Source: an uncultured Bacteroidia bacterium
GTDB taxonomy: Bacteria; Bacteroidota; Bacteroidia; Bacteroidales; Prolixibacteraceae
Length of the DNA: 64,000 bases
NCBI GenBank assembly: GCA_903904515.1
Contig: CAIVCR010000060.1
Coordinates: 30,008 to 94,007 of the forward strand
Direction: 5' to 3'
Shown: positions 1-64,000 of the stretch, one piece after another
Layout: every line of letters starts with the position of its first letter
Numbering within the stretch: position 1 is the first letter of the stretch
Notes under the pieces: generated by a model
The model's database searches: none
The model's input: only the letters and a program-made list of their open reading frames with translations
Told to the model about the DNA's origin: nothing
Made by a program: the position numbers and the translations under genes

Positions 1-60
1 GCAAATTTTCAAAATTCTTTTGGATTTTGGGCTTAAATTGTTCTAAATTTAATTGCATAT
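1..60. repeat. Edge of a degenerate ATT-N5 octamer-periodic tract
   Basis: Words attttcaa/aattcttt/...aaattgtt/ctaaattt resemble the octamer tracts at 16880, 20165, 20741 and 47097. Truncated by the window edge. Confidence 0.3.
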
Positions 61-113
61 CCCCAATAAAATAAAAGGAGGCTAAATCAGTGGCAGTATA
101 GAAGCAAAACAAC

Positions 114-275
114 GAGGTTGTATCAACAGTCATTTTACCGCGCAAACGCAAAGAAGGCGCAATCCGTCAGCTGATGGATGCAGATATATTCTGTTGTATT
201 ATAATACTTTGCGATCCTTTGCGGTTTTTCTTGGCGGCTCTTTGCGGTTGAATTTTTTACTTTTGATAAAGCCTC
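114..275. repeat. MITE-like palindromic element, TTTGCG-word family, copy M1
   Basis: Terminal inverted repeats GAGGTTGTATCAACAGT and ACTTTTGATAAAGCCTC. Interior is built of CGCAAAG / CTTTGCG words forming a long imperfect hairpin. Same ends as the copy at 23681-23820. Confidence 0.55.
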
Positions 276-281
276 ATTCTT

Positions 282-437
282 TTAATTCAATTTGGAGATC
301 GTGAATTTAAACGTGCTCCCAATTCCAGTTTCGCTTTCTACCCAAATGTTACCAGTATGGTTGTCGAATGTGCACATTTTGAAATAGTCTTCACCAAATG
401 ATTTGGTGGTCCGATTTGGATTCCCACTGTCATTCCA
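282..437 (-). pseudogene. Histidine-kinase C-terminal (HATPase G2-box) remnant
   Basis: Minus-strand frame reads EFWNDSGNPNRTTKSFGEDYFKMCTFDNHTGNIWVESETGIGSTFKFTISKLN*. The GxIWVESExGxGSTFxF stretch is the classic end of sensor kinases. The frame is closed by a stop just upstream, so only about 50 codons remain. Confidence 0.35.
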
Positions 438-1245
438 GAACTCTTATTTTAATATTTCTAAACCAAACATCATACCCTTTGTCCTGCAGGCCGATTACCC
501 CCTCTTTGGCGATATTCTCCCAGTCAGGATTTAGTCCGGGGAATTTTGAGTTGTTCACCAGCGCTTTCCATTGCGGTGTTCCCGGTTCAAACTCCACAAC
601 CACAACTCCATTCTGACGGTGGACAACTTTACCATGATCGCATATAATCTCAATGGAGTTCCACTCTCCGGCAGACCTGGCATTCTGAGGTTTTGCAGGA
701 ATGAGATCATACAGTGATCCCGCCTGCCGATTCTCCTTTATTCCTGCTGTTGGATCTGGATTGTTTTCATTATCAATAATTTGCATTTCAAGGGCACTCT
801 TGTATAAGGGCCAGTCTGCAACTTCTCTTCCTAAATAAAAAATACCGGAATTACCCCCTTTTGATATCTTCCATTCCATCCTTAGATCAAAATTAGAGAA
901 GAGCCCGCCCGAATAAACGATATCTCCGCCATCCACCTTACCCGCTTCACCTCGCTCTGATTCATTCCTGCATCTGAGCGATCCATCTTCAACAATCCAT
1001 GCGGCAGGGAAATTTTTTTTAGCGTATCCTAACCATCCATTTGTGGTAGTCCCGTCAAATAATAGTTTCCACCCCTGAGCCTTCTCAGCATCGGTAAGCT
1101 GATTTACAGGACCTTTTTCACAGCACTGGACACTCTCCACCTGTTTCCTTGCGGGTACCGGATCTTTGCTGTTCTTCTTCGTTCCGATCCGACAACCCGA
1201 ACTAAGGATCAGTAATATCCAAAACAAACTAGTCAATTTATTCAT
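430..1245 (-). CDS. DUF1080 (3-keto-disaccharide hydrolase-like, LamG fold) lipoprotein
   Basis: Signal peptide plus Cys (LILSSGC). GWKLLFDG..NGW, SGIFY and C-terminal GLQDKGYDVWFRNIKIRVLE are the family signature. Paralog at 23839-24576. Confidence 0.8.
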   Translation of the reverse strand: MNKLTSLFWILLILSSGCRIGTKKNSKDPVPARKQVESVQCCEKGPVNQLTDAEKAQGWKLLFDGTTTNGWLGYAKKNFPAAWIVEDGSLRCRNESERGEAGKVDGGDIVYSGGLFSNFDLRMEWKISKGGNSGIFYLGREVADWPLYKSALEMQIIDNENNPDPTAGIKENRQAGSLYDLIPAKPQNARSAGEWNSIEIICDHGKVVHRQNGVVVVEFEPGTPQWKALVNNSKFPGLNPDWENIAKEGVIGLQDKGYDVWFRNIKIRVLE

Positions 1246-1407
1246 GAGGGTTTCATCGTATGCATTTTACACTAAACAGAAAACAGCGACTCCATTCAAA
1301 AAGCTGTGGCTGTGAAGATTGTTCAAAGAATCAATCACAAAGTACATTATTGATTCAAATTTACGATAAAATGATCATTGTGAAAATGGGGCACGCTAAA
1401 TATGTGT

Positions 1408-1415
1408 TAGATTTG
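1408..1415 (+). promoter_or_regulatory. Candidate Bacteroidota -7 promoter box (TAGATTTG) for pfkA
   Basis: Matches TAnnTTTG about 58 nt upstream of the ATG at 1473. Confidence 0.3.
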
Positions 1416-1472
1416 CAATATAAAAGTTTTTAAATCGTAAATCCAATCAATCAGATATAAAAAGAGATAGTT

Positions 1473-2495
1473 ATGGGTAAAAAAATTGCAATTCTCACGG
1501 CCGGAGGCGACTGTCCCGGTCTCAATGCTGCGATCCGGGGTGTCGGAAAAACTGCAATTGTAAAGTATGGGATGGAAGTGATCGGATTTACTGCCGGTTA
1601 TAGTGGTTTGATCAGAAAAGACTTCGTCGAATTGGACGAGCCTAAGCTATCAGGTATCCTTACATTAGGCGGAACAATCCTGGGAACTTCGCGTGAAAAA
1701 CCGTTTAAGCTCGAGAAAGGACTGACTCATAACGACAAACCCGGTCTGATTAAAAAAAACTATGAAGAACTAGGCCTCGATTGTGTCGTTTGCATTGGAG
1801 GGAATGGGACAATGAAGACGGCTCATCTGCTTGCACTTGAGGGACTCAATGTTATTGGAATACCCAAGACCATTGATAACGATGTGTTTGGAACGGAGCT
1901 TACTTTTGGTTTTGACTCGGCTGTAAGTATTGCAACTGAAGCTATAGACCGGTTACATTCGACAGCCAATTCGCACCAGAGAGCGATGGTTATTGAAGTG
2001 ATGGGACACAATGCAGGCTGGATTGCCCTTTATGCCGGAATCGCCGGCGGGGGCGATATTATCCTGATTCCTGAAATTGAATATGACATCGTAAAAGTAT
2101 GCAGGACCATCGAGGAAAGGTTTTCGAAAGGAAAAGTTTCAGCCATTGTGGTGGTGGCAGAGGGGATCCGAAAGCCTGAAAATATTTCAGCAGCATCTTA
2201 TCTGGTGAGCAAAATACAACAATTGACCAAAATTGAGGCGCGCGAAACCCGATTGGGTTATGTTCAACGCGGAGGAAGCCCTTCGGCGATGGACCGTATC
2301 CTGGCCACCCGCTACGGCGCTTTTGCTGCAGAGTTAATTGCAAGAGGGGAATATGGCAATATGGTGGCAATCCATGGAGATGTCCTTAGTGCTATTCCAC
2401 TTGAAGAGGTAGGGGGAAAGCTGAGCCTGGTCGATCCGAACCATCTGCTTATCAAAAAAGCCCGGAGTATGGGCGTCCTTTTTGGTGATGAATAA
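1473..2495 (+). CDS. pfkA: 6-phosphofructokinase
   Basis: MGKKIAILTAGGDCPGLNAAIRGV, GIPKTIDNDV, MGHNAGWIAL and LGYVQRGG motifs. Confidence 0.9.
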   Translation: MGKKIAILTAGGDCPGLNAAIRGVGKTAIVKYGMEVIGFTAGYSGLIRKDFVELDEPKLSGILTLGGTILGTSREKPFKLEKGLTHNDKPGLIKKNYEELGLDCVVCIGGNGTMKTAHLLALEGLNVIGIPKTIDNDVFGTELTFGFDSAVSIATEAIDRLHSTANSHQRAMVIEVMGHNAGWIALYAGIAGGGDIILIPEIEYDIVKVCRTIEERFSKGKVSAIVVVAEGIRKPENISAASYLVSKIQQLTKIEARETRLGYVQRGGSPSAMDRILATRYGAFAAELIARGEYGNMVAIHGDVLSAIPLEEVGGKLSLVDPNHLLIKKARSMGVLFGDE

Positions 2496-2539
2496 CAAGT
2501 TCTAAGACTCAAAATATCTTTATTCTTAACTATCATTCC

Positions 2540-2725
2540 ATGGAAAAGCAATATCGGAGTTTTATTGGTCCTTTAATTCTGCTGTTATTATGTATCGCGA
2601 ATTTTCGCGAAAATTCAATTTCAGCAAGTATAAGGGCTGTCGATTTTTTAACAATCTGGGCAATCGGAGCCTTATCAGGGTTGCTTATTTATAAAGTGAT
2701 TGAACTAATTAAAAAGGGTAAATGA
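2540..2725 (+). CDS. Small two-TM membrane protein (hypothetical)
   Basis: 61 aa with two hydrophobic helices. Its stop overlaps the next ATG (ATGA), suggesting translational coupling. Confidence 0.4.
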   Translation: MEKQYRSFIGPLILLLLCIANFRENSISASIRAVDFLTIWAIGALSGLLIYKVIELIKKGK

Positions 2726-3810
2726 ACAGAATAATTGGTGTAGCTCTCTTTTCACTGCTGTCAATAGCCTTTCAACAAGTCAATGCCCAGCCGTCGGCTG
2801 ATATTCGTTTTGAAAAGATGGATCACGGTTTTGGTAAGATCAAAGAAGAAGCTGGCCCGGCAGTTTTCAATTTTCAATTTTCTAATACAGGCACGATACC
2901 CCTTATTATTCAAGGGGTTGAGGCATCGTGCGGTTGTACAACTCCTGAATGGAGTCATGAGCCTGTTCTACCCGGGAAATCGGGATTTATAAAAGTATCC
3001 TATAACCCCGAACAGCGGCCCGGAACTTTTACCAAAAGCATTACAGTAACTGCGAATGTTCCAAAGTCTTTTCGGGTGCTCACCATCTCAGGAGAGGTTA
3101 TACCGCGTCTGCAGGGTACGAATGATCTTTTTCCTGTTGATTTTGGGAAGATCCGGCTCTCGATGAGCGAATTGTCATTTGTCCGGATCAAGGATCATGA
3201 AATAAAGACAGATACAATCCGGATTTATAATCCCGGGAGTTTACCCGTATCGGTAAATTTTAAAATAATTCCTTCTCATTTGACAATCAAAACAATTCCC
3301 GCAATTTTGCAGCCAAAATCTAACGGATTTTTTCTCATCACGTTTGATGCCACTAAAAAGCAGGAATATGGATTTATTACGAACCGCATTTATCTCTCTT
3401 TCAATGGGGAAGAAAAATACGACAATGCCTTAAAAGTTAGCGCAACGATTGAAGAAGATTTTTCAAAACTTAGTGCTACTGATCTGGGAAACGGGCCAAT
3501 AATTGAATATAATAGCCGGGTATTCGATTTCAAGGAATTAGTTGCCGGACAAACGGCTGACTACACATTTGTGATTTCGAATAAGGGTAAAAAGGAGCTG
3601 ATTATACGCAGTGTGACTGCATCGTGTGGTTGTACTACCGGCAAGCCCGTTTCCAATATAATCCCCCCTGGTGGAACTACAGAGCTGAAAGTTACGTTTG
3701 ATTCCTATGGAAAAACAGGGATGCAAAATAAAATAGTTACCGTTATTTCGAATGATCCTGAACATTCAACAACACTGTTGCGGGTAATTGGAACTGTGAA
3801 GGGTAATTAA
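2722..3810 (+). CDS. DUF1573 domain-containing secreted protein (two DUF1573 modules)
   Basis: Signal peptide. Two copies of the hallmark ASCGCTT motif, each preceded by F.F.N.G..PL.I. Confidence 0.75.
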   Translation: MNRIIGVALFSLLSIAFQQVNAQPSADIRFEKMDHGFGKIKEEAGPAVFNFQFSNTGTIPLIIQGVEASCGCTTPEWSHEPVLPGKSGFIKVSYNPEQRPGTFTKSITVTANVPKSFRVLTISGEVIPRLQGTNDLFPVDFGKIRLSMSELSFVRIKDHEIKTDTIRIYNPGSLPVSVNFKIIPSHLTIKTIPAILQPKSNGFFLITFDATKKQEYGFITNRIYLSFNGEEKYDNALKVSATIEEDFSKLSATDLGNGPIIEYNSRVFDFKELVAGQTADYTFVISNKGKKELIIRSVTASCGCTTGKPVSNIIPPGGTTELKVTFDSYGKTGMQNKIVTVISNDPEHSTTLLRVIGTVKGN

Positions 3811-3857
3811 GAAGGGGATCAGGCTTTAGTCTATTAGGTATTTATGTTGATGTTCAA

Positions 3858-3928
3858 TGACCTCAGAGAGGTCAAATGTTTATAGAAAAGAATTTATAAT
3901 ATAATGTTTGACTCTGGCCAGAGTCAAA
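3858..3928. repeat. Pair of short palindromes sharing GA(G)GTCAAATGT
   Basis: TGACCTC-aga-GAGGTCA at 3858-3874. Perfect 22-nt palindrome TTTGACTCTGGCCAGAGTCAAA at 3907-3928. Lies between the DUF1573 gene and meaB. Confidence 0.5.
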
Positions 3929-3998
3929 TGTCGCTTTCATTATTCAAATTTCTATAAACCTACAAATCCACCGGATTTGTAAAAAAAATATAAATGAT

Positions 3999-5132
3999 TT
4001 GAGAATTAAAAAACACATGAGTTATCATCATCCTGAAAACGATCCGAAATATATTGGCCTGAATGTAAATGCAGGTATTGAAAAACCGGAGGCTGTAAAT
4101 GCCGATTCTGTTAGCAGGTTTCTCAAAAAGGGGAAAAGGGCGATTCTTTCGGCCAATGAATATTTTGAAGGAATTCTGCAAGGAAATATTACGATCTTAA
4201 GCCAGGCAGTCACCCTTGTCGAGAGCAGTAAGCCTGAGCATCAGCTGGTGGCACAGGAAATTATCATCAAATGTCTTCCGCATGCCGGAAAGTCTGTCAG
4301 GCTTGGAATCACGGGTGTACCCGGGGCTGGAAAGAGTACATTTATCGAAGCGTTGGGGAAACACATTACCGGACAGGGAGGCAAGCTCGCAGTTTTGGCT
4401 ATCGATCCGAGTTCCGAGCGTTCCAAAGGGTCAATACTTGGCGATAAAACACGGATGGAAGAGCTTTCTTCCGATCCAAATGCCTATATCAGACCTAGTC
4501 CTTCGGCCGGATCGCTGGGTGGAGTGGCGCGCAAAACAAGAGAGATTATTATCTTATGTGAAGCGGCAGGCTTTAGTACTATTTTTATTGAGACGGTGGG
4601 GGTGGGTCAGTCGGAGACTGTCGTTCACTCAATGGTCGACTTTTTCCTGTTATTGCAGATTGCGGGAGCAGGTGATGAATTGCAGGGGATTAAGCGCGGG
4701 ATTATGGAGATGGCTGATGCCATCGTAATTAATAAGGCCGATGGCGATAATCTGGAAAAAGCGCAACTGGCAGCAGCACAGTTCCGCAATGCCTTACACC
4801 TTTTTCCACCCACAGGTTCAGGCTGGAGCCCTCCGGTGTTAACCTGTTCAGCGCTTGAAAACAAGGGGGTGCAACAAGCCTGGAAAGTTGTGAACGAGTA
4901 CGTTGCGATGACAGGTGAGAATGGCTACTTTCTTAACCGGCGTAGTGATCAGGCCAGGTATTGGATGTACGAGACAATCAATGAGACGCTTAGGAATAAC
5001 TTTTACCAGAACCCGCTTGTAAAACCTAAACTGCATCATTACGAAAAGCTGGTACTTGACAATGGCATGAGCTCCTTCATCGCAGCTCATGAACTGCTGG
5101 CAACCTACTTCAAATCAATTGGAAATAAATGA
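3999..5132 (+). CDS. meaB: Methylmalonyl-CoA mutase-associated GTPase MeaB/ArgK family
   Basis: GITGVPGAGKSTFIEALG P-loop, ETVGVGQSE and INKADGDN motifs. The start could instead be the ATG at 4017. Confidence 0.85.
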   Translation: MRIKKHMSYHHPENDPKYIGLNVNAGIEKPEAVNADSVSRFLKKGKRAILSANEYFEGILQGNITILSQAVTLVESSKPEHQLVAQEIIIKCLPHAGKSVRLGITGVPGAGKSTFIEALGKHITGQGGKLAVLAIDPSSERSKGSILGDKTRMEELSSDPNAYIRPSPSAGSLGGVARKTREIIILCEAAGFSTIFIETVGVGQSETVVHSMVDFFLLLQIAGAGDELQGIKRGIMEMADAIVINKADGDNLEKAQLAAAQFRNALHLFPPTGSGWSPPVLTCSALENKGVQQAWKVVNEYVAMTGENGYFLNRRSDQARYWMYETINETLRNNFYQNPLVKPKLHHYEKLVLDNGMSSFIAAHELLATYFKSIGNK

Positions 5133-5219
5133 GAGCTGTTTGCCAGTTAAATTGTTTTAATACCTTTGCTAACTCAATTCAAATAAGCATTTTCAATCGT
5201 AATTATAAATTTTAATCTA

Positions 5220-6314
5220 ATGAGAAATCTTCTAATTATTATCATTGCATTTACAACACTTTTTTCCTGCTCAAAGCCAACGGGATATGTTATCAAAGGA
5301 GAAATCAAGGGAAAAGAGAATGGTGAAATTAAATTAATGAAATACGCAAACGGGAAGTGGAAAGCGGAGGATTCAGCAAGCATTGTTAAAGGTAAATTTG
5401 AGTTGAAAGGAAAGGCTGATCTGCCTGAATTACGGATAATCTCCATTCCTCCTCAGACAGTAGTTGCCCAGTTTTTTGCTGAAAACGGAACCCTTTCGCT
5501 TACAGCCTCTATGGATAGTTTAAGTAAAACTGAGGTTGTAGGGTCTAAATCGAATGATGATTTCACTATTCTTAAAAAGGAACTTTCAAATATTTCCAAA
5601 GAGACGCAGGGGCTTCAACAGAAATATAATCAAGCCAGGCAGAGTGGTGATGAAGAGGCGATGAAAAGGGCCCAGATTGATTATGAAGCAATGATGGGAA
5701 ACCAAAAAGTATATACAAAAAACTTTGTGCGCGAACATCCTAAGTCGACTGTTTCTCCATTAATTATCCTTATGCAGTCTGCCCAGGAGATGTCAGCCCA
5801 CGAGATTGATACCCTTGTTGCATTTCTCGATCCTTCAATTCAAGGTTCGATTTATATAGCTGAACTAAAGAAACTGGCAGAGAAAATCAGGGTTACTGAT
5901 TTGGATGCAGTGGCTGCCGACTTTACCCAATCTACTCCCGAAGGGACACCCCTTACGCTCTCTTCGTTACGCGGGAAGATTGTCCTTCTCGATTTTTGGG
6001 CCTCATGGTGTGCCCCATGTCGCCAGGAAAATCCCGCTTTGGTGGCCACCTACACCAAATTTAAAGACAAAGGATTTGATATTCTTGGTGTATCACTTGA
6101 CAAGGAAAAGGGTGCATGGGTGAAGGCCATTACCGATGACCAACTAACCTGGCATCAGGTTTCGGATCTTAAATACCTTCAAAACGAAGTTGCTGTTAAA
6201 TACGGTGTCCGTACAATTCCATTTTCATTACTTCTGGGTAAAGACGGGAAAATTATTGCCAAAAACCTTCGTGGTGCCGATTTGGAAAAAAAGATTGCAG
6301 AACTCCTTCATTAA
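5220..6314 (+). CDS. TlpA-family thiol:disulfide oxidoreductase lipoprotein (DUF4369-like N-domain plus thioredoxin fold)
   Basis: Lipoprotein signal (TLFSC). FWASWCAPCRQENP CxxC active site. Confidence 0.85.
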   Translation: MRNLLIIIIAFTTLFSCSKPTGYVIKGEIKGKENGEIKLMKYANGKWKAEDSASIVKGKFELKGKADLPELRIISIPPQTVVAQFFAENGTLSLTASMDSLSKTEVVGSKSNDDFTILKKELSNISKETQGLQQKYNQARQSGDEEAMKRAQIDYEAMMGNQKVYTKNFVREHPKSTVSPLIILMQSAQEMSAHEIDTLVAFLDPSIQGSIYIAELKKLAEKIRVTDLDAVAADFTQSTPEGTPLTLSSLRGKIVLLDFWASWCAPCRQENPALVATYTKFKDKGFDILGVSLDKEKGAWVKAITDDQLTWHQVSDLKYLQNEVAVKYGVRTIPFSLLLGKDGKIIAKNLRGADLEKKIAELLH

Positions 6315-6330
6315 CAATTCCAAGGAATTA

Positions 6331-6369
6331 AAAAAGTGGGCTGTGTTTTCAACATAGCCCACTTTTTTT
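6331..6369 (+). terminator. Bidirectional intrinsic terminator
   Basis: AAAAA-AGTGGGCT-(13 nt loop)-AGCCCACT-TTTTTT directly after the stop at 6314. Confidence 0.6.
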
Positions 6370-6460
6370 ATGAAATTCCTGAATCTCCAGATTCCCCTTC
6401 AATTATTCTGGCTCTGGACGCAGAAGTCCTGTTTACAAATGATCTTCTGAAAAACAGGTA

Positions 6461-7378
6461 TCACACTACAGAGAAAAACTCCTCCATATTCAGGGATTTG
6501 ACATCCGCGGAAAATTTCACATAACTTTCATTTGCCATGTTTTTGACTGGCAACCGAAATTGACCAAGATCAAAACCGATATACTTCATGTACCCCTTCC
6601 CGGTAGCAATACCCCCATATTTTCCCAGCAACCTGATCATGTCAATCGAAATTTGCTGAAGTTTTCTTGCCCTGGGCAGATCACCTGTATCGAAAGCTTC
6701 GATCAACTGATAATAAAGGGGTGCAGCATAATTAAAGGTACTTCCAACTCCGCTGCGCGTTCCCAGGACCAGTGCGGAAAGTAAATTTTCATCACGTCCC
6801 CACATCATATCGAATTTCCCGTCCATAAAATGGATACAGCTCAGGAAATCCATAAAATCCTCGTGCGTATATTTGATCCCCGCGAGGTTTGGAATAATCG
6901 GCGCGGCTTCCTGCAAAAAATCAAACATTGGAACAAAGCATCCGCTTAATACAGGAATGTGGTAGAAATAAACCGGAATCGACGGAACCGCTTCCGCAAT
7001 AAGGGCACAGAATTCAGCCAGCTGTCTGGCACCTGCCGGTTTAAAATAGTAGGGTGCCAGCAATGCAATCGCGTCTATTCCATTATCTACAGCATGCTGT
7101 GCATTGTCAATGCACTCTTTATAGGAGGTGCCACCAACCAGACTGATCACTTTTACTCGCCCCTTTTCCCTTGACCGGGCGGTCCAGGCTTCAACCACAT
7201 TCATCTTCTCTTTTTGGGTAAGAGAGACCCCTTCCCCTGTTGATCCGTTTATAAAAGCCCCGACAATCCTGTTTTTTTCCAAAAAGTCGTAATAAGTCGG
7301 TATGAGATCGTATACTAACTCTCCGTTTTTGTCCATTGGTGCAAAGGGGGCAGCGATCAGCCCTTCAAATTTCTTCAT
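6461..7378 (-). CDS. Dihydrodipicolinate synthase / N-acetylneuraminate lyase family class I aldolase
   Basis: GAFINGSTGEG, GGTSY, and Schiff-base Lys context GIKYT. About 300 aa. Confidence 0.8.
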   Translation of the reverse strand: MKKFEGLIAAPFAPMDKNGELVYDLIPTYYDFLEKNRIVGAFINGSTGEGVSLTQKEKMNVVEAWTARSREKGRVKVISLVGGTSYKECIDNAQHAVDNGIDAIALLAPYYFKPAGARQLAEFCALIAEAVPSIPVYFYHIPVLSGCFVPMFDFLQEAAPIIPNLAGIKYTHEDFMDFLSCIHFMDGKFDMMWGRDENLLSALVLGTRSGVGSTFNYAAPLYYQLIEAFDTGDLPRARKLQQISIDMIRLLGKYGGIATGKGYMKYIGFDLGQFRLPVKNMANESYVKFSADVKSLNMEEFFSVV

Positions 7379-7391
7379 CTCAATTGATTTT

Positions 7392-8057
7392 TTAAAAGCC
7401 TGAAAATGGCACCTCTAAAAATAGGCCAAACTCTTTCGCAAAATTCACACTTACTCTGGCATGAACACTTCCTTGTTTATCGAAAAATTGGGAACGACTG
7501 GCGATAGGAAAAATACCTTCGTGCCATACCGAAGGATGGATATACAATCCTTGAGTTCCATCGAAGTAAAAATTCAAAAATTTATCAGGGGAGATATCAT
7601 CACCCGGTAATGCGAGAGGTGTTACAAAAGGTGTACCGTTCAAAGGAAAAAAAAGCTGCCCGCCATCGGGATGATAATTGGCATGCCATAGCAGCACCGT
7701 ATCCGGAGTTTTCACCAATTCTTTTTGGCGATTTGCTTCACTTGGATTAACACTCCAGCCTAACAGATATTCGTCATTTATCGCGTTATTCCGTCCGAAG
7801 AGTACCTCGCCTTCCCACCAAAAATCAAAAATGCCCTCTTTTGTTCCCCCCTGATTACCGGTATCGGCATCAATAAGTCTCCCGACGCTCTTTGGCCACC
7901 GGACTATTTCAACCGGGAAATTCCGATACTCATCTTTGCTTACCAGGCAACCATACCCTTTCAGGGATTCATTGGTCGCGATAACAGTTTTAACTTTATG
8001 CCATGGCAACGAGCCGGGGACATCAGGAGTCAGGTAATTGATCGGCTGCAACATCAT
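7392..8057 (-). CDS. Ureidoglycolate lyase-like (AllA-fold cupin) protein
   Basis: HPDGGQLFFPLNGTPFVTPLA...GLYIHPSVWH resembles the ERHP..Q.F.PL / G.WH pattern of PF04115. Lies 13 nt from the aldolase gene. Confidence 0.5.
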   Translation of the reverse strand: MMLQPINYLTPDVPGSLPWHKVKTVIATNESLKGYGCLVSKDEYRNFPVEIVRWPKSVGRLIDADTGNQGGTKEGIFDFWWEGEVLFGRNNAINDEYLLGWSVNPSEANRQKELVKTPDTVLLWHANYHPDGGQLFFPLNGTPFVTPLALPGDDISPDKFLNFYFDGTQGLYIHPSVWHEGIFPIASRSQFFDKQGSVHARVSVNFAKEFGLFLEVPFSGF

Positions 8058-8136
8058 GTAGCAATTTAAAATAGGGATAAAAGATCACTTAGATTTAAAC
8101 CATGTCTGCAAAAGCAGGCCGGTACCAGCGGTTAAA

Positions 8137-8769
8137 TTACAAGGTCTTTAAGCTGTTCTTCTTCTTAAATCCTTTGTATAACAGATAAATAACATATATT
8201 CCTCCAACAGCGAGGATAATCAAAATAAGTTCTTTGTAATATTTGTCCAACAACTCTTTTTGGGAGTAGAAAAAATAACCTAACGTAGCCAGGATTATAT
8301 TCCAGGCGGCGGCTCCTATTGCCGTGAAGAGGATAAAATCGCGAATTTTCATATTTGCCAATCCGGCAGGTATAGAGATCAGGTGACGAATACCAGGAAT
8401 CAATCGTCCTATCAGCGTCGAGGTTTTTCCGTTTTTCAGAAAATATTTTTCAGTTTTCTCGATTGCCGATTGGTCAACCATCATTAAATGGGCAAGGCGT
8501 GTGTTGACAAATTTCAGAAGTAATTTATTTCCCAGCCATTTAGCCATGTAGTAATTAAATAAAGACCCTGCAAGGGCTCCCATTGTTCCTGAAAATATGA
8601 CCAGAAAAATATTCATCTCCCCATTTGCGGCTTTAAAGGCTGCGGGGGGGATTACAAGTTCGGAAGGAAAAGGGATAATTGTACTTTCGATGGCCATCAA
8701 TAAAAATACGGTCCAATAGGTGATATGAACCATGTACCAGCTAAGTAACTGTTGAAAGAGTGCACCCAT
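8137..8769 (-). CDS. DedA family membrane protein
   Basis: ESTIIPFPSELVIPPAAF and GRLIPGIRHLISIPAG motifs, four or more TM helices. Confidence 0.85.
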   Translation of the reverse strand: MGALFQQLLSWYMVHITYWTVFLLMAIESTIIPFPSELVIPPAAFKAANGEMNIFLVIFSGTMGALAGSLFNYYMAKWLGNKLLLKFVNTRLAHLMMVDQSAIEKTEKYFLKNGKTSTLIGRLIPGIRHLISIPAGLANMKIRDFILFTAIGAAAWNIILATLGYFFYSQKELLDKYYKELILIILAVGGIYVIYLLYKGFKKKNSLKTL

Positions 8770-8816
8770 AACGATATTTTAGGCAAAGCTAAACTTTTCC
8801 CTACAATGCGCTCCTA

Positions 8817-9353
8817 CTAAATGGTGATTTTTTTCAACCAGGCCGCAATCACACCAGCTTCGGGTGCAAGGTTATGAAATTCAGTATCTCCGATGTGTGT
8901 CAGTATAATTTCACGATAAGATTTAAGTGGATTGGAGGAATCGGGAACAATGATTTTACATATATTAGCCCCCATATCGGCACCATGCATCACCATTTCG
9001 GAGATCTTCCCATCCATTGCATAAGATGCAAGATGCTGATAATAAATAACATCCGTACTGCTGATCAACGTGTCCCTCTTTACCGAAGCTTTTAGATTGT
9101 TTTGCAATGAATCGGAGGATAATACTCCATTTTCCGAGAAACTCCAGGGTGTTGTCTTATCGAATGTATACATCTCACCGGCCGGGGTGATGATAAATCC
9201 CGAATGATTGAAACCCCATGCATGATTAATATATTCATACTGAAAATAGCAATTAACACTTTTTTCTTCAATAAGTGACGACCGTTGGCACGAACAAACC
9301 AGAAGGGTGGTCAACAGCAATAAAACTCCTGTTTTATATTTTCTTAGACTCAT
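8817..9353 (-). CDS. Hypothetical lipoprotein downstream of the serpin
   Basis: ORF 8817-9398. I prefer the internal ATG at 9353 (MSLRKYKTGVLLLLTTLLVCSC lipobox). No recognisable domain. Confidence 0.5.
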   Translation of the reverse strand: MSLRKYKTGVLLLLTTLLVCSCQRSSLIEEKSVNCYFQYEYINHAWGFNHSGFIITPAGEMYTFDKTTPWSFSENGVLSSDSLQNNLKASVKRDTLISSTDVIYYQHLASYAMDGKISEMVMHGADMGANICKIIVPDSSNPLKSYREIILTHIGDTEFHNLAPEAGVIAAWLKKITI

Positions 9354-9394
9354 TTGGATTAAATTGACCATGGTTATAACGAATTTTAAATTGT

Positions 9395-10627
9395 TCAATT
9401 TGAAAGCAAAGGATTTTCAACTTTCCCTGCAAATAGTATTGCACCTGTATCTTCTTCTGCGATAAAGAAGAGAAAAGGGCGGACGGCATGAAACTGGGGA
9501 CTGGATGGACCAGCACTCGTAACACCTATTCCGATGGAGGTGACACCCGCTGCTTCAGTACCCTCTTCATTCACATCGATAAATGTTTTGTGTTTTACCT
9601 TGGTGATAAAGAGCTGGTCATTGGCATTGATTTTTGAGAAATTTGCATCATTCCGCGAGAAAGCCACAGCCATCCCTAAGGAGGATAAAATGTCGTTCAG
9701 TTCGCTTTCCCAGGTGAATTTGAACCGGGGCAGCCAGACCTCAACTTTGGTCTTTGTTGCAAGCGCAGTTTTCAACCCCTGCCATGTCGCAGGATTCATT
9801 TGATTGATAAGCTGATCGGCAGATGTTCCAGCGTCCGGAAGAAGCAAAACCATCTCAAATTTTCCACGGCCATACGGCATTTTCAAAGCCCGGTAACCAC
9901 TCTGTTCCGAATACCCGTATTGCTCATTAATTTTCATGAACGGAACCGTTACATTGCTTCCCGAGGCAGGTGAAAAGGATCCATTCTGTGAGTTTGACTT
10001 TTCAAACTGAACTTTCCACTTCCCATTAAAATAGATTGCATTTATCAGAAACATTATTTCATCTGCAGAAATCTGGTCCAGGATCTTTGGAATTTTTGCA
10101 TTCGTTTTTTCATTTACCCAATTGTTGATAATAGCTAATGCCGCCTGATCAAAATCGAGCGTTTGAACCTCTGCATCATAATATTTTTGATTGACTACAA
10201 TAAATGGCTCCAAAACCGGATACGATTTCCGGATCCAGATCGAATTGGCAATATTCATAATAACGTTTGAATCGGCTTTTTTCAGCGCATTCACAAGGTC
10301 AAAATAGATCTGGTTGATTTCGTCAACACTCAGGACATCGAGCCCCAAGGCATTGATTATTCCACTTTTTGTTGTCCCATCGGCTCCGTTTAGGGTCATT
10401 GAAAGGGCAAGGGATATACTTAATGGCGACACCATCACATTGTGCCCCTCACTATTGGGAATCTTATTCAGCAGATTGAACGTAAATGTGTTTCCCGCTT
10501 TAACCAAACTTGCCGATTTTTGTGTCATCACAATATCTCCCGGCACGGGATCCGGTCCTACACTATGTGAACAAGCGGTTGTGTAAAAGATCAGAATGAT
10601 AATCAGGGCCGTTATTTTTGTTTTCAT
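9395..10627 (-). CDS. Serpin (serine protease inhibitor) lipoprotein
   Basis: Hinge EEGTEAAGVT and the serpin signature RPFLFFI..TG.ILF.GKV.NP. Start chosen at MKTKITALIIILIFYTTAC (10627) rather than 10693. Confidence 0.85.
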   Translation of the reverse strand: MKTKITALIIILIFYTTACSHSVGPDPVPGDIVMTQKSASLVKAGNTFTFNLLNKIPNSEGHNVMVSPLSISLALSMTLNGADGTTKSGIINALGLDVLSVDEINQIYFDLVNALKKADSNVIMNIANSIWIRKSYPVLEPFIVVNQKYYDAEVQTLDFDQAALAIINNWVNEKTNAKIPKILDQISADEIMFLINAIYFNGKWKVQFEKSNSQNGSFSPASGSNVTVPFMKINEQYGYSEQSGYRALKMPYGRGKFEMVLLLPDAGTSADQLINQMNPATWQGLKTALATKTKVEVWLPRFKFTWESELNDILSSLGMAVAFSRNDANFSKINANDQLFITKVKHKTFIDVNEEGTEAAGVTSIGIGVTSAGPSSPQFHAVRPFLFFIAEEDTGAILFAGKVENPLLSN

Positions 10628-11079
10628 CCTGGTGAAATTTTTAGGTGATTTTATTCCTGTTTTCATTATTCTGCAATACAAAATATGTGCCAAACCTTTG
10701 CCGTCCCCTCCCTGTCGAGTGAAACATTTCTTTGAGTGGAGATCCGACGATGGAATCGATATGAGAATCCATTATTCATAATTCTCATAGCTGATTTCAG
10801 TGCTGAGAATACCTCTTATCTAATTTTGCCACTTTAAAGTTCGGAAATTTTCAGGTAAAAACGCAACCATTTGGGTAGAAATGATCTCTTACTGATAAAA
10901 TTAACCCATTTACCCCGTCAGAACAGGAATACAAAACGGTTAAACCACGGTGGTTTATCCCTTGAGGTTTTGGCCGTGAAGGCTTCTTTGTCGTTCTTTA
11001 ACATATTTTAAAATAATTGATGGGGATTTTGATGTTCCTTCGGGGCTGATTTTGTTGTCGTTTAATCTAAAATTGATTT

Positions 11080-11643
11080 GTGACCAACCTCGAAGAAACC
11101 ATACGTAAATGCGCGTCAGGAGACCGGAAAGCTCAGACAGCATTGTATAACCTCTTTGCACCAAAGATGTACGGAGTTTGCCTGAATTATTCAAGGGATG
11201 CTGCTGAAGCGGAAGACAACCTGCATGACGGGTTTATTCGTATTTTCACTAAGATCAACCAGTTTGGATTCAATGGATCATTTGAAGGTTGGATTCGGAG
11301 GATTATGGTAAACACATCACTTGAGAAATTCCGAAAAAACAATCAGCTCTTTCCGGTTGAAGACATGATGGTCTACGAAAGCCTTCATTTTACGGAAGAG
11401 ACGCTGTCATCCATCTCGGCCGACGATCTATTAACCATCATCCAGCAGCTTCCTCCCCGATACCGGATGGTCTTTAACCTGTACGCCATTGAAGGATATT
11501 CGCATCAGGAGATTGCAAAAATGATGGAGATCAATGAAGGGACCTCTAAATCAAATCTGTCGCGCGCCAGGGTAATCCTTCAAAAAAAGGTGATTGAGAA
11601 TTTCGGATTGGAAAAAAACACGGTTACAACTACGCTATGCTAA
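11080..11643 (+). CDS. ECF-type RNA polymerase sigma-70 factor
   Basis: Region 2 (LHDGFIRIF...WIRRIMVN) and region 4 (YAIEGYSHQEIAKMMEINEGTSKSNLSRAR). GTG start. Confidence 0.85.
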   Translation: MTNLEETIRKCASGDRKAQTALYNLFAPKMYGVCLNYSRDAAEAEDNLHDGFIRIFTKINQFGFNGSFEGWIRRIMVNTSLEKFRKNNQLFPVEDMMVYESLHFTEETLSSISADDLLTIIQQLPPRYRMVFNLYAIEGYSHQEIAKMMEINEGTSKSNLSRARVILQKKVIENFGLEKNTVTTTLC

Positions 11644-12944
11644 CTGAAGATAATGAAATAGACCAGCTTTTTAAGAGAAAGCTGGGAAACTACGAGAAAA
11701 CACCCCCTGCTGCGGTATGGGGAAATATTGAAGGGGAGCTTAACCTCCTAAGGAAGGGTCGGCGTATATCCATGCTCAAAAACATGGGCGTTGCGGCATC
11801 GATTCTGCTTGCCGTTGCTGCAGGTTGGTGGATAACCTATCCGGGCAGCAGATCAGTTGTGAGTCCTGTAATTGTCTCCGATCAGGTGACAAATAAATCA
11901 GTAAAGGAGTCGGAATTGGTTCAAATAGCTGCTGATCAGTCTGGTAAATTAAAGGAAAAGGTTACTTCTGCTAAGAATTCACCGAAGGAGGGCAACGCCC
12001 TTCCAACCAAAACTGCTTCGTTTGCAGCGTTTGCAGCTGATATATCTTTTATGACAAAGGGGGCCCATTCGGTAAATTCAATTGATTCAGCGTTGGGGAA
12101 ATCAGACCACGCTATTAATCAAAAGATTGAGCTTGTTGAAAAAATTGCCCACTGGATTGCATCTTCAGTGAGTAATGATTCCGGCAAGGTTCAAAAATCT
12201 GATTCATACCCCTCAGGGAATGCGTTCAAGGAAACCTCGTCCCAGGTGTCCGGAGTAAATTCATTTACCAACCGTGGAACGATAACCAGCGGGCGATGGA
12301 GCCTGAAAGCCGAATATTCACCTGTTCTGAACAGCCACTCCAGGGGTTATGGGAAGCTTGCCGGACCCCAATCATCAACCGCCCATTTTTATTCCTCGCA
12401 TAAAACCAGCTCTGAAAATTCTTTTTCGGCTGGGGTGATAGGGGGTTATCAGATTGGTAAACGGGTTACAGTAAAGTCCGGGATCATGTATAATCAGATT
12501 AACCAATCGACACCTGGAGTAAAGATTTCAATGATGAATCCGAATGGCGAATATGATGATTCTCCAGAATTTTCTGAAAATAACAGCCTTAATCAGAATT
12601 TTCAATTTGTCGAAATTCCTTTACGGGTAGGGTATAAGCTGAATAATCGCAGATTTGGTGTTGGCATTACCGGAGGTTTAAGTACCGGTTTTCTGGTCGG
12701 CAACAAGGTGGCTTTGCGGCAAAACGGCGATCAGGTAAGCAATGGAAAAACATCCAATCTTCGAAACGTGGTCTATTCCGGAATGGTGGGTCTGGAATTC
12801 GGATACGAGATTTCCAACCGTTTATTATTTTCTGTTGAACCACGCCTAAAACACGCAATAAATTCATTAAGCACCAATAATTCTGTTGATTACAAAACGA
12901 ATCAACTGGAAATCGCTACAGGGCTGACATACAGTTTCAATTGA
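11637..12944 (+). CDS. Anti-sigma-like membrane protein fused to a C-terminal outer-membrane beta-barrel (porin-like) domain
   Basis: Overlaps the sigma gene by 7 nt. Short cytoplasmic N-terminus, one TM (GVAASILLAVAAGWWI), a Ser/Lys-rich linker, then alternating beta-strand pattern ending ...IATGLTYSFN. Confidence 0.6.
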   Translation: MLTEDNEIDQLFKRKLGNYEKTPPAAVWGNIEGELNLLRKGRRISMLKNMGVAASILLAVAAGWWITYPGSRSVVSPVIVSDQVTNKSVKESELVQIAADQSGKLKEKVTSAKNSPKEGNALPTKTASFAAFAADISFMTKGAHSVNSIDSALGKSDHAINQKIELVEKIAHWIASSVSNDSGKVQKSDSYPSGNAFKETSSQVSGVNSFTNRGTITSGRWSLKAEYSPVLNSHSRGYGKLAGPQSSTAHFYSSHKTSSENSFSAGVIGGYQIGKRVTVKSGIMYNQINQSTPGVKISMMNPNGEYDDSPEFSENNSLNQNFQFVEIPLRVGYKLNNRRFGVGITGGLSTGFLVGNKVALRQNGDQVSNGKTSNLRNVVYSGMVGLEFGYEISNRLLFSVEPRLKHAINSLSTNNSVDYKTNQLEIATGLTYSFN

Positions 12945-13012
12945 GATTGTTTGCATCAATTGGATTAAAGCTGAGAATCGATTAACTTTGCAGGCTTATA
13001 TTATGCAATTCC

Positions 13013-14011
13013 ATGAAAGATTCAAACTCAGTTAATAGGATAAATAGCCACTCAAGGATATTGGTTTTTCTATCACTTATCGCTTTTTGCGTGATAATCG
13101 GCGGACTCTTTTTTTGCTCCCATTCTGCGGAAGTTAAGGAGGTAAATGTTCCGACTCGCGACGAATCACCAAAGGTATTTTTCACAACCACACCACTCCC
13201 GGGGAAGCTCGATTTTGCCAGTGAGCCTGTCCCGCTTGAAAATTTTGATGTTCGCGAATCACTTGACCGTGAATTGCTGAGCGTGGCCAATTTTCATTCG
13301 CAGACCTTGCTTTACATCAAAAAAACCAACCGTTATTTTGCGATCATTGTGCCTGTTTTGAAGCGGAATCAAATCCCTGAAGATTTTAAATATCTGGCAC
13401 TTGCAGAGAGTGGATTTCTTGATAAAGTGGTTTCGCCATCAGGTGCGGTGGGGATCTGGCAGTTTATGAAAAGTGCTGCACTGGAAAACGGACTTGAGGT
13501 TAATGAGGAGGTCGATGAACGGTATCATATCGAAAAGGCAACAGAAGCTGCATGCCGCTACCTGAAAAATTCGTTCGCCAAATATGGTAACTGGACTATG
13601 GTCGCTGCATCATACAATGCCGGGATCAGCGGTGTAAGCCGGCAGGCAACGATTCAGGATAGCAACAGTTATTATGATTTGCTGCTTAGCGAAGAAACTT
13701 CCCGTTATTTATTCCGTATACTGGCCCTTAAACTTGTGATCGGAGAACCTCTTAAATATGGGTTTAAGGTAAATGAGGATGAGAAATACCCGATTATCCC
13801 TGTAAAGGAGATCAAGGTCGACGGGAGCATAAAAAGTTTTACCGAGTTTGCCCGCTCAAACAATATTAATTATAAGCTTTTAAAGCAGTTTAATCCTTGG
13901 TTAAAGCAGACTTACCTGAAAAATCCCAGGAATAAAACCTATACGTTTAAGATCCCCGAGGTTGGTAAATATCGTAGTTTTACTTTTACCGATCAAACCG
14001 GTTTGAAATAA
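13013..14011 (+). CDS. Lytic transglycosylase (SLT domain) protein
   Basis: N-terminal TM. ESGF...GIWQFM...ASYNAG catalytic-domain motifs. Confidence 0.8.
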   Translation: MKDSNSVNRINSHSRILVFLSLIAFCVIIGGLFFCSHSAEVKEVNVPTRDESPKVFFTTTPLPGKLDFASEPVPLENFDVRESLDRELLSVANFHSQTLLYIKKTNRYFAIIVPVLKRNQIPEDFKYLALAESGFLDKVVSPSGAVGIWQFMKSAALENGLEVNEEVDERYHIEKATEAACRYLKNSFAKYGNWTMVAASYNAGISGVSRQATIQDSNSYYDLLLSEETSRYLFRILALKLVIGEPLKYGFKVNEDEKYPIIPVKEIKVDGSIKSFTEFARSNNINYKLLKQFNPWLKQTYLKNPRNKTYTFKIPEVGKYRSFTFTDQTGLK

Positions 14012-14044
14012 TTCACCCCCTTTGCTGTAAATTGTGTATTATCG

Positions 14045-16870
14045 ATGGACGAAGAAGATAAAATTGTAGTTAGAGGGGCGCGGGAGCACAACCTTAAAAA
14101 TATAAATGTTGAAATACCGCGTAATCAGCTCACCGTGATTACCGGTTTGAGTGGAAGTGGAAAATCTTCGCTTGCTTTTGATACGATCTATGCCGAGGGG
14201 CAGCGCCGCTATATCGAAACCTTTTCGGCCTATGCGCGCTCTTTTCTGGGTAATATGGAGCGCCCGGATGTGGACGAAATCACCGGTTTAAGTCCGGTAA
14301 TCTCCATTGAGCAAAAAACCACCAATAAAAATCCGAGGTCTACCGTTGGCACTGTTACGGAGATCTATGATTTTCTCCGCCTCCTCTTTGCCCGCGCCGG
14401 TGAAGCCTATTCCTACAATACGGGTGAGAAGATGGTCAAGTATACCGATGAGCAGATCATTAACCTGATCATCGAAAAGTTTCATGGTAAACGCACCATG
14501 ATCCTGGCACCCGTCGTCCGCGGACGGAAAGGGCATTATCGCGAACTCTTTGAGCAGATCCGCAAGAAGGGGTTTCTTTATGCCCGCGTTGACGGAGAGA
14601 TCTGTGAAATGACTCATGGCTATAAAGTTGACCGGTATAAAAATCACCATATCGAGATGGTAATCGATAAGCTGGTGGTCGATGAAGGTGACCGGAAACG
14701 GCTGCGCGATTCGGTAGATATTGCCATGAAACATGGGCAGGGAATCATCATGATCCTTGATGCAGAAACCAAAGATACGCGATTCTTCTCACGTCACCTG
14801 ATGTGTCCGACGACAGGAATTTCTTACAATGATCCTGCGCCCCACAGCTTTTCATTTAATTCACCTCAGGGGGCATGCCATAAATGTAATGGTCTTGGCG
14901 AGATTACCGAAATCGATCAGGACAAACTGATTCCTGACCTGACGCTCTCTATTGCCAAGGGGGGAATTGCCCCGCTGGGTCCCCATAAAAACACCATGAT
15001 TTTCTGGCAGATTGAAGCGTTAGCTGAGAAGTATGGCTTTACCCTTAAAACACCGGTAGGTGAGATCTCAGAAGAGGCTCTTAACGCAATTTTATTTGGG
15101 ACCGGAGAGCGGATTCAGCTTAAAAACTCTCCGCTGGGAAGTTCAATCGATTATATGATGACCTACGAAGGGATCGTCAAGTATATCCTCAACCAAAAAG
15201 GCGATAACCTCTCCAAAACAGCACAAAAATGGGCCGATCAATTTCATAAAAGCATGACTTGCCCTGAGTGTAAGGGACAACGGTTACAGCTTGAGCCCCT
15301 GCATTTTAAAATTGACGGGAAAAATATTTCTGAACTTGCTCAACTGGATATCTGTGAGTTATCCGATTTCTTTGAAAAAATTGAGGAACGTCTTAGCTCC
15401 CGTCAGTTGCAGATTGCCACAGAGGTGGTTAAAGAGCTCCGAACACGCCTGCGCTTCCTGATTGATGTGGGGCTGACCTATCTCTCACTCGATCGCCCGG
15501 CAGGTACCCTTTCAGGAGGAGAATCGCAAAGGATCAGGCTCGCAACCCAGATCGGATCACAATTGGTAAATGTTCTCTATATCCTTGATGAACCTAGTAT
15601 CGGCCTGCATCACCGCGACAATCTCAGGCTGATCAATTCATTACAGCAATTGCGTGATACCGGTAACTCGGTGGTCGTGGTGGAGCATGACCGCGATATG
15701 ATGCTGCAAGCTGATTACCTGATTGATATGGGCCCGATGGCGGGGATCCATGGTGGTGAAATAGTTGCAGCCGGCATCCCGTCAGAGGTGCTTAAACACG
15801 ATACCTTAACCTCTCAATACCTGACGGGAAAGAAGAAAATTGAGGTTCCGTCCACATATCGTCCTGGAAATGGGAAGTCATTAATTATCAGGGGTGCTTC
15901 AGGAAACAATCTGAAGAATATCGATGTTGAATTTCCGCTTGGAAAGCTGATCTGCGTTACCGGTGTTTCGGGAAGCGGTAAATCGACACTGATCAATGAA
16001 ACGCTGCAACCAATTCTAAGCCAGTATTTTTATAAATCATTACTCGATCCGTTGGCCTATTCATCCATTGAAGGGATTGATCTGATCGATAAAGTTGTTC
16101 AGGTCGACCAATCTCCAATCGGCAGAACACCCCGCTCGAATCCGGTCACCTATACCGGTGTTTTTACCGATATCCGTACGCTGTTCACCCTTCTCCCCGA
16201 AGCAAAGATACGGGGCTATAAACCCGGACGATTTTCATTCAACGTGAAGGGTGGCCGTTGTGAAGAGTGCGAAGGGGCAGGGATGAAAGTTATCGAAATG
16301 AATTTCCTTCCCGATGTGTATGTCCATTGCGATAAATGTAACGGGAAAAGGTATAACCGCGAAACACTTGAGGTCCGGTTTAAGGGAAAATCGATCAGCG
16401 ATGTTCTTGATATGACAATTAATCAGGGAGTTGAATTTTTTGAAAGCATCCCGGCCATCGTTCACCGGTTACGGACACTACAGGAGGTGGGACTTGGCTA
16501 TATCACCCTGGGACAGTCGTCAACAACCCTGTCGGGGGGAGAATCACAACGGGTAAAGCTTGCAACGGAGTTAAGCAAACGGGATACCGGAATGACCCTT
16601 TACATTCTGGATGAACCGACCACGGGACTCCATTTTGAAGATATCAGGGTATTGCTCGAAGTACTCAATAAATTGGTCGACAAAGGAAATACAGTGATCG
16701 TCATTGAACACAATATGGAGGTGATCAAAGTGGCTGATCATATCATCGACATCGGTCCTGAAGGTGGAAAAGACGGCGGCAGGTTATTATGCAGCGGGTC
16801 TCCCAAGGAGATCATCAAACTAAATAAATCCTATACCGCTAAATACCTTATGGAGGAGTTGGGGAGATAA
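14045..16870 (+). CDS. uvrA: Excinuclease ABC subunit A
   Basis: Two ABC modules (GLSGSGKSSLAF, GVSGSGKSTL), zinc-finger CxxC pairs and LSGGE signatures. 941 aa. Confidence 0.97.
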   Translation: MDEEDKIVVRGAREHNLKNINVEIPRNQLTVITGLSGSGKSSLAFDTIYAEGQRRYIETFSAYARSFLGNMERPDVDEITGLSPVISIEQKTTNKNPRSTVGTVTEIYDFLRLLFARAGEAYSYNTGEKMVKYTDEQIINLIIEKFHGKRTMILAPVVRGRKGHYRELFEQIRKKGFLYARVDGEICEMTHGYKVDRYKNHHIEMVIDKLVVDEGDRKRLRDSVDIAMKHGQGIIMILDAETKDTRFFSRHLMCPTTGISYNDPAPHSFSFNSPQGACHKCNGLGEITEIDQDKLIPDLTLSIAKGGIAPLGPHKNTMIFWQIEALAEKYGFTLKTPVGEISEEALNAILFGTGERIQLKNSPLGSSIDYMMTYEGIVKYILNQKGDNLSKTAQKWADQFHKSMTCPECKGQRLQLEPLHFKIDGKNISELAQLDICELSDFFEKIEERLSSRQLQIATEVVKELRTRLRFLIDVGLTYLSLDRPAGTLSGGESQRIRLATQIGSQLVNVLYILDEPSIGLHHRDNLRLINSLQQLRDTGNSVVVVEHDRDMMLQADYLIDMGPMAGIHGGEIVAAGIPSEVLKHDTLTSQYLTGKKKIEVPSTYRPGNGKSLIIRGASGNNLKNIDVEFPLGKLICVTGVSGSGKSTLINETLQPILSQYFYKSLLDPLAYSSIEGIDLIDKVVQVDQSPIGRTPRSNPVTYTGVFTDIRTLFTLLPEAKIRGYKPGRFSFNVKGGRCEECEGAGMKVIEMNFLPDVYVHCDKCNGKRYNRETLEVRFKGKSISDVLDMTINQGVEFFESIPAIVHRLRTLQEVGLGYITLGQSSTTLSGGESQRVKLATELSKRDTGMTLYILDEPTTGLHFEDIRVLLEVLNKLVDKGNTVIVIEHNMEVIKVADHIIDIGPEGGKDGGRLLCSGSPKEIIKLNKSYTAKYLMEELGR

Positions 16871-16879
16871 TTATTTAAT

Positions 16880-17007
16880 GTGCTAATATGCTAATGTGCT
16901 AATATGCTAATATGCTAATGTGCTAATTTGGAAATTCGGTAATTTGAAGATTTGAGAATGAGAGAATAAAAAAATTTGAAAATTTGAAGATGAGATAATT
17001 TGGAAAT
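16880..17007. repeat. Degenerate octamer (N5-AAT) tandem array, about 16 units
   Basis: gtgctaat/atgctaat x6, then ttggaaat/tcggtaat/ttgaagat/ttgagaat/gagagaat/aaaaaaat/ttgaaaat/ttgaagat/gagataat/ttggaaat in one 8-bp phase. Starts 10 nt after the uvrA stop. Confidence 0.85.
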
Positions 17008-17013
17008 TCTTAA

Positions 17014-17041
17014 ACTTTGCGACTTGGCGTCTTTGCGTGAT
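17014..17041. repeat. TTTGCG-word half element
   Basis: ACTTTGCGACTTGGCGTCTTTGCGTGAT is nearly identical to 28349-28376. Confidence 0.6.
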
Positions 17042-17291
17042 TTTTTTGTTATCGCACCCAAAGTGGCATAGTCTCAATGAGGTAAAATACGATATCCTAT
17101 CTTTTTTAATAAATTGGCATATTTGTAAAGTCCGGGCCCGACTTTGAGTCGGACTCGGACTATCACTAATAAAGTTAATTTTAATCACCAAAATCCTTAA
17201 TCAATTATTAACTTTGGTGTTGCATTCTCCGTGTTGATTGAATAGTTCCCAAAATCCGCGGATAACCATTTAATTTTTAAGCATTCTACTT

Positions 17292-18941
17292 ATGCAAATC
17301 AGGCTAATCCTATCAATATCCTTTTTGTTGCTCGGGCTGGCCACCCTTGCCCAGACCAGCGCGAATAGTTATTATTGGATTGCACTCAGAAATAAGTCTG
17401 GTACGCCCTATGTAATTAATCATCCTGAGAAATTTTTATCCCAAAGGGCGATCGACCGCAGGATCAGGCAGGGGATTCCGGTTGACCAGACAGATTTGCC
17501 TGTCTCACCGGCATACCTCGACACGCTGATTGACCATGGCGTAACGGTTGTACATAGCTCTAAATGGTTAAATGGCGTGACAGTAAGTACACCCGATACT
17601 TCGTTGATTAAGCAAATTGCAAAACTTCCGTTTGTCGTTTCAGTTCAGCTTACAAAACCGGCACTACCCAAAAAGTCAACCAGAATCAAATTCAAGGATG
17701 AGGAAGTGATCAATGCATTTAATCCGCTGAACTATGGAGTAGCACTCACCCAATTAACCCAATTAAACGGGCAATATCTGCATAGCCAGGGTTTTCGCGG
17801 TAAGGGAATTCAGGTTGCAATACTCGATGCCGGATTCTGGCATGCGAATGTAATCCCGGCACTCGATAGCCTTCGTAATTCAGGCAGGATTATGGGTACC
17901 CACGATTTTGTCGATCCCACCTCGGATATTTACACGCAACATACCCATGGGACGAGTGTCCTTTCGTGTATGGGTGGGAATCTTCCTAAAACCCTTATTG
18001 GAACGGCTCCCGATGCTTCTTATTATCTTTTCCGGACAGAAGATGAACCTACTGAATATATGATCGAAGAGGACAATTGGGTTGCAGCTGCTGAATTAGC
18101 CGATAGTCTGGGTGTCGATTTGATCAATTCATCACTTGGGTATTATCTATTCGATGATCCGCTGATGGATCACTCCTATTCCGATATGAATGGAAATAAA
18201 ACCCGGGTCACTCAGGGAGCCAACATGGCATTTCAAAAAGGGATACTGGTTTTTACAAGCGCCGGCAATGAGGGCGATAAAGTCTGGAGACATATCATAG
18301 CCCCTTCAGACGGCGAAAATGTGATTGGGGTAGCGGCTGTCGATAAGCTCGGGATACGCGCCTCATTTAGCTCTGTAGGTCCTGCCTGGGGAGGGGCCAT
18401 AAAACCCAATGTAGCCGCAATGGGTTCTTCAACATTCCTGATTACCAGCGCCAGTGTTCCGGGTTATTCAAGCGGGACATCCTTTTCATCACCCGTGCTG
18501 GCCGGAATGGGAGCATGCCTGCTTCAGGCGAATCCCTATTCAAGTGTAAAACTGGTAAAAAAAGCGATTGAACAAAGTGCAAGTATCTATAACAGTCCCG
18601 ACTCCTTATTAGGATATGGAATACCCGATTTCGGAAAGGCTGATAAATACCTGAAGTTATATACTACCATTCCGGTAAGCACTCTCAAAACAGCGTGGGA
18701 AGTCTACCCCAATCCGTTCACTGATATGCTAACCATCAGAAACCGCGATCTGCTCTCAGCAGCTACTTGCCAAATAAGCATTTGCAACGTTAAAGGCGTT
18801 TGTCTTTGGCAGTCCAACTTTCCTGTTTCTGAAACAATAGAGTTAAAAAATCTTCCAAAATTTGCCAATGGATTGATGGTGCTGACCATTCGTTACGGAG
18901 GGAGAGAGGAAAATTTCAAGCTTATAAAAACAACCCGATAA
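17292..18941 (+). CDS. S8 (subtilisin-like) serine peptidase with T9SS C-terminal sorting domain
   Basis: Catalytic D (AILDAGF), H (HGTSV) and S (SGTSFSSP). C-terminal WEVYPNPFTDMLTI...LKNLPKFANGLMVLTI is typical of the Por/T9SS CTD. Confidence 0.85.
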   Translation: MQIRLILSISFLLLGLATLAQTSANSYYWIALRNKSGTPYVINHPEKFLSQRAIDRRIRQGIPVDQTDLPVSPAYLDTLIDHGVTVVHSSKWLNGVTVSTPDTSLIKQIAKLPFVVSVQLTKPALPKKSTRIKFKDEEVINAFNPLNYGVALTQLTQLNGQYLHSQGFRGKGIQVAILDAGFWHANVIPALDSLRNSGRIMGTHDFVDPTSDIYTQHTHGTSVLSCMGGNLPKTLIGTAPDASYYLFRTEDEPTEYMIEEDNWVAAAELADSLGVDLINSSLGYYLFDDPLMDHSYSDMNGNKTRVTQGANMAFQKGILVFTSAGNEGDKVWRHIIAPSDGENVIGVAAVDKLGIRASFSSVGPAWGGAIKPNVAAMGSSTFLITSASVPGYSSGTSFSSPVLAGMGACLLQANPYSSVKLVKKAIEQSASIYNSPDSLLGYGIPDFGKADKYLKLYTTIPVSTLKTAWEVYPNPFTDMLTIRNRDLLSAATCQISICNVKGVCLWQSNFPVSETIELKNLPKFANGLMVLTIRYGGREENFKLIKTTR

Positions 18942-18949
18942 TTGAAAAA

Positions 18950-20164
18950 ATGAAACAACTCATTTTCATCCTCGTGATTTTTCTGGCAACTGCTGCCTGC
19001 ACCAGTCAACCTGAGATCGCTCAGTGGCGTGGCCCTAACCGTGACGGATGCTATCCCGGAAGTGACTTACTTAAGGTATGGCCCGGCGAAGGACCAAAAT
19101 TGCTTTGGACAAACGATAAGATTGGTGATGGTTATGGTTCTCCCGTTGTGACACACGATGCGCTGTTTGTTACTGGAGCTGTCGATAGTACTGCTTATCT
19201 CTTTTCGTTTGATCTCAAGGGAAACTTAAACTGGAAAGTCCCCTATGGTCCCGAATGGACGAATGGATTTCCCGGTACACGATCTGCCCCAACGGTGGTC
19301 GATAATCTTGTATATGTTTCATCCGGGAAAGGGGAGGTTGCCTGTCTGGACCGGAAGGATGGAAGGAAGATTTGGTCGCTCAATCTTTTTAGTGATCTTC
19401 ATGGAAAGAATACAATATTTGGATATTCAGAGGGGTTGCTCGTTAAGGATCAGATGGTTTATTGCTCGCCTGGTGGCGCTGATACAAATATTGTGGCGTT
19501 AAACCGGTTTTCGGGTGACCTGATCTGGAAATGTAAGGGGGTAGGACAACTCTCTGCATTCTGTTCGCCAAAAATGCTTCATCACGGGAAACACAATATC
19601 CTTCTTACCTTCTCGGAACTCTCGATGCTTGGCATTGACGCTGATAACGGGAAACTGCTATTTACGCATAAACAGGATACGGCTGGGAATGTCCATTCCA
19701 ATGCACCAATCTATCAAAACGGATACCTTTGGTACGTAGCAGGCGATGGAAACCGTACAGTCAAACTTAAGCTTTCAGACGATGGGGAGCAAATTTCCGA
19801 GGTTTGGCGCTCCCTTCCGTTTGATAATATCATGGGAGGAGTGGTACAGGTTGATCATCATCTGATTGCCACCGGACACCGTAAACAGGAACTTATGTCC
19901 ATGGATATGGAGAGTGGCAAGGTTACACAGGAACTTAAAATTGGCAGGGGTTCAACCATTTATGCTGATGAAATGATTTATCTCTATGATGAAAAAGGGA
20001 ATGTCCATCTTGTGGATCCAAGTGGCGGGCTCTTAAAGGAGGTGAGTAAATTTAAGATTACCCAGGGTACAAAAGAACATTTCGCCCATCCGGTAATCAG
20101 CAACGGCACCCTTTTTATCAGGCACGGAAAGAGTTTAATGGCGTATAATATCCGGCAGGCGTAG
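18950..20164 (+). CDS. PQQ-like (BamB-type) beta-propeller repeat lipoprotein
   Basis: Lipobox (LATAAC). Repeated G.V.A.D...G...W blade pattern. Confidence 0.7.
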   Translation: MKQLIFILVIFLATAACTSQPEIAQWRGPNRDGCYPGSDLLKVWPGEGPKLLWTNDKIGDGYGSPVVTHDALFVTGAVDSTAYLFSFDLKGNLNWKVPYGPEWTNGFPGTRSAPTVVDNLVYVSSGKGEVACLDRKDGRKIWSLNLFSDLHGKNTIFGYSEGLLVKDQMVYCSPGGADTNIVALNRFSGDLIWKCKGVGQLSAFCSPKMLHHGKHNILLTFSELSMLGIDADNGKLLFTHKQDTAGNVHSNAPIYQNGYLWYVAGDGNRTVKLKLSDDGEQISEVWRSLPFDNIMGGVVQVDHHLIATGHRKQELMSMDMESGKVTQELKIGRGSTIYADEMIYLYDEKGNVHLVDPSGGLLKEVSKFKITQGTKEHFAHPVISNGTLFIRHGKSLMAYNIRQA

Positions 20165-20252
20165 TAATGAGTTATGAGTTATAAGTGATGAGTGTGCCAC
20201 ATTTTCAAATTTTCAAATTGCCTTATTTTCAAATTGTCACATTATCAATCGA
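20165..20252. repeat. 7-8 bp periodic degenerate array filling a convergent intergenic gap
   Basis: atgagtt x4 (7-mers), then attttcaa/attttcaa/attgcctt/attttcaa/attgtcac/attatcaa. Spans exactly from stop 20164 to stop 20253. Confidence 0.8.
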
Positions 20253-20705
20253 CTACTTCATCCACTCAAATACGCGGTAATGCTCGCCGTTCATTCCGAG
20301 ACGTGCATATACCTCCATCGCTTTTTTATTCGATTCGTCGACATAAAGACGGATTCCGACCAATGAGTCGTTTGAAGCGACCAGCCTTTTGACATATGAA
20401 TAAAGTGCCGCATAGATCCCTCGTTGTCTGTAGGATGAATCGACATATACCGACTGGATCCAAAGTACTGTACCATTGCGCCAGTCGCTCCATTCATAGG
20501 TTGTGAGCAGTGATCCCACCACTTCGTTCTCTACAATTGCAACATAATACGCCCCAAGGGTGTCGTTAGTCAATACGGCACTTACCCCGTTCTGAACTGT
20601 AAAAAGGTCAAGATTATACTGTTCAGTTTCCAGTGCCATTGCGACCTGAAATCTGGCAATCGGATCGCGGTCGGAGTTTTCAGCTTTTCGGATATCAATT
20701 TGCAT
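20253..20705 (-). CDS. GNAT family N-acetyltransferase
   Basis: Acetyl-CoA motif VDSSYRQRGIYAALY. Start moved to MQIDIRKAENSD (20705), because the longer ORF runs into repeat DNA. Confidence 0.8.
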   Translation of the reverse strand: MQIDIRKAENSDRDPIARFQVAMALETEQYNLDLFTVQNGVSAVLTNDTLGAYYVAIVENEVVGSLLTTYEWSDWRNGTVLWIQSVYVDSSYRQRGIYAALYSYVKRLVASNDSLVGIRLYVDESNKKAMEVYARLGMNGEHYRVFEWMK

Positions 20706-20740
20706 CTTTCTGTTTTTTGTCAAAAATAATAAAAACGAAT

Positions 20741-20850
20741 TAGACAATTTGACAATATGATAATTTGACAATTTATTCTTGTCATAGATTATCACATTCC
20801 CTAATTGCCTAATTCCCTATTGCCTAAAAGCCTAATGCCTAACAGCCTAA
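20741..20850. repeat. Octamer-periodic degenerate array, about 14 units
   Basis: tagacaat/ttgacaat/atgataat/ttgacaat ... ttccctaa/ttgcctaa/ttccctat/tgcctaaa/agcctaat/gcctaaca. Abuts the stop at 20847. Confidence 0.8.
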
Positions 20851-22313
20851 AGACTCTCTCCGAAATCTTCGCGGAACTTCGCTACAAGTTTGTCAACCCA
20901 GTCGCCGATAGGTTTAAGTTTACCAACAAAGAAGCGAAGTACAGGTGGTTCTTCGATCCATTCAAGACCACCGATCAAATTACGGTTATCATAAAGCCAT
21001 TGAATACGGTCTTCGGCATATTTGATTTGCGACAAGGTGAACACCCTGCGTGGGAAGGCAAGCCTGAGTAATTCAACGTCTGCCAGGATGTCGTCACCAT
21101 TGGCATCGCGCACACTTGAAATGGTTCCACGCTCCATTCCTCTGATCCCTGAGGCAACATAGAGCGCAGCGGCAAGGGCTCCAGCAGGATACTGACCCTG
21201 TGGAACATGAGGGATAAACGCTTTGGCATCAAGGTGACATCCCAATCCTCCGGCCGGGGTAATTACCGGAATTCCCTTTGAATCCAGCGCATCAACGAGG
21301 TATTTAATGAAAGTTGGGGAATGACTGATCACATTGAAATCAAGGGTCTCCACCAAACCTACAGCCATCGCTTCGATCTCCCTGACACTCATCCCTCCGT
21401 AGGTAAGGAATCCTTCATAAAGTGGAACCCAGTCACGCATTTGCATGTAAACATCGTGGTTATTGGTGCAAATACCACCACCACGTGTACAACTAACCTT
21501 ACGTCCTGAAAAATAAGAGAAGTCGGTATAGCTCATCATCTCATGAAGAATATCCTTGATCGGTTTATTGGCATAACCCTCTTCACGGACTTTAATGAAA
21601 TAGAGGTTTTCGTTAATCAAACTGGTATCCATCAGCAAAAGAATCTTGTTTTCCTTGGCGATAGCTGATACCTCACGCAGATTTGCCATTGAAAATGGCT
21701 GACCACCAATGAGGTTCGTCCCTGCTTCAAAACGGATGTAAGCTACATTCTGAGCGCCCCATTTTGCGATTACCTTATTGAGTTTGCCAATATCCATATT
21801 CCCTTTGAACGGGAAATCACTCTTGATCTTGAGCGCCTCTTCAGTGTATATCTCTTCAACAATACCACCCATCATTTCGATATGAGCCTTTGTAGTGGTA
21901 AAATGATAATTCATCGGGATTACCTTCCCCGGTTTTACAAAAGTCTTGGAAATAATGTGCTCTGCCGCACGTCCCTGATGGACAGGGAGAAAATAGTTCT
22001 GATTAAAAACTTCATGGATGGCATTTTCGAGTTTGGTATAACTTGATGAGCCGGCATACGAATCGTCAGCCACGCTCATTGCTGCCACCTGATTGTCACT
22101 CATGGCATTAGTTCCCGAATCGGTAAGCATGTCCAGAAAAACATCCTTGTTTTGAAGCAGGAATGTGTTAAATCCTGCACCAAAGATTGACTCTTTGCGC
22201 TCTTCGATCGGTAAAAGGTTTAGCTTCTGAACTACCCGTACTTTGTGCATTTCAAGTGGCGTTGCATCACCGCTGTAAAACTTTACAGTCTTTAATTGTT
22301 CGAAATTCTCCAT
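20847..22313 (-). CDS. Beta-eliminating lyase family PLP enzyme (tryptophanase / tyrosine phenol-lyase-like)
   Basis: N-terminal FLDMLTDSGTNAMSDNQ, PLP-Lys region YFSGRKVSCTRGGGI, about 490 aa. Confidence 0.8.
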   Translation of the reverse strand: MENFEQLKTVKFYSGDATPLEMHKVRVVQKLNLLPIEERKESIFGAGFNTFLLQNKDVFLDMLTDSGTNAMSDNQVAAMSVADDSYAGSSSYTKLENAIHEVFNQNYFLPVHQGRAAEHIISKTFVKPGKVIPMNYHFTTTKAHIEMMGGIVEEIYTEEALKIKSDFPFKGNMDIGKLNKVIAKWGAQNVAYIRFEAGTNLIGGQPFSMANLREVSAIAKENKILLLMDTSLINENLYFIKVREEGYANKPIKDILHEMMSYTDFSYFSGRKVSCTRGGGICTNNHDVYMQMRDWVPLYEGFLTYGGMSVREIEAMAVGLVETLDFNVISHSPTFIKYLVDALDSKGIPVITPAGGLGCHLDAKAFIPHVPQGQYPAGALAAALYVASGIRGMERGTISSVRDANGDDILADVELLRLAFPRRVFTLSQIKYAEDRIQWLYDNRNLIGGLEWIEEPPVLRFFVGKLKPIGDWVDKLVAKFREDFGESL

Positions 22314-22634
22314 GATTGTTCTTAATTTTTCGTTATTCGTGATTAGAAATTGTAAATGATCCCTCGAGTTTAGTTTTGATGGTGCGAGTTTACAATTAAA
22401 TAATCTTTAATCATAAAATCTCGAAAGACTTTTGATTTGTAACCTATAATTTAGAATGACTATTAATTCGAAACCCAATTCGATGAAATCCATCAATAGT
22501 GTTTTATTTAGGAAAGTTGGGAAAGAACCTTGGGAGATTGAGTTTACACCATAGAAATAGATTTGCCGGATTAGTTAAATCTTATAAAATGTCAATCCGC
22601 CAGGATGTGGTTCAAAGAAAGCTTCTCCGGATGG

Positions 22635-23462
22635 TTAATTTGCGGCTAGGGTGAATTTTTGCTTAAAGGAGGCTTTTTCAAACAGCCCCCCCTGCTCTCC
22701 GGATCCAAAATCCCGGGAACGTCCGCCATGTGACATTCCCCCTCCGGACCTGCCTCTTCCCATCGATCTGCCATCTCCTGATCTGCCTCCAGATCTGTCC
22801 GAATAGCCTTCGTTGACACCACTATTCATCTGTGGCTTTTTCATCGCATTTACTGTGATATTCAGGGTGATAATTTCAGTAGGCTGAAATTTACCTCCGG
22901 TAAAAAATTCTTTTAGAGGGATTGCCATTTCATAAACAACATGCTGAAGGCTGTCTGCCCCAATTGCAAGATTAATCCCTTTGCGATCATTGAGCATGAG
23001 TTCATGCTGATCTGATTGAAAACCTCTCGCTTCTATTGCTGTGATCTGAGATTGATAGGTGCTAATCATCGGATTAGCTGTGATTTTCTTCGCGAATGGA
23101 TCTCTTTCGCCCCGATCTCCCATCCAGTTTATTTTTGTTGCAGGGAAAGCGAGGCTAGCCTTGAATCTGTTCTTTTTATCTTTTGAAGTAAGTTGAAGTG
23201 TCCAGCCTGCGCTCATGATTCTCCTCATTTTCCTCTCTTCAGGACAGGTAAGTACGAAATAGAGGGTATTCTGGTCGTTGCAAATTGCAAAGTTCATTCC
23301 TGTTTTATCGTCGTAAAAATTAAGGGGTTTAATCCATTCATTGGCAACCCCGTCAATGATTATCTCCTCCGTTCTCAATCTTGCGGATGAAACATCGCCC
23401 TGAGCCATGACCTGGCTTATAAAGGCCATAAAAACAACTAACACTAAACCGGACTTTTTCAT
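22635..23462 (-). CDS. Secreted hypothetical protein with CBM9/DOMON-like N-domain and Arg/Gly/Ser-rich tail
   Basis: Start chosen at MKKSGLVLVVFMAF (23462). EIIIDGVANEW motif. Tail is SDRSGGRSGDGRSMGRGRSGGGMSHGGRSRDFGSGEQGG. Confidence 0.5.
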   Translation of the reverse strand: MKKSGLVLVVFMAFISQVMAQGDVSSARLRTEEIIIDGVANEWIKPLNFYDDKTGMNFAICNDQNTLYFVLTCPEERKMRRIMSAGWTLQLTSKDKKNRFKASLAFPATKINWMGDRGERDPFAKKITANPMISTYQSQITAIEARGFQSDQHELMLNDRKGINLAIGADSLQHVVYEMAIPLKEFFTGGKFQPTEIITLNITVNAMKKPQMNSGVNEGYSDRSGGRSGDGRSMGRGRSGGGMSHGGRSRDFGSGEQGGLFEKASFKQKFTLAAN

Positions 23463-23680
23463 GGACCTTATTTTTTGAGAATTAATACAACCCATGTTTG
23501 ACATCCATTCGGAATTTTGGTTTAATCGTAGATGTAATTCCCGGTTAAAGGTTGATGTTGAATTTTTAAATGGATGAACCTACCTTTTTTCTTGTGACCA
23601 CTTATGATTCCGGTTTCTGCAAAAAAACCGGAACCGCACCCCTTCGTTAGCACAAGATGAGGTACGGTCCCGGTCAGGAA

Positions 23681-23820
23681 GAGGATGTATCAAAAGTCTT
23701 TTTACCGCAGAGATACGCAGAGAAGGAGCGAAGAGTCGCAAAGATAATCTACTTTATTTTAGCACTTTGCGGTTCTCTGTGATTCCCGGCGGTTAAATTT
23801 TCCACTTTTGATACAACCTC
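23681..23820. repeat. MITE-like palindromic element, TTTGCG-word family, copy M2
   Basis: TIRs GAGGATGTATCAAAAGT and ACTTTTGATACAACCTC. Interior CGCAGAG/CGCAAAG versus CTTTGCG/CTCTGTG words. Confidence 0.6.
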
Positions 23821-23838
23821 ATTTTATTTGCTCAGAGA

Positions 23839-24576
23839 CTAGAGTTCGCGAATTTTGATATTGCGGAACCAGATTGAATATCCGTGATCCTGCAGACCGA
23901 TAAAGCCCTCTTTGGCGATACCCTCTTGCCATCCCTTAAAATCTTTAAATTTACTCTTGGCAACCATGGCATCCCATTCAGGGGTCCATAAGGTATACTC
24001 AACGACTTTTTTGCCGTTCATGATATGGGTTGCATGACCATCTTTCACCTTGATAACTACTGTATTCCATGAAAGGGCAGGGTGTACTGTCTTAGGATCA
24101 CAAGGCAGGATATCATACAGTGAACCTGCAAGATGACTGTCTACCTTATTGTCTGAAGCATCTACGTTATCCAGCACCTGTACTTCAGGGGCTGCATAAT
24201 AAATTGGTTCCCCTTTTACTTCGCGTACATAATAGAAGATTCCTGAATTTCCGGCTTTCCCGGCCTTAAAGTCAATAGAGAGTTCAAAGTTTTTATATTT
24301 TTTTCCTGGGTAGAGGATATCACCATTCGAGCCCTGTCCCGGTTTTTTTCCTTCACCGGTAAATACCTGCATGGCGTCACCATCGATCTTCCAGTTAGCT
24401 GGCATTGCTGTCCCGTTGCACTGTCTCCATCCGTCAAAATTTTTGCCGTTAAAGAGGAGTTTCCAACCCTCTTTCTGCTCTTTTGGAGAAAGTTTGTTTG
24501 CCATTTGAGCAAATGTGGGAAGAGCAAATAAAAGAGCGGCTGTCAATGATAAAGTCAGAAAAATGTTTCTTTTCAT
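23839..24576 (-). CDS. DUF1080 (3-keto-disaccharide hydrolase-like) secreted protein, paralog 2
   Basis: GWKLLFNGKNFDGW, SGIFYY, GLQDHGYSIWFRNIKIREL. Start moved to MKRNIFLTLSL (24576), because the 24768 start would overlap tatA. Confidence 0.8.
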   Translation of the reverse strand: MKRNIFLTLSLTAALLFALPTFAQMANKLSPKEQKEGWKLLFNGKNFDGWRQCNGTAMPANWKIDGDAMQVFTGEGKKPGQGSNGDILYPGKKYKNFELSIDFKAGKAGNSGIFYYVREVKGEPIYYAAPEVQVLDNVDASDNKVDSHLAGSLYDILPCDPKTVHPALSWNTVVIKVKDGHATHIMNGKKVVEYTLWTPEWDAMVAKSKFKDFKGWQEGIAKEGFIGLQDHGYSIWFRNIKIREL

Positions 24577-24749
24577 GATTTGAATTTTTAACCCCTTGGG
24601 GTATAATGGATAAAAATTGAATTTGGAAATTTTGACTTCAAAGATAATGATTAAAGAAAATTCTGCAAATGAAAATATATTTGAATCTTTGTTAGACCCT
24701 GAATAAAACATTTGTAATTTTACGGCGAACCAATTTAAAAAAATACAAG

Positions 24750-24959
24750 ATGGACGCATTTGCACCATGGCATATCCTTGTCCTGTTAGGAGCCATACTC
24801 CTTCTCTTCGGAGGTTCCAAGATTCCGGAAATGATGGGCGGAATTGGCAAAGGGATGAAAGAGTTTAAAAAAGCGATTAAAGAGGAAGAGGAGCAACCTG
24901 TCGAGACTCCTAAACAGATCCCCAGCGCTTCGAATAAAAAGGAGCCAATGAAGGAGTAG
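24750..24959 (+). CDS. tatA: Twin-arginine translocase TatA/TatE family subunit
   Basis: [35 protein letters not shown] followed by an acidic tail. Confidence 0.85.
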
Positions 24960-24982
24960 TCTCTACTTTCCCTTTTTCAAAA

Positions 24983-25019
24983 AGCCTTGAACAGTGATCT
25001 GTTCAGGGCTTTTTGTTTT
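24983..25019 (+). terminator. Rho-independent terminator of tatA
   Basis: 12-bp stem AGCCTTGAACAG / CTGTTCAGGGCT, loop TGAT, then TTTTGTTTT. Confidence 0.7.
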
Positions 25020-25070
25020 GCCTCGATTTTAAGATGATGTCAATAACTGCTAAAACAATTCCTGTTCCGA

Positions 25071-25253
25071 TTAATCCATAACCGAAAATCCTTTTTTCTC
25101 CAAAACATATCCCTGCCGCACAAAGCCGAATGAAATTGCAGCTAATGGGGACAATTTTTTGCGATCACTTTTACCGGAGATTAATGCTGAAAGTAAGGCG
25201 ATGATCGCCAGCAAGATAATTCCAATCGCCATATAGATTCTTGAAGGTTCCAT
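25071..25253 (-). CDS. Small membrane protein (hypothetical)
   Basis: 60 aa with one clear TM (IGIILLAIIALLSALI). No homology recognised. Confidence 0.3.
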   Translation of the reverse strand: MEPSRIYMAIGIILLAIIALLSALISGKSDRKKLSPLAAISFGFVRQGYVLEKKGFSVMD

Positions 25254-25486
25254 AATTTATGGGTATAATGTGAACTCAATTTATATCCCTGAAGTGATCT
25301 CTCCACCGAATATACGAAATATTTATCAAACTTACTGCGCAATTCGCGGGAAGATCCTGAATGGAAGATTCGGTTTCCAGGTTGCGGTGAAATTGGTCGT
25401 TATCTATTGAAATAAAGCTGTTTATATTGAAATGTAAAGCCTATGCCGCTTCCTCTGGCTGCCGGATCAAATTGAAAAATTTTAAA

Positions 25487-25494
25487 TATCTTTG
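25487..25494 (+). promoter_or_regulatory. Candidate -7 box (TATCTTTG) for lepA
   Basis: TAnnTTTG match about 60 nt upstream of the ATG at 25555. Confidence 0.25.
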
Positions 25495-25554
25495 TACACG
25501 ATTTGAAAAAAAAGTATTTAATAAGTATATCAAGGATATAAGGATTTTTTGAAC

Positions 25555-27342
25555 ATGAAGAACATCAGGAACTTTTGCATAATAGCCCACATTGATCACG
25601 GGAAAAGTACGCTTGCCGACCGTCTTTTGGAGATTACTCAGACCGTTAGCGGGCGCGATATGCAGGCACAGGTGCTTGATGATATGGAGCTTGAGAAGGA
25701 GCGGGGGATAACCATAAAAAGTCATGCAATACAAATGGAGTATACGCAGGATGGGGAGAAATACCGCCTTAACCTGATTGACACACCCGGGCATGTCGAT
25801 TTTTCGTATGAAGTGTCCCGTTCAATTGCAGCCTGCGAAGGTGCATTACTGATCATCGATGCCACGCAGGGGATTCAGGCACAGACCATCTCAAATCTTT
25901 ACCTTGCAATTGAGCACGACCTTGAAATTATCCCGATTCTCAATAAGATGGATCTGCCCAATGCTAATCCGGAAGTTGTAGAAGATCAGATTATCGAATT
26001 AATAGGCTGTAAGCGCGATACCATTATAAGGGCATCAGGAAAGACCGGTGAAGGGGTTGAAGAGATCCTGAGAAGAATTATATCAGATATCCCATCACCC
26101 GCAGGCGATCCCGATGCACCACTTCAGGGATTGATTTTCGATTCTGTTTACAACCAGTTTCGTGGCGTGGTTGCCTACGTGAAAGTTGTGAACGGGACAG
26201 TTCGTAAAGGGGATGTTGTCAAATTCGTTGCAACGGAGAAGACCTATAATGTGGATGAGGTAGGGGTTCTGAAGTTGGCCCTTGATCCGCGTGAAACCTT
26301 AAGTGCCGGAGATGTTGGTTATATCATTTCAAACATTAAGACAGCCCGTGAAATCAGGGTCGGTGATACGGTAACCAATGTAAAACAGCCTTGTTCCAAT
26401 GTTATTTCGGGGTTTGAAGAGGTGAAACCGATGGTTTTTGCCGGGGTATATCCAATCGATAGTGAGGATTATGAAGATCTTAGAGCCTCTATGGAGAAGC
26501 TCCAGCTTAACGATGCCTCGCTCACCTATACCCTTGAATCATCTGCCGCACTTGGATTTGGCTTCCGTTGCGGATTCCTTGGATTGCTCCATATGGAGAT
26601 CATCCAGGAGAGGCTGGACCGCGAATTTGATATGAACGTGATTACTACAGTTCCTAACGTGTCGTATATGATTCATACGCGGGCCGGTGAGAGCTATGAA
26701 GTTTATAATCCTGCCGGAATGCCTGATGGTTCACTGATTGAGCTTATTGAAGAACCGTATATTAAAGCGCAGATCATTACCCGTTCGGAATATATCGGGG
26801 CAATTATGACCCTTTGTCTCGATAAACGAGGTATGCTCACCAAACAGGAATACCTTACTGCCGAAAGGGCGGAGCTTACCTTTGATCTCCCTCTTGGTGA
26901 GATCGTATTTGACTTTTACGATAAGCTGAAGAGCATCTCAAAAGGATATGCCTCCTTTGATTATCATATAACCGGTTACCGTCCGGCTAAGCTGGCCAAG
27001 CTCGACATCCTGCTGAACAGCGAACCTGTTGATGCCCTTTCTACCTTGATCCATGCCGATAATGCATACAATTTCGGCCGCAGGATGTGCGAAAAGCTGA
27101 AAGAGCTTATTCCGCGCCAGCAGTACGATGTCGCTATTCAGGCTGCAATCGGGGCCAAAATCATTGCCCGTGAAACGATTAAGGCTGTCCGTAAGGATGT
27201 TACTGCCAAATGTTATGGTGGTGATATCAGCCGTAAACGGAAACTTCTCGATAAGCAGAAGAAAGGGAAGAAAAAGATGAAACAGATCGGGAATGTTGAG
27301 GTTCCGCAAAAAGCCTTCCTGGCGGTGTTGAAACTGGATTAA
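25555..27342 (+). CDS. lepA: Translation elongation factor 4
   Basis: [37 protein letters not shown], and C-terminal LepA domain. ATG at 25555 preferred over the TTG at 25549. Confidence 0.97.
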
Positions 27343-27419
27343 ATCAAATAACCTAGAAATAACATTACATTAACGATTATCAGCACCTTCCATCCTATCT
27401 TTGCTTCAAATATTAAAGG

Positions 27420-28184
27420 ATGTTTGTTGATACCCATTCCCATATCTATTCCGAAGAGTTCAGTTCCGACAGGGATGAAGTGATCGCGCGGGGATTAATG
27501 GCAGGGGTCAAGAAAATCATACTCCCCAATATCGACAGCTCCAGCATAAAACCTTTACTTGACCTTGCCAGTTCAAGGCCGGAACTTTTCATCCCTCTTT
27601 TAGGGTTGCATCCAACATCGGTGAAGGAAGATTTTCGCAAGGAACTGGAAATCATGGAATACTGGCTGAACAAAAGGAAGTTCACGGGAATCGGAGAAAT
27701 AGGGATTGACCTTTACTGGGATAAAACCTTTATCAATGAGCAAATAGAGGCTTTTCGCATTCAAATCGGATGGGCAAAAAAGGCGGGTATCCCTGTTGTA
27801 ATCCACCTGAGAGATTCTTTCGACGAGGTTATTGAGGTCATTGAACAAGAGAAAGACGAATCACTGAGGGGGGTCTTTCATAGTTTTGGAGGGACTGTTG
27901 AACAGGCAGCTCAAATTATTGATCTTGGATTTAAAATTGGTATCGGCGGTGTTGTTACCTTCAAGAATTCAGGGCTGGACAATGTTGTTCCTCAGATTAA
28001 CCTTCAACATATTATACTCGAAACCGATTCACCCTGGCTTGCACCTGTTCCCCACAGGGGTAAACGGAACGAATCGGCCTATATATCCATCGTTGCTGCT
28101 AAAGTGGCATCCTTGCACCAAATCTCTGTCGAAGAGGTGGGCCGGATTACCACCCAAAATGCCAAACAATTATTTGGGTTTTAG
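27420..28184 (+). CDS. tatD: TatD family metal-dependent hydrolase
   Basis: MFVDTHSHIY, GEIGIDLYW, VVIHLRDS, HSFGG, ETDSPWLAP. Confidence 0.9.
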   Translation: MFVDTHSHIYSEEFSSDRDEVIARGLMAGVKKIILPNIDSSSIKPLLDLASSRPELFIPLLGLHPTSVKEDFRKELEIMEYWLNKRKFTGIGEIGIDLYWDKTFINEQIEAFRIQIGWAKKAGIPVVIHLRDSFDEVIEVIEQEKDESLRGVFHSFGGTVEQAAQIIDLGFKIGIGGVVTFKNSGLDNVVPQINLQHIILETDSPWLAPVPHRGKRNESAYISIVAAKVASLHQISVEEVGRITTQNAKQLFGF

Positions 28185-28250
28185 CCGATTAATTCGAGAC
28201 GGTTTGGTACATTTGTAGCAACTTATTTTAATCTTAAAAGCAGGGGGCAG

Positions 28251-28306
28251 CTGGCTTCTGGCAACTGGCTTCTGGCAACTGGCGGCTTGCAGCTTGCGAT
28301 TGGCTC
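28251..28306. repeat. Degenerate 14-bp tandem repeat x4
   Basis: ctggcttctggcaa x2, then ctggcggcttgcag and cttgcgattggctc. Confidence 0.7.
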
Positions 28307-28348
28307 ATTTTTCGCAAAAAAAACCACGCTAAGGCGCTAATAAATAAA

Positions 28349-28376
28349 GCTTTGCGACTTTGCGTCTTTGCGTGAT
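28349..28376. repeat. TTTGCG-word half element
   Basis: GCTTTGCGACTTTGCGTCTTTGCGTGAT, sibling of 17014-17041. Confidence 0.6.
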
Positions 28377-28418
28377 ATAAAAAATTACATGTCAGATCGT
28401 TACTATACCTATAACTAA

Positions 28419-29462
28419 ATGGTGACCATGGGAACAGAGAAGCAATCAATCCTAATTATTTATACCGGTGGGACAATAGGAATGCGTGAAGATCCGATGA
28501 CCCATACGCTCTCGCCCATGAATTTTGAGATGCTTCAGGTGGAGATTCCGGAACTCCATAAACTGGGATTTCATATCGAATCGGTGACCTTTAATCCCCC
28601 GATCGATTCGGCCAATATGACTCCGGCAATCTGGATTGAGCTGGCCACAACCATCAAGGCGAATTATTCCAGATACGACGGATTCGTTATTCTGCACGGA
28701 ACCGATACCATGGCCTACACCGCCTCGGCGCTGAGTTATATGCTCGAAAATCTCGATAAACCGGTTATTATGACCGGTTCACAGCTTCCGATCGGAATCC
28801 TGCGCACCGACGGGAAAGAGAATATCATTACCGCCATACAGATTGCCGCTGCTCAAAAAGATGGGAAAGCGATTGTACCCGAAGTGTGCATCTATTTCAG
28901 CTCCCACCTCTTTAGGGGTAACCGCACGACCAAAGAGGATTCGCAGCAGTTCGCCGCATTCATGTCACACCATTACCCCAAACTTGCCGTGGCAGGTGTG
29001 GATATCAAATACAATTACGAAAAGATAAACTATTCAGGAAGTAAAGGGATTCTTAGTATTAACACATCAATTGATGACAACGTGATCGTTTTGAAGATCT
29101 TCCCAGGTATTAACCGCAGGTATTTCGAGGCGATCCTTGCACTGCCTGGACTGAAGGGGATCATCCTGGAATCGTACGGCTCAGGCAATATGCCAACCTT
29201 TCCGTGGATCTTTGAGGCAATCAGGGAGGCAACCCTTGCAGGGGTAGTATTTATGAACGTGAGTCAATGTCCCGGTGGAAGGGTGAAGATGGGGTATTAT
29301 GAAACCAGCCGCGAACTCCAGGAGGCCGGCGTGGTTAGCGGAAAGGATATAACAGTGGAGGCTGCGGTAACCAAGATGATGTTCCTGCTGGGGCAGCAAC
29401 TCAGTGTTTCGGAAGTTAAAGCATATTTGTCGCAAAACCTTAGCGGGGAGTTGGAGAACTAA
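28419..29462 (+). CDS. ansA: Type I (cytoplasmic) L-asparaginase
   Basis: ILIIYTGGTIGM, HGTDTMAYTASAL, and GSGN in the C-domain. Confidence 0.9.
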   Translation: MVTMGTEKQSILIIYTGGTIGMREDPMTHTLSPMNFEMLQVEIPELHKLGFHIESVTFNPPIDSANMTPAIWIELATTIKANYSRYDGFVILHGTDTMAYTASALSYMLENLDKPVIMTGSQLPIGILRTDGKENIITAIQIAAAQKDGKAIVPEVCIYFSSHLFRGNRTTKEDSQQFAAFMSHHYPKLAVAGVDIKYNYEKINYSGSKGILSINTSIDDNVIVLKIFPGINRRYFEAILALPGLKGIILESYGSGNMPTFPWIFEAIREATLAGVVFMNVSQCPGGRVKMGYYETSRELQEAGVVSGKDITVEAAVTKMMFLLGQQLSVSEVKAYLSQNLSGELEN

Positions 29463-29728
29463 AACTCAACTATTGAAGCCAAAATTCCCAACCCAACCAG
29501 AACAATACCTGTAATCAGTTTCTGATTTTTTATACGTTTTAAATTTGGATGACATCACACTCTCAGACGATTTTATTTCAGTCGGGAATCCAATCGAACA
29601 AAGAACCTTCTGTAAATTGATGTAATTGGATATTTAATGTTTTGTCTGCATATTCATTTGAAACTCTTTCTGTCGCCGCCAGGCGGCTTAAGATTCGTTA
29701 TGATTTGTTTTTTAAAAGTATTAAAATA

Positions 29729-29820
29729 GCCACAAAGTCGCCAAGACACTAAGGTTCTCAAAGTATTGAAATAGAAAGAAATACATTTAGTGTAACTTTG
29801 AGTCTTAGAGCCTTAGTGGC
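29729..29820. repeat. Palindromic CTTAGTG/CACTAAG-word element
   Basis: GCCACAAAGTCGCCAAGACACTAAGGTTCTCAAAGT ... ACTTTGAGTCTTAGAGCCTTAGTGGC. Related core at 62609-62687. Confidence 0.6.
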
Positions 29821-29972
29821 ATTTTTTGTATTCCCAATCCTCGCAATCTTATTGAGCCTAAAATACGTCATTTATTTATACTCATAACTTAGTTCATTAT
29901 CCCAGTTTCGTTTCACTACCCTGGGGTTATTGGTTTCGTAATTCTTTGATTCTGTTTATATCCTTCAAAAAT

Positions 29973-30671
29973 TTATGCCGAAAAATAGTTTTCCAGCTCG
30001 GCCAAAGCGCTCCCGTCATTCTGAAGATCAAGGATTATTGATCCTTTTTCGATCAATGCCACCCTATGGCTGATGTCGGTAATGTGATTCAGGTCGTGAC
30101 TCGAGATAACCATTGTCGCATTTGTCTTTTTATTGTAATCGACCAGGATCCGCTTTAGTAAGATCTGCGAAGTGGGATCGAGGCTGTTAAACGGTTCATC
30201 GAGAATGATTACCTTAGGATCAGTAATCAACGCCGAAACTATACCAATCTTTTGCTTGTTCCCTTTTGAGAACTCCCTGATCAGCTTTTTCCTCTGACCT
30301 AAAATCTCACCATTGAAAAAAACTTTAAATTCCTGTAATTTCTCATCAATCTCTGCTTTTGAAAATCCATATTCATCCCCAATATAATGGAAATACTCCT
30401 CGGGTGTGAGAAAATCAATCAAAAACCCTTCATCCAAATAGGAAGAGGTATAGGCTTTCCAGTTTTCTGACCTGGCAACTTTAAATTCACCGGAAACCAC
30501 AGCCCCTTTATCAGCCCTGATCAGATCGAGTATGAGTCGAAGCAAGGTGGTTTTTCCTGCTCCGTTATTACCCACGAGCCCAAAAATCTCACTTTGCTTA
30601 ATTTCCAGTTCCTTTATAAACAAGACAATCCGTTGATTGTATGCCTTACCCAGATTTGTGATTGTGATCAT
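29973..30671 (-). CDS. ABC transporter ATP-binding protein
   Basis: Walker A GNNGAGKTT, signature-like FSKGNKQK, Walker B IILDEPF, H-loop SSHD. Confidence 0.85.
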   Translation of the reverse strand: MITITNLGKAYNQRIVLFIKELEIKQSEIFGLVGNNGAGKTTLLRLILDLIRADKGAVVSGEFKVARSENWKAYTSSYLDEGFLIDFLTPEEYFHYIGDEYGFSKAEIDEKLQEFKVFFNGEILGQRKKLIREFSKGNKQKIGIVSALITDPKVIILDEPFNSLDPTSQILLKRILVDYNKKTNATMVISSHDLNHITDISHRVALIEKGSIILDLQNDGSALAELENYFSA

Positions 30672-30685
30672 AAACGTTGTCTGAT

Positions 30686-32167
30686 TTAAATTGAGAGGTA
30701 ACGGTATCCTTCCAGGTTTGTATATTTCCTCCTTTTAAATTGAGGGACAATTATTTTTTTTATCCACCAATTGTTGAATGTAACAAAGAGCAGACCGGGA
30801 ATGGCGATCGCCAACTCTCCGGCAATTGGATTAAAATAGTATTTAAACAGGCTGAAAATCCCCACTGGCAAAAAAATGAAAATCAAAGAGATCAGAAACT
30901 GGTTCCCTTTAATCCCCTTATAATTAAAAAAACGACTCTTGCTCAGATCCATTCGACCATCATTAAATGTGCTAAAAAAAAGAATAATAAAACTGTTGAC
31001 ACCAATAGTGAATATTAAGACTGAGCAAATAAGATAAGGATCAATAGTTTGCATATATCCAAAAAAGATGAAAAGTGGAATAAAAGACAGAATGGATAGT
31101 GCAGATAACAGGTAATATTTGGCTTTTACATAATTTGCAAAGTTATTTTTCCGGGCCATGATGCTGTCAAAATAAGAACTCTCCCAGCTGAATATAAACT
31201 GGCCATAATTGTTAGCACCATAACCTATCAGCGAGGTCACGACAATTAAATTAAAAAACGGACCAAAAGGGTCTTTCGAATTTGAAATAATGAACATAAA
31301 ATAGATGATTATAACTGGAACCATAACCATCATCTGTCGGGGGCGTTTATTCCGTAAAAGCAAACTTATTTCCAGGGATAAATAGCGGCCAATTTCCCCG
31401 AATCGTTTAAACTGGTTTTCCCCGATTAGTGCGAAGAAGGTCTTTCGCTCCTTCTTTGATTGAATCCCATCGATATAAAAATTTCGGGATAATAGCCGGC
31501 TTGTGGCATAAATAGTCAGTAAAATGGCTAAAGGCAGAGTCACCAGCAACACCGGATTTCCCGCCAGGATATATTTCCCAAAAGAAACAGACAAATCCGA
31601 AACTGGAAATCCCCAATTATTCACTGAAATCATAAAGGCTTGTAAACCGAAGGGAATAACATAGAGAATGGGTCTTTTTTGAATTAGAAAGCCGATTAGA
31701 ACGGCAAGAAAATTATTGAAGAGTAGTAGTAAAGCAATTACTGCCAAATAGATCACTACTATTCCTGTGCCCGATTGAGGCAAAAGTATCTGAATTGAAA
31801 AGGGGATGATCACGAACCAGGGGATCAGATTAAACAGGTTTACCACACTGCGGCCAAGCAGGTAATTAACGATCTGACTTCGGCGGATGGGTAGTCTTAA
31901 ATAAGGTAAAACTTCAATCGTAGGTAAAGGTTGCAAAAAACACCTCATGAAAAGGTCTGCCGGTAAATACCAGAGTAAAATTGAATTGAACCGGTCGACA
32001 GGATCACCACCTAATTGCCCTAAGATTTTTCCAATATTTAATCCCAGCACTAAAAACGTAATGATAAAATAGAGAATCAGGATTCCAAACAAAATTTTGG
32101 TCAGCAAATTCCTTCTCCACCGCTCATTGCGGATAAATGATTTCCAGAGATGGGAATAGAAATTCAT
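30686..32167 (-). CDS. Polytopic membrane protein (putative permease partner, DUF5687-like)
   Basis: About 12 predicted TM helices, 15 nt upstream of the ABC ATPase gene. The family name is recalled from memory and unverified. Confidence 0.55.
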   Translation of the reverse strand: MNFYSHLWKSFIRNERWRRNLLTKILFGILILYFIITFLVLGLNIGKILGQLGGDPVDRFNSILLWYLPADLFMRCFLQPLPTIEVLPYLRLPIRRSQIVNYLLGRSVVNLFNLIPWFVIIPFSIQILLPQSGTGIVVIYLAVIALLLLFNNFLAVLIGFLIQKRPILYVIPFGLQAFMISVNNWGFPVSDLSVSFGKYILAGNPVLLVTLPLAILLTIYATSRLLSRNFYIDGIQSKKERKTFFALIGENQFKRFGEIGRYLSLEISLLLRNKRPRQMMVMVPVIIIYFMFIISNSKDPFGPFFNLIVVTSLIGYGANNYGQFIFSWESSYFDSIMARKNNFANYVKAKYYLLSALSILSFIPLFIFFGYMQTIDPYLICSVLIFTIGVNSFIILFFSTFNDGRMDLSKSRFFNYKGIKGNQFLISLIFIFLPVGIFSLFKYYFNPIAGELAIAIPGLLFVTFNNWWIKKIIVPQFKRRKYTNLEGYRYLSI

Positions 32168-32188
32168 TTTAATTAAGTTTATGTTTAT

Positions 32189-32929
32189 TTAAAATAGCCC
32201 GTAAAAAATGCAGCCAATCATTCCCAGGTTAAATCCGGCATGGCAAATGATTGCCCCCAAAATTGATCCCGAGTATCTTTTCACAGTTAAAAACAACTTG
32301 CTTATCAGGAACATGCTTCCCACCCAGATTAACGCAGGTAAAATCAGAAAACTCCATTGATCATTTATAAACACCAGTCCGAAATGGGAGATATGGGTTA
32401 AGGCAAATGCCGTTCCTTCAACTGTTCCTGCTTTTTTCTCGCCGATTGATTTTGCAAAACTGGCATGGACGATTCCCCTGAAGAAGAGCTCTTCGCCGAT
32501 CGGGCTGAAGGTCATACCGGTTAAAGCCATGATTGAAAACAGGATTGCCTTGTTGTGCGGATCTATTCCGGGAGGTATTTTGTACGATTTTGCTATGTAG
32601 ACATACCAGTTTTCATGCGAATTGCCATAAAGAACCTCGCCTAAAAAATAAAGGAGGATGCTCACTGCCAGTCCTGAAGCGAAAGCAACAAAAAGCCAGC
32701 TGTATTTTTGAGGTTTGGATATCCCAATTTGTTTGCGGCCGTATTTACCCAGAAAAACAAATGGTGCAATAGCCGAGATAACCATTATAAGGCCGATAGA
32801 ACCGTAACTGCCCGAAGAGTTGGCTTGGAGTACGAGTATAAACCGGGGAACACAAACCAGGAGGATTAAAAAGAGGCCAAACTTCCAGTTAAACGAAAAA
32901 AATCGGGTCCAGAAAGGTCTTAATTCCAT
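32189..32929 (-). CDS. CPBP (CAAX / Abi-domain) intramembrane glutamic endopeptidase
   Basis: GEELFFRG motif 1, FALTHISH motif 2, CHAGFN motif 3, multiple TM helices. Confidence 0.8.
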   Translation of the reverse strand: MELRPFWTRFFSFNWKFGLFLILLVCVPRFILVLQANSSGSYGSIGLIMVISAIAPFVFLGKYGRKQIGISKPQKYSWLFVAFASGLAVSILLYFLGEVLYGNSHENWYVYIAKSYKIPPGIDPHNKAILFSIMALTGMTFSPIGEELFFRGIVHASFAKSIGEKKAGTVEGTAFALTHISHFGLVFINDQWSFLILPALIWVGSMFLISKLFLTVKRYSGSILGAIICHAGFNLGMIGCIFYGLF

Positions 32930-33052
32930 CTTTCCAGTGTAGGTAAGACAGTTTCGGCCATAGCTCTGGCTGCACTCTCCGGCATATTCATTTTTGAGAC
33001 TGCTATATGAATATTTTTCTCAAAGTAGATGTTAATTGATTTCATCTAAGAA

Positions 33053-33469
33053 CTACTCTTTGCTAATCTCAATTTCAGCTTTGTAATCACCCTGTTTAAT
33101 GTTAACTCCCAGTTCAGGATACGGGGTAAGCTTGGTCATTTTAATTCGGTACCCGTCAATTAAGGAATCCGTACGGAATGAATAGAGGGTGTTGAGCACA
33201 AAACTCACGGTATTCTTTGGCGAGGTATAGACAAAACGCACTGCAGCATTTCCTGCCCAAATACACTCCGCACCCTTGGGGCACCTGGAATCATTTAAAA
33301 CAGAGTCAAGCACGATCGAAATCTGGTAATCGGTATTCGTTATCAGCTCTTTATATTTCAGTTCAATCGATTTATCCAAAACCAACGGACTCTGAGTCAG
33401 CTCATTTTTGCAGCAGAAAAGAAGTACTAGCAACAGAATTTCAAACAGTATAAGCTTTTTCATGATCAT
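33053..33469 (-). CDS. Hypothetical small lipoprotein
   Basis: Signal plus Cys (LLFCC). DSRCPKGAECIWAGNA motif. 138 aa. Confidence 0.5.
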   Translation of the reverse strand: MIMKKLILFEILLLVLLFCCKNELTQSPLVLDKSIELKYKELITNTDYQISIVLDSVLNDSRCPKGAECIWAGNAAVRFVYTSPKNTVSFVLNTLYSFRTDSLIDGYRIKMTKLTPYPELGVNIKQGDYKAEIEISKE

Positions 33470-33558
33470 CGAATTTTACGACAGCGTAATTATGCTGTTT
33501 TATTTAACTTCTGTAAAGTTACAATATCGGCTTCTCAATTGTAAGGGGGAATGAAAAT

Positions 33559-33753
33559 TTATTTTAAATGGTTGTTTTTCTTCTCATTGTAGATTTTCCA
33601 GACTGCTTTTAAAAGGATGTACGCTGCAACTCCAGCGATTGGGATTCCCACGGTCCTGATTATTGATCCGGTTGATTTCTGAATTAGTGCACAGATTAGA
33701 AATAAACCTGTCATGATAATTATATCGATTATGGCCTTTCTCAGATACTTCAT
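33559..33753 (-). CDS. Small two-TM membrane protein (hypothetical)
   Basis: 64 aa with two hydrophobic helices. Confidence 0.35.
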   Translation of the reverse strand: MKYLRKAIIDIIIMTGLFLICALIQKSTGSIIRTVGIPIAGVAAYILLKAVWKIYNEKKNNHLK

Positions 33754-33778
33754 AGTGAAATTTAAGGGCGATGAGTCT

Positions 33779-36322
33779 TTATTTTAGCGAAAACTCCGGA
33801 TAAGGTCTGTCGTACCCCTTCATCGCATGCCAGATAATCCGGTTGAAGGTATCCTCATCGATGCGGTCAAAATCATCGAGATCCTGCTCCAGCGATTTTT
33901 TTGCCCACGAAAGCTGTTTGCCTGAGAGCTCCTGGAGTTTAGGATTCAACTGATCAAGCGGGATATTATTGGGTACGGCTTTATAGGGGGTAAAGTCGGG
34001 AGTCTCACCGAAGCAGTCGGACATAGTCTCTGCCGCCAGATCCAATTGATTCATTGGCGGAATACCCAGGATATTCTCCATCGTCCTCACCATATTGATC
34101 TGAGAATAGTAAGTTGAAACAACCTGGTTGCGTTTGGTGTACGGACTGATCACCATCCCCACCGTGCGATGGCCGTCCACATGATCCAACCCATCCTGCG
34201 GGTCGTCCTCCGTAACAAAAATACAGGTCTCCTTCCAAAATTTGCTGTTTGATATCGCCTCGACGATCTGTCCAAGGGCGAGGTCATTATCGGCAACCGC
34301 AGCAGCAGGTGTAGGCATTCCCGGTCGGGTGCCTGAGGTGTGATCTGTGGGTAAAAGCATAATGGTGAAATTCGGGAACTTGCCGGTTTGTTCGAACTGG
34401 TGGAGCTCCTTAATAAATTCAGCGGCGCGATAAGCATCCGACACTTTGTTTGGAAAACCGATAAATGTAGGGCAGGTATACGGGATAATCTGCTCAAGAT
34501 TGGCGACTGCCTTTATTGAAATATTCTTTGTTCCGTTGCGGAAATCCTGGTAAATATCACTAAATGTGGCTGTTTTGGGTTCGATTTCTGCATGCACAAA
34601 TTCTCCATAGTTGCGGAACGAGAGCCCATGGCGCAGCACATTATCCCAGATAAATCCTGAGCTGGCATAAGCGAGTGCATCGTCGCCGCTGTAGGGGTAA
34701 CTCCGTGCAAAATCCCCGAAACACTTTTCGAGGTAATCGGTCACATAAGCTTCGTCGGCCCATTGGTGTCCGTCGGCGCTAAGCACACCGCTGCAGTAAA
34801 AATTGTCCATCAGCACGAACGTCTCAGCCAGTTTATGATGATTGGGGGTTATTTTCCGGCCAAAAATGACCAGCGAGGTATCTCCGTCGGCCTGCTTCAT
34901 GTCGCCGAAGATCTGGTCATAGGTTCTGTTCTCCTTGATAATGTATACCACGTGTTTGAATGGAGAAGCCTGCCCCGGCAACTGAGGGACTGCGAGCTTT
35001 TTCAAACTACTGAGGTTCGAAGGTTGATCGTTCACGTTTTTCGCAAGGGAATTATTCTTACTCACGATAGCTGTCATTCTCAAAAGCTCCTTTCCTCCTG
35101 GGACATCAATAAATGACACACTTCCCAAATGATCGTGCGAATTATATCCACTCTTTTCACTGTTTTTATTCCTTGAACCTGAACCTTTTACATTTGCTAC
35201 GTACAATTGGGTTCCCGCTTTATTGAGGATCACTGATCCGGGATACCAACCGGTAGGAATAAAACCTGTTATTCTATTTTCGGAGCCCAATTCAATCACG
35301 CAAATGGCATTTTCAGTCCCGTTTGCCACATACAGAAATTTTCCATCGGGTGAAACGGTTAAAGCATTTGGGGCACTTCCGAACGGGAGATCTTTATTCA
35401 GGTGAACAGATATTTCACTTCTGACCTCATCCTTTTGGGTATCAATCACAAAAATCTGATCGCTGTTTGCGCAAGCCACATACAGAAGAAGGTGGTCGGG
35501 GCTAAAAGCCATTCCTGAGGGGTGTAATCCAACCTTGATCTCCCTGATTTGTGCATTTTGCTTCAGATCGACCACTGAAACTGTTCCGCTATTGGCAACA
35601 CCTGTTTTGGGGTCAACCAGAACCGGGGTTCCCGAAGAATTATAGGTGGGTTCTCCGGCTACAGGTCTCCTTCCTCCCCAGTTAGTCACATACGCTTTTG
35701 TCTCAGAGAGCAATACAACCTCATAGGGGGCAATTCCCACCGGGATTTCACTTACTGACTTATCTGCCAGATTCACTGTAGCCAACGAATTATTTCGTGT
35801 CAGGGTTACAAAAAGCTTGTCCTCTTTGGAATTCAAAACAAGGCCGCCGGGTCCGGGATCACCCCCAATGGCCGGATTAGGCATCACAACCGGCGTCTCC
35901 CAGCTTAAGGTGTGGTTCTTGTCAAAACCTGCGATCAGCACCTTCGTTGATCCTTCGGAAACATAGATATGGCGGTTATCCTGTGAGGTACAGATTCCTG
36001 TGAAGGAGGCTCCTGTCTTATTTTCAAAAGGGAGAGTTTGCAAAATGCTCTTGTCGCTTACCCTGACCAGTTCAAGGGATCTCATGTTTTTAACAAGGAG
36101 AAACTCCTCATTGGCGATGAACGAAATATCTAAGGGTCTTCCGGGCATATACAGCTGATAACCGGCAGGTCGTAACAGCTGGTTCGAGGGGACCAGAATG
36201 CTCCCGTCGGGTTGAGGACCAACTTTTAAATCAAAGCTGCTACTTTGTGCCTGAATTTCCTGCACGGCAATACTTAGAGCTGCAGCAATAAGTGACTGAA
36301 ATAAGATTTTACGGATTTCCAT
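33779..36322 (-). CDS. Bifunctional YncE-like beta-propeller / phosphoesterase (PLC/AcpA family) secreted protein
   Basis: The N-terminal half has YVTN/lactonase-type blades (LYVACANSDQIFVID, LYVANGTENAICVI). The C-terminal half has VVYIIKENRTYDQIFGD and DDPQDGLDHVDGHRT phosphoesterase motifs. Start at MEIRKILFQ (36322). Confidence 0.8.
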   Translation of the reverse strand: MEIRKILFQSLIAAALSIAVQEIQAQSSSFDLKVGPQPDGSILVPSNQLLRPAGYQLYMPGRPLDISFIANEEFLLVKNMRSLELVRVSDKSILQTLPFENKTGASFTGICTSQDNRHIYVSEGSTKVLIAGFDKNHTLSWETPVVMPNPAIGGDPGPGGLVLNSKEDKLFVTLTRNNSLATVNLADKSVSEIPVGIAPYEVVLLSETKAYVTNWGGRRPVAGEPTYNSSGTPVLVDPKTGVANSGTVSVVDLKQNAQIREIKVGLHPSGMAFSPDHLLLYVACANSDQIFVIDTQKDEVRSEISVHLNKDLPFGSAPNALTVSPDGKFLYVANGTENAICVIELGSENRITGFIPTGWYPGSVILNKAGTQLYVANVKGSGSRNKNSEKSGYNSHDHLGSVSFIDVPGGKELLRMTAIVSKNNSLAKNVNDQPSNLSSLKKLAVPQLPGQASPFKHVVYIIKENRTYDQIFGDMKQADGDTSLVIFGRKITPNHHKLAETFVLMDNFYCSGVLSADGHQWADEAYVTDYLEKCFGDFARSYPYSGDDALAYASSGFIWDNVLRHGLSFRNYGEFVHAEIEPKTATFSDIYQDFRNGTKNISIKAVANLEQIIPYTCPTFIGFPNKVSDAYRAAEFIKELHQFEQTGKFPNFTIMLLPTDHTSGTRPGMPTPAAAVADNDLALGQIVEAISNSKFWKETCIFVTEDDPQDGLDHVDGHRTVGMVISPYTKRNQVVSTYYSQINMVRTMENILGIPPMNQLDLAAETMSDCFGETPDFTPYKAVPNNIPLDQLNPKLQELSGKQLSWAKKSLEQDLDDFDRIDEDTFNRIIWHAMKGYDRPYPEFSLK

Positions 36323-36459
36323 TTGATTATCAAGCGTTAATGGGACATTCTGAACGAGCACCCTAAGACGTTATGCCGTAAGGTTGATTCAGTAAGAACA
36401 GGGGAAATAATACACAATAATAATAAATATATCTGAATCTTAGAAAGGCATTGAGTCGG

Positions 36460-36556
36460 GAGATCGGGTGGGGCAAGGTGGGTCGGGCGAATTTTATTCG
36501 CCCTTTGTTTGCCCGGATTAAAAAAAAATACCGCGAATGCAATTCGCGGGACCCGA
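36460..36556. repeat. R element copy R1 (two-hairpin GC-rich repeat)
   Basis: Hairpin a GGGCGAAT-ttt-ATTCGCCC (36485-36503) followed by TTTGTTTG. Hairpin b CCGCGAAT-gca-ATTCGCGG (36531-36549). One CGCGGGACCCG unit. Confidence 0.8.
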
Positions 36557-36643
36557 CTAGTGACCCAACGCGAGCCCAGGCATTAGGAAAGGAGTTATTC
36601 TGGTTTTTTTTGTCGTATATTTGTAGTATTGACAATTTGAACG

Positions 36644-37480
36644 ATGCGTTACCTTGACCCGAAAAATGATTTGACCTTTAAGCGGATTTTTGGCGAACAT
36701 CCCCATCTGCTTAAGAGTTTCCTCAATGCAGTGATGCCATTGGCGGAGGGAAAGAAAATTGTTTCACTCGAATACCTCCCCGCTGAACTGGTTCCAGAAA
36801 TTCCCATCTTTAAGAATTCGATCATCGACGTGCGATGCGTGGACGAAAAAGGGCAGCAATTTATCGTTGAGATGCAGATGCTCTGGACCGACAGCTTCAA
36901 AAGCCGGGTGCTTTTCAACGCCTCCAAAGCATATATCAGACAGGTGGGGAAAGGGATCCAATACAAAGGATTGCAACCTGTTTACTCGCTGAATATCATC
37001 AATGAGAATTTTGATAGCAAGTCTGAAAATTACCTCCACCATTACAAAATTATTCATACCCAGGAGAGTGAAAAAGTAATTAAAGGACTTGAATTCATTT
37101 TTATTGAACTTCCTAAATTCAAATCAATGCAATTTACTGACAAGCGGTTACAGGTATTATGGCTGCGATTCTTGTCGGAGATCAGCGATCAGCAGGAAGG
37201 GATATCCTCTGATTTCCTGGACGTTCCTGAACTCAGGGAGGCCTCTGAGCTGATTTTGGAGAGTGGATTAACTAAAGGAGAACTGGAGACTTATGACAAA
37301 TACTGGGATTATATCAGCACAGAAAAAACGATTAGAGCTGATTCTTTTGAAACAGGAATAGAACAGGGTATTGAGCAGGAGAAATTAATTATTGTAAGAA
37401 ATGCAAGGGAAATGGGATTATCAACCCCGGATATCTCGAAGCTCACCGGTCTTTCAGAACAGGATATTGAGAGGTTATAG
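36644..37480 (+). CDS. Rpn family recombination-promoting nuclease / PD-(D/E)XK putative transposase
   Basis: The N-terminal MRYLDPKNDLTFKRIFGEHPHLLKSFLNAV...IIDVRCVDEKGQQFIVEMQ pattern is typical of this family, with a C-terminal helical domain. Confidence 0.85.
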   Translation: MRYLDPKNDLTFKRIFGEHPHLLKSFLNAVMPLAEGKKIVSLEYLPAELVPEIPIFKNSIIDVRCVDEKGQQFIVEMQMLWTDSFKSRVLFNASKAYIRQVGKGIQYKGLQPVYSLNIINENFDSKSENYLHHYKIIHTQESEKVIKGLEFIFIELPKFKSMQFTDKRLQVLWLRFLSEISDQQEGISSDFLDVPELREASELILESGLTKGELETYDKYWDYISTEKTIRADSFETGIEQGIEQEKLIIVRNAREMGLSTPDISKLTGLSEQDIERL

Positions 37481-37570
37481 GGGTCGGGCGAATTTTATTC
37501 GCCCTTTGTTTGCCCGGATTAAAAAAAATACCGCGATTGCAAATCGCGGGACCCGGGCGCGGGACCCGGC
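37481..37570. terminator. R element copy R2: bidirectional intrinsic terminator between rpn and NHL-A
   Basis: On the plus strand, GGGCGAAT-ttt-ATTCGCCC is followed by TTTGTTTG. On the minus strand, CCGCGATT-tgc-AATCGCGG is followed by TATTTTTTTT. Two CGCGGGACCCGNN units. It fills the whole gap between the two stop codons. Confidence 0.75.
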
Positions 37571-40500
37571 TATGGAGTAACTTTCCCGTTTGAATTAACC
37601 CCCGATGCACCTCCAATTCTTCCATACTGATCGACATAATCATTGTCGGTGGTGATTTTGCCGTATCTGTTTACCTTCGGGATGTTAAACACGGCCAGAC
37701 TTAAAGTCGTCGAAGTTAATCCCGCGCTGTTACCCGTGCCGATGGTATAGGTGGTTGCAGAACTGCGCACGGTGGGGGTTCCGCTGATACTGCCTGTTGT
37801 GGAACTCATCGTTAATCCGGCAGGTAAGGGCGGAGTGATGGAGTATGGGACCGACGGAATTTTTCGGATCAGGTTATTCGCCTGATCGGCGATGAAGAGA
37901 TTGCCCGTAGCATCGAACGCCATACCCGCCGGGGCGGAGAACCTCGCGGCGGTTCCGGTCCCTTCGGCATGACCGGCTGTGATACTCCCGGCAACGGTGG
38001 TAACCTCTGCTGTTGAGAGGACAATTTTCCGGATTGTATGATTCCCCCAATCACTGACATATAAATTGCCCTTACCATCCATTGCCAATCCCGAGGGGCC
38101 GTTAAATGTGGCTGCGGCACCCGTTCCGTCGGCATGACCTGCGGAAGTGCTATCTATCCCTGCAAATGTTGAAACCACTCCCAGCGGGGTGATCTTGCGA
38201 ATCGCATTGTTTTTTTTATCAGCTACATACACATTCCCGTTTCCATCAACGGCTATTCCGGCAGGACTATTGAACTTAGTCAGTGTGGCCCCGTTAACAA
38301 TTCCCGAGGCAGCACCGTTACTGCCTCCCCCTGCAAGGGTTGTGACTGTACCTCCGGGGGTTATTTTTCTGATCAGGTTATTCTTCTGATCAGCGACATA
38401 AACAGTTCCGATGCTGTCAACAGCCAGGGCTGATGGGCCGTTAAATTTTGCTAAAGCTGCACCGCTGGTAAATCCGGAATAGCCTGTACCGGCAAATGTG
38501 GAAACAAGGGCAGTTGAGAGTGTAATTTTCCGGATCATGTTATTCCCGGCATCGGCTACATACAGGTTTCCCAGGCCATCAAGCGCTACTCCCGAAGGCT
38601 GGCTAAAAGTGGCTGCTATACCTGTGCCGTTTGCGGAGCCTACAGATCCCGAACCTGCCAGTGTGATCACCTCGCCTGCCGCGTTAATTTTGCGGATCAG
38701 GTTATTCGACTGATCGGCCACATAGGTATTTCCTGATCCATCCACCGCCACACCGCCCGGAGCTGCAAATGTGGCTGACTGACCAGTTGCATTTGCATTT
38801 CCCGATGTTACACCCCCAACAGAACCACCTCCAGCGAGGGTAACAGAACTTCCGAAGGCTGCGAATGTAGGAGTACCACCGGTATTTGTGGGTGAAAGTG
38901 GTGTAATTAAGCTGTTTGTCGGATAGATTTTAGGGGTGGTGTAAGTTATTGCAGGGATAGTTACCGACCGGGTTGCTATATTTACCGTAGTGGTTCCGGT
39001 TCCGGTACCGTTTCCGAAACTTATGGTATATGTTGTTGCCGCGCTGGCCTCTTTGGGTGTACCATAAATGACCCCGGTTGTTTCGTTAAGCGCTAACCCT
39101 GCAGGTAGAGCAGGAGTGATGGTATAGGCGACCATCCTGCGGATCAGGTTATTCGTATTGTCTGTTATAATCAGATTGCCCAAAGCATCCGATGAGATCC
39201 CTGTTGGACTGCTGAATGTCGCTGCTGTTCCTCTTCCGTCGGCATGGCCTGATGTTGTAGTGCCTGCAAAGGTGGTAACTGCACCCGAGGAGGTGATAAT
39301 CTTACGGATCAGGTTATTTCCCTGGTCGGTGACATACACATTGCCAAATGGATCTGTGGCAACTCCTGCAGGGGAATTAAAAGTAGCAGCTGTTCCGGTA
39401 CCGTCGGTTGCGGTTCCTGCTCCGCCACCTGCCAATGTAGTTACTACATATCCCACAATTTTGCGGATCAGGTTATTTGTTTTATCCGCTACATATAAAT
39501 TTCCATCGCCATCTGCACATATTCCGGTAGGGTTACTGAACCGGACTGTTGCTGAACTTCCGTTTACCAATCCTGCAATATTCGTAGCGCTACCGCTTAC
39601 AGGGGATACCTGACCGTTTGAAATAGTTATCCTGCGTATTTTGTTATTCCCGGCATCGGCGACATAAAGATATAAGCCATAGAGGGCGAGGCCTGTCGGT
39701 CCGGAAAACGTGACTGATCCCCCAACATTGTTATATCCTGCTACACCTGTTCCTAAAAATGTAGTGACCACACCCGTTGAGATCACTATTTTTCGGATCT
39801 TATTATTTCCGGTATCGGCCACATAGAGTATCCCGGCGCCATCCAGGGCTAACCCCTGAGGTGCATTAAATGAAGCCGCTGTGCCGGTGTCATCAGTTGA
39901 ACCCAAAGAACCTGTTCCGGCCAGCGTGGTTGCCACACCGAGCGGGGATATCCTGCGGATCAGATGATTCCCTTTATCGGCGACATAGGTCGTGCCTGAA
40001 CCATCTGTCACAGCTCCGACAGGGGCCGAAAAGGTGGCTGCAGTTCCGGCGTCGTTGTTAGCTCCAGCGGTTGTACCTCCCGCAGATCCACCGCCGGCGA
40101 GGGTGGAGACTACATCTAAAGATGGTAATCCTCCTAAGTTTGTTGGAGCAAGCGGAGTTATTGGCAAGTTCACAGGGTAGCTTTGAGGGGTGGTGTAGGA
40201 GATGGCCGGCGCTGCCAGTTCAACAGAAAGTGCGACGGTTGCCGTGGCGCTTCCGGCACTGTTGGAAGCAGAAATGGTATAGGTGGTTTGGGGACTTTTT
40301 GTACTGGGTGTGCCGCTGATCACCCCCGTGGAGGTGTTAAAGGTTAACCCTGCCGGTAACGCGGGGTAGATTGAATAAGGAGCCACAGGGATCTCCCGGA
40401 TCAGGTTATTTCCGGAATCAGCGATATATAAATTTCCTGCACCATCTGCTGCAATGCCTGCCGGGAGATTGAAGGATGCTAAATTGCCCGTTGCATTGGT

Positions 40501-41604
40501 TGACCCCGCTGAGGTACTGCCCAATCCCCCTGATATGGTGGTTGCGACTCCCGTAGCGGTTATCTTACGGATCAGGTTATTGGCGTAATCGGCCACATAA
40601 ATATTCCCTTTCTGATCTGTGGCCACCCCTGAAGGCACTCCAAATGCAGCTCCCGTTCCTGTTCCGTCGGCATAGGTGCCTACACCGTTTCCACCTGCCA
40701 GAAAGGAGACCAGCGCTGATGAGATCGTAATTTTCTGGATATAAGAGAGTGGTAACGTTCCCGCATTTGAAATATACAAATTGCCGCTTCCGTCAATCGC
40801 AATCCCGGAAGGATTGTTAAATGCAGCAGCTGATCCGGTAGCATCGCTCGTTGGAAGCGATACCGCCGCAGCACCTGTGGAAAGACCTGCTAAAGTACTT
40901 ACTACCCCGGCAGGGGTTATTTTACGGATTCGCTGATTACTTCTATCTGTGACATAGACATAACCATTCTGATCAACGGCAACACCCTGGGGCGCATTAA
41001 ATCTTGCAGTTCCATCCGGTCCGTCTGCAAACCCGGATGATAAACCGTTCCCACCTCCTGTAAACCGGCTTACAACACCTGCGGGGGTTATTTTACGGAT
41101 TAAGTTATTCCCTGGGTCTGCAACATAAATATTTCCGGTGGTGTCGACAGCAACACCTGTAGGATTGTAAAATGCAGCTGCTGTTCCTGTCCCGTTTGCA
41201 TAAGTCCTCACCCCTGAGCCGGCAAATGTGGTTACATCCCCGGTTGAAATTACCAGTTTGCGAATCAGGTTATTATTATAGTCTGCGACATATAAGTTTC
41301 CTTTACCATCCAGGGCTAAGCCGTAAGGTCTATTAAATGTTGCTGCAGTTCCGGTTCCGTCTGCTGCCCCGGATGCCGTGCCTCCGGGAGTGCTGCCACC
41401 TGCCAGGGTGAACGAATTGCCAAAACCGCCATTCACAGATGCTCCTCCGCTTATCGTTGGAGTTAACGGGGTTATCGTTGTATTGGTGGTATAGGCGGCG
41501 GGAGAGGTGTATTCAATTACCGGCGCACTCTGCCCAAAGGTAAATTGAACGGTTAATGTGCCTACGACTGCTAAAAGTACGCGTGTAAGGAGTGGTATTT
41601 TCAT
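37570..41604 (-). CDS. Giant secreted NHL-repeat protein A: 3 x (six-bladed NHL propeller plus He_PIG-type Ig module) plus conserved 34-aa tail
   Basis: Signal peptide MKIPLLTRVLLAVVGTLTVQFTFGQ. 18 blades with G.LYVAD..NNLIRKI. Three LPAGLT....G.ISGTP...TTYTI Ig modules. Confidence 0.85.
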   Translation of the reverse strand: MKIPLLTRVLLAVVGTLTVQFTFGQSAPVIEYTSPAAYTTNTTITPLTPTISGGASVNGGFGNSFTLAGGSTPGGTASGAADGTGTAATFNRPYGLALDGKGNLYVADYNNNLIRKLVISTGDVTTFAGSGVRTYANGTGTAAAFYNPTGVAVDTTGNIYVADPGNNLIRKITPAGVVSRFTGGGNGLSSGFADGPDGTARFNAPQGVAVDQNGYVYVTDRSNQRIRKITPAGVVSTLAGLSTGAAAVSLPTSDATGSAAAFNNPSGIAIDGSGNLYISNAGTLPLSYIQKITISSALVSFLAGGNGVGTYADGTGTGAAFGVPSGVATDQKGNIYVADYANNLIRKITATGVATTISGGLGSTSAGSTNATGNLASFNLPAGIAADGAGNLYIADSGNNLIREIPVAPYSIYPALPAGLTFNTSTGVISGTPSTKSPQTTYTISASNSAGSATATVALSVELAAPAISYTTPQSYPVNLPITPLAPTNLGGLPSLDVVSTLAGGGSAGGTTAGANNDAGTAATFSAPVGAVTDGSGTTYVADKGNHLIRRISPLGVATTLAGTGSLGSTDDTGTAASFNAPQGLALDGAGILYVADTGNNKIRKIVISTGVVTTFLGTGVAGYNNVGGSVTFSGPTGLALYGLYLYVADAGNNKIRRITISNGQVSPVSGSATNIAGLVNGSSATVRFSNPTGICADGDGNLYVADKTNNLIRKIVGYVVTTLAGGGAGTATDGTGTAATFNSPAGVATDPFGNVYVTDQGNNLIRKIITSSGAVTTFAGTTTSGHADGRGTAATFSSPTGISSDALGNLIITDNTNNLIRRMVAYTITPALPAGLALNETTGVIYGTPKEASAATTYTISFGNGTGTGTTTVNIATRSVTIPAITYTTPKIYPTNSLITPLSPTNTGGTPTFAAFGSSVTLAGGGSVGGVTSGNANATGQSATFAAPGGVAVDGSGNTYVADQSNNLIRKINAAGEVITLAGSGSVGSANGTGIAATFSQPSGVALDGLGNLYVADAGNNMIRKITLSTALVSTFAGTGYSGFTSGAALAKFNGPSALAVDSIGTVYVADQKNNLIRKITPGGTVTTLAGGGSNGAASGIVNGATLTKFNSPAGIAVDGNGNVYVADKKNNAIRKITPLGVVSTFAGIDSTSAGHADGTGAAATFNGPSGLAMDGKGNLYVSDWGNHTIRKIVLSTAEVTTVAGSITAGHAEGTGTAARFSAPAGMAFDATGNLFIADQANNLIRKIPSVPYSITPPLPAGLTMSSTTGSISGTPTVRSSATTYTIGTGNSAGLTSTTLSLAVFNIPKVNRYGKITTDNDYVDQYGRIGGASGVNSNGKVTP

Positions 41605-41777
41605 TTTCTATATGCCGGGTTTGCAGGACTCTTCGAGTGATTTATGTAAAATCTGCAAAACTAGGGAGTAATCGGCTGTTGGGGGAGGAAACGGGATCAA
41701 AGCTTGTGTAGTGTTATAAAACTACGCAAGGTTATAAGGGGTGATTTGTGGAGACAGGAATAGCGGCCAGTGAGATC
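41605..41777 (-). promoter_or_regulatory. Conserved upstream leader/promoter region of NHL-A (TAGTTTTG box at 41656-41663)
   Basis: About 173 nt with near-identity to 46840-47012. The minus strand carries TAGTTTTG (TAnnTTTG) about 50 nt before the ATG. Confidence 0.5.
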
Positions 41778-41842
41778 CATGCACCCTGCCGGGGTCAGGA
41801 TGGCTTCCGGTAAAATACTTGAATACTGCTGTTTTTTTTGAA

Positions 41843-43063
41843 TTAAGGGAGATCGTTTTTAGGATCGAAACCTCTTTTGAAATATTTGGAGGGGGTAAGC
41901 CCGGTTTCATTTTTAAAGGCCAGGATGAATGTATTTCGGTTTCGAAACCCCGCTTCACCGCAGAGGAATTCAAGCGTGTAGGCTTCGGATTCCTCCGTAT
42001 ATTTACTGATAAAATAGTTGATGCGATACTGGTTGATGTATTCGCGGAAGTTTTTTTTAAGCAGCTGGTTCACCAGGTAAGAGTAGTGATGAACCGGAAT
42101 CTTAAATTGTTCGGCTAACTGAATCATCGTTATTCCGGTAATCAGGAATGGTTTTTCATCCAACATTTGAGTGTGCAGCCGGTCCAGGTAATTTTTAATC
42201 TGATCGGGCGTAAGCAGCGGCCTCGCTTCGGCTAAATCTTCCATCACGATGGGGCTTGGCTGATCAGCGGCGCTTTCCGGTTTTTCCTTCAAAGAGCCCG
42301 CCGGCTCAAAACTAATATTCCCATACAATACCCTTGGATGTCTGATGAAAAAGAGAATAAACAGGTACATCATGATACTGCTGATCGTCATGATAACCTG
42401 GTTGGAGGTCATCAAGCTTAGTGTGCTCCCGTTTAGCTGACGGGAAATATTGATTGAGAATATAAACAGGTTTATGACGGTGAAAAAACTTAGAAACAGG
42501 ATTAGATAAAGCCGGTTGGTTGGCTCGCTCTGTCTCTTTTCCCCTTTTTCGGCTTTGATGAAGATCTGCCAGGCAAACCCCAGATAGATCAGGTAGATAA
42601 TTGAGCGGATCATAAATTGATGCCCCATCGTGATAAAAAGGGTGGCTGGGTGTCCGGCAAGATCGTTATTTAAGAGAATCTGATCGATCATCTCCCATTT
42701 AATTGTTTTTGCAGCCAACAGAACCGGGAGCATATTGATTAAAAAAAACAGCGCAGGAAGCAGATGGAGCAGATTAATGGGTGAGATTTTTGACTCATCC
42801 CTGATGAAGGCTCGAATGTATAAATAGGTAGCCGCAGGAGCCAGAAAGGTGAGGAGCGGGACCAGGGTGATTACCAATTCAAAACCAAGCGGATGACCCA
42901 GGGAGATAAATACACTGCTCAGATTCTGAACCCCTCTGGTTAGAAAAATAATCCCAATGAGCTTATTCAGCAGCGCATTTCCTTTGGTATAGGTAAAGAG
43001 ATGCCCCGCAAAAGCGATCAGGATAAAAGTACCGGCCAGCATTGAAACTTCGAAAAAATTCAT
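41843..43063 (-). CDS. Membrane-anchored AraC-family transcriptional regulator
   Basis: About 6-7 N-terminal TM helices, then a C-terminal AraC HTH (LAEQFKIPVHHYSYLVN...EAGFRNRNTFILAFKNETGLTPSKY). Confidence 0.8.
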   Translation of the reverse strand: MNFFEVSMLAGTFILIAFAGHLFTYTKGNALLNKLIGIIFLTRGVQNLSSVFISLGHPLGFELVITLVPLLTFLAPAATYLYIRAFIRDESKISPINLLHLLPALFFLINMLPVLLAAKTIKWEMIDQILLNNDLAGHPATLFITMGHQFMIRSIIYLIYLGFAWQIFIKAEKGEKRQSEPTNRLYLILFLSFFTVINLFIFSINISRQLNGSTLSLMTSNQVIMTISSIMMYLFILFFIRHPRVLYGNISFEPAGSLKEKPESAADQPSPIVMEDLAEARPLLTPDQIKNYLDRLHTQMLDEKPFLITGITMIQLAEQFKIPVHHYSYLVNQLLKKNFREYINQYRINYFISKYTEESEAYTLEFLCGEAGFRNRNTFILAFKNETGLTPSKYFKRGFDPKNDLP

Positions 43064-43248
43064 TTCTCCCTGAGCTAAATTAATCCCGTATTTTATATTA
43101 ATCAGATTATGAAATGCATAAACGGAATAAGTGTCTTTTCAAACTGCATATATTTAAGGTGGTTAATATACCGCTATACTTTAATAAATACAATACAGAA
43201 ATAAGGTTTTATGATTGTTTATACTAGTTACGGGTTTAAATTCAATTG

Positions 43249-43377
43249 TCGGGCAAGGCGGGTCGGGCGAATTTTATTCGCCCTTTGTTTAAACGGAATA
43301 ATAATACCGCGATTGCAAATCGCGGGACCCGATCGCGGGACCCGGGCGCGGCACCTGATCGCGGGACCCGGCACCGG
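43249..43377. repeat. R element copy R3 (terminator of NHL-B) with 4 x 13-bp minisatellite
   Basis: Same two hairpins (b at 43307-43325), followed by cgcgggacccgat/cgcgggacccggg/cgcggcacctgat/cgcgggacccggc. Ends at the NHL-B stop codon. Confidence 0.8.
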
Positions 43378-46300
43378 CTATGGAGTTATTTTTCCGTTTG
43401 AATTAACCCCCGAGGCTCCTCCAATTCTCCCGTACCGGTCGACCCGGTCGTTGCCCGTAGTGAGCTGTCCGTATCTGTTGACCGACGGCAATCCAGTGCG
43501 GAACACCGTTACGGTATAGGTTTTGGTCGTCGTCCCATCCTGAGCCATAACCACAGTGGTTATGGTATTGTTTCCCACATTTAGTGTAATTGAATCTGAT
43601 GCCGAGTCTGAGATTACCGAAGCGCCGTTAACCATGATGGTGGCGACCGAACCTGCATTAGCTGTGGGAGTTAAACTAAGGGCAATAGTTGCATTTGCTA
43701 CGGTCTGGGTATAGGAAATTGTCGTTGGATCAAAGCTCTGATCGAACGATCCTATCCCCGGTACCAGATTCGAGAGGGTGGCATCTGAGGATGGAATTAC
43801 CACGGCGAGGCTTAACGATGCAGTACTTGTTCCCCCGCTGTTTCCCGTTGTAATCGTGTAAGTTGTTTGAGCGCTTACGGCAGTTGGTGTACCCGTGATG
43901 GCTCCCGTGGTGATGTTCATGGTGAGCCCTGCCGGTAACTCGGGGGTGATCTTATAATTCCTGAAACCCGAAGGAATCTTCCGAATCAGGTTATTGTTAT
44001 AATCGGACACATATACATTACCTTTTTTGTCAACCGCCACATCGACAGGTTTATTAAACATTATTTCGGTTCCAACTCCCTCGGTACGTCCTGCAGTATT
44101 TCTGTAAGGGGTACCACCGCCCGCAAAAGTGGTAACGAACGTTGTGCGGATGTTTATTTTCCGGATCAGGTTATTGCCTGAATCTGCCACATAGAGATTC
44201 GTGCTGCTGCTATCCAGGGCCATGCCGTAAGGATTATTAAATGAGGCCAATAGCCCGGTCTCGTCCATATAACCTGCTGATGCCGTACCTGCCAGTGTGG
44301 TCACCACACCTCCGGGGATTGTAGCGGCCCTGATTTTGTGATTCCCATAATCTGACACATAGAGCTTCGCGTTGGAAATAGTATCGTACGCTAATCCCCA
44401 CGGGCTCCTAAACCTTGCATTTATACCAGTTCCATCTACGGCAGTTCCGGATGAAGTGCCAAGGAACCTTTGTGCCCACGAAGTGCCATTATTAACACTA
44501 ATTATTTGAGCCCCCCCGGTTGACGCGTACATCGTGTTGCTGGCACTGTTTATTCGGACAGCTTGCGGACTATTTAAGATAGCATAGCTGCCAGTGGCTG
44601 AGGTGAAAGTGTTTGAATTACTGCTTACGCCAGAGCCAAGAAAGTTAATAACATAGCTTAATGTGGCATCTGGAGCGAGGGATATCCATTTGATCTGGTG
44701 GTTATTTTTATCTGCCACATACAGCCTGGATCTGGTATTATCTATGTCGATACCCCAGGGGCCGTTGAATTTAGCCTCTGTTCCTGTTACGTTGTATATA
44801 TTGCCTGCTGCATTGCCTCCTACAGACCCGCCCCCTGCAAATGTTGTCACCACCCCTAAGGAGTCAATTTTCCGGATCAGGTTATTCCCGTAATCGGATA
44901 CGTACAAATTACCGCTCCAATCCAGAGCAAGTCCGGCCGGGTGATAAAATGTTGCAGCGACACCTGTTCCGTCGGCATGGCCATGAACTGTATCATTGGC
45001 TGCGCTGCCACCGGCGAGGGTGAATGAACTCATCGGGATGGTTTTTGAGGGGGTACCCCCGCTATTTACAGGGGCAAGCGTGGTTATGGCCCGGTTAACC
45101 ACAAAGCTGTTGGTTGGGGTGTAGCTGATCGCCGGAGGCATAATGGCGCGGGTTACCGTGATGGTGTAGGTTCTGGGTGTTGTGCCGTCCGCCGCCGTGA
45201 CTGCAATGGATATGGTATTGGTTCCCACATTCAGGTTCATGCTCCCCGTTGCCGATCCCGAAGTTACGGGTATGGCTGTTCCGCCATTGAGCGTTACGAT
45301 CGCGGTAGCACCCACATTATTTATCGTTGGGGTAAGGGTTATACTGCTTGCCGAATATAAAACATTCAGGGAATAGGCGGTTGTTGCCGAAGCAAATGTA
45401 GGACTCATGGTGCCGCTGCCTGCCACCAGATTTGAGAGCATGGGGTCAGCGTCAGAGGTCACCTGAATACTCACGGTTGTCTTATTGCCGCCTATACTAT
45501 TGGCTGCCAAAATGGTGTAGGTCGTGGTCGGACTTAGCGCTGTCGGGGTGCCGCTAATGTTACCGGTTGCCGAATCAAAGGTTAAACCGTTGGGCAGTAT
45601 GGGGCTGATGCTAAATGCAACAGGAATTAATTTCCGGATATAAGGCGTAGTGCCTGACTGCCCAATATCGGTATAAAACAGATATCCGTTGGTGTCGAAC
45701 ACCATTCCTTTCGGACCGGTAACGAAGGTTCCACCCGCCAGAATCGTGGTTGCCGCCCCGGTGGCAAGGTCAATCTGACGGATTGCAGAATTATTATAAT
45801 CAGCCACATAGAGGAATTCATCTCCAATAATGGCTAAACCAGTGGGTGCTTTAAATCTCGCGGCAATGCCTAGGTCGTTTACGAAGCCAGCTGTGACTCC
45901 CCAACCATTAATACCACCTGCTATTGTGGTCACTACCCCTGTTGAGAGGACGATCTTGCGGATCAGGTTATTCCCGGCATCAGCCACATAGAGGGAGGAG
46001 TTGCTGCGATTAATTGCCAGACCTCGCGGGCCGTTAAAGGTTGCTGTAGTGCCTGTTCCATCACTGTTCCCAGGGGTCGTCCCACCCGGTGAGCCCCCTC
46101 CGGCAACAGTGGTTACGACCCCTGTCGCGATAACTATTTTACGGATCAGATTATTTGTAAAATCAGAAACATAAAGATTCGTTCCCGCAGGGTCTATGGC
46201 CAGGCTATTCGGACCATTAAATGTGGCTCCCCTTCCTGTTCCGTCTGCAGCGCCTGCAGTGGTTCCGGTGGCGGAGCCGCCCCCTGCCAAAGTGGTTACT

Positions 46301-46839
46301 TCGGCTGTTGCTATAACAATTTTCCGGATCAGATTATTGCCAAAGTCTGCCACATAAAGATTCGTCCCTGATGGGTCTATCACGATTCCCTGAGGTAAAT
46401 TGAACGTTGAAGCTGTTCCTGTAGAGTCTTTAGAGCCTAAGACATTGGTTCCATTACCTCCTGCAAAGGTCGAAACAGCGGTTGATGCGATAACAATTTT
46501 TCGGATCAGATGATTTCCAGATTCGGCTACATAAAGATTGCCGTTGCTATCTGCGGCTATACTAAACGGGGACCTGAAGGATGCCTGAGACCCTAAAGCA
46601 TTGTTGGTATTTCCCGTGCCTCCAGTGCCGGCAACGGCAGCCGCATTGCCTCCCCCGACACCGCCAAAGATCGACGTTCCACCCGCATTGACCGGGGCAA
46701 GGGGCGTAATTGCGATATTTATCGGATAGCTTTTGGGTCCGCTGTAGGAGATTGACGGAGCTGTCTGCCCGAAAGTATATTGAACGGTTAATGTGCCAAC
46801 GACTGCTAAAAGTACGCGTGTGAGGAGTGGTATTTTCAT
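43378..46839 (-). CDS. Giant secreted NHL-repeat protein B: 2 x (six-bladed NHL propeller plus He_PIG Ig plus cadherin-like beta-sandwich) plus conserved tail
   Basis: Same signal peptide as protein A. 12 NHL blades. Two L(S)NLV.G.G...P.F...T..Y...V modules typical of the cadherin-like beta-sandwich. Start set to the ATG at 46839, because the 46893 TTG extension is not conserved in the paralog. Confidence 0.85.
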   Translation of the reverse strand: MKIPLLTRVLLAVVGTLTVQYTFGQTAPSISYSGPKSYPINIAITPLAPVNAGGTSIFGGVGGGNAAAVAGTGGTGNTNNALGSQASFRSPFSIAADSNGNLYVAESGNHLIRKIVIASTAVSTFAGGNGTNVLGSKDSTGTASTFNLPQGIVIDPSGTNLYVADFGNNLIRKIVIATAEVTTLAGGGSATGTTAGAADGTGRGATFNGPNSLAIDPAGTNLYVSDFTNNLIRKIVIATGVVTTVAGGGSPGGTTPGNSDGTGTTATFNGPRGLAINRSNSSLYVADAGNNLIRKIVLSTGVVTTIAGGINGWGVTAGFVNDLGIAARFKAPTGLAIIGDEFLYVADYNNSAIRQIDLATGAATTILAGGTFVTGPKGMVFDTNGYLFYTDIGQSGTTPYIRKLIPVAFSISPILPNGLTFDSATGNISGTPTALSPTTTYTILAANSIGGNKTTVSIQVTSDADPMLSNLVAGSGTMSPTFASATTAYSLNVLYSASSITLTPTINNVGATAIVTLNGGTAIPVTSGSATGSMNLNVGTNTISIAVTAADGTTPRTYTITVTRAIMPPAISYTPTNSFVVNRAITTLAPVNSGGTPSKTIPMSSFTLAGGSAANDTVHGHADGTGVAATFYHPAGLALDWSGNLYVSDYGNNLIRKIDSLGVVTTFAGGGSVGGNAAGNIYNVTGTEAKFNGPWGIDIDNTRSRLYVADKNNHQIKWISLAPDATLSYVINFLGSGVSSNSNTFTSATGSYAILNSPQAVRINSASNTMYASTGGAQIISVNNGTSWAQRFLGTSSGTAVDGTGINARFRSPWGLAYDTISNAKLYVSDYGNHKIRAATIPGGVVTTLAGTASAGYMDETGLLASFNNPYGMALDSSSTNLYVADSGNNLIRKINIRTTFVTTFAGGGTPYRNTAGRTEGVGTEIMFNKPVDVAVDKKGNVYVSDYNNNLIRKIPSGFRNYKITPELPAGLTMNITTGAITGTPTAVSAQTTYTITTGNSGGTSTASLSLAVVIPSSDATLSNLVPGIGSFDQSFDPTTISYTQTVANATIALSLTPTANAGSVATIMVNGASVISDSASDSITLNVGNNTITTVVMAQDGTTTKTYTVTVFRTGLPSVNRYGQLTTGNDRVDRYGRIGGASGVNSNGKITP

Positions 46840-47012
46840 TTTCTGTATGCCGGGTTTGAAGGACTCTTCGAGTAATTTATGTAAAATCTGCAAAACTAGG
46901 GAATAATCGGCTGTTTTGGACGAAAATGGGATTAAAGCTTGTATAATGTTATAAAATCATGCAAGGTTGTAAGGGGTGATTTGTGGAGACAGGAATAGCG
47001 GACAGTGAGATC
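46840..47012 (-). promoter_or_regulatory. Conserved upstream leader/promoter region of NHL-B (TAGTTTTG box at 46891-46898)
   Basis: Paralogous to 41605-41777. Confidence 0.5.
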
Positions 47013-47086
47013 GGGTGGGGCGAATTGCATTCGCCCTTTGTTTGAACGGAATAATAATACCGCGATTGCAAATCGCGGGACCCGGT
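47007..47086. repeat. R element copy R4
   Basis: GGGGCGAATTGCATTCGCCC followed by TTTGTTTG, then CCGCGATTGCAAATCGCGG and one CGCGGGACCCG unit. Confidence 0.8.
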
Positions 47087-47096
47087 CATGACAGAC

Positions 47097-47137
47097 AAAT
47101 TTTTAAATTAACACATTAGCACATTTGCAAATTTTCC
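47097..47137. repeat. ATT-N5 octamer tract
   Basis: attaacac/attagcac/atttgcaa/attttcct. ATTAGCAC is the reverse complement of the GTGCTAAT unit at 16880. Confidence 0.6.
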
Positions 47138-47187
47138 TCCCCATCTCCCCTTCGCTATTTGATCGCTTGCTGAGCGGTGCCGAAGCA

Positions 47188-48195
47188 TCACTCCTCCGGC
47201 GAATAGCCCGATTCATTAAGTATTTTCTGATAGTCATTGTCGGCCATTAGCTGTGTGAGGGTGATCTGAGGATTCTTTTTCATATATTTCTGCACGATCT
47301 GCCAGCCGATCCAGACTCCCGCTCTTCCGGGTGAATCGTTCGTAAAGCACGATGTAAAGGGAGCAGGATTTATAAACCGGATAATATTCATCCTGTCTGA
47401 ACTAAACAGCAGCTTGTGTTCAACGAGGTAGGTCCACATTCCCGGTTCATTCTTTTTACACCACTCTAATTTTTCAGGAAGAAAGCCGATTTTAAGCTCA
47501 TCGGGCTCTTCGGGAAACATCGCATCAAGGAAATAGAGCATCTTCCCCTGGTAAATCATCTGAGCAAGGAGGTTGTTGTTCGCCTCATCAAATTCGAATT
47601 CCGAGATCCCCCACGCATAAAGAACGTCCGTGGGAATTTTTTCAATGCGCATATTCTCCCTTTTGAAAGCTGGCAGCCCGAGTCGCTTATAAAAAGGGCA
47701 ATCAACGCCCAGGTAATTGTCGAGGCTGATCCCGATTGCCTCGGAAGTCATAACCACCGACTGGTTAAATCCCGAGATGATCGTAATGACCTCAGGGATC
47801 CGTTTAGCCGGGAAATAATAGTGGTAATGCCTGAATCCCCCCTCAAGTTTATTCTGAATATCGCTCAGATCATTAAACACGGAATCAATTTTCTGACGGG
47901 ATAATACCCTTATACTATCAGTGAGAAAAGCATTTAGATAAGTTGCATACTGCGGGTCGGAAGGATCGCCCAACGCGATAACATCCTTATTGTAAGCATC
48001 GAAGAACGATCCGTATGTTTTTTTAAGCCCAGGGATCATCGCCGGCAGATTAGTCGGTGTAACGTTGAAAATATCCTGATCCAGCCGCTTTATATTCAAA
48101 TGCATGTTGATGCCGGAAACGTTTACTTTTAATGGGTTTCTTTGACAACAGACAAGCAACAACAGGAAGGGGAGGAGACGGAAAACTTTATACAT
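47188..48195 (-). CDS. GldB-like gliding-motility lipoprotein
   Basis: Lipoprotein signal (LLLLVCC). The N-terminal I.RLDQDIF pattern and about 330 aa size fit my recollection of GldB. nadE is a neighbour, as in many Bacteroidota. Assignment not verified. Confidence 0.5.
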   Translation of the reverse strand: MYKVFRLLPFLLLLVCCQRNPLKVNVSGINMHLNIKRLDQDIFNVTPTNLPAMIPGLKKTYGSFFDAYNKDVIALGDPSDPQYATYLNAFLTDSIRVLSRQKIDSVFNDLSDIQNKLEGGFRHYHYYFPAKRIPEVITIISGFNQSVVMTSEAIGISLDNYLGVDCPFYKRLGLPAFKRENMRIEKIPTDVLYAWGISEFEFDEANNNLLAQMIYQGKMLYFLDAMFPEEPDELKIGFLPEKLEWCKKNEPGMWTYLVEHKLLFSSDRMNIIRFINPAPFTSCFTNDSPGRAGVWIGWQIVQKYMKKNPQITLTQLMADNDYQKILNESGYSPEE

Positions 48196-48403
48196 TGATC
48201 ACCATTTTAAATTTTGACTACATTTGTTCTTTACTTCCGGTATAATTTATATTGAATTGCCGGATAGTGCGTATATTTTTTGGTTCCGTTTTTTAATAAT
48301 CCCTTTTTATGGGAAATATAAAGCCCATGAAATATTAACTTTTAAACGTTCTCGCCAGGAATACAATCCGTCAACTGACGGACGCCAGGAAAATTCTAAA
48401 TAT

Positions 48404-48441
48404 CCTTTGCGCTGCTTTGCGACTCTGCGCGAAATATTTGC
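48404..48441. repeat. TTTGCG-word partial element
   Basis: CCTTTGCGCTGCTTTGCGACTCTGCGCGAAATATTTGCG. Confidence 0.5.
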
Positions 48442-48468
48442 GTTACATAAGAGATTGCCGGAACCCTA

Positions 48469-48476
48469 TAGATTTG
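48469..48476 (+). promoter_or_regulatory. Candidate -7 box (TAGATTTG)
   Basis: TAnnTTTG match 48 nt upstream of the ATG at 48524. Confidence 0.3.
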
Positions 48477-48523
48477 GTGTAAAAGTATAAAATGGGTGGA
48501 AAATAACCGTATTTAAAATTTCG

Positions 48524-49189
48524 ATGAATCTGAAAAAGCTTATACTGTTACTTATGATTTTGTCTGTTAGGCAGATATGCTTTGGACAGAAGAGGTTTGA
48601 TCTCACCTTTATTGCCAGTCCGCAAGTTTCATGGATGACCTCTGATTCAAAGTTTATTGTTCGGGGGAAAGCGTTTACAGGTTTTGGATATGGGGTCGAA
48701 GGGGATATCTTCCTGCACTCGGATAGTTACATAATAGTCACAGGGATGACTGTAAGCACGGTGGGTGGCTCAATGGTTTATAAAAAATCAATCCCGTTTC
48801 ATGGGAAAGTGCTTCCTGTTGGCACCTCATTGGATTATTCCCTTACCGACCTTGAGATTCCCCTTGCATTGAAGATGAGAACCCGAAATTTTAACCGGAT
48901 GCGCTATTTTGCCCAGTTTGGATTAACCAACTGGTTCAACATAAAAACAAATGTAACCACTAACGTACAGGAAAGTTCCACGCAGATGCAGGCGGTAAAG
49001 CATGAAATCCGGATTTTTAACCTTGGGCTAAATGTGGGAGGGGGATTAGAGTATGACCTTGGTCGTGGAAATGCATTGACAGGAGGACTGATCTACTCTT
49101 CAGGTTTTGTCGATTCGACGCAAAATTCAGGGATAAAAGATGCCACAACGCTGAATGTATTGCGCTTAAGATTTGGTTTTATTTTTTAA
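48524..49189 (+). CDS. Outer-membrane beta-barrel (porin/PorT-like) protein
   Basis: Signal peptide, alternating-strand pattern, and C-terminal ...LRLRFGFIF with terminal Phe. Confidence 0.65.
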   Translation: MNLKKLILLLMILSVRQICFGQKRFDLTFIASPQVSWMTSDSKFIVRGKAFTGFGYGVEGDIFLHSDSYIIVTGMTVSTVGGSMVYKKSIPFHGKVLPVGTSLDYSLTDLEIPLALKMRTRNFNRMRYFAQFGLTNWFNIKTNVTTNVQESSTQMQAVKHEIRIFNLGLNVGGGLEYDLGRGNALTGGLIYSSGFVDSTQNSGIKDATTLNVLRLRFGFIF

Positions 49190-49201
49190 AGAGATATTTT
49201 C

Positions 49202-50854
49202 ATGAAGATTGCACTTGCCCAGTTAAATTACCATATCGGGAATTTTGAAGCTAACCGAGACCAGATTATTCAAAAGATTGAGAATGCCAAAGCTCAGGGG
49301 GCTGAGCTTGTCGTTTTTTCTGAACTGGCCGTTTGCGGTTATTACCCGAATGATTTACTCGAACGGCGCGAATTTATTGACCGGTGTATCGATTCGGTTC
49401 AACTTATTGCAGAACATTGCCACGGAATCGCTGCGTTGGTCGGGGCACCAAGCATCAATCACTCTCCAAACGGTAAAATGCTTTTTAATTCGGCTTACTT
49501 TTTGAAAGATGGGAAGATCGGGAGTGTTCACAGTAAAACGCTGCTCCCAACCTATGATGTCTTTGATGAGTATCGCCATTTCGAACCCAATAATACCTTC
49601 AACCTGATTGAATTGAACGGCAAAAAACTTGCAGTTACTATTTGTGAAGATCTTTGGTATAATCAGCCGGTATTCAGCGCGTTTGGTCGTGAGAATCTAT
49701 ATGCATTATGTCCGGTAGCCGAGTATTGCAAGCAAAATCCCGATCTGATTATCAACCTTTCGGCTTCCCCTTTTTCCTATAACCAGGCTAAACTCCGCAA
49801 AGATATCCTCCTTGATAATGCCAGAAAATATAAGGTGCCCATTATCTATGTCAACCAGGTTGGGGCTCAGACCGAACTGATTTTTGACGGAGGTTCCTTA
49901 TTTGTCGATAATGGCGGAAAGATTGTTCGTGAAATGGCCTATTTCTCGCCCGATTTTGCGATCATAGAAACAGAAAATAAAAGTGTAGAACCAATTATCC
50001 AACCTGAAACAGATACGATCTCAATGATTTATGATGCTCTGGTGCTTGGAATCAGCGATTATTTCCGGAAGACAGGGTTTAAAACAGCTACTCTTGGACT
50101 TTCAGGTGGCATCGATTCGGCGGTCACACTGGTACTTGCCGAAAAAGCATTGGGTGCTGCGAATATGCATGTCCTGTTAATGCCATCGAAGTTTTCGTCG
50201 GATCACTCCATTGATGATGCGGTAAAACTGGCAGAAAACCTTGGTATACGGTATGATATTCTTAAAATACACCCCATTGTTGATGCATTCGATCAGACAT
50301 TGGAGCCGCTGTTTATGGGACGGAAACAGGATCTTGCCGAAGAAAATATCCAGGCGCGTATCCGTGGGACTTTATTAATGGGTTTATCGAATAAGTTCGG
50401 ACACATCGTGTTGAACACCTCCAATAAAAGTGAAGCTGCAGTTGGGTATGGAACCCTCTATGGGGATATGAACGGCGGTTTATCCGTATTGGGGGATGTT
50501 TACAAAACTGATGTTTTCAAAATGGCACGATTCATTAACCGGGACTCGGAGGTGATTCCAAATAATACGATTGTGAAACCGCCATCTGCTGAATTGCGCC
50601 CTGATCAGAAAGACTCAGACTCACTTCCTGATTATGAGGTGCTCGACAAGGTTTTATTCAACTATATTGAGCTGGCAATGCCTCCTGCGGAGATTGTAGC
50701 CATGGGTCTGGATGAGGCGACTGTTCACCGCACTATTTTAATGGTGAACAGAAACGAATACAAGCGTTTTCAGACTCCGCCGATTCTTCGGGTTTCGTCA
50801 AAGGCCTTTGGATTTGGACGAAAGATGCCACTTGTGGCAAAATATGCGTTGTAA
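49202..50854 (+). CDS. nadE: Glutamine-dependent NAD+ synthetase
   Basis: N-terminal CN-hydrolase domain (ELAVCGY, KTLLPTYDVFDE, ICEDLW) and C-terminal synthetase domain (LGLSGGIDS). Confidence 0.93.
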   Translation: MKIALAQLNYHIGNFEANRDQIIQKIENAKAQGAELVVFSELAVCGYYPNDLLERREFIDRCIDSVQLIAEHCHGIAALVGAPSINHSPNGKMLFNSAYFLKDGKIGSVHSKTLLPTYDVFDEYRHFEPNNTFNLIELNGKKLAVTICEDLWYNQPVFSAFGRENLYALCPVAEYCKQNPDLIINLSASPFSYNQAKLRKDILLDNARKYKVPIIYVNQVGAQTELIFDGGSLFVDNGGKIVREMAYFSPDFAIIETENKSVEPIIQPETDTISMIYDALVLGISDYFRKTGFKTATLGLSGGIDSAVTLVLAEKALGAANMHVLLMPSKFSSDHSIDDAVKLAENLGIRYDILKIHPIVDAFDQTLEPLFMGRKQDLAEENIQARIRGTLLMGLSNKFGHIVLNTSNKSEAAVGYGTLYGDMNGGLSVLGDVYKTDVFKMARFINRDSEVIPNNTIVKPPSAELRPDQKDSDSLPDYEVLDKVLFNYIELAMPPAEIVAMGLDEATVHRTILMVNRNEYKRFQTPPILRVSSKAFGFGRKMPLVAKYAL

Positions 50855-50905
50855 TTCAATAAAATTTTTAATTTTGATGTTTTATAACATCTAATTGGGC
50901 AATCA

Positions 50906-51607
50906 ATGTTGGATTCAGGTCAATATTATGAAAGTCAGTTCGAGGGTGAAGGGTGTATCTTCAATCTTTTAAAACCCGAAGAGAAGGCTATACTTGAAAA
51001 ATCCCACGAAATAACACGGTATAAAAAGAATGAATTTGTCTACCGTGAAGGGGAGATGCCTGTTGGAATGCAGTATTTAAAGGAGGGGATGGTCAAATTG
51101 ATCAAGGAGGGAATTGGAGGCCGCGATCAGATTATCCGGATGATCCCCAGGAACGGTTTGATTGGCTACCGCTCACTGATTGCCGGCGAGCCTCATAACG
51201 GCACTACTATTGCAATCGAAGATTCCGAAATTATAACTGTTCCCCCCAATATCCTTTATGATGTTTTGCTGAAGAATTACGATTTTTCGCTCGCTCTTTT
51301 AAAAGATCTTGCGTTAGAACTTGGTTTTTCCCACCACCGGACGGTGAGCCTGACTCAGAAACATATCCGTGGACGGCTCGCTGAATCTATCCTCCTTCTG
51401 ATTGAAAAATATGGTTTCGAACATGATAACAAGACTCTAAGAGCCTATCTGCCACGTGAAGACCTGGCCAACCTCTCAAATATGACCTCCTCAAATGCGA
51501 TTCGGACACTCTCTACATTTGCCGGCGAAAAGGTGATTGCCACGGATGGAAGAAAGATTAAAATTATAAACCTGGAAAAATTGGAGAAAATTAGCAGACA
51601 AGGTTGA
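50906..51607 (+). CDS. Crp/Fnr family transcriptional regulator
   Basis: cNMP-binding beta-roll followed by a C-terminal HTH (REDLANLSNMTSSNAIRTLSTF). Confidence 0.85.
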   Translation: MLDSGQYYESQFEGEGCIFNLLKPEEKAILEKSHEITRYKKNEFVYREGEMPVGMQYLKEGMVKLIKEGIGGRDQIIRMIPRNGLIGYRSLIAGEPHNGTTIAIEDSEIITVPPNILYDVLLKNYDFSLALLKDLALELGFSHHRTVSLTQKHIRGRLAESILLLIEKYGFEHDNKTLRAYLPREDLANLSNMTSSNAIRTLSTFAGEKVIATDGRKIKIINLEKLEKISRQG

Positions 51608-51919
51608 AAATCCTCTCTTAGATTTAGTGCTTTTTTACGTTGTTGTGTCAGTTTAATAAGAATTTTAACTTTTTAAGCGAAATTAAAACGTAAAAATAGG
51701 TATATGGAGTTAAGATAAAATGTAAACTGAATAAAATACTTGAAGTTATTGTTCGCCTAATCTCTTTTCTTTGAACCTAATCAGGTACGCTTGATAATCC
51801 AAAGTAGACGCTAAATTATCACGATATCAAAATAGGCTTTTTATCTGCTATATTTTTTAATTAAAGGATAACTGGTTATTTAAAACTACATCCAAATTAT
51901 AGAAATCAATAGTTTACAA

Positions 51920-54619
51920 ATGAAAAGAATCTGCGGCACCGCTCATAAATTATTATTCCTGATAGTCCCTTTTTTTATCATGTCCGGCATCTCCAAAGGT
52001 GCGTCGTTAGGGACTTCCAGGGTTGAAGTGATCTCCTCCAACTGGAAGATGCAACCTTCAGTTAAATTAGCTGGTTTGGACGAGAAGGTGATTTCCCAAA
52101 ATGGATATGATTCGCGCTCCTGGTATAAAGCGGTTGTCCCCGGCACCGTTTTGGGCAGTCTTACCCTTAGCAAGGTTATCGAAGATCCTACTTTTGGCAT
52201 TAATATGAAAAATGTCGATACCCTGCAATTTAAAAAACCGTGGTGGTACCGGACAACATTTAAGCTCAATGCAACCGATCTCAAGAAAAATGTAGCTCTT
52301 CGTTTTAATGGGATAAACTATCGCGCTGATTTGTGGATCAACGGGAAAAGGGTTGCTGGTAGCGATACCTTCGCCGGAACATTCCGCATGTATACCTTCA
52401 ATATCAATCCATACATTCAGAATGGGGAAAATACAATTGCGCTGAAATTGTCGCAATACGCGTATGGGGAATATTCCCTTGGATTTTGTGACTGGAATCC
52501 GATTCCCTCTGACAGGAGCATGGGTATATTCCGGGAGGTCTTTCTCGAAGTCAACGACGGAATTAAGATTCGCAGCCCTTTTGTCTATTCCAAAGTGGAT
52601 ACGATTACAAAGAAGGGGGCTGATCTTTACATCCAGGCAGAACTTGTGAATAGCACCAATAAACCAATTTCAGGAATTCTACGTGTTAATTACCAGTTGG
52701 GTACGGTTGAGAAAAAAGTGACTGTTCCGGCAAATGACACCCTTTCGTACCGGTTTAATCCTAATGAATACAGTCAGTTAACTGTTAAAAATGTAGAGTT
52801 GTGGTGGCCAAACGGGATGGGAAATCCAAAGCTTTATAATTTAAATGTTGAATTTATTGCTGAAAATAAGGTTATCGATCAGGTAACTAAAAAATATGGG
52901 ATCCGCGAAATCCGCAGCTATCTGAATAGCGAGAAGAACCGGACCTTCGAAATAAACGGGAAATTTATCCTGGTTAAAGGTGGTGGCTGGGCCGATGATA
53001 TCTTCCTTCGGGATACGCGCAAATCGGTTGAAGCGCAGATGAGATATATCCGACACATGAATCTGAACAGCATTCGTTGTGAAGGGTTCTGGGGGAAAGA
53101 TGATACCTTGTACGACCTGTGTGATGAATACGGAGTTCTGGTCATGATCGGTTACAATTGTATCTGGGAATGGGAAGAATACCTGCATAAACCGTGTCAT
53201 GAAAAATATGGAGGTGCCGTAAATGACGAGGATATCGCTCTGCTCTCTGCATCGTGGAAAGACCAGATGTTATGGTTGCGCAACCATCCCAGTATCTATC
53301 TTTGGATGTTGGGAAGTGATAAACTTCCCGATCCCCGACTTGAAAGGAAATATGTTGAGCTCTTCAAAAAATACGACCCTTCACGACCCTATTCAACCTC
53401 TGCAGGTGGTGCAGGCACTGAAGATAATAATGTGGTCGCGGCAGTTCCCCTTGTGAGTGAGATCAGTGGGGCAACCGGTATGAAAATGATGGGCCCTTAT
53501 GCATGGACGCCTCCATATTATTGGTTTACTGACACTAAGCTTGGAGGAGCCTGGGGTTTCAATACCGAAACCTGCCCTGGTGCTGCAATTCCTCCTCTGG
53601 CCTCGTTAAAGAAGATGATTCCCGAATCGAGTGTCTGGCCAATCGATAAAAAATACTGGGAATATCATACCGGAAGAAACGAGTTTACCACGCTCGATCG
53701 TGACATAAGTGCCATTGATAACCGGTACGGTAAATCGTCAAGTGCAGATGAGTTTACTTACAAGGCGCAGGTGAATAATTATGAGATCATGAGACCTCAG
53801 TTTGAGGCTTTTGTAGCTCATAAACCAAAGAGTACCGGATTGGTTCAATGGCAACTTAACTCGGCCTGGCCTAAAATGATCTGGCAATTATACGACACCT
53901 ATCTGCAACCCAATGGTTCCTTTTATGGAGTTAAAAAAGCATGTACTCCGCTTCATGCCATTTACAGATATGGTTTCGACGATATCTTCCTTGCCAATGA
54001 GGATTTAGCTGAGGCTAAAGATCTCACCGTTAAAATCAGGGCTTTTGATCTCAATTCAAAAGAGATTTTTGCAGACCAGTGGAAGGGCAATATCAAATCG
54101 AATATTTCACAATTAATCTATAAGCTTCCGGAGATCAAAAACCTTACCCCTGTGTGGTTTCTCGATATACGGATCTACAACAAGAACAATAAAGAGGTTG
54201 ATAACAGCGTCTATTGGCTCTCCCTTAAAAAGGATATCCTCGATTACGACGCCTATAAAAAATTGTCATGGCCATTTTATACGCCAACCAAACAGTTTGC
54301 CGACTTTACCGCGTTGGATCAGTTACCCAAGGTTCAACTTAATTACACGTATTTGTTTAGTAAAGATGAGAAGTTTGGAAAGATTAGTCTGAAGGTTAAC
54401 AATCCTTCAGCAACTATCGCATTCTTTATGTTCATGGATGTCATTAATCCTGCGACACACCTGCCCATTCTTCCGATTTACTGGAATGACAATTATGTAA
54501 CTCTGTTGCCGGGTGAAGAGCGGACATACGACGCAAGTTATTACCTGACCGATTCAGACGGGGGGAGACCGCTACTGGAGGTCCGGGCATGGAATGTTGA
54601 AAAGAAAACTATAAAATAA
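51920..54619 (+). CDS. Glycoside hydrolase family 2, exo-beta-D-glucosaminidase-like subfamily
   Basis: Signal peptide. WWYRT, NGINYRADLWINGK and RCEGFW motifs. G-S-D (53312-53320) sits where canonical GH2 enzymes have G-N-E. Confidence 0.8.
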   Translation: MKRICGTAHKLLFLIVPFFIMSGISKGASLGTSRVEVISSNWKMQPSVKLAGLDEKVISQNGYDSRSWYKAVVPGTVLGSLTLSKVIEDPTFGINMKNVDTLQFKKPWWYRTTFKLNATDLKKNVALRFNGINYRADLWINGKRVAGSDTFAGTFRMYTFNINPYIQNGENTIALKLSQYAYGEYSLGFCDWNPIPSDRSMGIFREVFLEVNDGIKIRSPFVYSKVDTITKKGADLYIQAELVNSTNKPISGILRVNYQLGTVEKKVTVPANDTLSYRFNPNEYSQLTVKNVELWWPNGMGNPKLYNLNVEFIAENKVIDQVTKKYGIREIRSYLNSEKNRTFEINGKFILVKGGGWADDIFLRDTRKSVEAQMRYIRHMNLNSIRCEGFWGKDDTLYDLCDEYGVLVMIGYNCIWEWEEYLHKPCHEKYGGAVNDEDIALLSASWKDQMLWLRNHPSIYLWMLGSDKLPDPRLERKYVELFKKYDPSRPYSTSAGGAGTEDNNVVAAVPLVSEISGATGMKMMGPYAWTPPYYWFTDTKLGGAWGFNTETCPGAAIPPLASLKKMIPESSVWPIDKKYWEYHTGRNEFTTLDRDISAIDNRYGKSSSADEFTYKAQVNNYEIMRPQFEAFVAHKPKSTGLVQWQLNSAWPKMIWQLYDTYLQPNGSFYGVKKACTPLHAIYRYGFDDIFLANEDLAEAKDLTVKIRAFDLNSKEIFADQWKGNIKSNISQLIYKLPEIKNLTPVWFLDIRIYNKNNKEVDNSVYWLSLKKDILDYDAYKKLSWPFYTPTKQFADFTALDQLPKVQLNYTYLFSKDEKFGKISLKVNNPSATIAFFMFMDVINPATHLPILPIYWNDNYVTLLPGEERTYDASYYLTDSDGGRPLLEVRAWNVEKKTIK

Positions 54620-54641
54620 TTATACCTAAAGAGTTGAATTT

Positions 54642-55562
54642 ATGAGATATGCAGTAGGAATCGATTTGGGTGGAACCTTTGTGAAGTTTGCCCTTGTTTC
54701 TGAAGAGGGTGATATTTTGTTTGATGATAAACTTGCGATAGGAGGGAAGGCTTTACGCGACGATATTCTAAGCACTGTTAGTAAAGCCATCGGATTAGTG
54801 ATTCAGAAAGCAGGTGAATTAAATCTCAAAGTCATTGGAATTGGTTTTGGATCTCCCGGAATTGTAGATGGTGGAATTGTTCATGGAGGAGCCGATAACC
54901 TGAACGGCTGGGAAAATATAAACCTTTCGGACCTTTACTCAAAAGAGTTTGGATTACCCGTTTTAGTGGATAATGATGCCAATGTGATGGGTCTTGGAGA
55001 GGCGGTTTACGGTGCAGCCAAAGGGTGCACAGATGCAATATTTCTTACCGTTGGAACAGGGATCGGAGGCGCTATAATCGCCAATGGCCAGCTCTATGGC
55101 GGTTATAAAAACCGGGGTACAGAGATGGGTCATGTGACTATCGATCATAAGGGGATAGCCTGTAACTGCGGTGGAAGGGGATGTCTCGAAGCCTATGCCT
55201 CGACCAATGCCCTGATCGGCCAGTATGCAAAACGTTCAGGAATGAATGACGCTGAGATTAATGGTCATTATATTGTGGAGAAATTTCAGGAAGGTGAAAC
55301 AGCAGCTGTTGAATGTATGGAGGAACATACCGATTATCTGGGACATGCCATTGCCGGCTTCATCAATACTTTTTCCCCGCAGAAAGTGATAATTGGCGGG
55401 GGAATTTCGGAAGCCGGACAATTTTATATCGACATGATCAAAAAGTCGGCCTTCAGTTATGTGATGCCTGATTGTTCACGCTTTACGGATGTCGTTGGGG
55501 CAACCCTTGGGAATAGTGCCGGATGCCTGGGCGCTGCATCCTTGATTTTTAAGAAACTGTAA
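54642..55562 (+). CDS. ROK family sugar kinase
   Basis: GIDLGGT, DNDANV, GTGIGGA, and zinc motif CNCGGRGCLEAYAS. Confidence 0.85.
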   Translation: MRYAVGIDLGGTFVKFALVSEEGDILFDDKLAIGGKALRDDILSTVSKAIGLVIQKAGELNLKVIGIGFGSPGIVDGGIVHGGADNLNGWENINLSDLYSKEFGLPVLVDNDANVMGLGEAVYGAAKGCTDAIFLTVGTGIGGAIIANGQLYGGYKNRGTEMGHVTIDHKGIACNCGGRGCLEAYASTNALIGQYAKRSGMNDAEINGHYIVEKFQEGETAAVECMEEHTDYLGHAIAGFINTFSPQKVIIGGGISEAGQFYIDMIKKSAFSYVMPDCSRFTDVVGATLGNSAGCLGAASLIFKKL

Positions 55563-55576
55563 CTAATACTTGTTTA

Positions 55577-56833
55577 ATGAAGAAAAATTATTTCCTGGTC
55601 GTTTTAATCATGTTCGTGTTTTTTGTTATTTCATTTCTAACGAACATTCTTGGAGCGCTCAATGACAAAGTATCACAGAGTTTTACGCTGACCGAAACCA
55701 TGGCCGGTTTACTCCCTTTCGCCTTTTTTATCGCTTATGGAATCATGTCTATTCCTGCCGGATTCTGGCTCGAAAAGTACGGGGAGAAGAAGATGATGAT
55801 TTTGGCCTTTCTTTTTGCATTTACCGGGGCTTTGGTGTTTGCCCTTTTCCCGAAGTTTAATGTTTTTGTCGTTTCCCTTTTTACCATCGGAGCAGGAATG
55901 GCTGCCTTGCAAGTGGTTATCAATCCGCTTTTGCGTGTATCAGGTGGAGAGACTAATTACGCCTTTTTTTCTGTAATGGCCCAGTTGATTTTCGGATTGG
56001 CCTCTTTTATCAGTCCCCAAATGTATACCTACTTTGTAACCAATATCGACGGCGGAAATGTGACTAAACCATTTATTGGTTTGATGACGACCCTAGTGCC
56101 AAAAGCAATGTCGTGGGTTTCGGTATACTGGGTTTTTGCCCTAATCGCAATCTTAATGTGTGTCGTGGTATTCCTGGTGAAATTTCCAAAGGTCGAGTTA
56201 CAGGAAGACGAGAAAGTGGGTTCCAAAGAGAGTTACTTCGAGCTGTTTAAAAATAAATATGTGATCCTTTATTTCCTTGGTGTATTTGCCTATGTTGGCT
56301 CTGAACAGGGAATTTCTTACTGGATGTCCAAGTTTCTGAAGGTATACCATGATATCAATCCTGATCTGGCAGGTGCCGATGCTGTCTCTTATTTCTGGGG
56401 ATTAATGACCATTGGTGGGATTTTGGGACTTGTTTTGATGAAATTGTACGACAGCAAACCAATCCTGAGATGGTTTACCATTTTGGCAATGATTTGTGTG
56501 GCTATCGGTTTGTCTGCCAGTGCCCAGGTTTCTTTATGGGCATTCCCAATGTCGGGATTCTTCTTGTCGGTAATGTATCCTGTGGTTGTTTCATTGGGAT
56601 TAAATTCTGTTGCCAAACATCATGGCTCTTTTGCCGGAATTTTAATGACCGGTATCGCGGGTGGGGCTATTGTTCAGATCCTGATCGGAGCCATCAGCGA
56701 TTTAGTATCACTAAAAGTCGGGATGCTGCTTATCTTCGTAACATTAGGTTATATTTTAAGCATCAGCTTCTGGGCCAAACCATTGGTAAACAACGAAACT
56801 GTCAGCCTGAAAAGTTTATTCAGCAAAAAATAA
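55577..56833 (+). CDS. MFS sugar transporter (FucP / glucose-galactose transporter-like)
   Basis: 12 TM helices. N-terminus FFVISFLTNILGALN...LLPFAFFIAYGIMSIPAG is typical of the FHS family. Confidence 0.85.
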   Translation: MKKNYFLVVLIMFVFFVISFLTNILGALNDKVSQSFTLTETMAGLLPFAFFIAYGIMSIPAGFWLEKYGEKKMMILAFLFAFTGALVFALFPKFNVFVVSLFTIGAGMAALQVVINPLLRVSGGETNYAFFSVMAQLIFGLASFISPQMYTYFVTNIDGGNVTKPFIGLMTTLVPKAMSWVSVYWVFALIAILMCVVVFLVKFPKVELQEDEKVGSKESYFELFKNKYVILYFLGVFAYVGSEQGISYWMSKFLKVYHDINPDLAGADAVSYFWGLMTIGGILGLVLMKLYDSKPILRWFTILAMICVAIGLSASAQVSLWAFPMSGFFLSVMYPVVVSLGLNSVAKHHGSFAGILMTGIAGGAIVQILIGAISDLVSLKVGMLLIFVTLGYILSISFWAKPLVNNETVSLKSLFSKK

Positions 56834-56896
56834 TATTAGGATTAATTATAAAGCAGATTTTATAATCTTAAAACAGATCATTTAATACCATTTATC

Positions 56897-58174
56897 ATGA
56901 CAAAATTAGCACTACTTGGAGGTTCTCCACTTCGCGACACTAAAGTTAATCCATGGCCTAAATGGCCGGTATGGGATAAAAATGAAGAAAATGCATTAAT
57001 TGAAGTATTAAACAGCGGTGTCTGGTCTTATAACGGTCCGAAAGAGACTGAATTTAATAAAAACTTTGCTGAATTCAATGGTGTAAAGTATGCTGTTTCC
57101 GCCGCCAACGGTACCGTTACTTTGCAAATGGCGCTCGAAGCGTGTGGCATCGGTGTGGGTGACGAAGTGATCCTTCCCGGATTAACCTGGCAGGCCACAG
57201 CAGCAACAATTATCGACGTGAATGCAACTCCGGTTTTGGTTGATGTTTGCGAAGATACCTGGTGTATCGATCCTAAAGAGATTGAAAAAGCGATAACACC
57301 GCGCACAAAAGCGATTATTCCGGTTCACCTATATGGGAATTTCGCCGACATGGATGAAGTTCTCCGCATAGCTAAAAAACACAATCTTTTTGTAATTGAA
57401 GATTGCGCCCATAAACATGGCGGCGAATGGAATGGTAAAAAAGCCGGAAGTATTGGTGATATTGGAAGCTTTAGCTTTCAGCTCTCCAAGATTCTCACAG
57501 CGGGTGAAGGGGGAACTGTGACTACAAATAACTTTGAACTGTACGAAAAACTTGACGCTCTGCGTAATTGCGGAAGAAGACCTGAACCTGAAACCCTGGT
57601 AAAAGGGAATAAAGGTGAAGGTGTATATTTTGATGCCGGAAATTTCTGCCAGTCAGGAAATTTCAGAATCACCGAATTTCAGGCAGCAATCCTGGTTGAG
57701 GCATTGAAAAGATTGCCCGAGCAGAACAGGGTAAGAGATGAAAACGGAATCTATCTTAACTCACTGATAAAGGCTATTCCCGGAATTGTCCCGATGCGCA
57801 GAGATGCCCGTGAGACCAAAGAGTCCTATTTCAATTTCTCATTCAGATACGATCAGGCCGGATTCAAAGGTCTTCCGGTTGCAAAATTCCGTGCTGCACT
57901 TACTGCCGAACTTGGCATTGAAGTGGCAGCAAGTTATACTCCCCTGAATAATTGTTCCTTATATAAGCCGTTGACAAAGCCTTCACGCCATAAATTAAAT
58001 GACGAATATTGGGCTGCAATCGATCCATCGAGATTTGAACTCCCTGTTTGTGATAAGATTCATTTCGAGGGATCTGCCTGTATCCACCATAAAATTCTCA
58101 TGGGTACTTCTGCCGATATGGAGCTTGTCGCTGCTGCGATTCAGAAGGTTTATGACAATGCGGAAAGCCTTTAA
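56897..58174 (+). CDS. DegT/DnrJ/EryC1/StrS family PLP-dependent aminotransferase
   Basis: NGTVTLQMAL, IPVHLYG, EDCAHKHGG, and PLP-Lys context SFSFQLSKILTAGEGG. Confidence 0.85.
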   Translation: MTKLALLGGSPLRDTKVNPWPKWPVWDKNEENALIEVLNSGVWSYNGPKETEFNKNFAEFNGVKYAVSAANGTVTLQMALEACGIGVGDEVILPGLTWQATAATIIDVNATPVLVDVCEDTWCIDPKEIEKAITPRTKAIIPVHLYGNFADMDEVLRIAKKHNLFVIEDCAHKHGGEWNGKKAGSIGDIGSFSFQLSKILTAGEGGTVTTNNFELYEKLDALRNCGRRPEPETLVKGNKGEGVYFDAGNFCQSGNFRITEFQAAILVEALKRLPEQNRVRDENGIYLNSLIKAIPGIVPMRRDARETKESYFNFSFRYDQAGFKGLPVAKFRAALTAELGIEVAASYTPLNNCSLYKPLTKPSRHKLNDEYWAAIDPSRFELPVCDKIHFEGSACIHHKILMGTSADMELVAAAIQKVYDNAESL

Positions 58175-58194
58175 TTGCTGACAATTAGACTATT

Positions 58195-58381
58195 GAACCC
58201 ACTTCGGGGTTCCTGTTGACATACATGCCATAACCTCCGGTTCCACCGGAGGTTATTTATCCACCTGACCAGTTCTTTGAATTTTAATTTCATAGAGACC
58301 CTGAAAAGGGTCTAATTTGAATAACCGTGGGTGCAACCCACGGTATAAATACGCATTCTGACTGGAACCCTGAAGGGGTTC
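58195..58381. repeat. Array of five short stable hairpins in the DegT-Gfo spacer
   Basis: GAACCC-acttcg-GGGTTC (58195-58212). ATAACCTCCGG-ttcca-CCGGAGGTTAT (58230-58256). AGACCC-tgaaaa-GGGTCT (58296-58313). ACCGTGGGT-gca-ACCCACGGT (58324-58344). GAACCC-tgaag-GGGTTC (58365-58381). Confidence 0.8.
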
Positions 58382-58412
58382 AACTTCTAAATTAAATTTA
58401 TTACAACTACTT

Positions 58413-59420
58413 ATGAAAACCATAAAAATTGCCCTTATTGGAGCCGGATATATTTCCAACTACCACGCCCGCGGACTTCAATCTATTCCGGGCGTTGAGA
58501 TCGCTGTCGTTGTTGGACTTCCTATTGAAGCAGCCCGGGCTTTTGCCGATAAATACAATATCAAAGAAGCAACTACTGACGTTACATCACTTTTTAAGAG
58601 AGACGATATTGACGCCGTGGTTATCGGAACACCCAATAAATTCCATGCCCCTTTTGCCATCGAATTTCTGAATAACGGAAAGGATGTCTTCCTCGAAAAA
58701 CCCATGGCGATGTCAGCCGAAGAGGGCCTTACCATTCAGGCAGCAGCCGACGCCGGAGATCAGATCGTGATGACCGGCCACATGTGGCGTTTCGACAACG
58801 ATGTAAATTTTGTAAAAGATACGGTGGATTCAGGTCAGCTTGGAAAGATCGTAAAAACAAAAGGGTACGGAATCCACGAAAACTGGGGACCTGCCGGGTG
58901 GTTTTCGCAAAAAGCATTGGCTGGTGGCGGAGCACTTGCCGATATGGGTGTTCATGCAATTGATACGGCGCGCTATATTCTGGGTGACCCGAAACCAACA
59001 AAGGTTTATGCTAAAATCGGAACCCATTATGGTGATTATGATGTTGATGACTCAGGTATTATCATGATCTCGTGGGATAACGGAGCAGAATCGGTTATTG
59101 AAAGCGGCTGGTGGCAGCCTCACATGGATGGCCCCGAGGCAGCAACCGGAATCTATGGAACCAAAGGGTATGCCAATGTGTTTCCAACCTTCCTCAAATA
59201 CAAAGTGGGAAATATCCCCGGGAAATTTGATGCCAAACTTCCGGCCAAAACCGAACATTGCGATCAGTCGATGTACACACGTCAGATGGAGCACTATGTC
59301 GACTGCATCCGCACCCGCAAAACCCCGGTTCCGGGATTAATTGAAGGACAGATTATCCTCGATATCGTCGATGCGGCCTATAAATCTTCCGAAACGGGTG
59401 AGGTGGTAAACCTGGGATGA
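58413..59420 (+). CDS. Gfo/Idh/MocA family NAD(P)-dependent oxidoreductase
   Basis: IALIGAGYISNYH Rossmann motif, EKPMA motif, and C-terminal alpha/beta domain. Confidence 0.88.
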   Translation: MKTIKIALIGAGYISNYHARGLQSIPGVEIAVVVGLPIEAARAFADKYNIKEATTDVTSLFKRDDIDAVVIGTPNKFHAPFAIEFLNNGKDVFLEKPMAMSAEEGLTIQAAADAGDQIVMTGHMWRFDNDVNFVKDTVDSGQLGKIVKTKGYGIHENWGPAGWFSQKALAGGGALADMGVHAIDTARYILGDPKPTKVYAKIGTHYGDYDVDDSGIIMISWDNGAESVIESGWWQPHMDGPEAATGIYGTKGYANVFPTFLKYKVGNIPGKFDAKLPAKTEHCDQSMYTRQMEHYVDCIRTRKTPVPGLIEGQIILDIVDAAYKSSETGEVVNLG

Positions 59421-59540
59421 AGAATTTTTTGAATATTTCGTAGAAAGACAATTCATTCCGTAGCTATAAGTTGTTGATATTCTATGATATAAAATGCTAT
59501 ATCGCTTTTGACATTTGCCAGTAACTAATCCCTCTCCAGA

Positions 59541-59745
59541 AACTCCGCAAGGAGTTACATATTAATGACCCCCGGTGAAGCTTGCGGAACCGGGGGTTTA
59601 CGAAGAACATAAGCCGACAGCTCCGAAGTGGGCTGAATATTGATTTAAGATGTCCTTATAGTACCCTGTCAGGGTTCCGGTTTTAGACGAGATTCTTTAC
59701 CCCCAATTTCGATTCATTTGGGGTTATTCATCCGTTAGCTAACGG
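59541..59745. repeat. Array of six short hairpins in the Gfo-GH2 spacer
   Basis: AACTCC-gcaa-GGAGTT (59541-59556). ACCCCCGG...CCGGGGGT (59568-59597). CAGCTC-cgaagt-GGGCTG (59618-59635). ACCCT-gtc-AGGGT (59663-59675). CCCCAA...TTGGGG (59701-59723). Palindrome CCGTTAGCTAACGG (59732-59745). Confidence 0.75.
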
Positions 59746-59784
59746 AAAATTCTTGCAGGATTTCAACCTCTAAACGCATTCAAA

Positions 59785-62463
59785 ATGAAATCAGTAAAGT
59801 CTCTTATACTTGGATTTTTAATTGCCTTATTGCTGCTGAATGTAGGCTGCGTGAGTCCAAACCCTGGAATACTTCAGCTAAAAGATAATTGGAAGATACA
59901 GTCTTCAGCTCTTGTTCCCCAGGAAGGAAGTCAGATCTCGGCAAATGATTTTCATCCGGACAAATGGTATCCGGCGACAGTGCCCACCACTGTTTTGGCT
60001 GCGTTGGTTGAAAATAAAGTTTACCCTGATCCGTTTTATGGAGATAACCTCAAAAACATTCCCGGATACCGTTCGGGCAGCTGGCTCTCAATGCCTAAGG
60101 AGAGCCCCTTTCGCTCTTCATGGTGGTATCGCACTAAGTTTGAGATTCCCTCCGAATGGAATGGGCAATATATGACCTTACATCTGAACGGGATTAACCT
60201 CAAGGCCAATGTCTGGCTCAATGGGCATCAGATTGCGGATACATCAACCGTTGTCGGGATGTTCCGACGATTTGAACTGGATATCAACGAATGGGGCAAG
60301 CCCGGCGCTGAGAATAGCCTGGCAATTGAGGTCTTCGGACCCGGAAGAATTGCTGATCTCAAATACTACACCAAACAGGTGGAGGCTACCACCGGATGGG
60401 ATGACCACAACCCGCAACCCCCCGATCTGAATACGGGTGTCTGGCAGGATGTGTTTATTTCAGCCGACGGACCCGTTGCAATCCGAAATCCTTATGTGGT
60501 AACGAATCTTGACCTCCCTTCACTTGAAAATGCTCACCTGACCATTTCAGCAAAAGTTATTAATAATAGTGACGTGCAGGTGACTGGAAAGTTGAAAGGG
60601 GTAATCGAAAATATTCAAATCGGTAAAGAGGTAGTTCTTGCCCCCCACGAATCGAAAGTCGTCGAATTTACCCCGGCAGAATTTGCACAACTAACGATTA
60701 AAAATCCCCGGATCTGGTGGCCCCATAACTTGGGTGCCCAGGAATTGTACAATCTCAAACTGTCCTTTCTGACTGATGGTAATCTTTCAGCTGTTGAGAA
60801 TGTGCAGTTTGGAATACGCGAGGTCTCAACCTACATTAATAAGGAGGGGTGGCGCGGTTACCAGGTGAACGGTAAAAATATACTGATCCGTGGTGGCGCA
60901 TGGATGACGAGCGACATGTTGCTAAGATTATCTCACGATCGTTATTCAGGGCTTATTCAATATGCGAAGGAAGCGGGATTAAATACCTTAAGATCTGAAG
61001 GTTTCTCCATCCGCGAAACGGAGGAGTTTTACAACCTCTGCGATGAAAACGGAATCCTTGTGATCCAGCAGTTTTTCGGTCGTAACCTTCCCGATGAGAA
61101 ATTGGCTATAAATATTATCGAAGATATGTTGCTGCGGATCCGCAACCATCCCAGCCTGATCCATTTCCTGGGTCACGATGAGACATTCCCAACCGAAAAT
61201 CTGGATAAAAACTACAAGGAACTCGTTGCTAAATACACCCCTCAAAGGAGCTATCAGCCACATTCAGGTGCTTTTCATATTGAAGACCGGTTTAAAACCG
61301 GAGGGACACGTACCGGAACTTTGGAATTGTGGTCTTATGCCACCCCTGGCCATTACTATACCCATAAGGAGGATGGCGCCTGGGGATTTGCCCAGTCGGG
61401 TGGAATCGGCGGGGTATTTGCACCTTACGAAAGCATGCGCAAAATGTTGCCAGAAAAGGCATTATGGCCAATCAGCAATGAGACTTTTTCGTTTCATACG
61501 GTTCTCCAGGGAACAGATTATTTCACTGCCGGACTGGAAGCGCTGGACAAACGGTACGGAAAAGCGACGGGTATAGTCGACCTCTGCAACAAAGGGATGG
61601 CGCTCAATTACGAAAGTGCCCGTGGCATGTTCGAGGCCTATGCCCGCAATAAATATGAAGCACTTGGAATTACAACCTGGAAATATGATGCTGCATGGCC
61701 TGCCGTTTACAGCTGGCAATATGTCGACTGGTACCTCAATGTCGGAGGCGCCTATTACGGGGCAAAGAAAGCATGCGAACCTTTGCATGTGCAATATTCG
61801 TATGACGATAATTCGATCTGGGTGGTCAACAGCAAGTACCAGGATTTTAAAGACCTTAAGGTGACTGCGAAACTATTCAACTTCGACCTGAGTGAGAAAT
61901 TTTCCAAATCAGCGGTCGTAACCGTTGGTCCCGATGGGAAAACTGAAGCCTTTAAAATTGTATTTCCGGCAGGGTTGAGTAAAACCCATTTTCTGAGATT
62001 GAAACTGGAAGATGCTTCAGGCAAGGAGATAACTGATAACTTCTATTGGCTTTCAACAGCAAAGGATATTCAGGGAACACGCGTTGACACGAAAAGTCCG
62101 CTTGGTTTCGACTGGGACCTGTTCGTGGCAAAACCAAAATCGGTAGCCGATTTTACTGATCTGGAGAAACTTCCTAAAGTTGAACTTGAAAAATCCCTGG
62201 CGATTCTTCAGGATAGTTCTGAAATTAAGGGAGTTGTAAAGGTTAAAAACATTGGGAAAAATCTTGCCTTTATGGTTCACCTGGCATTATCAAAAGAGGG
62301 CGGCGATGAAATAACTCCGGCTTATTGGGGCGATAACTATTTTTCACTGTTCCCCGGAGAATCAAGAGCGATCAGCGTTCGATTTAATAAAAAAGATCAG
62401 GGATCCGGTTCAGCCGTATTAAAGGTGGACGGCTGGAATATAATAAAAGAGTATCATAACTAA
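59785..62463 (+). CDS. Glycoside hydrolase family 2 protein, paralog of 51920-54619
   Basis: Lipoprotein-type signal (LLLLNVGC). WWYRT, NGINLKANVWLNGH and RSEGF motifs. G-H-D-E (61171-61182) sits at the acid/base position. Confidence 0.8.
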   Translation: MKSVKSLILGFLIALLLLNVGCVSPNPGILQLKDNWKIQSSALVPQEGSQISANDFHPDKWYPATVPTTVLAALVENKVYPDPFYGDNLKNIPGYRSGSWLSMPKESPFRSSWWYRTKFEIPSEWNGQYMTLHLNGINLKANVWLNGHQIADTSTVVGMFRRFELDINEWGKPGAENSLAIEVFGPGRIADLKYYTKQVEATTGWDDHNPQPPDLNTGVWQDVFISADGPVAIRNPYVVTNLDLPSLENAHLTISAKVINNSDVQVTGKLKGVIENIQIGKEVVLAPHESKVVEFTPAEFAQLTIKNPRIWWPHNLGAQELYNLKLSFLTDGNLSAVENVQFGIREVSTYINKEGWRGYQVNGKNILIRGGAWMTSDMLLRLSHDRYSGLIQYAKEAGLNTLRSEGFSIRETEEFYNLCDENGILVIQQFFGRNLPDEKLAINIIEDMLLRIRNHPSLIHFLGHDETFPTENLDKNYKELVAKYTPQRSYQPHSGAFHIEDRFKTGGTRTGTLELWSYATPGHYYTHKEDGAWGFAQSGGIGGVFAPYESMRKMLPEKALWPISNETFSFHTVLQGTDYFTAGLEALDKRYGKATGIVDLCNKGMALNYESARGMFEAYARNKYEALGITTWKYDAAWPAVYSWQYVDWYLNVGGAYYGAKKACEPLHVQYSYDDNSIWVVNSKYQDFKDLKVTAKLFNFDLSEKFSKSAVVTVGPDGKTEAFKIVFPAGLSKTHFLRLKLEDASGKEITDNFYWLSTAKDIQGTRVDTKSPLGFDWDLFVAKPKSVADFTDLEKLPKVELEKSLAILQDSSEIKGVVKVKNIGKNLAFMVHLALSKEGGDEITPAYWGDNYFSLFPGESRAISVRFNKKDQGSGSAVLKVDGWNIIKEYHN

Positions 62464-62544
62464 TTTTACATAAAATAAAAGATTTTTTGGAATTGGATTT
62501 AATATCCCTTTAGGGATTTTATAAGGTTAGAAAACGGGTTATTA

Positions 62545-62741
62545 GATTAGGTTTTGTCCCGTCCGGGCAATATCATTTTAAGTTAAAGATTATGTCGATT
62601 TATTTTCTTTGTGAACCTTCGTGTTTTAGTGCTTTAGTGGCTATTTTTCCTGCCACAAAGTCACGAAGACACTAAGAAACACCAAGGAATTTAATAGCTT
62701 AATGACATTGCCCGTCTGGGACGAAATACCTAACCTAAATC
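62545..62741. repeat. Nested inverted-repeat (MITE-like) element
   Basis: Outer arms GATTAGGTTTTGTCCCGTCCGGGCAATATCATT and AATGACATTGCCCGTCTGGGACGAAATACCTAACCTAAATC. Inner arms are made of TTTAGTG / CACTAAG words (62609-62687). Confidence 0.65.
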
Positions 62742-62888
62742 TCTGATATCTAATCGCGTATTGTTCTTAAAGGAACTTAAAGATGGTCAATGCTATGGCT
62801 TTGATCATTGCAAATCAGACCTTTATGACGAAATGGTGCTAAGCTTATTAATTAAGTTTTAGGACTGAATAAATATAACATCCAAAAT

Positions 62889-64000
62889 ATGAGCAAAATG
62901 AAAATTAAAAATCTTCTTATAGGGCTCTTCTCCCTGGTCGCAATGCAGGTGCTGATGCAGTCCTGTACCAATAACAGTTTACCCCAGCTGGGTAAAAACA
63001 AGATAGAAAATGTAATTGCGGCCATGACCCCCGATGAAAAGATCGGAATGTCGGTCGGAGACGGAAAATTCCTGCCTGCAGCAGAATCAAAGACTACTGA
63101 GCAGGGGACAGGCATTATCATTGCCAACCAGAATTCGAAGATGGTTATCCCACGATTAGCCATAACCTCTTCTGCTCTTACCGATGGACCCTCCGGGGTT
63201 AACAGGGATCCCCATCCTGCAGGGGCAACGGAGTATTCCTATACAACCGCTTTCCCAACTTCAACATGCCTCGCAGCAACCTGGAACCTTGATTTGATTG
63301 AAAAAGTTGGACGGGCTTTTGGAAATGAGGTACTGGAATACGATTACGATGTGGTTTTGATGCCTGCACTGAACTTGCATCGTAACCCCAAATGCGGACG
63401 TAATTTTGAATATTATTCCGAAGATCCGCTGCTTTCCGGCAAATTAGCCGGAGCAATGGTCCGTGGTGTTCAGTCCAATGGGGTTGGAGCAACATTAAAA
63501 CATTTTCTGGCTAATAACCAGGAGACAAACCGCAGATCATACAATGCCGTGGTAAGCCAACGAGCATTACGCGAGATCTATTTGCGTGGATTCGAAATTG
63601 CAGTTAAGGAGGGTGGTCCAAAAGCGATCATGACCTCCTACAACAAGGTTAATGGCTATTACACCGCAGAAACGCCTGAACTGTTAAATGACATTGTCCG
63701 CAAGGAGTGGGGATTTAATGGTGTATTTATGACCGATTTTGATGGATATGGGAGCGCTGTTGCCAAGGTAAGAGCCGGGAATAATATGCTGATGGGTGGA
63801 AGTAAAGATGAGGTTAAGGAACTTACTGAAGCTCTTAAAAACAAAACGCTTGACGAAAGCACGCTAGCTAAGAATCTGGTTTATAACATGGAACTTAAAT
63901 TAAACTCTCCGAGGGCAAAAGGTCATATTCCGACGCAAAAACCTGATCTGGATGGTCATGCAAAAGTTGCCAGGGAGGCGGCCGGTGAGGGGCTGGTTCT
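62889..64000 (+). CDS. Glycoside hydrolase family 3 (beta-glucosidase / beta-hexosaminidase-like), 3'-truncated by the window edge
   Basis: Hand translation: MSKMKIKNLLIGLFSLVAMQVLMQSC (lipobox) ...LTDGPSGV...RNPKCGRNFEYYSEDPLL...KHFLANNQETNRR...MTSYNKVNG...GFNGVFMTDF. The open frame continues to base 64000. It is not in the ORF track because no stop lies in the window. Confidence 0.85.
   Translation, partial: MSKMKIKNLLIGLFSLVAMQVLMQSCTNNSLPQLGKNKIENVIAAMTPDEKIGMSVGDGKFLPAAESKTTEQGTGIIIANQNSKMVIPRLAITSSALTDGPSGVNRDPHPAGATEYSYTTAFPTSTCLAATWNLDLIEKVGRAFGNEVLEYDYDVVLMPALNLHRNPKCGRNFEYYSEDPLLSGKLAGAMVRGVQSNGVGATLKHFLANNQETNRRSYNAVVSQRALREIYLRGFEIAVKEGGPKAIMTSYNKVNGYYTAETPELLNDIVRKEWGFNGVFMTDFDGYGSAVAKVRAGNNMLMGGSKDEVKELTEALKNKTLDESTLAKNLVYNMELKLNSPRAKGHIPTQKPDLDGHAKVAREAAGEGLV

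Follow-up and report, generated by a model that had tools for sequence, protein, structure and literature searches.

Tandem heptamer and octamer arrays at gene ends in the genome of an uncultured Prolixibacteraceae bacterium

Background

Simple repeats dominated by heptamers have been known in bacteria since 1990 from cyanobacteria and since 2007 from a genome survey. The cyanobacterial STRR (short tandemly repeated repetitive sequences), reportedly described by Mazel et al. in 1990, are said to comprise several heptamer families that occur in tandem and are dispersed in the non-coding DNA of heterocystous species. REP, BIME and REPIN elements are dispersed intergenic palindromes with units of 20-40 nt that often form hairpins behind genes.

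As summarised in PMC4679880, long simple sequence repeats (LSSR) with units of 5-11 nt are dominated by heptamers in many bacteria (Mrazek, Guo and Shah 2007), and polymerase slippage tied to the footprint of the polymerase was proposed as their origin (Mrazek 2007). The heptamers GGGAATC of Xanthomonas and GGGGA(C/T)T of Nostoc are located to about 90% in intergenic DNA, are rare between divergent genes and lie at a mean distance of 28 nt from the upstream open reading frame (ORF) compared with 160 nt from the downstream one, and they recur in the corresponding gaps of related species, where their length and sequence vary (Rehm et al. 2015, PMC4692102). Direct repeats of TAACTGA are present in Beggiatoaceae, cyanobacteria and five Bacteroidetes with a patchy distribution resembling that of horizontal gene transfer, lie mostly a few nucleotides ahead of start codons, and are accompanied in the same survey by other heptamer arrays in spacers of Gramella, Aequorivita and Elizabethkingia (MacGregor 2015, PMC4679880). 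Beyond PMC4679880 and PMC4692102, the literature search revealed no descriptions of octanucleotide arrays or of Bacteroidota-specific arrays.

Here we describe tandem arrays of heptamers and octamers in the genome of an uncultured freshwater Prolixibacteraceae bacterium, a metagenome-assembled genome (MAG) represented by a 3.57-Mb draft of 130 contigs with 41.9% G+C, whose closest UvrA relatives belong to Prolixibacteraceae MAGs and to Tangfeifania (Bacteroidota). The analysis started from a stretch of 64,000 nt on contig C60, referred to as the window, in which a first-pass annotation had noticed at least six intergenic tracts of degenerate ATT-N5 octamers placed right after stop codons. The arrays belong to the class of long simple sequence repeats, are akin to STRR and to the heptamers of Xanthomonas and Nostoc, and follow an unusually clear orientation rule in this genome.

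Results

Tandem arrays in the 64-kb window

The presence of tandem octamer tracts was confirmed by Tandem Repeats Finder (TRF), with the tract claimed at the window edge as the only weak case (Table 1). The GCTAATRT array, whose G-rich strand is the sense strand of uvrA, begins 6-10 nt past the stop codon of that gene (16868-16870) and represents a unit family with 23 sites across the genome. According to a phase test, the adjoining block of degenerate octamers is in phase with it; this second block displays partial homology to a shorter array behind uvrA in the sister species L001 and L111. Between positions 16872 and 17012, 15 of 15 AAT triplets occupy one phase modulo 8, and cutting of the interval 16880-17007 into octamers yields 16 in-register units, 14 of which end in AAT and two in GAT, in agreement with the original count of about 16 units in a single phase. 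Shuffled sequences fold as well as the uvrA 3' region (z 0.05). The three CTTTGCGN octamers that follow represent one arm of a separate dispersed hairpin element, whose partner arm is missing at this site. A family scan detected 26 copies of this element in the genome, many of which are inverted pairs with a T run, and the second copy in the window has a partial complementary arm upstream, at about 28318-28335.

Table 1. Tandem arrays and related repeats in the window
Feature	Coordinates	Strand	TRF period (nt)	Evidence and copies
Octamer array GCTAATRT	16876..16927	+	8	TRF, 6.5 copies, 90% matches
Degenerate octamers, WAATTTGR and RAATGAGA types	16925..17008	+	8	TRF, 10.5 copies, 32-nt higher-order period
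Three CTTTGCGN octamers, then seven-T run	17015..17047	+		TRF
Heptamer array AGTTATG	20163..20193	+	7	TRF, 4.4 copies
Octamer array, TTGAAAAT type on minus strand	20201..20248	-	8	TRF, 6 copies
Octamer array, AAATTGTC on minus strand	20738..20774	-	8	TRF, 4.6 copies
Mixed 7/8-nt array, TAGGCAAT and TAGGCAA on minus strand	20796..20850	-	8	TRF, about 7 copies
Heptamer pair array GGCAACT GGCTTCT	28246..28306	+	7 (28246-28283)	TRF, 14-nt higher-order unit, 2.7 copies, then decaying units
Second copy of three CTTTGCGN octamers	28350..28373	+		TRF, family scan
Composite array	47097..47160	-	8 (47107-47125)	Sequence, phase test, gene context
Claimed window-edge array	1..60			Weak: first two units fit, remainder unphased, ATT in five phases, absent from TRF output

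The AGTTATG array starts on the TAG stop codon of a PQQ-propeller gene (18950-20164), and the octamer array at 20201-20248 is located directly past the stop codon of an acetyltransferase gene on the minus strand (20253-20705). The convergent gap is filled jointly by these two arrays, the second of which can be aligned in part with the array at the same site of L001. The array at 20738-20774, which had been counted among the tracts behind stop codons, lies instead 33-70 nt ahead of the start codon of the acetyltransferase gene and is closely followed by a TAnnTTTG box. Its position is conserved and its sequence partly conserved in L001, and it is identical in four strain assemblies. The first TAG of the mixed array at 20796-20850 represents the stop codon (20847-20849) of a gene encoding a beta-eliminating lyase (20847-22313), and the unit family of this array recurs elsewhere in the genome, for instance at C10:10425.

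The repeat initially described as a 14-mer array at 28251-28306 is present as such, but the 14-mer consists of two heptamers; the array starts 61 nt past the stop codon of a TatD-like gene (27420-28184), and arrays of the same AACTGGC family are found at 12 places genome-wide. The composite array follows the stop codon of a minus-strand gene (47188-48195) and consists, in minus-strand order, of a GGGAGATG-type block, AAATGTGC/TAATGTGT and TAATTTAA/AAATTTGT; a GC-rich hairpin repeat follows it. Matches of individual units between loci exist as had been noted, with positions shifted by one or two bases: ATTAGCAC starts at 47115 and not at 47113, and ATTTTCAA starts at 20201 and at 5. The units of the arrays are contiguous with no spacers between them and are accordingly not CRISPR-like.

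Number, periodicity and unit vocabulary of the arrays in the genome

The genome-wide TRF analysis yielded 253 rows with period 7 and 295 rows with period 8, which were merged into 251 loci (about 250 arrays). Among the arrays with at least four copies, 102 had period 7 and 91 had period 8, compared with only 7 of period 9 and 11 of period 10, which excludes chance as the source of the tracts. With gene calls from a simple longest-ORF method, by which 88.5% of the genome was scored as coding, the same-base frequency in intergenic DNA was 0.2955 at lag 7 and 0.3001 at lag 8 over a baseline of about 0.281, and harmonics were present. The coding DNA displayed no peak at lag 7 or lag 8, only the period of three. 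The 8-bp period of the first description is thus real, but period 7 is equally frequent, and both unit lengths are mixed inside several arrays, such as that at 20796-20850.

More than 70 distinct unit classes were recognised in the genome, and the unit sequences are highly diverse between loci. The commonest units are AATGTGCT (18 arrays), AAAATGC (17 arrays), AACTGGC, AACCATT, AAAATTTG and AAGGAATG, and the abundant units contain no G runs. On the G-rich strand an AAT core is present in 52% of the units compared with 24% expected from composition, so that the proposed ATT-N5 rule reflects a real bias. Arrays in the window additionally exhibit higher-order periods of 15, 16, 24 and 32 nt.

Some words and word orders recur throughout the genome. 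Three consecutive copies of GCTAATNT occur 22 times, and the module order GAGAG-type, TAATGTGC and TAATTTGA or AAATGAGA was found at a minimum of five loci with unrelated flanks as well as in the composite array at 47097-47160. A nested hairpin element of 55 nt, which separates toxin-antitoxin cassettes on contig C70, is joined by an array that begins exactly at the element end in nine of 13 copies and always has the same polarity. After repeat masking, the array-bearing gaps shared only other small elements, and a mobile element with conserved flanks was therefore rejected. An integron was likewise dismissed, as the best integrase match amounted to 112 and 99 bits in two pieces, compared with a family cut-off of 265, and no attC core sites were recognised.

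Comparison with described classes of simple repeats

As in the LSSR class, the units are arranged head to tail (periods 7 and 8, with three to more than ten copies, within the unit range of 1-11 nt) and exceed chance, both in the TRF counts and in the lag-7 and lag-8 excess confined to intergenic DNA. As far as the class is described in the summary, the likeness extends to short tandem units beyond chance length, a mostly intergenic location and the exclusion from genes of units that are not a multiple of three. Octamers are, however, as common as heptamers in the present genome, and the arrays are degenerate and share a vocabulary with an AAT core; the Prolixibacteraceae are not among the repeat-rich genomes named in the LSSR summary of PMC4679880.

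The arrays match the heptamers of Xanthomonas and Nostoc more closely than the LSSR class description, as they are intergenic, are located nearer to the end of the upstream ORF, are rare between divergent genes, recur in equivalent gaps of relatives with varying length and sequence, include some inverted pairs and have one G-rich strand. Xanthomonas and Nostoc each have one dominant G4-prone unit, whereas dozens of A/T-rich units are present here, and GGGAATC never occurs in tandem in this genome. The resemblance to STRR lies in the presence of several heptamer families, both in tandem and dispersed through the non-coding DNA of one genome, but the host belongs to the Bacteroidota, another phylum, and the units differ; the STRR units CCCCAGT, TTGGTCA and CAACAGT yielded zero tandem dimers in this genome. 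To our knowledge, octamers, an anchoring to stop codons and a polarity rule have not been described for STRR. The TAACTGA repeats share with the arrays the heptamer unit, the patchiness suggestive of horizontal transfer and the stop codons in all frames in one orientation, but consist of a single unit at gene starts, whereas most arrays described here follow stops (141 versus 59); TAACTGA itself is present in 495 single copies and in zero tandem dimers. Since none of the named units is tandem here, the arrays represent a new member of the class outside those sequence families.

Two further classes were compared. REP and BIME elements are similar with respect to their intergenic location behind genes, the frequent hairpins, the alternating orientation and the variation between strains, but the present units are non-palindromic and strand-asymmetric 7-8-mers that form a hairpin only where two arrays face each other (57 of 233). 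Phase-variable contingency loci, in which repeats in promoters or reading frames switch expression by their copy number, do not fit with respect to placement, because most arrays follow stops and the -7 box is depleted.

Placement relative to genes and promoters

With respect to the type of gap, 54 loci were located between convergent genes, 133 between tandem genes and 13 between divergent genes, compared with the 28, 123 and 48 that gap length would predict (p 1e-11); the remaining loci of the 251 comprised 35 that were scored as coding and 16 without a called gene on one side. Some of the arrays scored as coding are intergenic arrays swallowed by spurious ORFs, as exemplified by the uvrA array (ORF 16907-17191) and by 20738-20850. 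A stop was the nearest gene end for 141 arrays, compared with 59 for which it was a start (p 2e-10). Arrays of the former, stop-proximal group had a median distance of 4 nt from the stop codon and overlapped it in 54 of 141 cases. In tandem gaps, the median distance was 18 nt from the stop compared with 81 nt from the next start, and 87 arrays were nearer to the stop and 46 nearer to the start. The proposed bias toward gene 3' ends is accordingly borne out for most arrays.

Part of the abutment to stop codons follows from the array sequence itself. A stop triplet is contained in 75% of the units on the G-rich strand compared with 44% on the other strand, and a unit of 7 or 8 nt that contains a stop triplet provides stops in all three frames, so that any ORF entering the array ends at once. 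For the TAACTGA repeats, MacGregor noted stops in all three frames in one orientation and an overlap with the very end of ORFs only (PMC4679880).

The TAnnTTTG motif, the -7 box of Bacteroidota promoters, occurred at 0.1-0.2 per kb in arrays compared with 1.36 per kb in other intergenic DNA. An interpretation as promoter arrays was therefore rejected: the units resemble the -7 box, yet the perfect box is depleted about tenfold.

Strand polarity of the arrays

One strand of the arrays is rich in G (31.5%) and poor in C (7.6%). This strand reads outward from the nearest gene end in 167 cases and inward in 53, both at stops (124:34) and at starts (43:19), although unit families within one genome are non-independent observations. 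The same preference was found when arrays with an inverted partner in the same gap (paired) were separated from those that stand alone (unpaired): the ratio of outward to inward was 94:27 for unpaired and 30:7 for paired stop-proximal arrays, and 33:15 for unpaired and 10:4 for paired start-proximal arrays. Given this orientation, arrays at 3' ends would yield C-poor RNA and arrays at 5' ends G-poor RNA. The background intergenic skew has the same sign but amounts to only +0.02 after stops and -0.08 before starts. Since asymmetry and orientation of the arrays are far above this background, selection or a directional mechanism would be needed to account for them. At 79 uvrA loci of other Bacteroidales, the stop bias held (26 versus 11), and the polarity was not significant (20:14).

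Inverted pairs and terminator-like sites

The reverse complement of the same unit was present as an inverted partner in the own gap of 57 out of 233 arrays (24%), compared with about four expected from random gaps; the arrays of the window itself are all of the unpaired kind. Paired gaps folded with a median z of -3.7, and 79% of them were below -2, compared with -0.9 for gaps without arrays and -1.4 for gaps with unpaired arrays, these whole-gap figures being based on a smaller sample of gaps. Individual paired arrays reached z values of -4.1 (genomic) and -4.25 (viral). A stem built of tandem units can still pair after a slip of one unit, which may explain why growth of the stem is tolerated.

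Hairpin-plus-T sites were found genome-wide behind 15% of the genes without arrays and behind 11% of those with arrays. Where an array and a terminator-like site occupy the same flank, the array comes first in a ratio of 14:3 and would accordingly be transcribed. The array gaps of the region 16500-21500 contained no terminator-like site. A role as classical Rho-independent terminators was rejected on the basis of the unstructured uvrA 3' region, the window gaps without such sites and the similar frequencies in the genome. A general layout of stop codon, array and hairpin was discarded as well, because the 60 nt distal to stop-proximal arrays had a median folding energy of -6.8 kcal/mol compared with -7.3 kcal/mol in controls. 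A search of Rfam with five array- and hairpin-bearing loci revealed no match at E values up to 1.

Turnover between strains and species and wider distribution

Strains that encode identical neighbouring proteins carried both uvrA blocks, the arrays at 20738-20774 and 20796-20850 and the gap at 28246 without change; the GCTAATRT array was identical in two other strain assemblies, and the 28246 gap had the same length in three. A single substitution was detected in the array at 20201-20248, and the heptamer array at 20163 was 57 nt longer in L081 and L082, in which the stop codon is TGA instead of TAG. Copy number hence varied in one of six arrays (by 57 nt), five being unchanged in a sample of 2-4 other assemblies. 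The base-for-base recurrence in independent metagenome assemblies indicates that the arrays are not assembly artefacts.

In the sister species L001, with about 79% DNA identity, uvrA is followed, and the acetyltransferase gene flanked on either side, by shorter arrays of the same vocabulary. The GCTAATRT block represents a species-level gain ahead of an older array that is common to L001 and L111. Of 11 congeners, six have no array at the uvrA site, L111 carries a short one of the same family, uvrA of L106 leads straight into the next gene, and three carry unrelated units, namely inverted arrays in L109 and L110 and a C-rich array in L108. Unrelated arrays of 7- or 8-mers directly behind uvrA were also detected in the distant genomes L003, L004, L034, L046, L058, L077 and L079. 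The position behind uvrA thus recurs in relatives while the sequence drifts or is replaced, and the comparison of these sequences suggests that single sites are dispensable. At the level of the order, one or more arrays were present in 34 of 80 uvrA loci from Bacteroidales, each about 10 kb long, with periods 7 and 8 dominating, and the distribution extends across the Bacteroidales, including Prevotella from gut and rumen.

The GCTAATNT family is patchy. It was detected in four of eight genomes of another genus of the Prolixibacteraceae with up to 169 hits, where the arrays start on or just after stop codons and form inverted pairs in convergent gaps, while three consecutive GCTAATNT copies were absent from eight sampled congeners and from 34 other sampled genera; a later search revealed look-alike arrays in three further congeners. 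The family was also present on 16 IMG/VR viral contigs, mostly as two hairpin arms between genes, although these contigs may be proviruses or host fragments.

Discussion

A genome-wide excess of the periodicity, the recurrence of arrays at orthologous positions and a bias toward 3' ends were all found, so that the core of the first-pass annotation survives; the annotation overlooked that half of the family consists of heptamers, that the arrays are polar and partly occur as inverted pairs, and that the class had already been described in other phyla. Of the two origins that it offered, the specific mutational process proposed for gene 3' ends is plausible and agrees with the higher-order periods, the indels of several units and the fast turnover between species. 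An iteron-like tandem protein-binding array gains no support, since the units toggle between 7 and 8 nt and differ wholly between loci and genera, and most congeners lack an array at the orthologous site.

The arrays are probably simple repeats that are driven by slippage and recombination and filtered by selection on orientation and promoter content. They would arise and change by slipped-strand mispairing and by unequal recombination of one or several units, and the unit words would pass from locus to locus through ectopic recombination or gene conversion among arrays and from genome to genome through horizontal transfer, phages included; slippage would thus act as generator, recombination as spreader and selection as filter. 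Arrays would persist where non-coding DNA tolerates them, mainly in the part of the transcription unit that follows the stop codon, and the surviving forms would be promoter-free and mostly directed so that the strand poor in C and rich in stop codons leads out of the gene. About a quarter would have been copied in opposite orientation into the same gap and so have become the two arms of long hairpins that pair despite a slip of one unit, and the array behind uvrA would represent an unpaired and unstructured case with no locus-specific role. The higher-order periods, the multi-unit indels between strains and the rapid turnover between species fit slippage, and ectopic gene conversion between arrays would explain the recurring module order. 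Pure slippage, however, accounts neither for the preference for exactly 7 and 8 nt nor for the recurrence of one octamer at more than 20 loci as well as in another genus. Present-day slippage is slow, given that the arrays are degenerate and in most cases do not vary between strains, and their strand asymmetry and orientation would need selection or a directional mechanism.

The polarity is also the starting point of a possible though unlikely reading, in which the arrays act in cis as functional, polar elements of transcription units and end or insulate transcripts. In the outward direction they would provide an unstructured, C-poor and stop-rich 3' UTR, in the inward direction a C-rich, G-poor, untranslated RNA that loads Rho and blocks read-in or antisense transcription, and inverted pairs would fold into register-tolerant hairpins by which transcripts from either side are ended or stabilised. 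The outward G-rich strand at stops and starts alike, the avoidance of promoter boxes, the convergent gaps as the most enriched class and the position of arrays ahead of terminator-like sites, by which they would be transcribed, are in line with such a role, as are the strong folding of paired arrays and their identical architecture between genes on viral contigs. Moreover, canonical hairpin-plus-T terminators behind only 15% of the genes imply a need for other termination signals. Unpaired arrays are unstructured, however, hairpins after them are no commoner than in controls, and terminator-like sites are only slightly rarer in array gaps (11% versus 15%). The Rho of Escherichia coli prefers YC dinucleotides, and by reading of the sequence these do not occur in several of the abundant units, for example in the complement of GCTAATGT. 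Behind uvrA, the majority of congeners lack an array, and the polarity is not significant outside this genome.

The shared vocabulary could in principle be due to a dedicated mobile or templated process that seeds unit words beside hairpins or stops and spreads horizontally, which we regard as very unlikely. The patchy GCTAATNT family (in this genome and in four of eight genomes of another genus, as well as on the 16 viral contigs), the module order shared by loci with unrelated flanks and the recurrent junction of arrays with the 55-nt hairpin element point in this direction, whereas the arrays have no conserved ends, target-site duplications were not seen, the masked flanks share only other small repeats, and dozens of unrelated unit families lie side by side. 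Ectopic gene conversion would produce an equal shared vocabulary, and the viral contigs might derive from proviruses or host fragments. We know of no gene that is associated with the arrays. Tandem duplex-DNA sites for a putative nucleoid or regulatory protein appear highly improbable: the enriched AAT core, the strict phase across 16 units behind uvrA and the conservation of some arrays at their site between species of 79% identity would suit a binding array, but the unit length toggles within arrays, more than 70 unit classes exist, orthologous sites lose their arrays or carry unrelated units, the arrays are located behind genes and not at promoters, and a strong strand polarity is unexpected for binding to duplex DNA.

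A more far-reaching and quite improbable proposal combines some of these features: the arrays would be non-passive, polar and gene-end-anchored predicted signals, with a C-poor strand that would invariably lead out of the gene and a C-rich strand that would invariably lead into it, and would protect genes against read-in and antisense transcription, for instance through the loading of an unusual Bacteroidota Rho, with paired arrays as register-tolerant bidirectional terminators and with words that are exchanged horizontally, partly by phages. If this were true, the arrays would represent a main device of termination or insulation in a phylum in which classical terminators are scarce. Irrespective of the preferred explanation by slippage, recombination and selection, the approximately 250 loci offer four testable regularities, namely the anchoring to stops, the outward G-rich strand, the avoidance of promoter boxes and the frequent pairing into hairpins. 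Bacteroides thetaiotaomicron and Flavobacterium johnsoniae are laboratory models, and published 3'-end maps exist, so that the question whether arrays end or insulate transcripts could be answered directly.

Finally, the arrays affect gene prediction and assembly. As the first-pass annotation had stated, they create spurious ORFs, such as that at 16907-17191 over the uvrA array; they also inflate N-terminal extensions, as in the ORF 20253-20795 of the acetyltransferase region, and arrays at contig ends are about four times more frequent than expected. By these three effects the arrays matter for the annotation and assembly of Bacteroidota MAGs.

Hairpin elements associated with the tandem arrays

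A three-fold repeat of the octamer CTTTGCGN was found to constitute a dispersed element with 26 copies throughout the draft genome. Many of these copies are opposed to their reverse complement across an A/T loop, with a T run after the element, and judging from the sequence such inverted copies form a terminator-like hairpin with a predicted stem of approximately 24 bp. Additionally, a conserved nested hairpin element of approximately 55 nt was identified, the arms of which are formed by TCCTGA/TCAGGA and GTTTAC/GTAAAC. In nine of 13 copies of this element, which had no match in Rfam, a C-rich array begins exactly at the element's end, always on the same side.

Features described here and their coordinates
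Feature	Location	Remark
CTTTGCGN three-fold element	window 17015-17047	single arm, behind uvrA
CTTTGCGN three-fold element	window 28318-28375	
55-nt hairpin element	C110:14916-14972, C94:11190, C94:31370, C27:20599, C21:14311, C60:8955, others	loci L091-L095
Toxin-antitoxin cassette series	C70 (L094:1-5145)	minus strand
Best match to TIGR02249	C16:243-1061	loci L096, L097
PQQ-like beta-propeller gene	window 18950-20164	
Corresponding site, sister species	L001:8867-9105	
TCGGAC unit	window ~17140-17160	
Spurious 94-aa ORF	window 16907-17191	minus strand
False N-terminal extension	window 20706-20795	GTG-initiated
GCTAATNT arrays, other genus	G046:C1:311983-320200	

The 5-kb contig C70 consists of small toxin-antitoxin cassettes in series, including MazF/PemK, ParE, an AbiEii fragment and Unstab_antitox. 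The cassettes are set apart from one another by the 55-nt hairpin element, present in four copies, a layout that may be likened to that of an integron cassette array. The best match of the genome to the integron-integrase model TIGR02249 is located on contig C16 within an open frame of 497 aa and is split into two parts that score 112 and 99 bits, both below the cut-off of 265 bits.

The uvrA-acetyltransferase region in related genomes

The PQQ-like beta-propeller gene, which is flanked by the genes of an S8 protease and an acetyltransferase, is missing in the sister species, where the respective site holds a small ORF and, after it, an octamer array. The window and strain locus L083 each carry two copies of the six-base unit TCGGAC, and strain locus L082 has one; the strains differ here by an indel that lies in the spacer between uvrA and the protease gene, not within the octamer arrays. 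At the uvrA loci of two congeners (L109 and L110), a module of approximately 115 nt is repeated in tandem, two or three times, in the first 330 nt after uvrA; each module consists of an array of the CTATTGTG type, a T run and the complementary array of the CACATAGG type.

The arrays also produced a spurious ORF on the minus strand and a false N-terminal extension of the acetyltransferase gene, and because they yield artefacts of this kind, the uvrA array was counted as coding in the gene call.

In a genome of another genus, four GCTAATNT arrays are located approximately 2.7 kb apart, one of them after a gene encoding an ABC-transporter ATPase. This arrangement suggests tandem paralogous cassettes, each of which would end with an array.

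Follow-up and report, generated by a model that had tools for sequence, protein, structure and literature searches.

A 10.6-kb segment of DNA from a freshwater Prolixibacteraceae-like bacterium (Bacteroidota) is probably a flexible cell-surface gene island that changes through homology-driven recombination, rather than the work of a dedicated cassette machine. Four copies of a two-hairpin repeat, here called R, split the segment into three modules: rpn, which encodes an Rpn-family nuclease; the giant protein gene NHL-A with a membrane AraC-family regulator; and a second giant gene, NHL-B (Table 1). Both giants are putatively surface-exposed. The island is real and dynamic, a clear example of a fast-changing surface-gene island, yet not an unprecedented one. 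Repeats, gene architecture, recombination breakpoints, contrasts in dS, two haplotypes and a layout kept in a relative were all observed directly. Every main element named by the original prediction for the 64,000-nucleotide stretch analysed here (the window) was found, with coordinates that were exact or a few bases off.

Table 1. Features of the island, in window coordinates
Feature	Position	Strand	Description
R1	36477-36560, with degenerate 13-nt units to 36580	+	Covariance model, 97.8 bits; direct reading
rpn	36644-37480	+	278 aa; PD-(D/E)XK Rpn-family nuclease; stop codon abuts R2 hairpin 1
R2	37478-37560, with 13-nt units to 37570	+	Covariance model; sequence read
Block missing from the empty haplotype	37557-47012	.	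NHL-A, AraC, R3, NHL-B, leaders
NHL-A	37570-41604	-	1344 aa; signal peptide, 3 x (six NHL blades + He_PIG), 34-aa tail
NHL-A C-terminal tail	37573-37674	-	VNRYGKITTDNDYVDQYGRIGGASGVNSNGKVTP
Shared 5' block of NHL-A	41521-41777	-	~173-nt leader and signal-peptide codons
Membrane AraC-family regulator	41843-43063	-	406 aa; HTH_18 C-terminal
R3	43257-43336, with 13-nt units to 43377	+	Covariance model; sequence read
NHL-B	43378-46839	-	1153 aa; signal peptide, 2 x (six NHL blades + He_PIG + Cadherin-like), tail
NHL-B C-terminal tail	43381-43482	-	
Shared 5' block of NHL-B	46756-47012	-	Leader and signal peptide; palindrome 46938-46965; abuts R4
R4	47010-47089	+	Covariance model; sequence read

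Scanning the 64-kb window with a covariance model, filters off, gave exactly four strong R copies (88–98 bits, E 1e-20 to 1e-23), all on the + strand, in line with the predicted common orientation, and all confined to the 10.6 kb; exact-pattern scans found four against 0.00–0.04 expected by chance. R consists of hairpin 1 (GGGCGAAT-NNN-ATTCGCCC, then TTTGTTT), an A/T-rich spacer, hairpin 2 (CCGCGAWT-GCA-AWTCGCGG, then GACCCG) and, at the 3' end, one to five tandem 13-nt units (CGCGGGACCCGNN). Hairpin 2 repeats hairpin 1 in reverse complement, apart from compensatory changes of GGG/CCC to CCG/CGG, and an outer GGGTC/GACCC stem encloses both. The two perfect 8-bp stems and the outer stem leave 95.8% of cells paired, a value reached by 0 of 500 shuffles.

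The copies lie at gene boundaries. R1 has a phosphoesterase gene on one side and the rpn promoter on the other. R2 separates the convergent rpn and NHL-A, with hairpin 1 and its T-run toward rpn, hairpin 2 and its T-run toward NHL-A, and two 13-nt units extending to the NHL-A stop codon. In R3, upstream of the AraC promoter region, the two hairpins are followed by four to five units that extend to the NHL-B stop codon; R4, with a single unit, has the 3' flank of gldB on one side and the leader of NHL-B on the other. The left half of R2 matches R1 exactly, and its hairpin 2 matches those of R3 and R4 exactly. Each hairpin obtains a terminator score on the strand that faces a gene end, and from its structure and position R would act as a bidirectional terminator that stops transcription from both sides. 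Spacers differ between copies, and the hairpin sequence is conserved among copies and across species; it is conserved also in another metagenome-assembled genome (contig L007), where an extra R copy lies at an unrelated locus behind an alpha-L-rhamnosidase gene. A terminator would need less conservation than these hairpins show, and the excess may reflect a sequence-specific partner or mobility.

One alternative, which we consider unlikely, is that R is a REPIN- or MITE-like mobile element whose copies inserted independently and are clustered through a target preference for 3' ends and terminators. The layout of R, an inverted doublet of palindromic units of about 33 nt, is best read as REPIN-like (PMC3116915), and the copy at an unrelated locus, the breaking of assemblies at R and the conserved hairpins with differing spacers all fit a mobile element. 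Set against this, the 64 kb contain just four copies, confined to a single 10.6-kb segment, and there are no further ones in the rest of contig L037 (from the related species described below) or in L007 beyond its single copy. R occupies orthologous positions in two species with a backbone dS of at least 1.4, so that the copies are long-standing residents rather than the scars of fresh insertions. The units of R begin with GGGTC and lack the GTAG motif; of 28 unrelated GGGCGAAT palindromes taken from other metagenomes, 16 carry it. No RAYT (Y1 tyrosine transposase) is encoded among the eight open reading frames of 33.8–50.9 kb, and the comparisons gave no evidence of transposition of R. The junction between tail and R is, moreover, shared along with the coding tail, as duplication of a whole 3' end predicts. 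We read R as best explained by having been carried along by duplication and having later served as a recombination substrate.

Domain matches bore out the architecture predicted for the two giants. Proteins of this multi-NHL/He_PIG type have thousands of homologs and are common in Bacteroidota (for example, in Mucilaginibacter and Pedobacter); the prediction that the architecture has no described function was right in that the proteins are uncharacterized, but the architecture itself is widespread. Neither giant has a type IX secretion system (T9SS) sorting domain of type A (PF18962/TIGR04183) or type B (PF13585/TIGR04131), whereas many of their homologs carry a T9SS C-terminal domain. They end instead in a 34-residue V(N/D)xxG(K/R)(I/V)-repeat tail. 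A comparison with 1.84 billion representatives placed this tail in just ~8 protein clusters, on differing passenger domains; searched alone against Pfam and NCBIfam, it gave zero matches even at E<=10.

The two genes had been described as near-identical at both ends around divergent cores. The ends are indeed shared, although ‘near-identical’ is too strong: leader and signal peptide are 89.9% identical across 257 nt, and the tails about 80% across about 105 nt. Tail and R together align at 72%, with gaps that arise because the number of 13-nt units differs. The cores have 37–41% amino-acid identity, with short DNA matches of about 68–82%. In the NHL-A leader, a 28-nt palindrome (41703–41730) is accompanied by a TAnnTTTG-type box within 41640–41666. 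In a three-way alignment that includes the gene of another species, the 5' crossover falls at TT(C/T)GGGCAGA, where the signal peptide is cleaved (TFGQ). On the upstream side NHL-B follows NHL-A; on the downstream side it matches the other species' gene at 89% nucleotide identity. So sharp a breakpoint at the TFGQ codons supports the recombination that had been proposed from conserved ends and divergent cores, and divergence between the two NHL genes is far from uniform along their length. The converted tracts are not recent, because they are about 10% diverged. No truncated or promoterless donor copies occur in the 64-kb window; both giants are full-length and have the same leader.

The locus of a related species, joined from contigs L002 and L037 (141-nt overlap), reads AraC1 – B' – orphan tail – R – AraC 3' relic – A' – tail – R – rpn' – degenerate R. 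The orders giant–tail–R and R–rpn–R are common to the window and the relative. The AraC 3' relic upstream of the relative's NHL-A gene scores 91, whereas shuffles reach 34 at most. Kept layout and relic together suggest that [AraC–leader–giant–R] was duplicated in tandem long ago, with reciprocal loss of AraC, which better explains the differing module order. Both window leaders resemble the leader of the relative's B' (0/300 shuffles) and not that of its A'. NHL giants, an AraC gene and rpn lie together in the relative as well; close rpn homologs elsewhere sit in unrelated, R-free contexts.

Divergence from the relative varies strongly along the locus. Backbone genes are 73–82% identical in nucleotides, with dS of at least 1.4, and the 5' 3.5 kb of NHL-A has a dS of 1.1. 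The last 510 nt of NHL-A (about 37573–38080) are ~95% identical (dS 0.14), with a jump at about 38080 to the remainder of the gene at ~60–80%. The NHL-B core (43514–46776) matches the giant B' at 88.8% (dS 0.23), as a mosaic of 68–99% per 100 nt. R2 and rpn are also closer between species than the backbone, less so than the NHL-B core and the NHL-A end; rpn, with a dS of 0.58, is intermediate. These contrasts show recent tracts of inter-species exchange, the ends of which do not coincide with R.

Could the locus be a plain old duplication, otherwise static, with ends kept alike only by purifying selection on promoter, signal peptide and sorting tail? Such selection would fit a tail motif that is conserved at the protein level across several unrelated passengers, and a leader with a conserved palindrome and a promoter-like box. 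However, identity is about 90% in the non-coding leader and at synonymous positions of the signal peptide, against 37–41% for the cores, and the explanation is contradicted by the sharp breakpoint, by a window A leader that resembles the leader of B' in the relative but not that of A', by dS contrasts that run from 0.14–0.23 up to at least 1.4, and by the presence/absence polymorphism that follows. We regard it as very improbable.

In other metagenomic contigs of the same species (L043 and L042), gldB is linked to rpn through a single R. Positions 1–2702 of L043 match window 49713–47013 at 99.4% and positions 2629–4718 match window 37556–35465 at 99.1%; the 74-nt overlap of the two matches is the R copy. 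The search for deletions with breakpoints in R, suggested alongside the original prediction, has yielded a ~9.5-kb presence/absence polymorphism with its junction exactly in R, and the locus is not static among related strains. The empty junction occurs in two assemblies and at least two samples other than that of the window, and the full haplotype (L044 and L048) coexists with the empty one in ERZ27313615 and ERZ18668490. Independent cassettes in the three R-delimited slots, as had been envisaged, are not what the polymorphism displays: the indel takes NHL-A, AraC and NHL-B jointly. In the empty haplotype, the lone R carries a spacer of its own, similar in this to the relative's Rb, together with the ancestral hairpin-2 variant; as it is no simple R2/R4 hybrid, R copies must have been converted since.

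A mis-join through R would make the empty haplotype an assembly artefact, given that R is repetitive and that short-read assemblies break there. We find this scarcely credible: the same junction was obtained from two assemblies and samples, one of them assembled with k=141, which exceeds the ~75-nt R core; the junction R sequence is absent from the full haplotype and is linked to a TAG-to-AAG change in the rpn stop codon; and the flanks differ consistently by 0.6–0.9%.

A history of homology-driven recombination can be proposed from these comparisons. The basic unit would be a membrane AraC-type regulator, a promoter/operator leader, a giant with the 34-aa tail and R, in which the giants are Sec-exported multi-propeller NHL proteins and the tail is lineage-specific. 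An old tandem duplication would have given AraC1–B–R and AraC2–A–R; AraC1 would then have been lost in the lineage of the window and AraC2 in the related species, where the relic remains. Direct R repeats would punctuate the locus because each duplicated unit brought its own R. Gene conversion probably copied the B-type leader and signal peptide onto NHL-A and so placed both giants behind the same promoter/operator; the last codons and R would have been homogenized by conversion as well. DNA from a related species probably then recombined in, replacing the core of NHL-B and the 3' end of NHL-A, and an exchange with its junction in R would have created, or would remove, the 9.5-kb block, leaving strains with and without the giants to coexist.

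The regulator matches HTH_18 (PF12833) at residues 316–397 with 43.9 bits (cut-off 33.6), and its N-terminal 240 residues contain about six hydrophobic segments. It has only 9 homologs at E<=1e-10, and a homolog in other lineages likewise adjoins gldB or giants. Because both giants lie behind the same promoter/operator, both are presumably under its control.

The product of rpn matches PDDEXK_2 (PF12784; 1e-44, 153 bits, cut-off 27.4) and TIGR01784 (102.7 bits, cut-off 52.1); a search of PADLOC-DB v2 gave zero matches. Near its C terminus are G(I/L/M)EQ four-residue repeats, which vary from one to many among homologs 73–99% identical, so that lengths step by four residues (274, 278, 282, 286 and so on). 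Close homologs are mostly on 1–2-kb contigs. Rpn genes are now explained as toxin–antitoxin antiphage genes with a variable number of four-residue repeats, spread by horizontal transfer and not by conventional transposases (PMC10400941). Judged by its sequence, rpn appears to be such a selfish, horizontally moving gene, and its position between two R copies predates the split of the species. It resembles the Rpn family (YhgA-like/TIGR01784) in its PD-(D/E)XK domain, in scoring above the TIGR01784 cut-off, in its variable C-terminal repeats and in a dispersed, transfer-like distribution without inverted terminal repeats (PMC5350276, PMC10400941). It differs in being PDDEXK_2 and not Transposase_31 (PF04754) and in being stably wedged between two R copies beside a giant gene in two species.

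That rpn fills the first R-flanked slot was correctly predicted; its suggested part in exchange gained no support. In a dedicated exchange system, R hairpins would be recognition or cleavage sites at which Rpn initiates insertion, excision or conversion of R-delimited cassettes, a scheme that we judge quite improbable. It would account for an indel junction exactly in R, R copies flanking rpn in two species, an NHL-A 3' end, R2 and rpn that are all closer between species than the backbone, and hairpin conservation past structural need; overexpressed E. coli Rpn proteins also promote RecA-independent recombination (PMC5350276). Yet RpnA acted in vitro with little or no sequence specificity (PMC5350276), rpn is missing from the ~8 kb read to one side of the rhamnosidase-linked R, inter-species tracts end elsewhere than in R, the three slots move independently in no data examined, and R positions are kept across species at dS of at least 1.4. 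Nothing ties rpn to exchange, because homologs 83–93% identical sit in unrelated neighbourhoods without R. It is highly doubtful, too, that R and Rpn form an unrecognized recombination module in which Rpn nicks or cuts R hairpins, with RecA-independent template switching or conversion; such a module would insert, delete and re-head giant surface-protein genes and, if real, would mean that nucleases of the Rpn family act physiologically, and at directed sites, to diversify the cell surface.

Homology-driven recombination at a surface-gene island shares features with several known systems. In REP–RAYT systems, tens to hundreds of dispersed copies occupy the extragenic space of a genome, the REP unit has a conserved GTAG at its 5' end, and the cognate RAYT gene is flanked by REPs. 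REPINs are inverted doublets of short palindromic REP units (Bertels & Rainey 2011, PMC3116915). R, which has two inverted palindromic units with a short spacer, resembles REP, BIME and REPIN sequences as a short extragenic palindrome that can adopt a larger fold, lies at gene 3' ends, recurs within a genome, breaks assemblies and serves as a rearrangement substrate. Unlike REPINs, R has a locally low copy number (four in 64 kb, at one locus), directly oriented copies at orthologous positions across species, and a tandem array of 13-nt units. Like attC-bounded integron cassettes, the modules are same-orientation units ending in a hairpin-forming imperfect inverted repeat. They differ in lacking attI and Pc, with no integron integrase among the genes of 33.8–50.9 kb; in that each unit has its own promoter, both giants having a leader with a promoter-like box where integron cassettes are promoterless; and in their terminator T-runs and sizes of 1 to 5.7 kb, regulator included. 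Compared by eye only, R, with two perfect 8-bp hairpins and T-runs, is unlike attC.

NHL-A and NHL-B resemble the type IX-secreted multi-NHL/He_PIG giants of Bacteroidota in having a Sec signal peptide, a Q after the cleavage site and repeated six-bladed NHL propellers alternating with Ig-like modules, but they carry the rare 34-aa tail without a type A or B T9SS domain. Neisseria opa/pil and Anaplasma msp2-type genes have conserved 5' and 3' ends, divergent centres and sharp conversion breakpoints. The giants share all three of these traits, but are two full-length copies with their own promoters and no silent donor archive, and with converted tracts about 10% diverged and no rapid switching seen. 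Flexible genomic islands of natural populations encode giant or variable surface proteins that are present or absent at strain level. The island described here departs from them in that its indel joins exactly at a short terminator repeat and not at a tRNA, IS or integrase site, that the block has its own membrane AraC regulator and that its giants bear a rare C-terminal tail and no T9SS domain; it is like them in its ~9.5-kb block of giant proteins, present or absent among co-occurring strains with flanks about 99% identical, and in its inter-species recombination and mosaic of alleles.

The region holds six genes, among which rpn, encoding an Rpn-family PD-(D/E)XK nuclease, is the sole one on the plus strand, and the window falls within an 85.9 kb ENA metagenome contig. 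Two genes encode giant secreted NHL-propeller proteins, built as three units of six NHL blades plus He_PIG (NHL-A) and as two units of six blades, He_PIG and Cadherin-like (NHL-B). With the membrane AraC-family regulator gene (AraC) between them they form a 9.5 kb block, and four copies of a two-hairpin repeat, R, punctuate the locus.

Coordinates of the features of the locus (window positions)
Feature	Position	Strand	Remarks
Phosphoesterase/lactonase gene	33779-36322/36361	-	
R1	36477-36560	+	Covariance model, 88-98 bits across the four copies
rpn	36644-37480	+	PDDEXK_2 and TIGR01784 matches
R2	37478-37560	+	Covariance model; between convergent rpn and NHL-A, touching both stop codons
NHL-A	37570-41604	-	1344 aa
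Tail motif, NHL-A	37573-37674		Consensus VNRYGxxTTGxDxVDxYGRIGGxxGVNxNGK
AraC-family gene	41843-43063	-	406 aa
R3	43257-43336	+	Covariance model; 3' of NHL-B
NHL-B	43378-46839	-	1153 aa
Tail motif, NHL-B	43381-43482		Same consensus
R4	47010-47089	+	Covariance model; 3' of gldB
gldB	47188-48195	-	

The block has a GC content of 47-52%, against about 38-46% across most of the flanks. Base composition is not decisive as a sign of foreign origin, because the phosphoesterase gene reaches 50% at 34000-34999 and the amino acid composition of the giants may itself raise GC. PADLOC matched neither rpn nor AraC. A 102-aa ORF on the plus strand (43211-43519), annotated publicly as a gene on this contig and without a domain match, overlaps R3 and the opposite-strand 3' end of NHL-B and is probably spurious.

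In a related species, a contiguous counterpart of the locus can be put together from two contigs with a 141-nt overlap, L002 and L037; its order is T9SS-type giant, AraC, B' (counterpart of NHL-B), orphan tail ORF, R, AraC 3' relic, A' (counterpart of NHL-A), R, rpn' and a degenerate R. A' is 70% identical to NHL-A in amino acids and bears its C-terminal tail; rpn' is convergent to A', and its stop codon touches R. The AraC-like protein has few homologs (9 at E<=1e-10); one relative has a homolog directly after gldB, and the AraC of the L002-L037 locus is 48% identical to that of the window. The relic aligns to AraC 3' ends with a score of 91 (shuffle maximum 34), and the alignment is complete to the terminus only with the AraC of the window. 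The simplest history would be an old tandem duplication of an AraC-leader-giant-tail-R unit followed by loss of one AraC copy per lineage, in which case the 48% identical pair would be paralogs. Such a duplication would also explain why R occupies the same relative position after every giant and rpn in both species.

B' combines the NHL-B core with a 580-aa extension (L002 9900-11850 / L037 1-171) that is fn3-like, has a dockerin-like DxDxDG end and brings its own stop codon, so that the ancestral tail is left as an orphan: an intact 61-aa ORF about 50 nt 3' of B' (from 11695, the B' stop being at 11645), in which the tail motif starts about 125 nt 3' of the B' stop (about 11772). Directly 3' of the stop codon of the upstream T9SS-type giant are four tandem 15-nt units (AATTAATGGTGAATG; L002 4731-4790). 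Past the degenerate R, L037 6050-13063 carries genes that match window 430-6314 (3-keto-disaccharide hydrolase, PFK, DUF1573, MeaB and thioredoxin-like). In the window some 30-36 kb separates these genes from rpn, and in the relative they adjoin rpn'-R; the breakpoint of this rearrangement is at the R/rpn edge of the island.

The original prediction described two giants with near-identical ends around divergent cores. The layout is confirmed, although 'near-identical' is too strong: leader and signal peptide are 89.9% identical over 257 nt, the tails about 80% over about 105 nt before R, and the cores 37-41% as protein. In a three-way alignment, NHL-B tracks NHL-A from the R4 boundary to the end of the signal peptide and changes over to B' sequence at the TFGQ cleavage site (TT(C/T)GGGCAGA). 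The leaders of NHL-A and NHL-B are both similar to that of B' (0/300 shuffles) and neither resembles that of A', so a B-type head was probably copied onto NHL-A. As the shared tracts differ by roughly 10%, this conversion is not recent. The leader contains a TAnnTTTG-like box and a 28-nt palindrome with arms that co-vary across the three leaders; sharing this leader would place both giants under one promoter/operator, plausibly that of the AraC regulator.

Exchange between species left a second signature. Backbone genes (PFK, thioredoxin-like, DUF1573 and MeaB) are 73-82% identical in nucleotides between the window and L037, with dS of at least 1.4, and the first 3.5 kb of NHL-A, with a dS of 1.1, is ordinary against this backbone. 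At about 38080, identity jumps to approximately 95% and stays there through the stop codon (dS of 0.14 over the last 510 nt). Past the stop codon, R2 is 75-87% identical to its counterpart in the relative; rpn and rpn' range from 75% to 96% per 100 nt (88% overall; dS 0.58), and similarity collapses just 5' of the rpn start. Across the NHL-B core (43514-46776), identity to B' is 88.8% (dS 0.23), as a mosaic in which stretches of 94-99% lie among stretches of 68-84%. On these comparisons, the tracts at the 3' end of NHL-A, in rpn and in the NHL-B core are products of recent homologous exchange between species. Their ends fall inside genes or beside the rpn promoter, not at R.

The block is also present or absent as a whole. 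Two contigs of the same species lack it: L042 (a k141 assembly from ERZ27313615) and L043 (an ERZ18668490 scaffold found in 2 samples), the latter with a GldB protein 100% identical to that of the window. L043 1-2702 corresponds to window 49713-47013 at 99.4% and L043 2629-4718 to window 37556-35465 at 99.1%, and the 74-nt overlap of the two segments is a single R. Missing from this empty haplotype are 9,456 nt (37557 to 47012) plus one R copy. Block-bearing contigs (L044 and L048) occur in the same two samples, and look-ups with the phosphoesterase and NHL-B proteins returned no further haplotypes. The sequence of the junction R is distinct, combining a spacer that resembles that of Rb, an R copy of the relative, with the ancestral variant of hairpin 2; an assembly error joining R copies of the window type is therefore unlikely. 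The same distinctness means that deletion and insertion of the block cannot be told apart from the junction itself, and deletion is favoured because the A-R-rpn adjacency is common to the sister species. In the empty haplotype the rpn stop codon is changed from TAG to AAG, giving 314 aa rather than 278 (L042 1168-2112, L043 2595-3539); this 314-aa variant, found among the rpn homologs, is a read-through into R and onward into the gldB flank.

Pattern scans for R gave 4 matches against a chance expectation of 0.00-0.04. A covariance model based on eight copies, applied to the 64 kb with no filters, found these four only, the next match (18.6 bits) being a different hairpin pair, and Rfam had no family matching the region at E<=1. 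Read on the plus strand, R consists of GGGTC, hairpin 1 (GGGCGAAT-NNN-ATTCGCCC), TTTGTTT, an A/T-rich spacer, hairpin 2 (CCGCGAWT-GCA-AWTCGCGG), GACCC and 1 to 5 tandem 13-nt units (CGCGGGACCCGNN). Hairpin 2 repeats hairpin 1 in inverted form, with compensatory stem changes, and the outer flanks GGGTC and GACCC pair, enclosing both hairpins. Terminator scoring picks out hairpin 1 with its T-run on the plus strand and hairpin 2 with its T-run on the minus strand, which, together with the placement of R2, R3 and R4 at gene ends, leads us to read R as a putative bidirectional intrinsic terminator with a REPIN-like inverted-doublet layout. Its hairpin sequence is kept beyond the needs of a terminator, a small testable puzzle.

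The 13-nt unit repeats the outer half of hairpin 2 (window 37545-37570 and 43321-43372; L037 170-200 and 4665-4690). Its number differs among R copies and between species, making the array directly 3' of the giants' stop codons a slippage-prone micro-array. R2 is not a proven R1/R3 chimera, as only 3/4 spacer-by-hairpin combinations are present and sequential mutation could have produced it. Between R1 and rpn, a stretch (GGAGTTATT) that could be left over from the 3' end of a third giant is too short to count.

Scanning the contigs of a genome collection, to which the genome of the window does not belong, with a pattern that demanded TTTGTTT and so would miss variants like those of L037, we found one further composite R. 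It lies 3' of an alpha-L-rhamnosidase gene in a Prolixibacteraceae MAG; R is thus not confined to NHL genes or rpn. Hairpin 1 matched 29 times in JGI metagenomes, never within a composite R; the matches are unrelated REP-like palindromes, with a GTAG prefix in 16/28. The palindrome GGGCGAAT-NNN-ATTCGCCC recurs widely across unrelated metagenomes, soil and termite gut among them (L008-L036). GTAG usually stands 5' of it, and in many cases it is accompanied by an inverted copy that ends in CTAC. Such elements are classical REP-like repeats and have the hairpin 1 stem in common with R, not the composite. Viral contigs yielded one chance match and no R. Other small GC-rich hairpins (ACCCTGAAAGGGT type and CCGTGGGTGCAACCCACGG) cluster intergenically at window 58230-58400 and L002 5030-5120, which suggests that both genomes carry several hairpin-repeat families.

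Homologs of rpn are numerous (7390 at E<=1e-40), and contigs of 1-2 kb carry most of the closest ones (73-99% identical). The flanks of three (83-93% identical), which sit in unrelated neighbourhoods, contain no R, ruling it out as an Rpn-associated end sequence. The endonuclease RpnA of E. coli cuts largely without sequence specificity, and its overexpression stimulates RecA-independent recombination (PMC5350276). The C-terminal region of the homologs holds one to many G(I/L/M)EQ units, matching the 4-residue repeat variation of Rpn toxin-antitoxin antiphage genes, which are mobile by horizontal transfer and are not conventional transposases (PMC10400941). The gene is thus a typical family member with an unproven role at this locus, and it is very improbable that R and Rpn constitute a genuine site-directed recombination module.

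Giants with multiple NHL and He_PIG units are abundant in Bacteroidota, where the usual C-terminus is a T9SS type A or type B domain or PEP-CTERM. In NHL-A and NHL-B this place is taken by a 34-aa motif, which contains three V(N/D)xxG(K/R)(I/V) repeats and has no Pfam or NCBIfam match. An exhaustive profile search of 1.84 billion representatives recovered about 8 protein clusters only, with unrelated passenger domains (P0252, P0254, P0255 and P0256 among the tail-bearing proteins); one cluster is a single-module B2-type protein. Occurrence on different passengers argues that function accounts for at least part of the conservation of the tail, which may be an undescribed tag for sorting or anchoring that takes the place of the T9SS C-terminal domain.

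The proposal of a repeat-punctuated, recombining surface-protein locus was right in substance. The data fit a course in which gene-plus-terminator units were duplicated and then subjected to homology-driven conversion, replacement between species and an indel bounded by R; a dedicated cassette machine under the control of Rpn does not fit them. Three processes can be seen at one locus: gain or loss of a regulator and two-giant block at a terminator repeat, copying of heads (promoter plus signal peptide) between paralogs and import of cores from a sister species. The locus gives a base-pair-resolved view of variation in the largest secreted proteins of an uncultured freshwater Bacteroidota population. 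The rare 34-residue tail replacing a T9SS sorting domain and the rare membrane AraC family tied to giants are further testable puzzles. Current ideas stand: the closest known kinds are REP, BIME and REPIN repeats as recombination substrates, flexible surface-protein islands and the concerted evolution of paralogous surface genes, and the locus is a clean case of the latter two.
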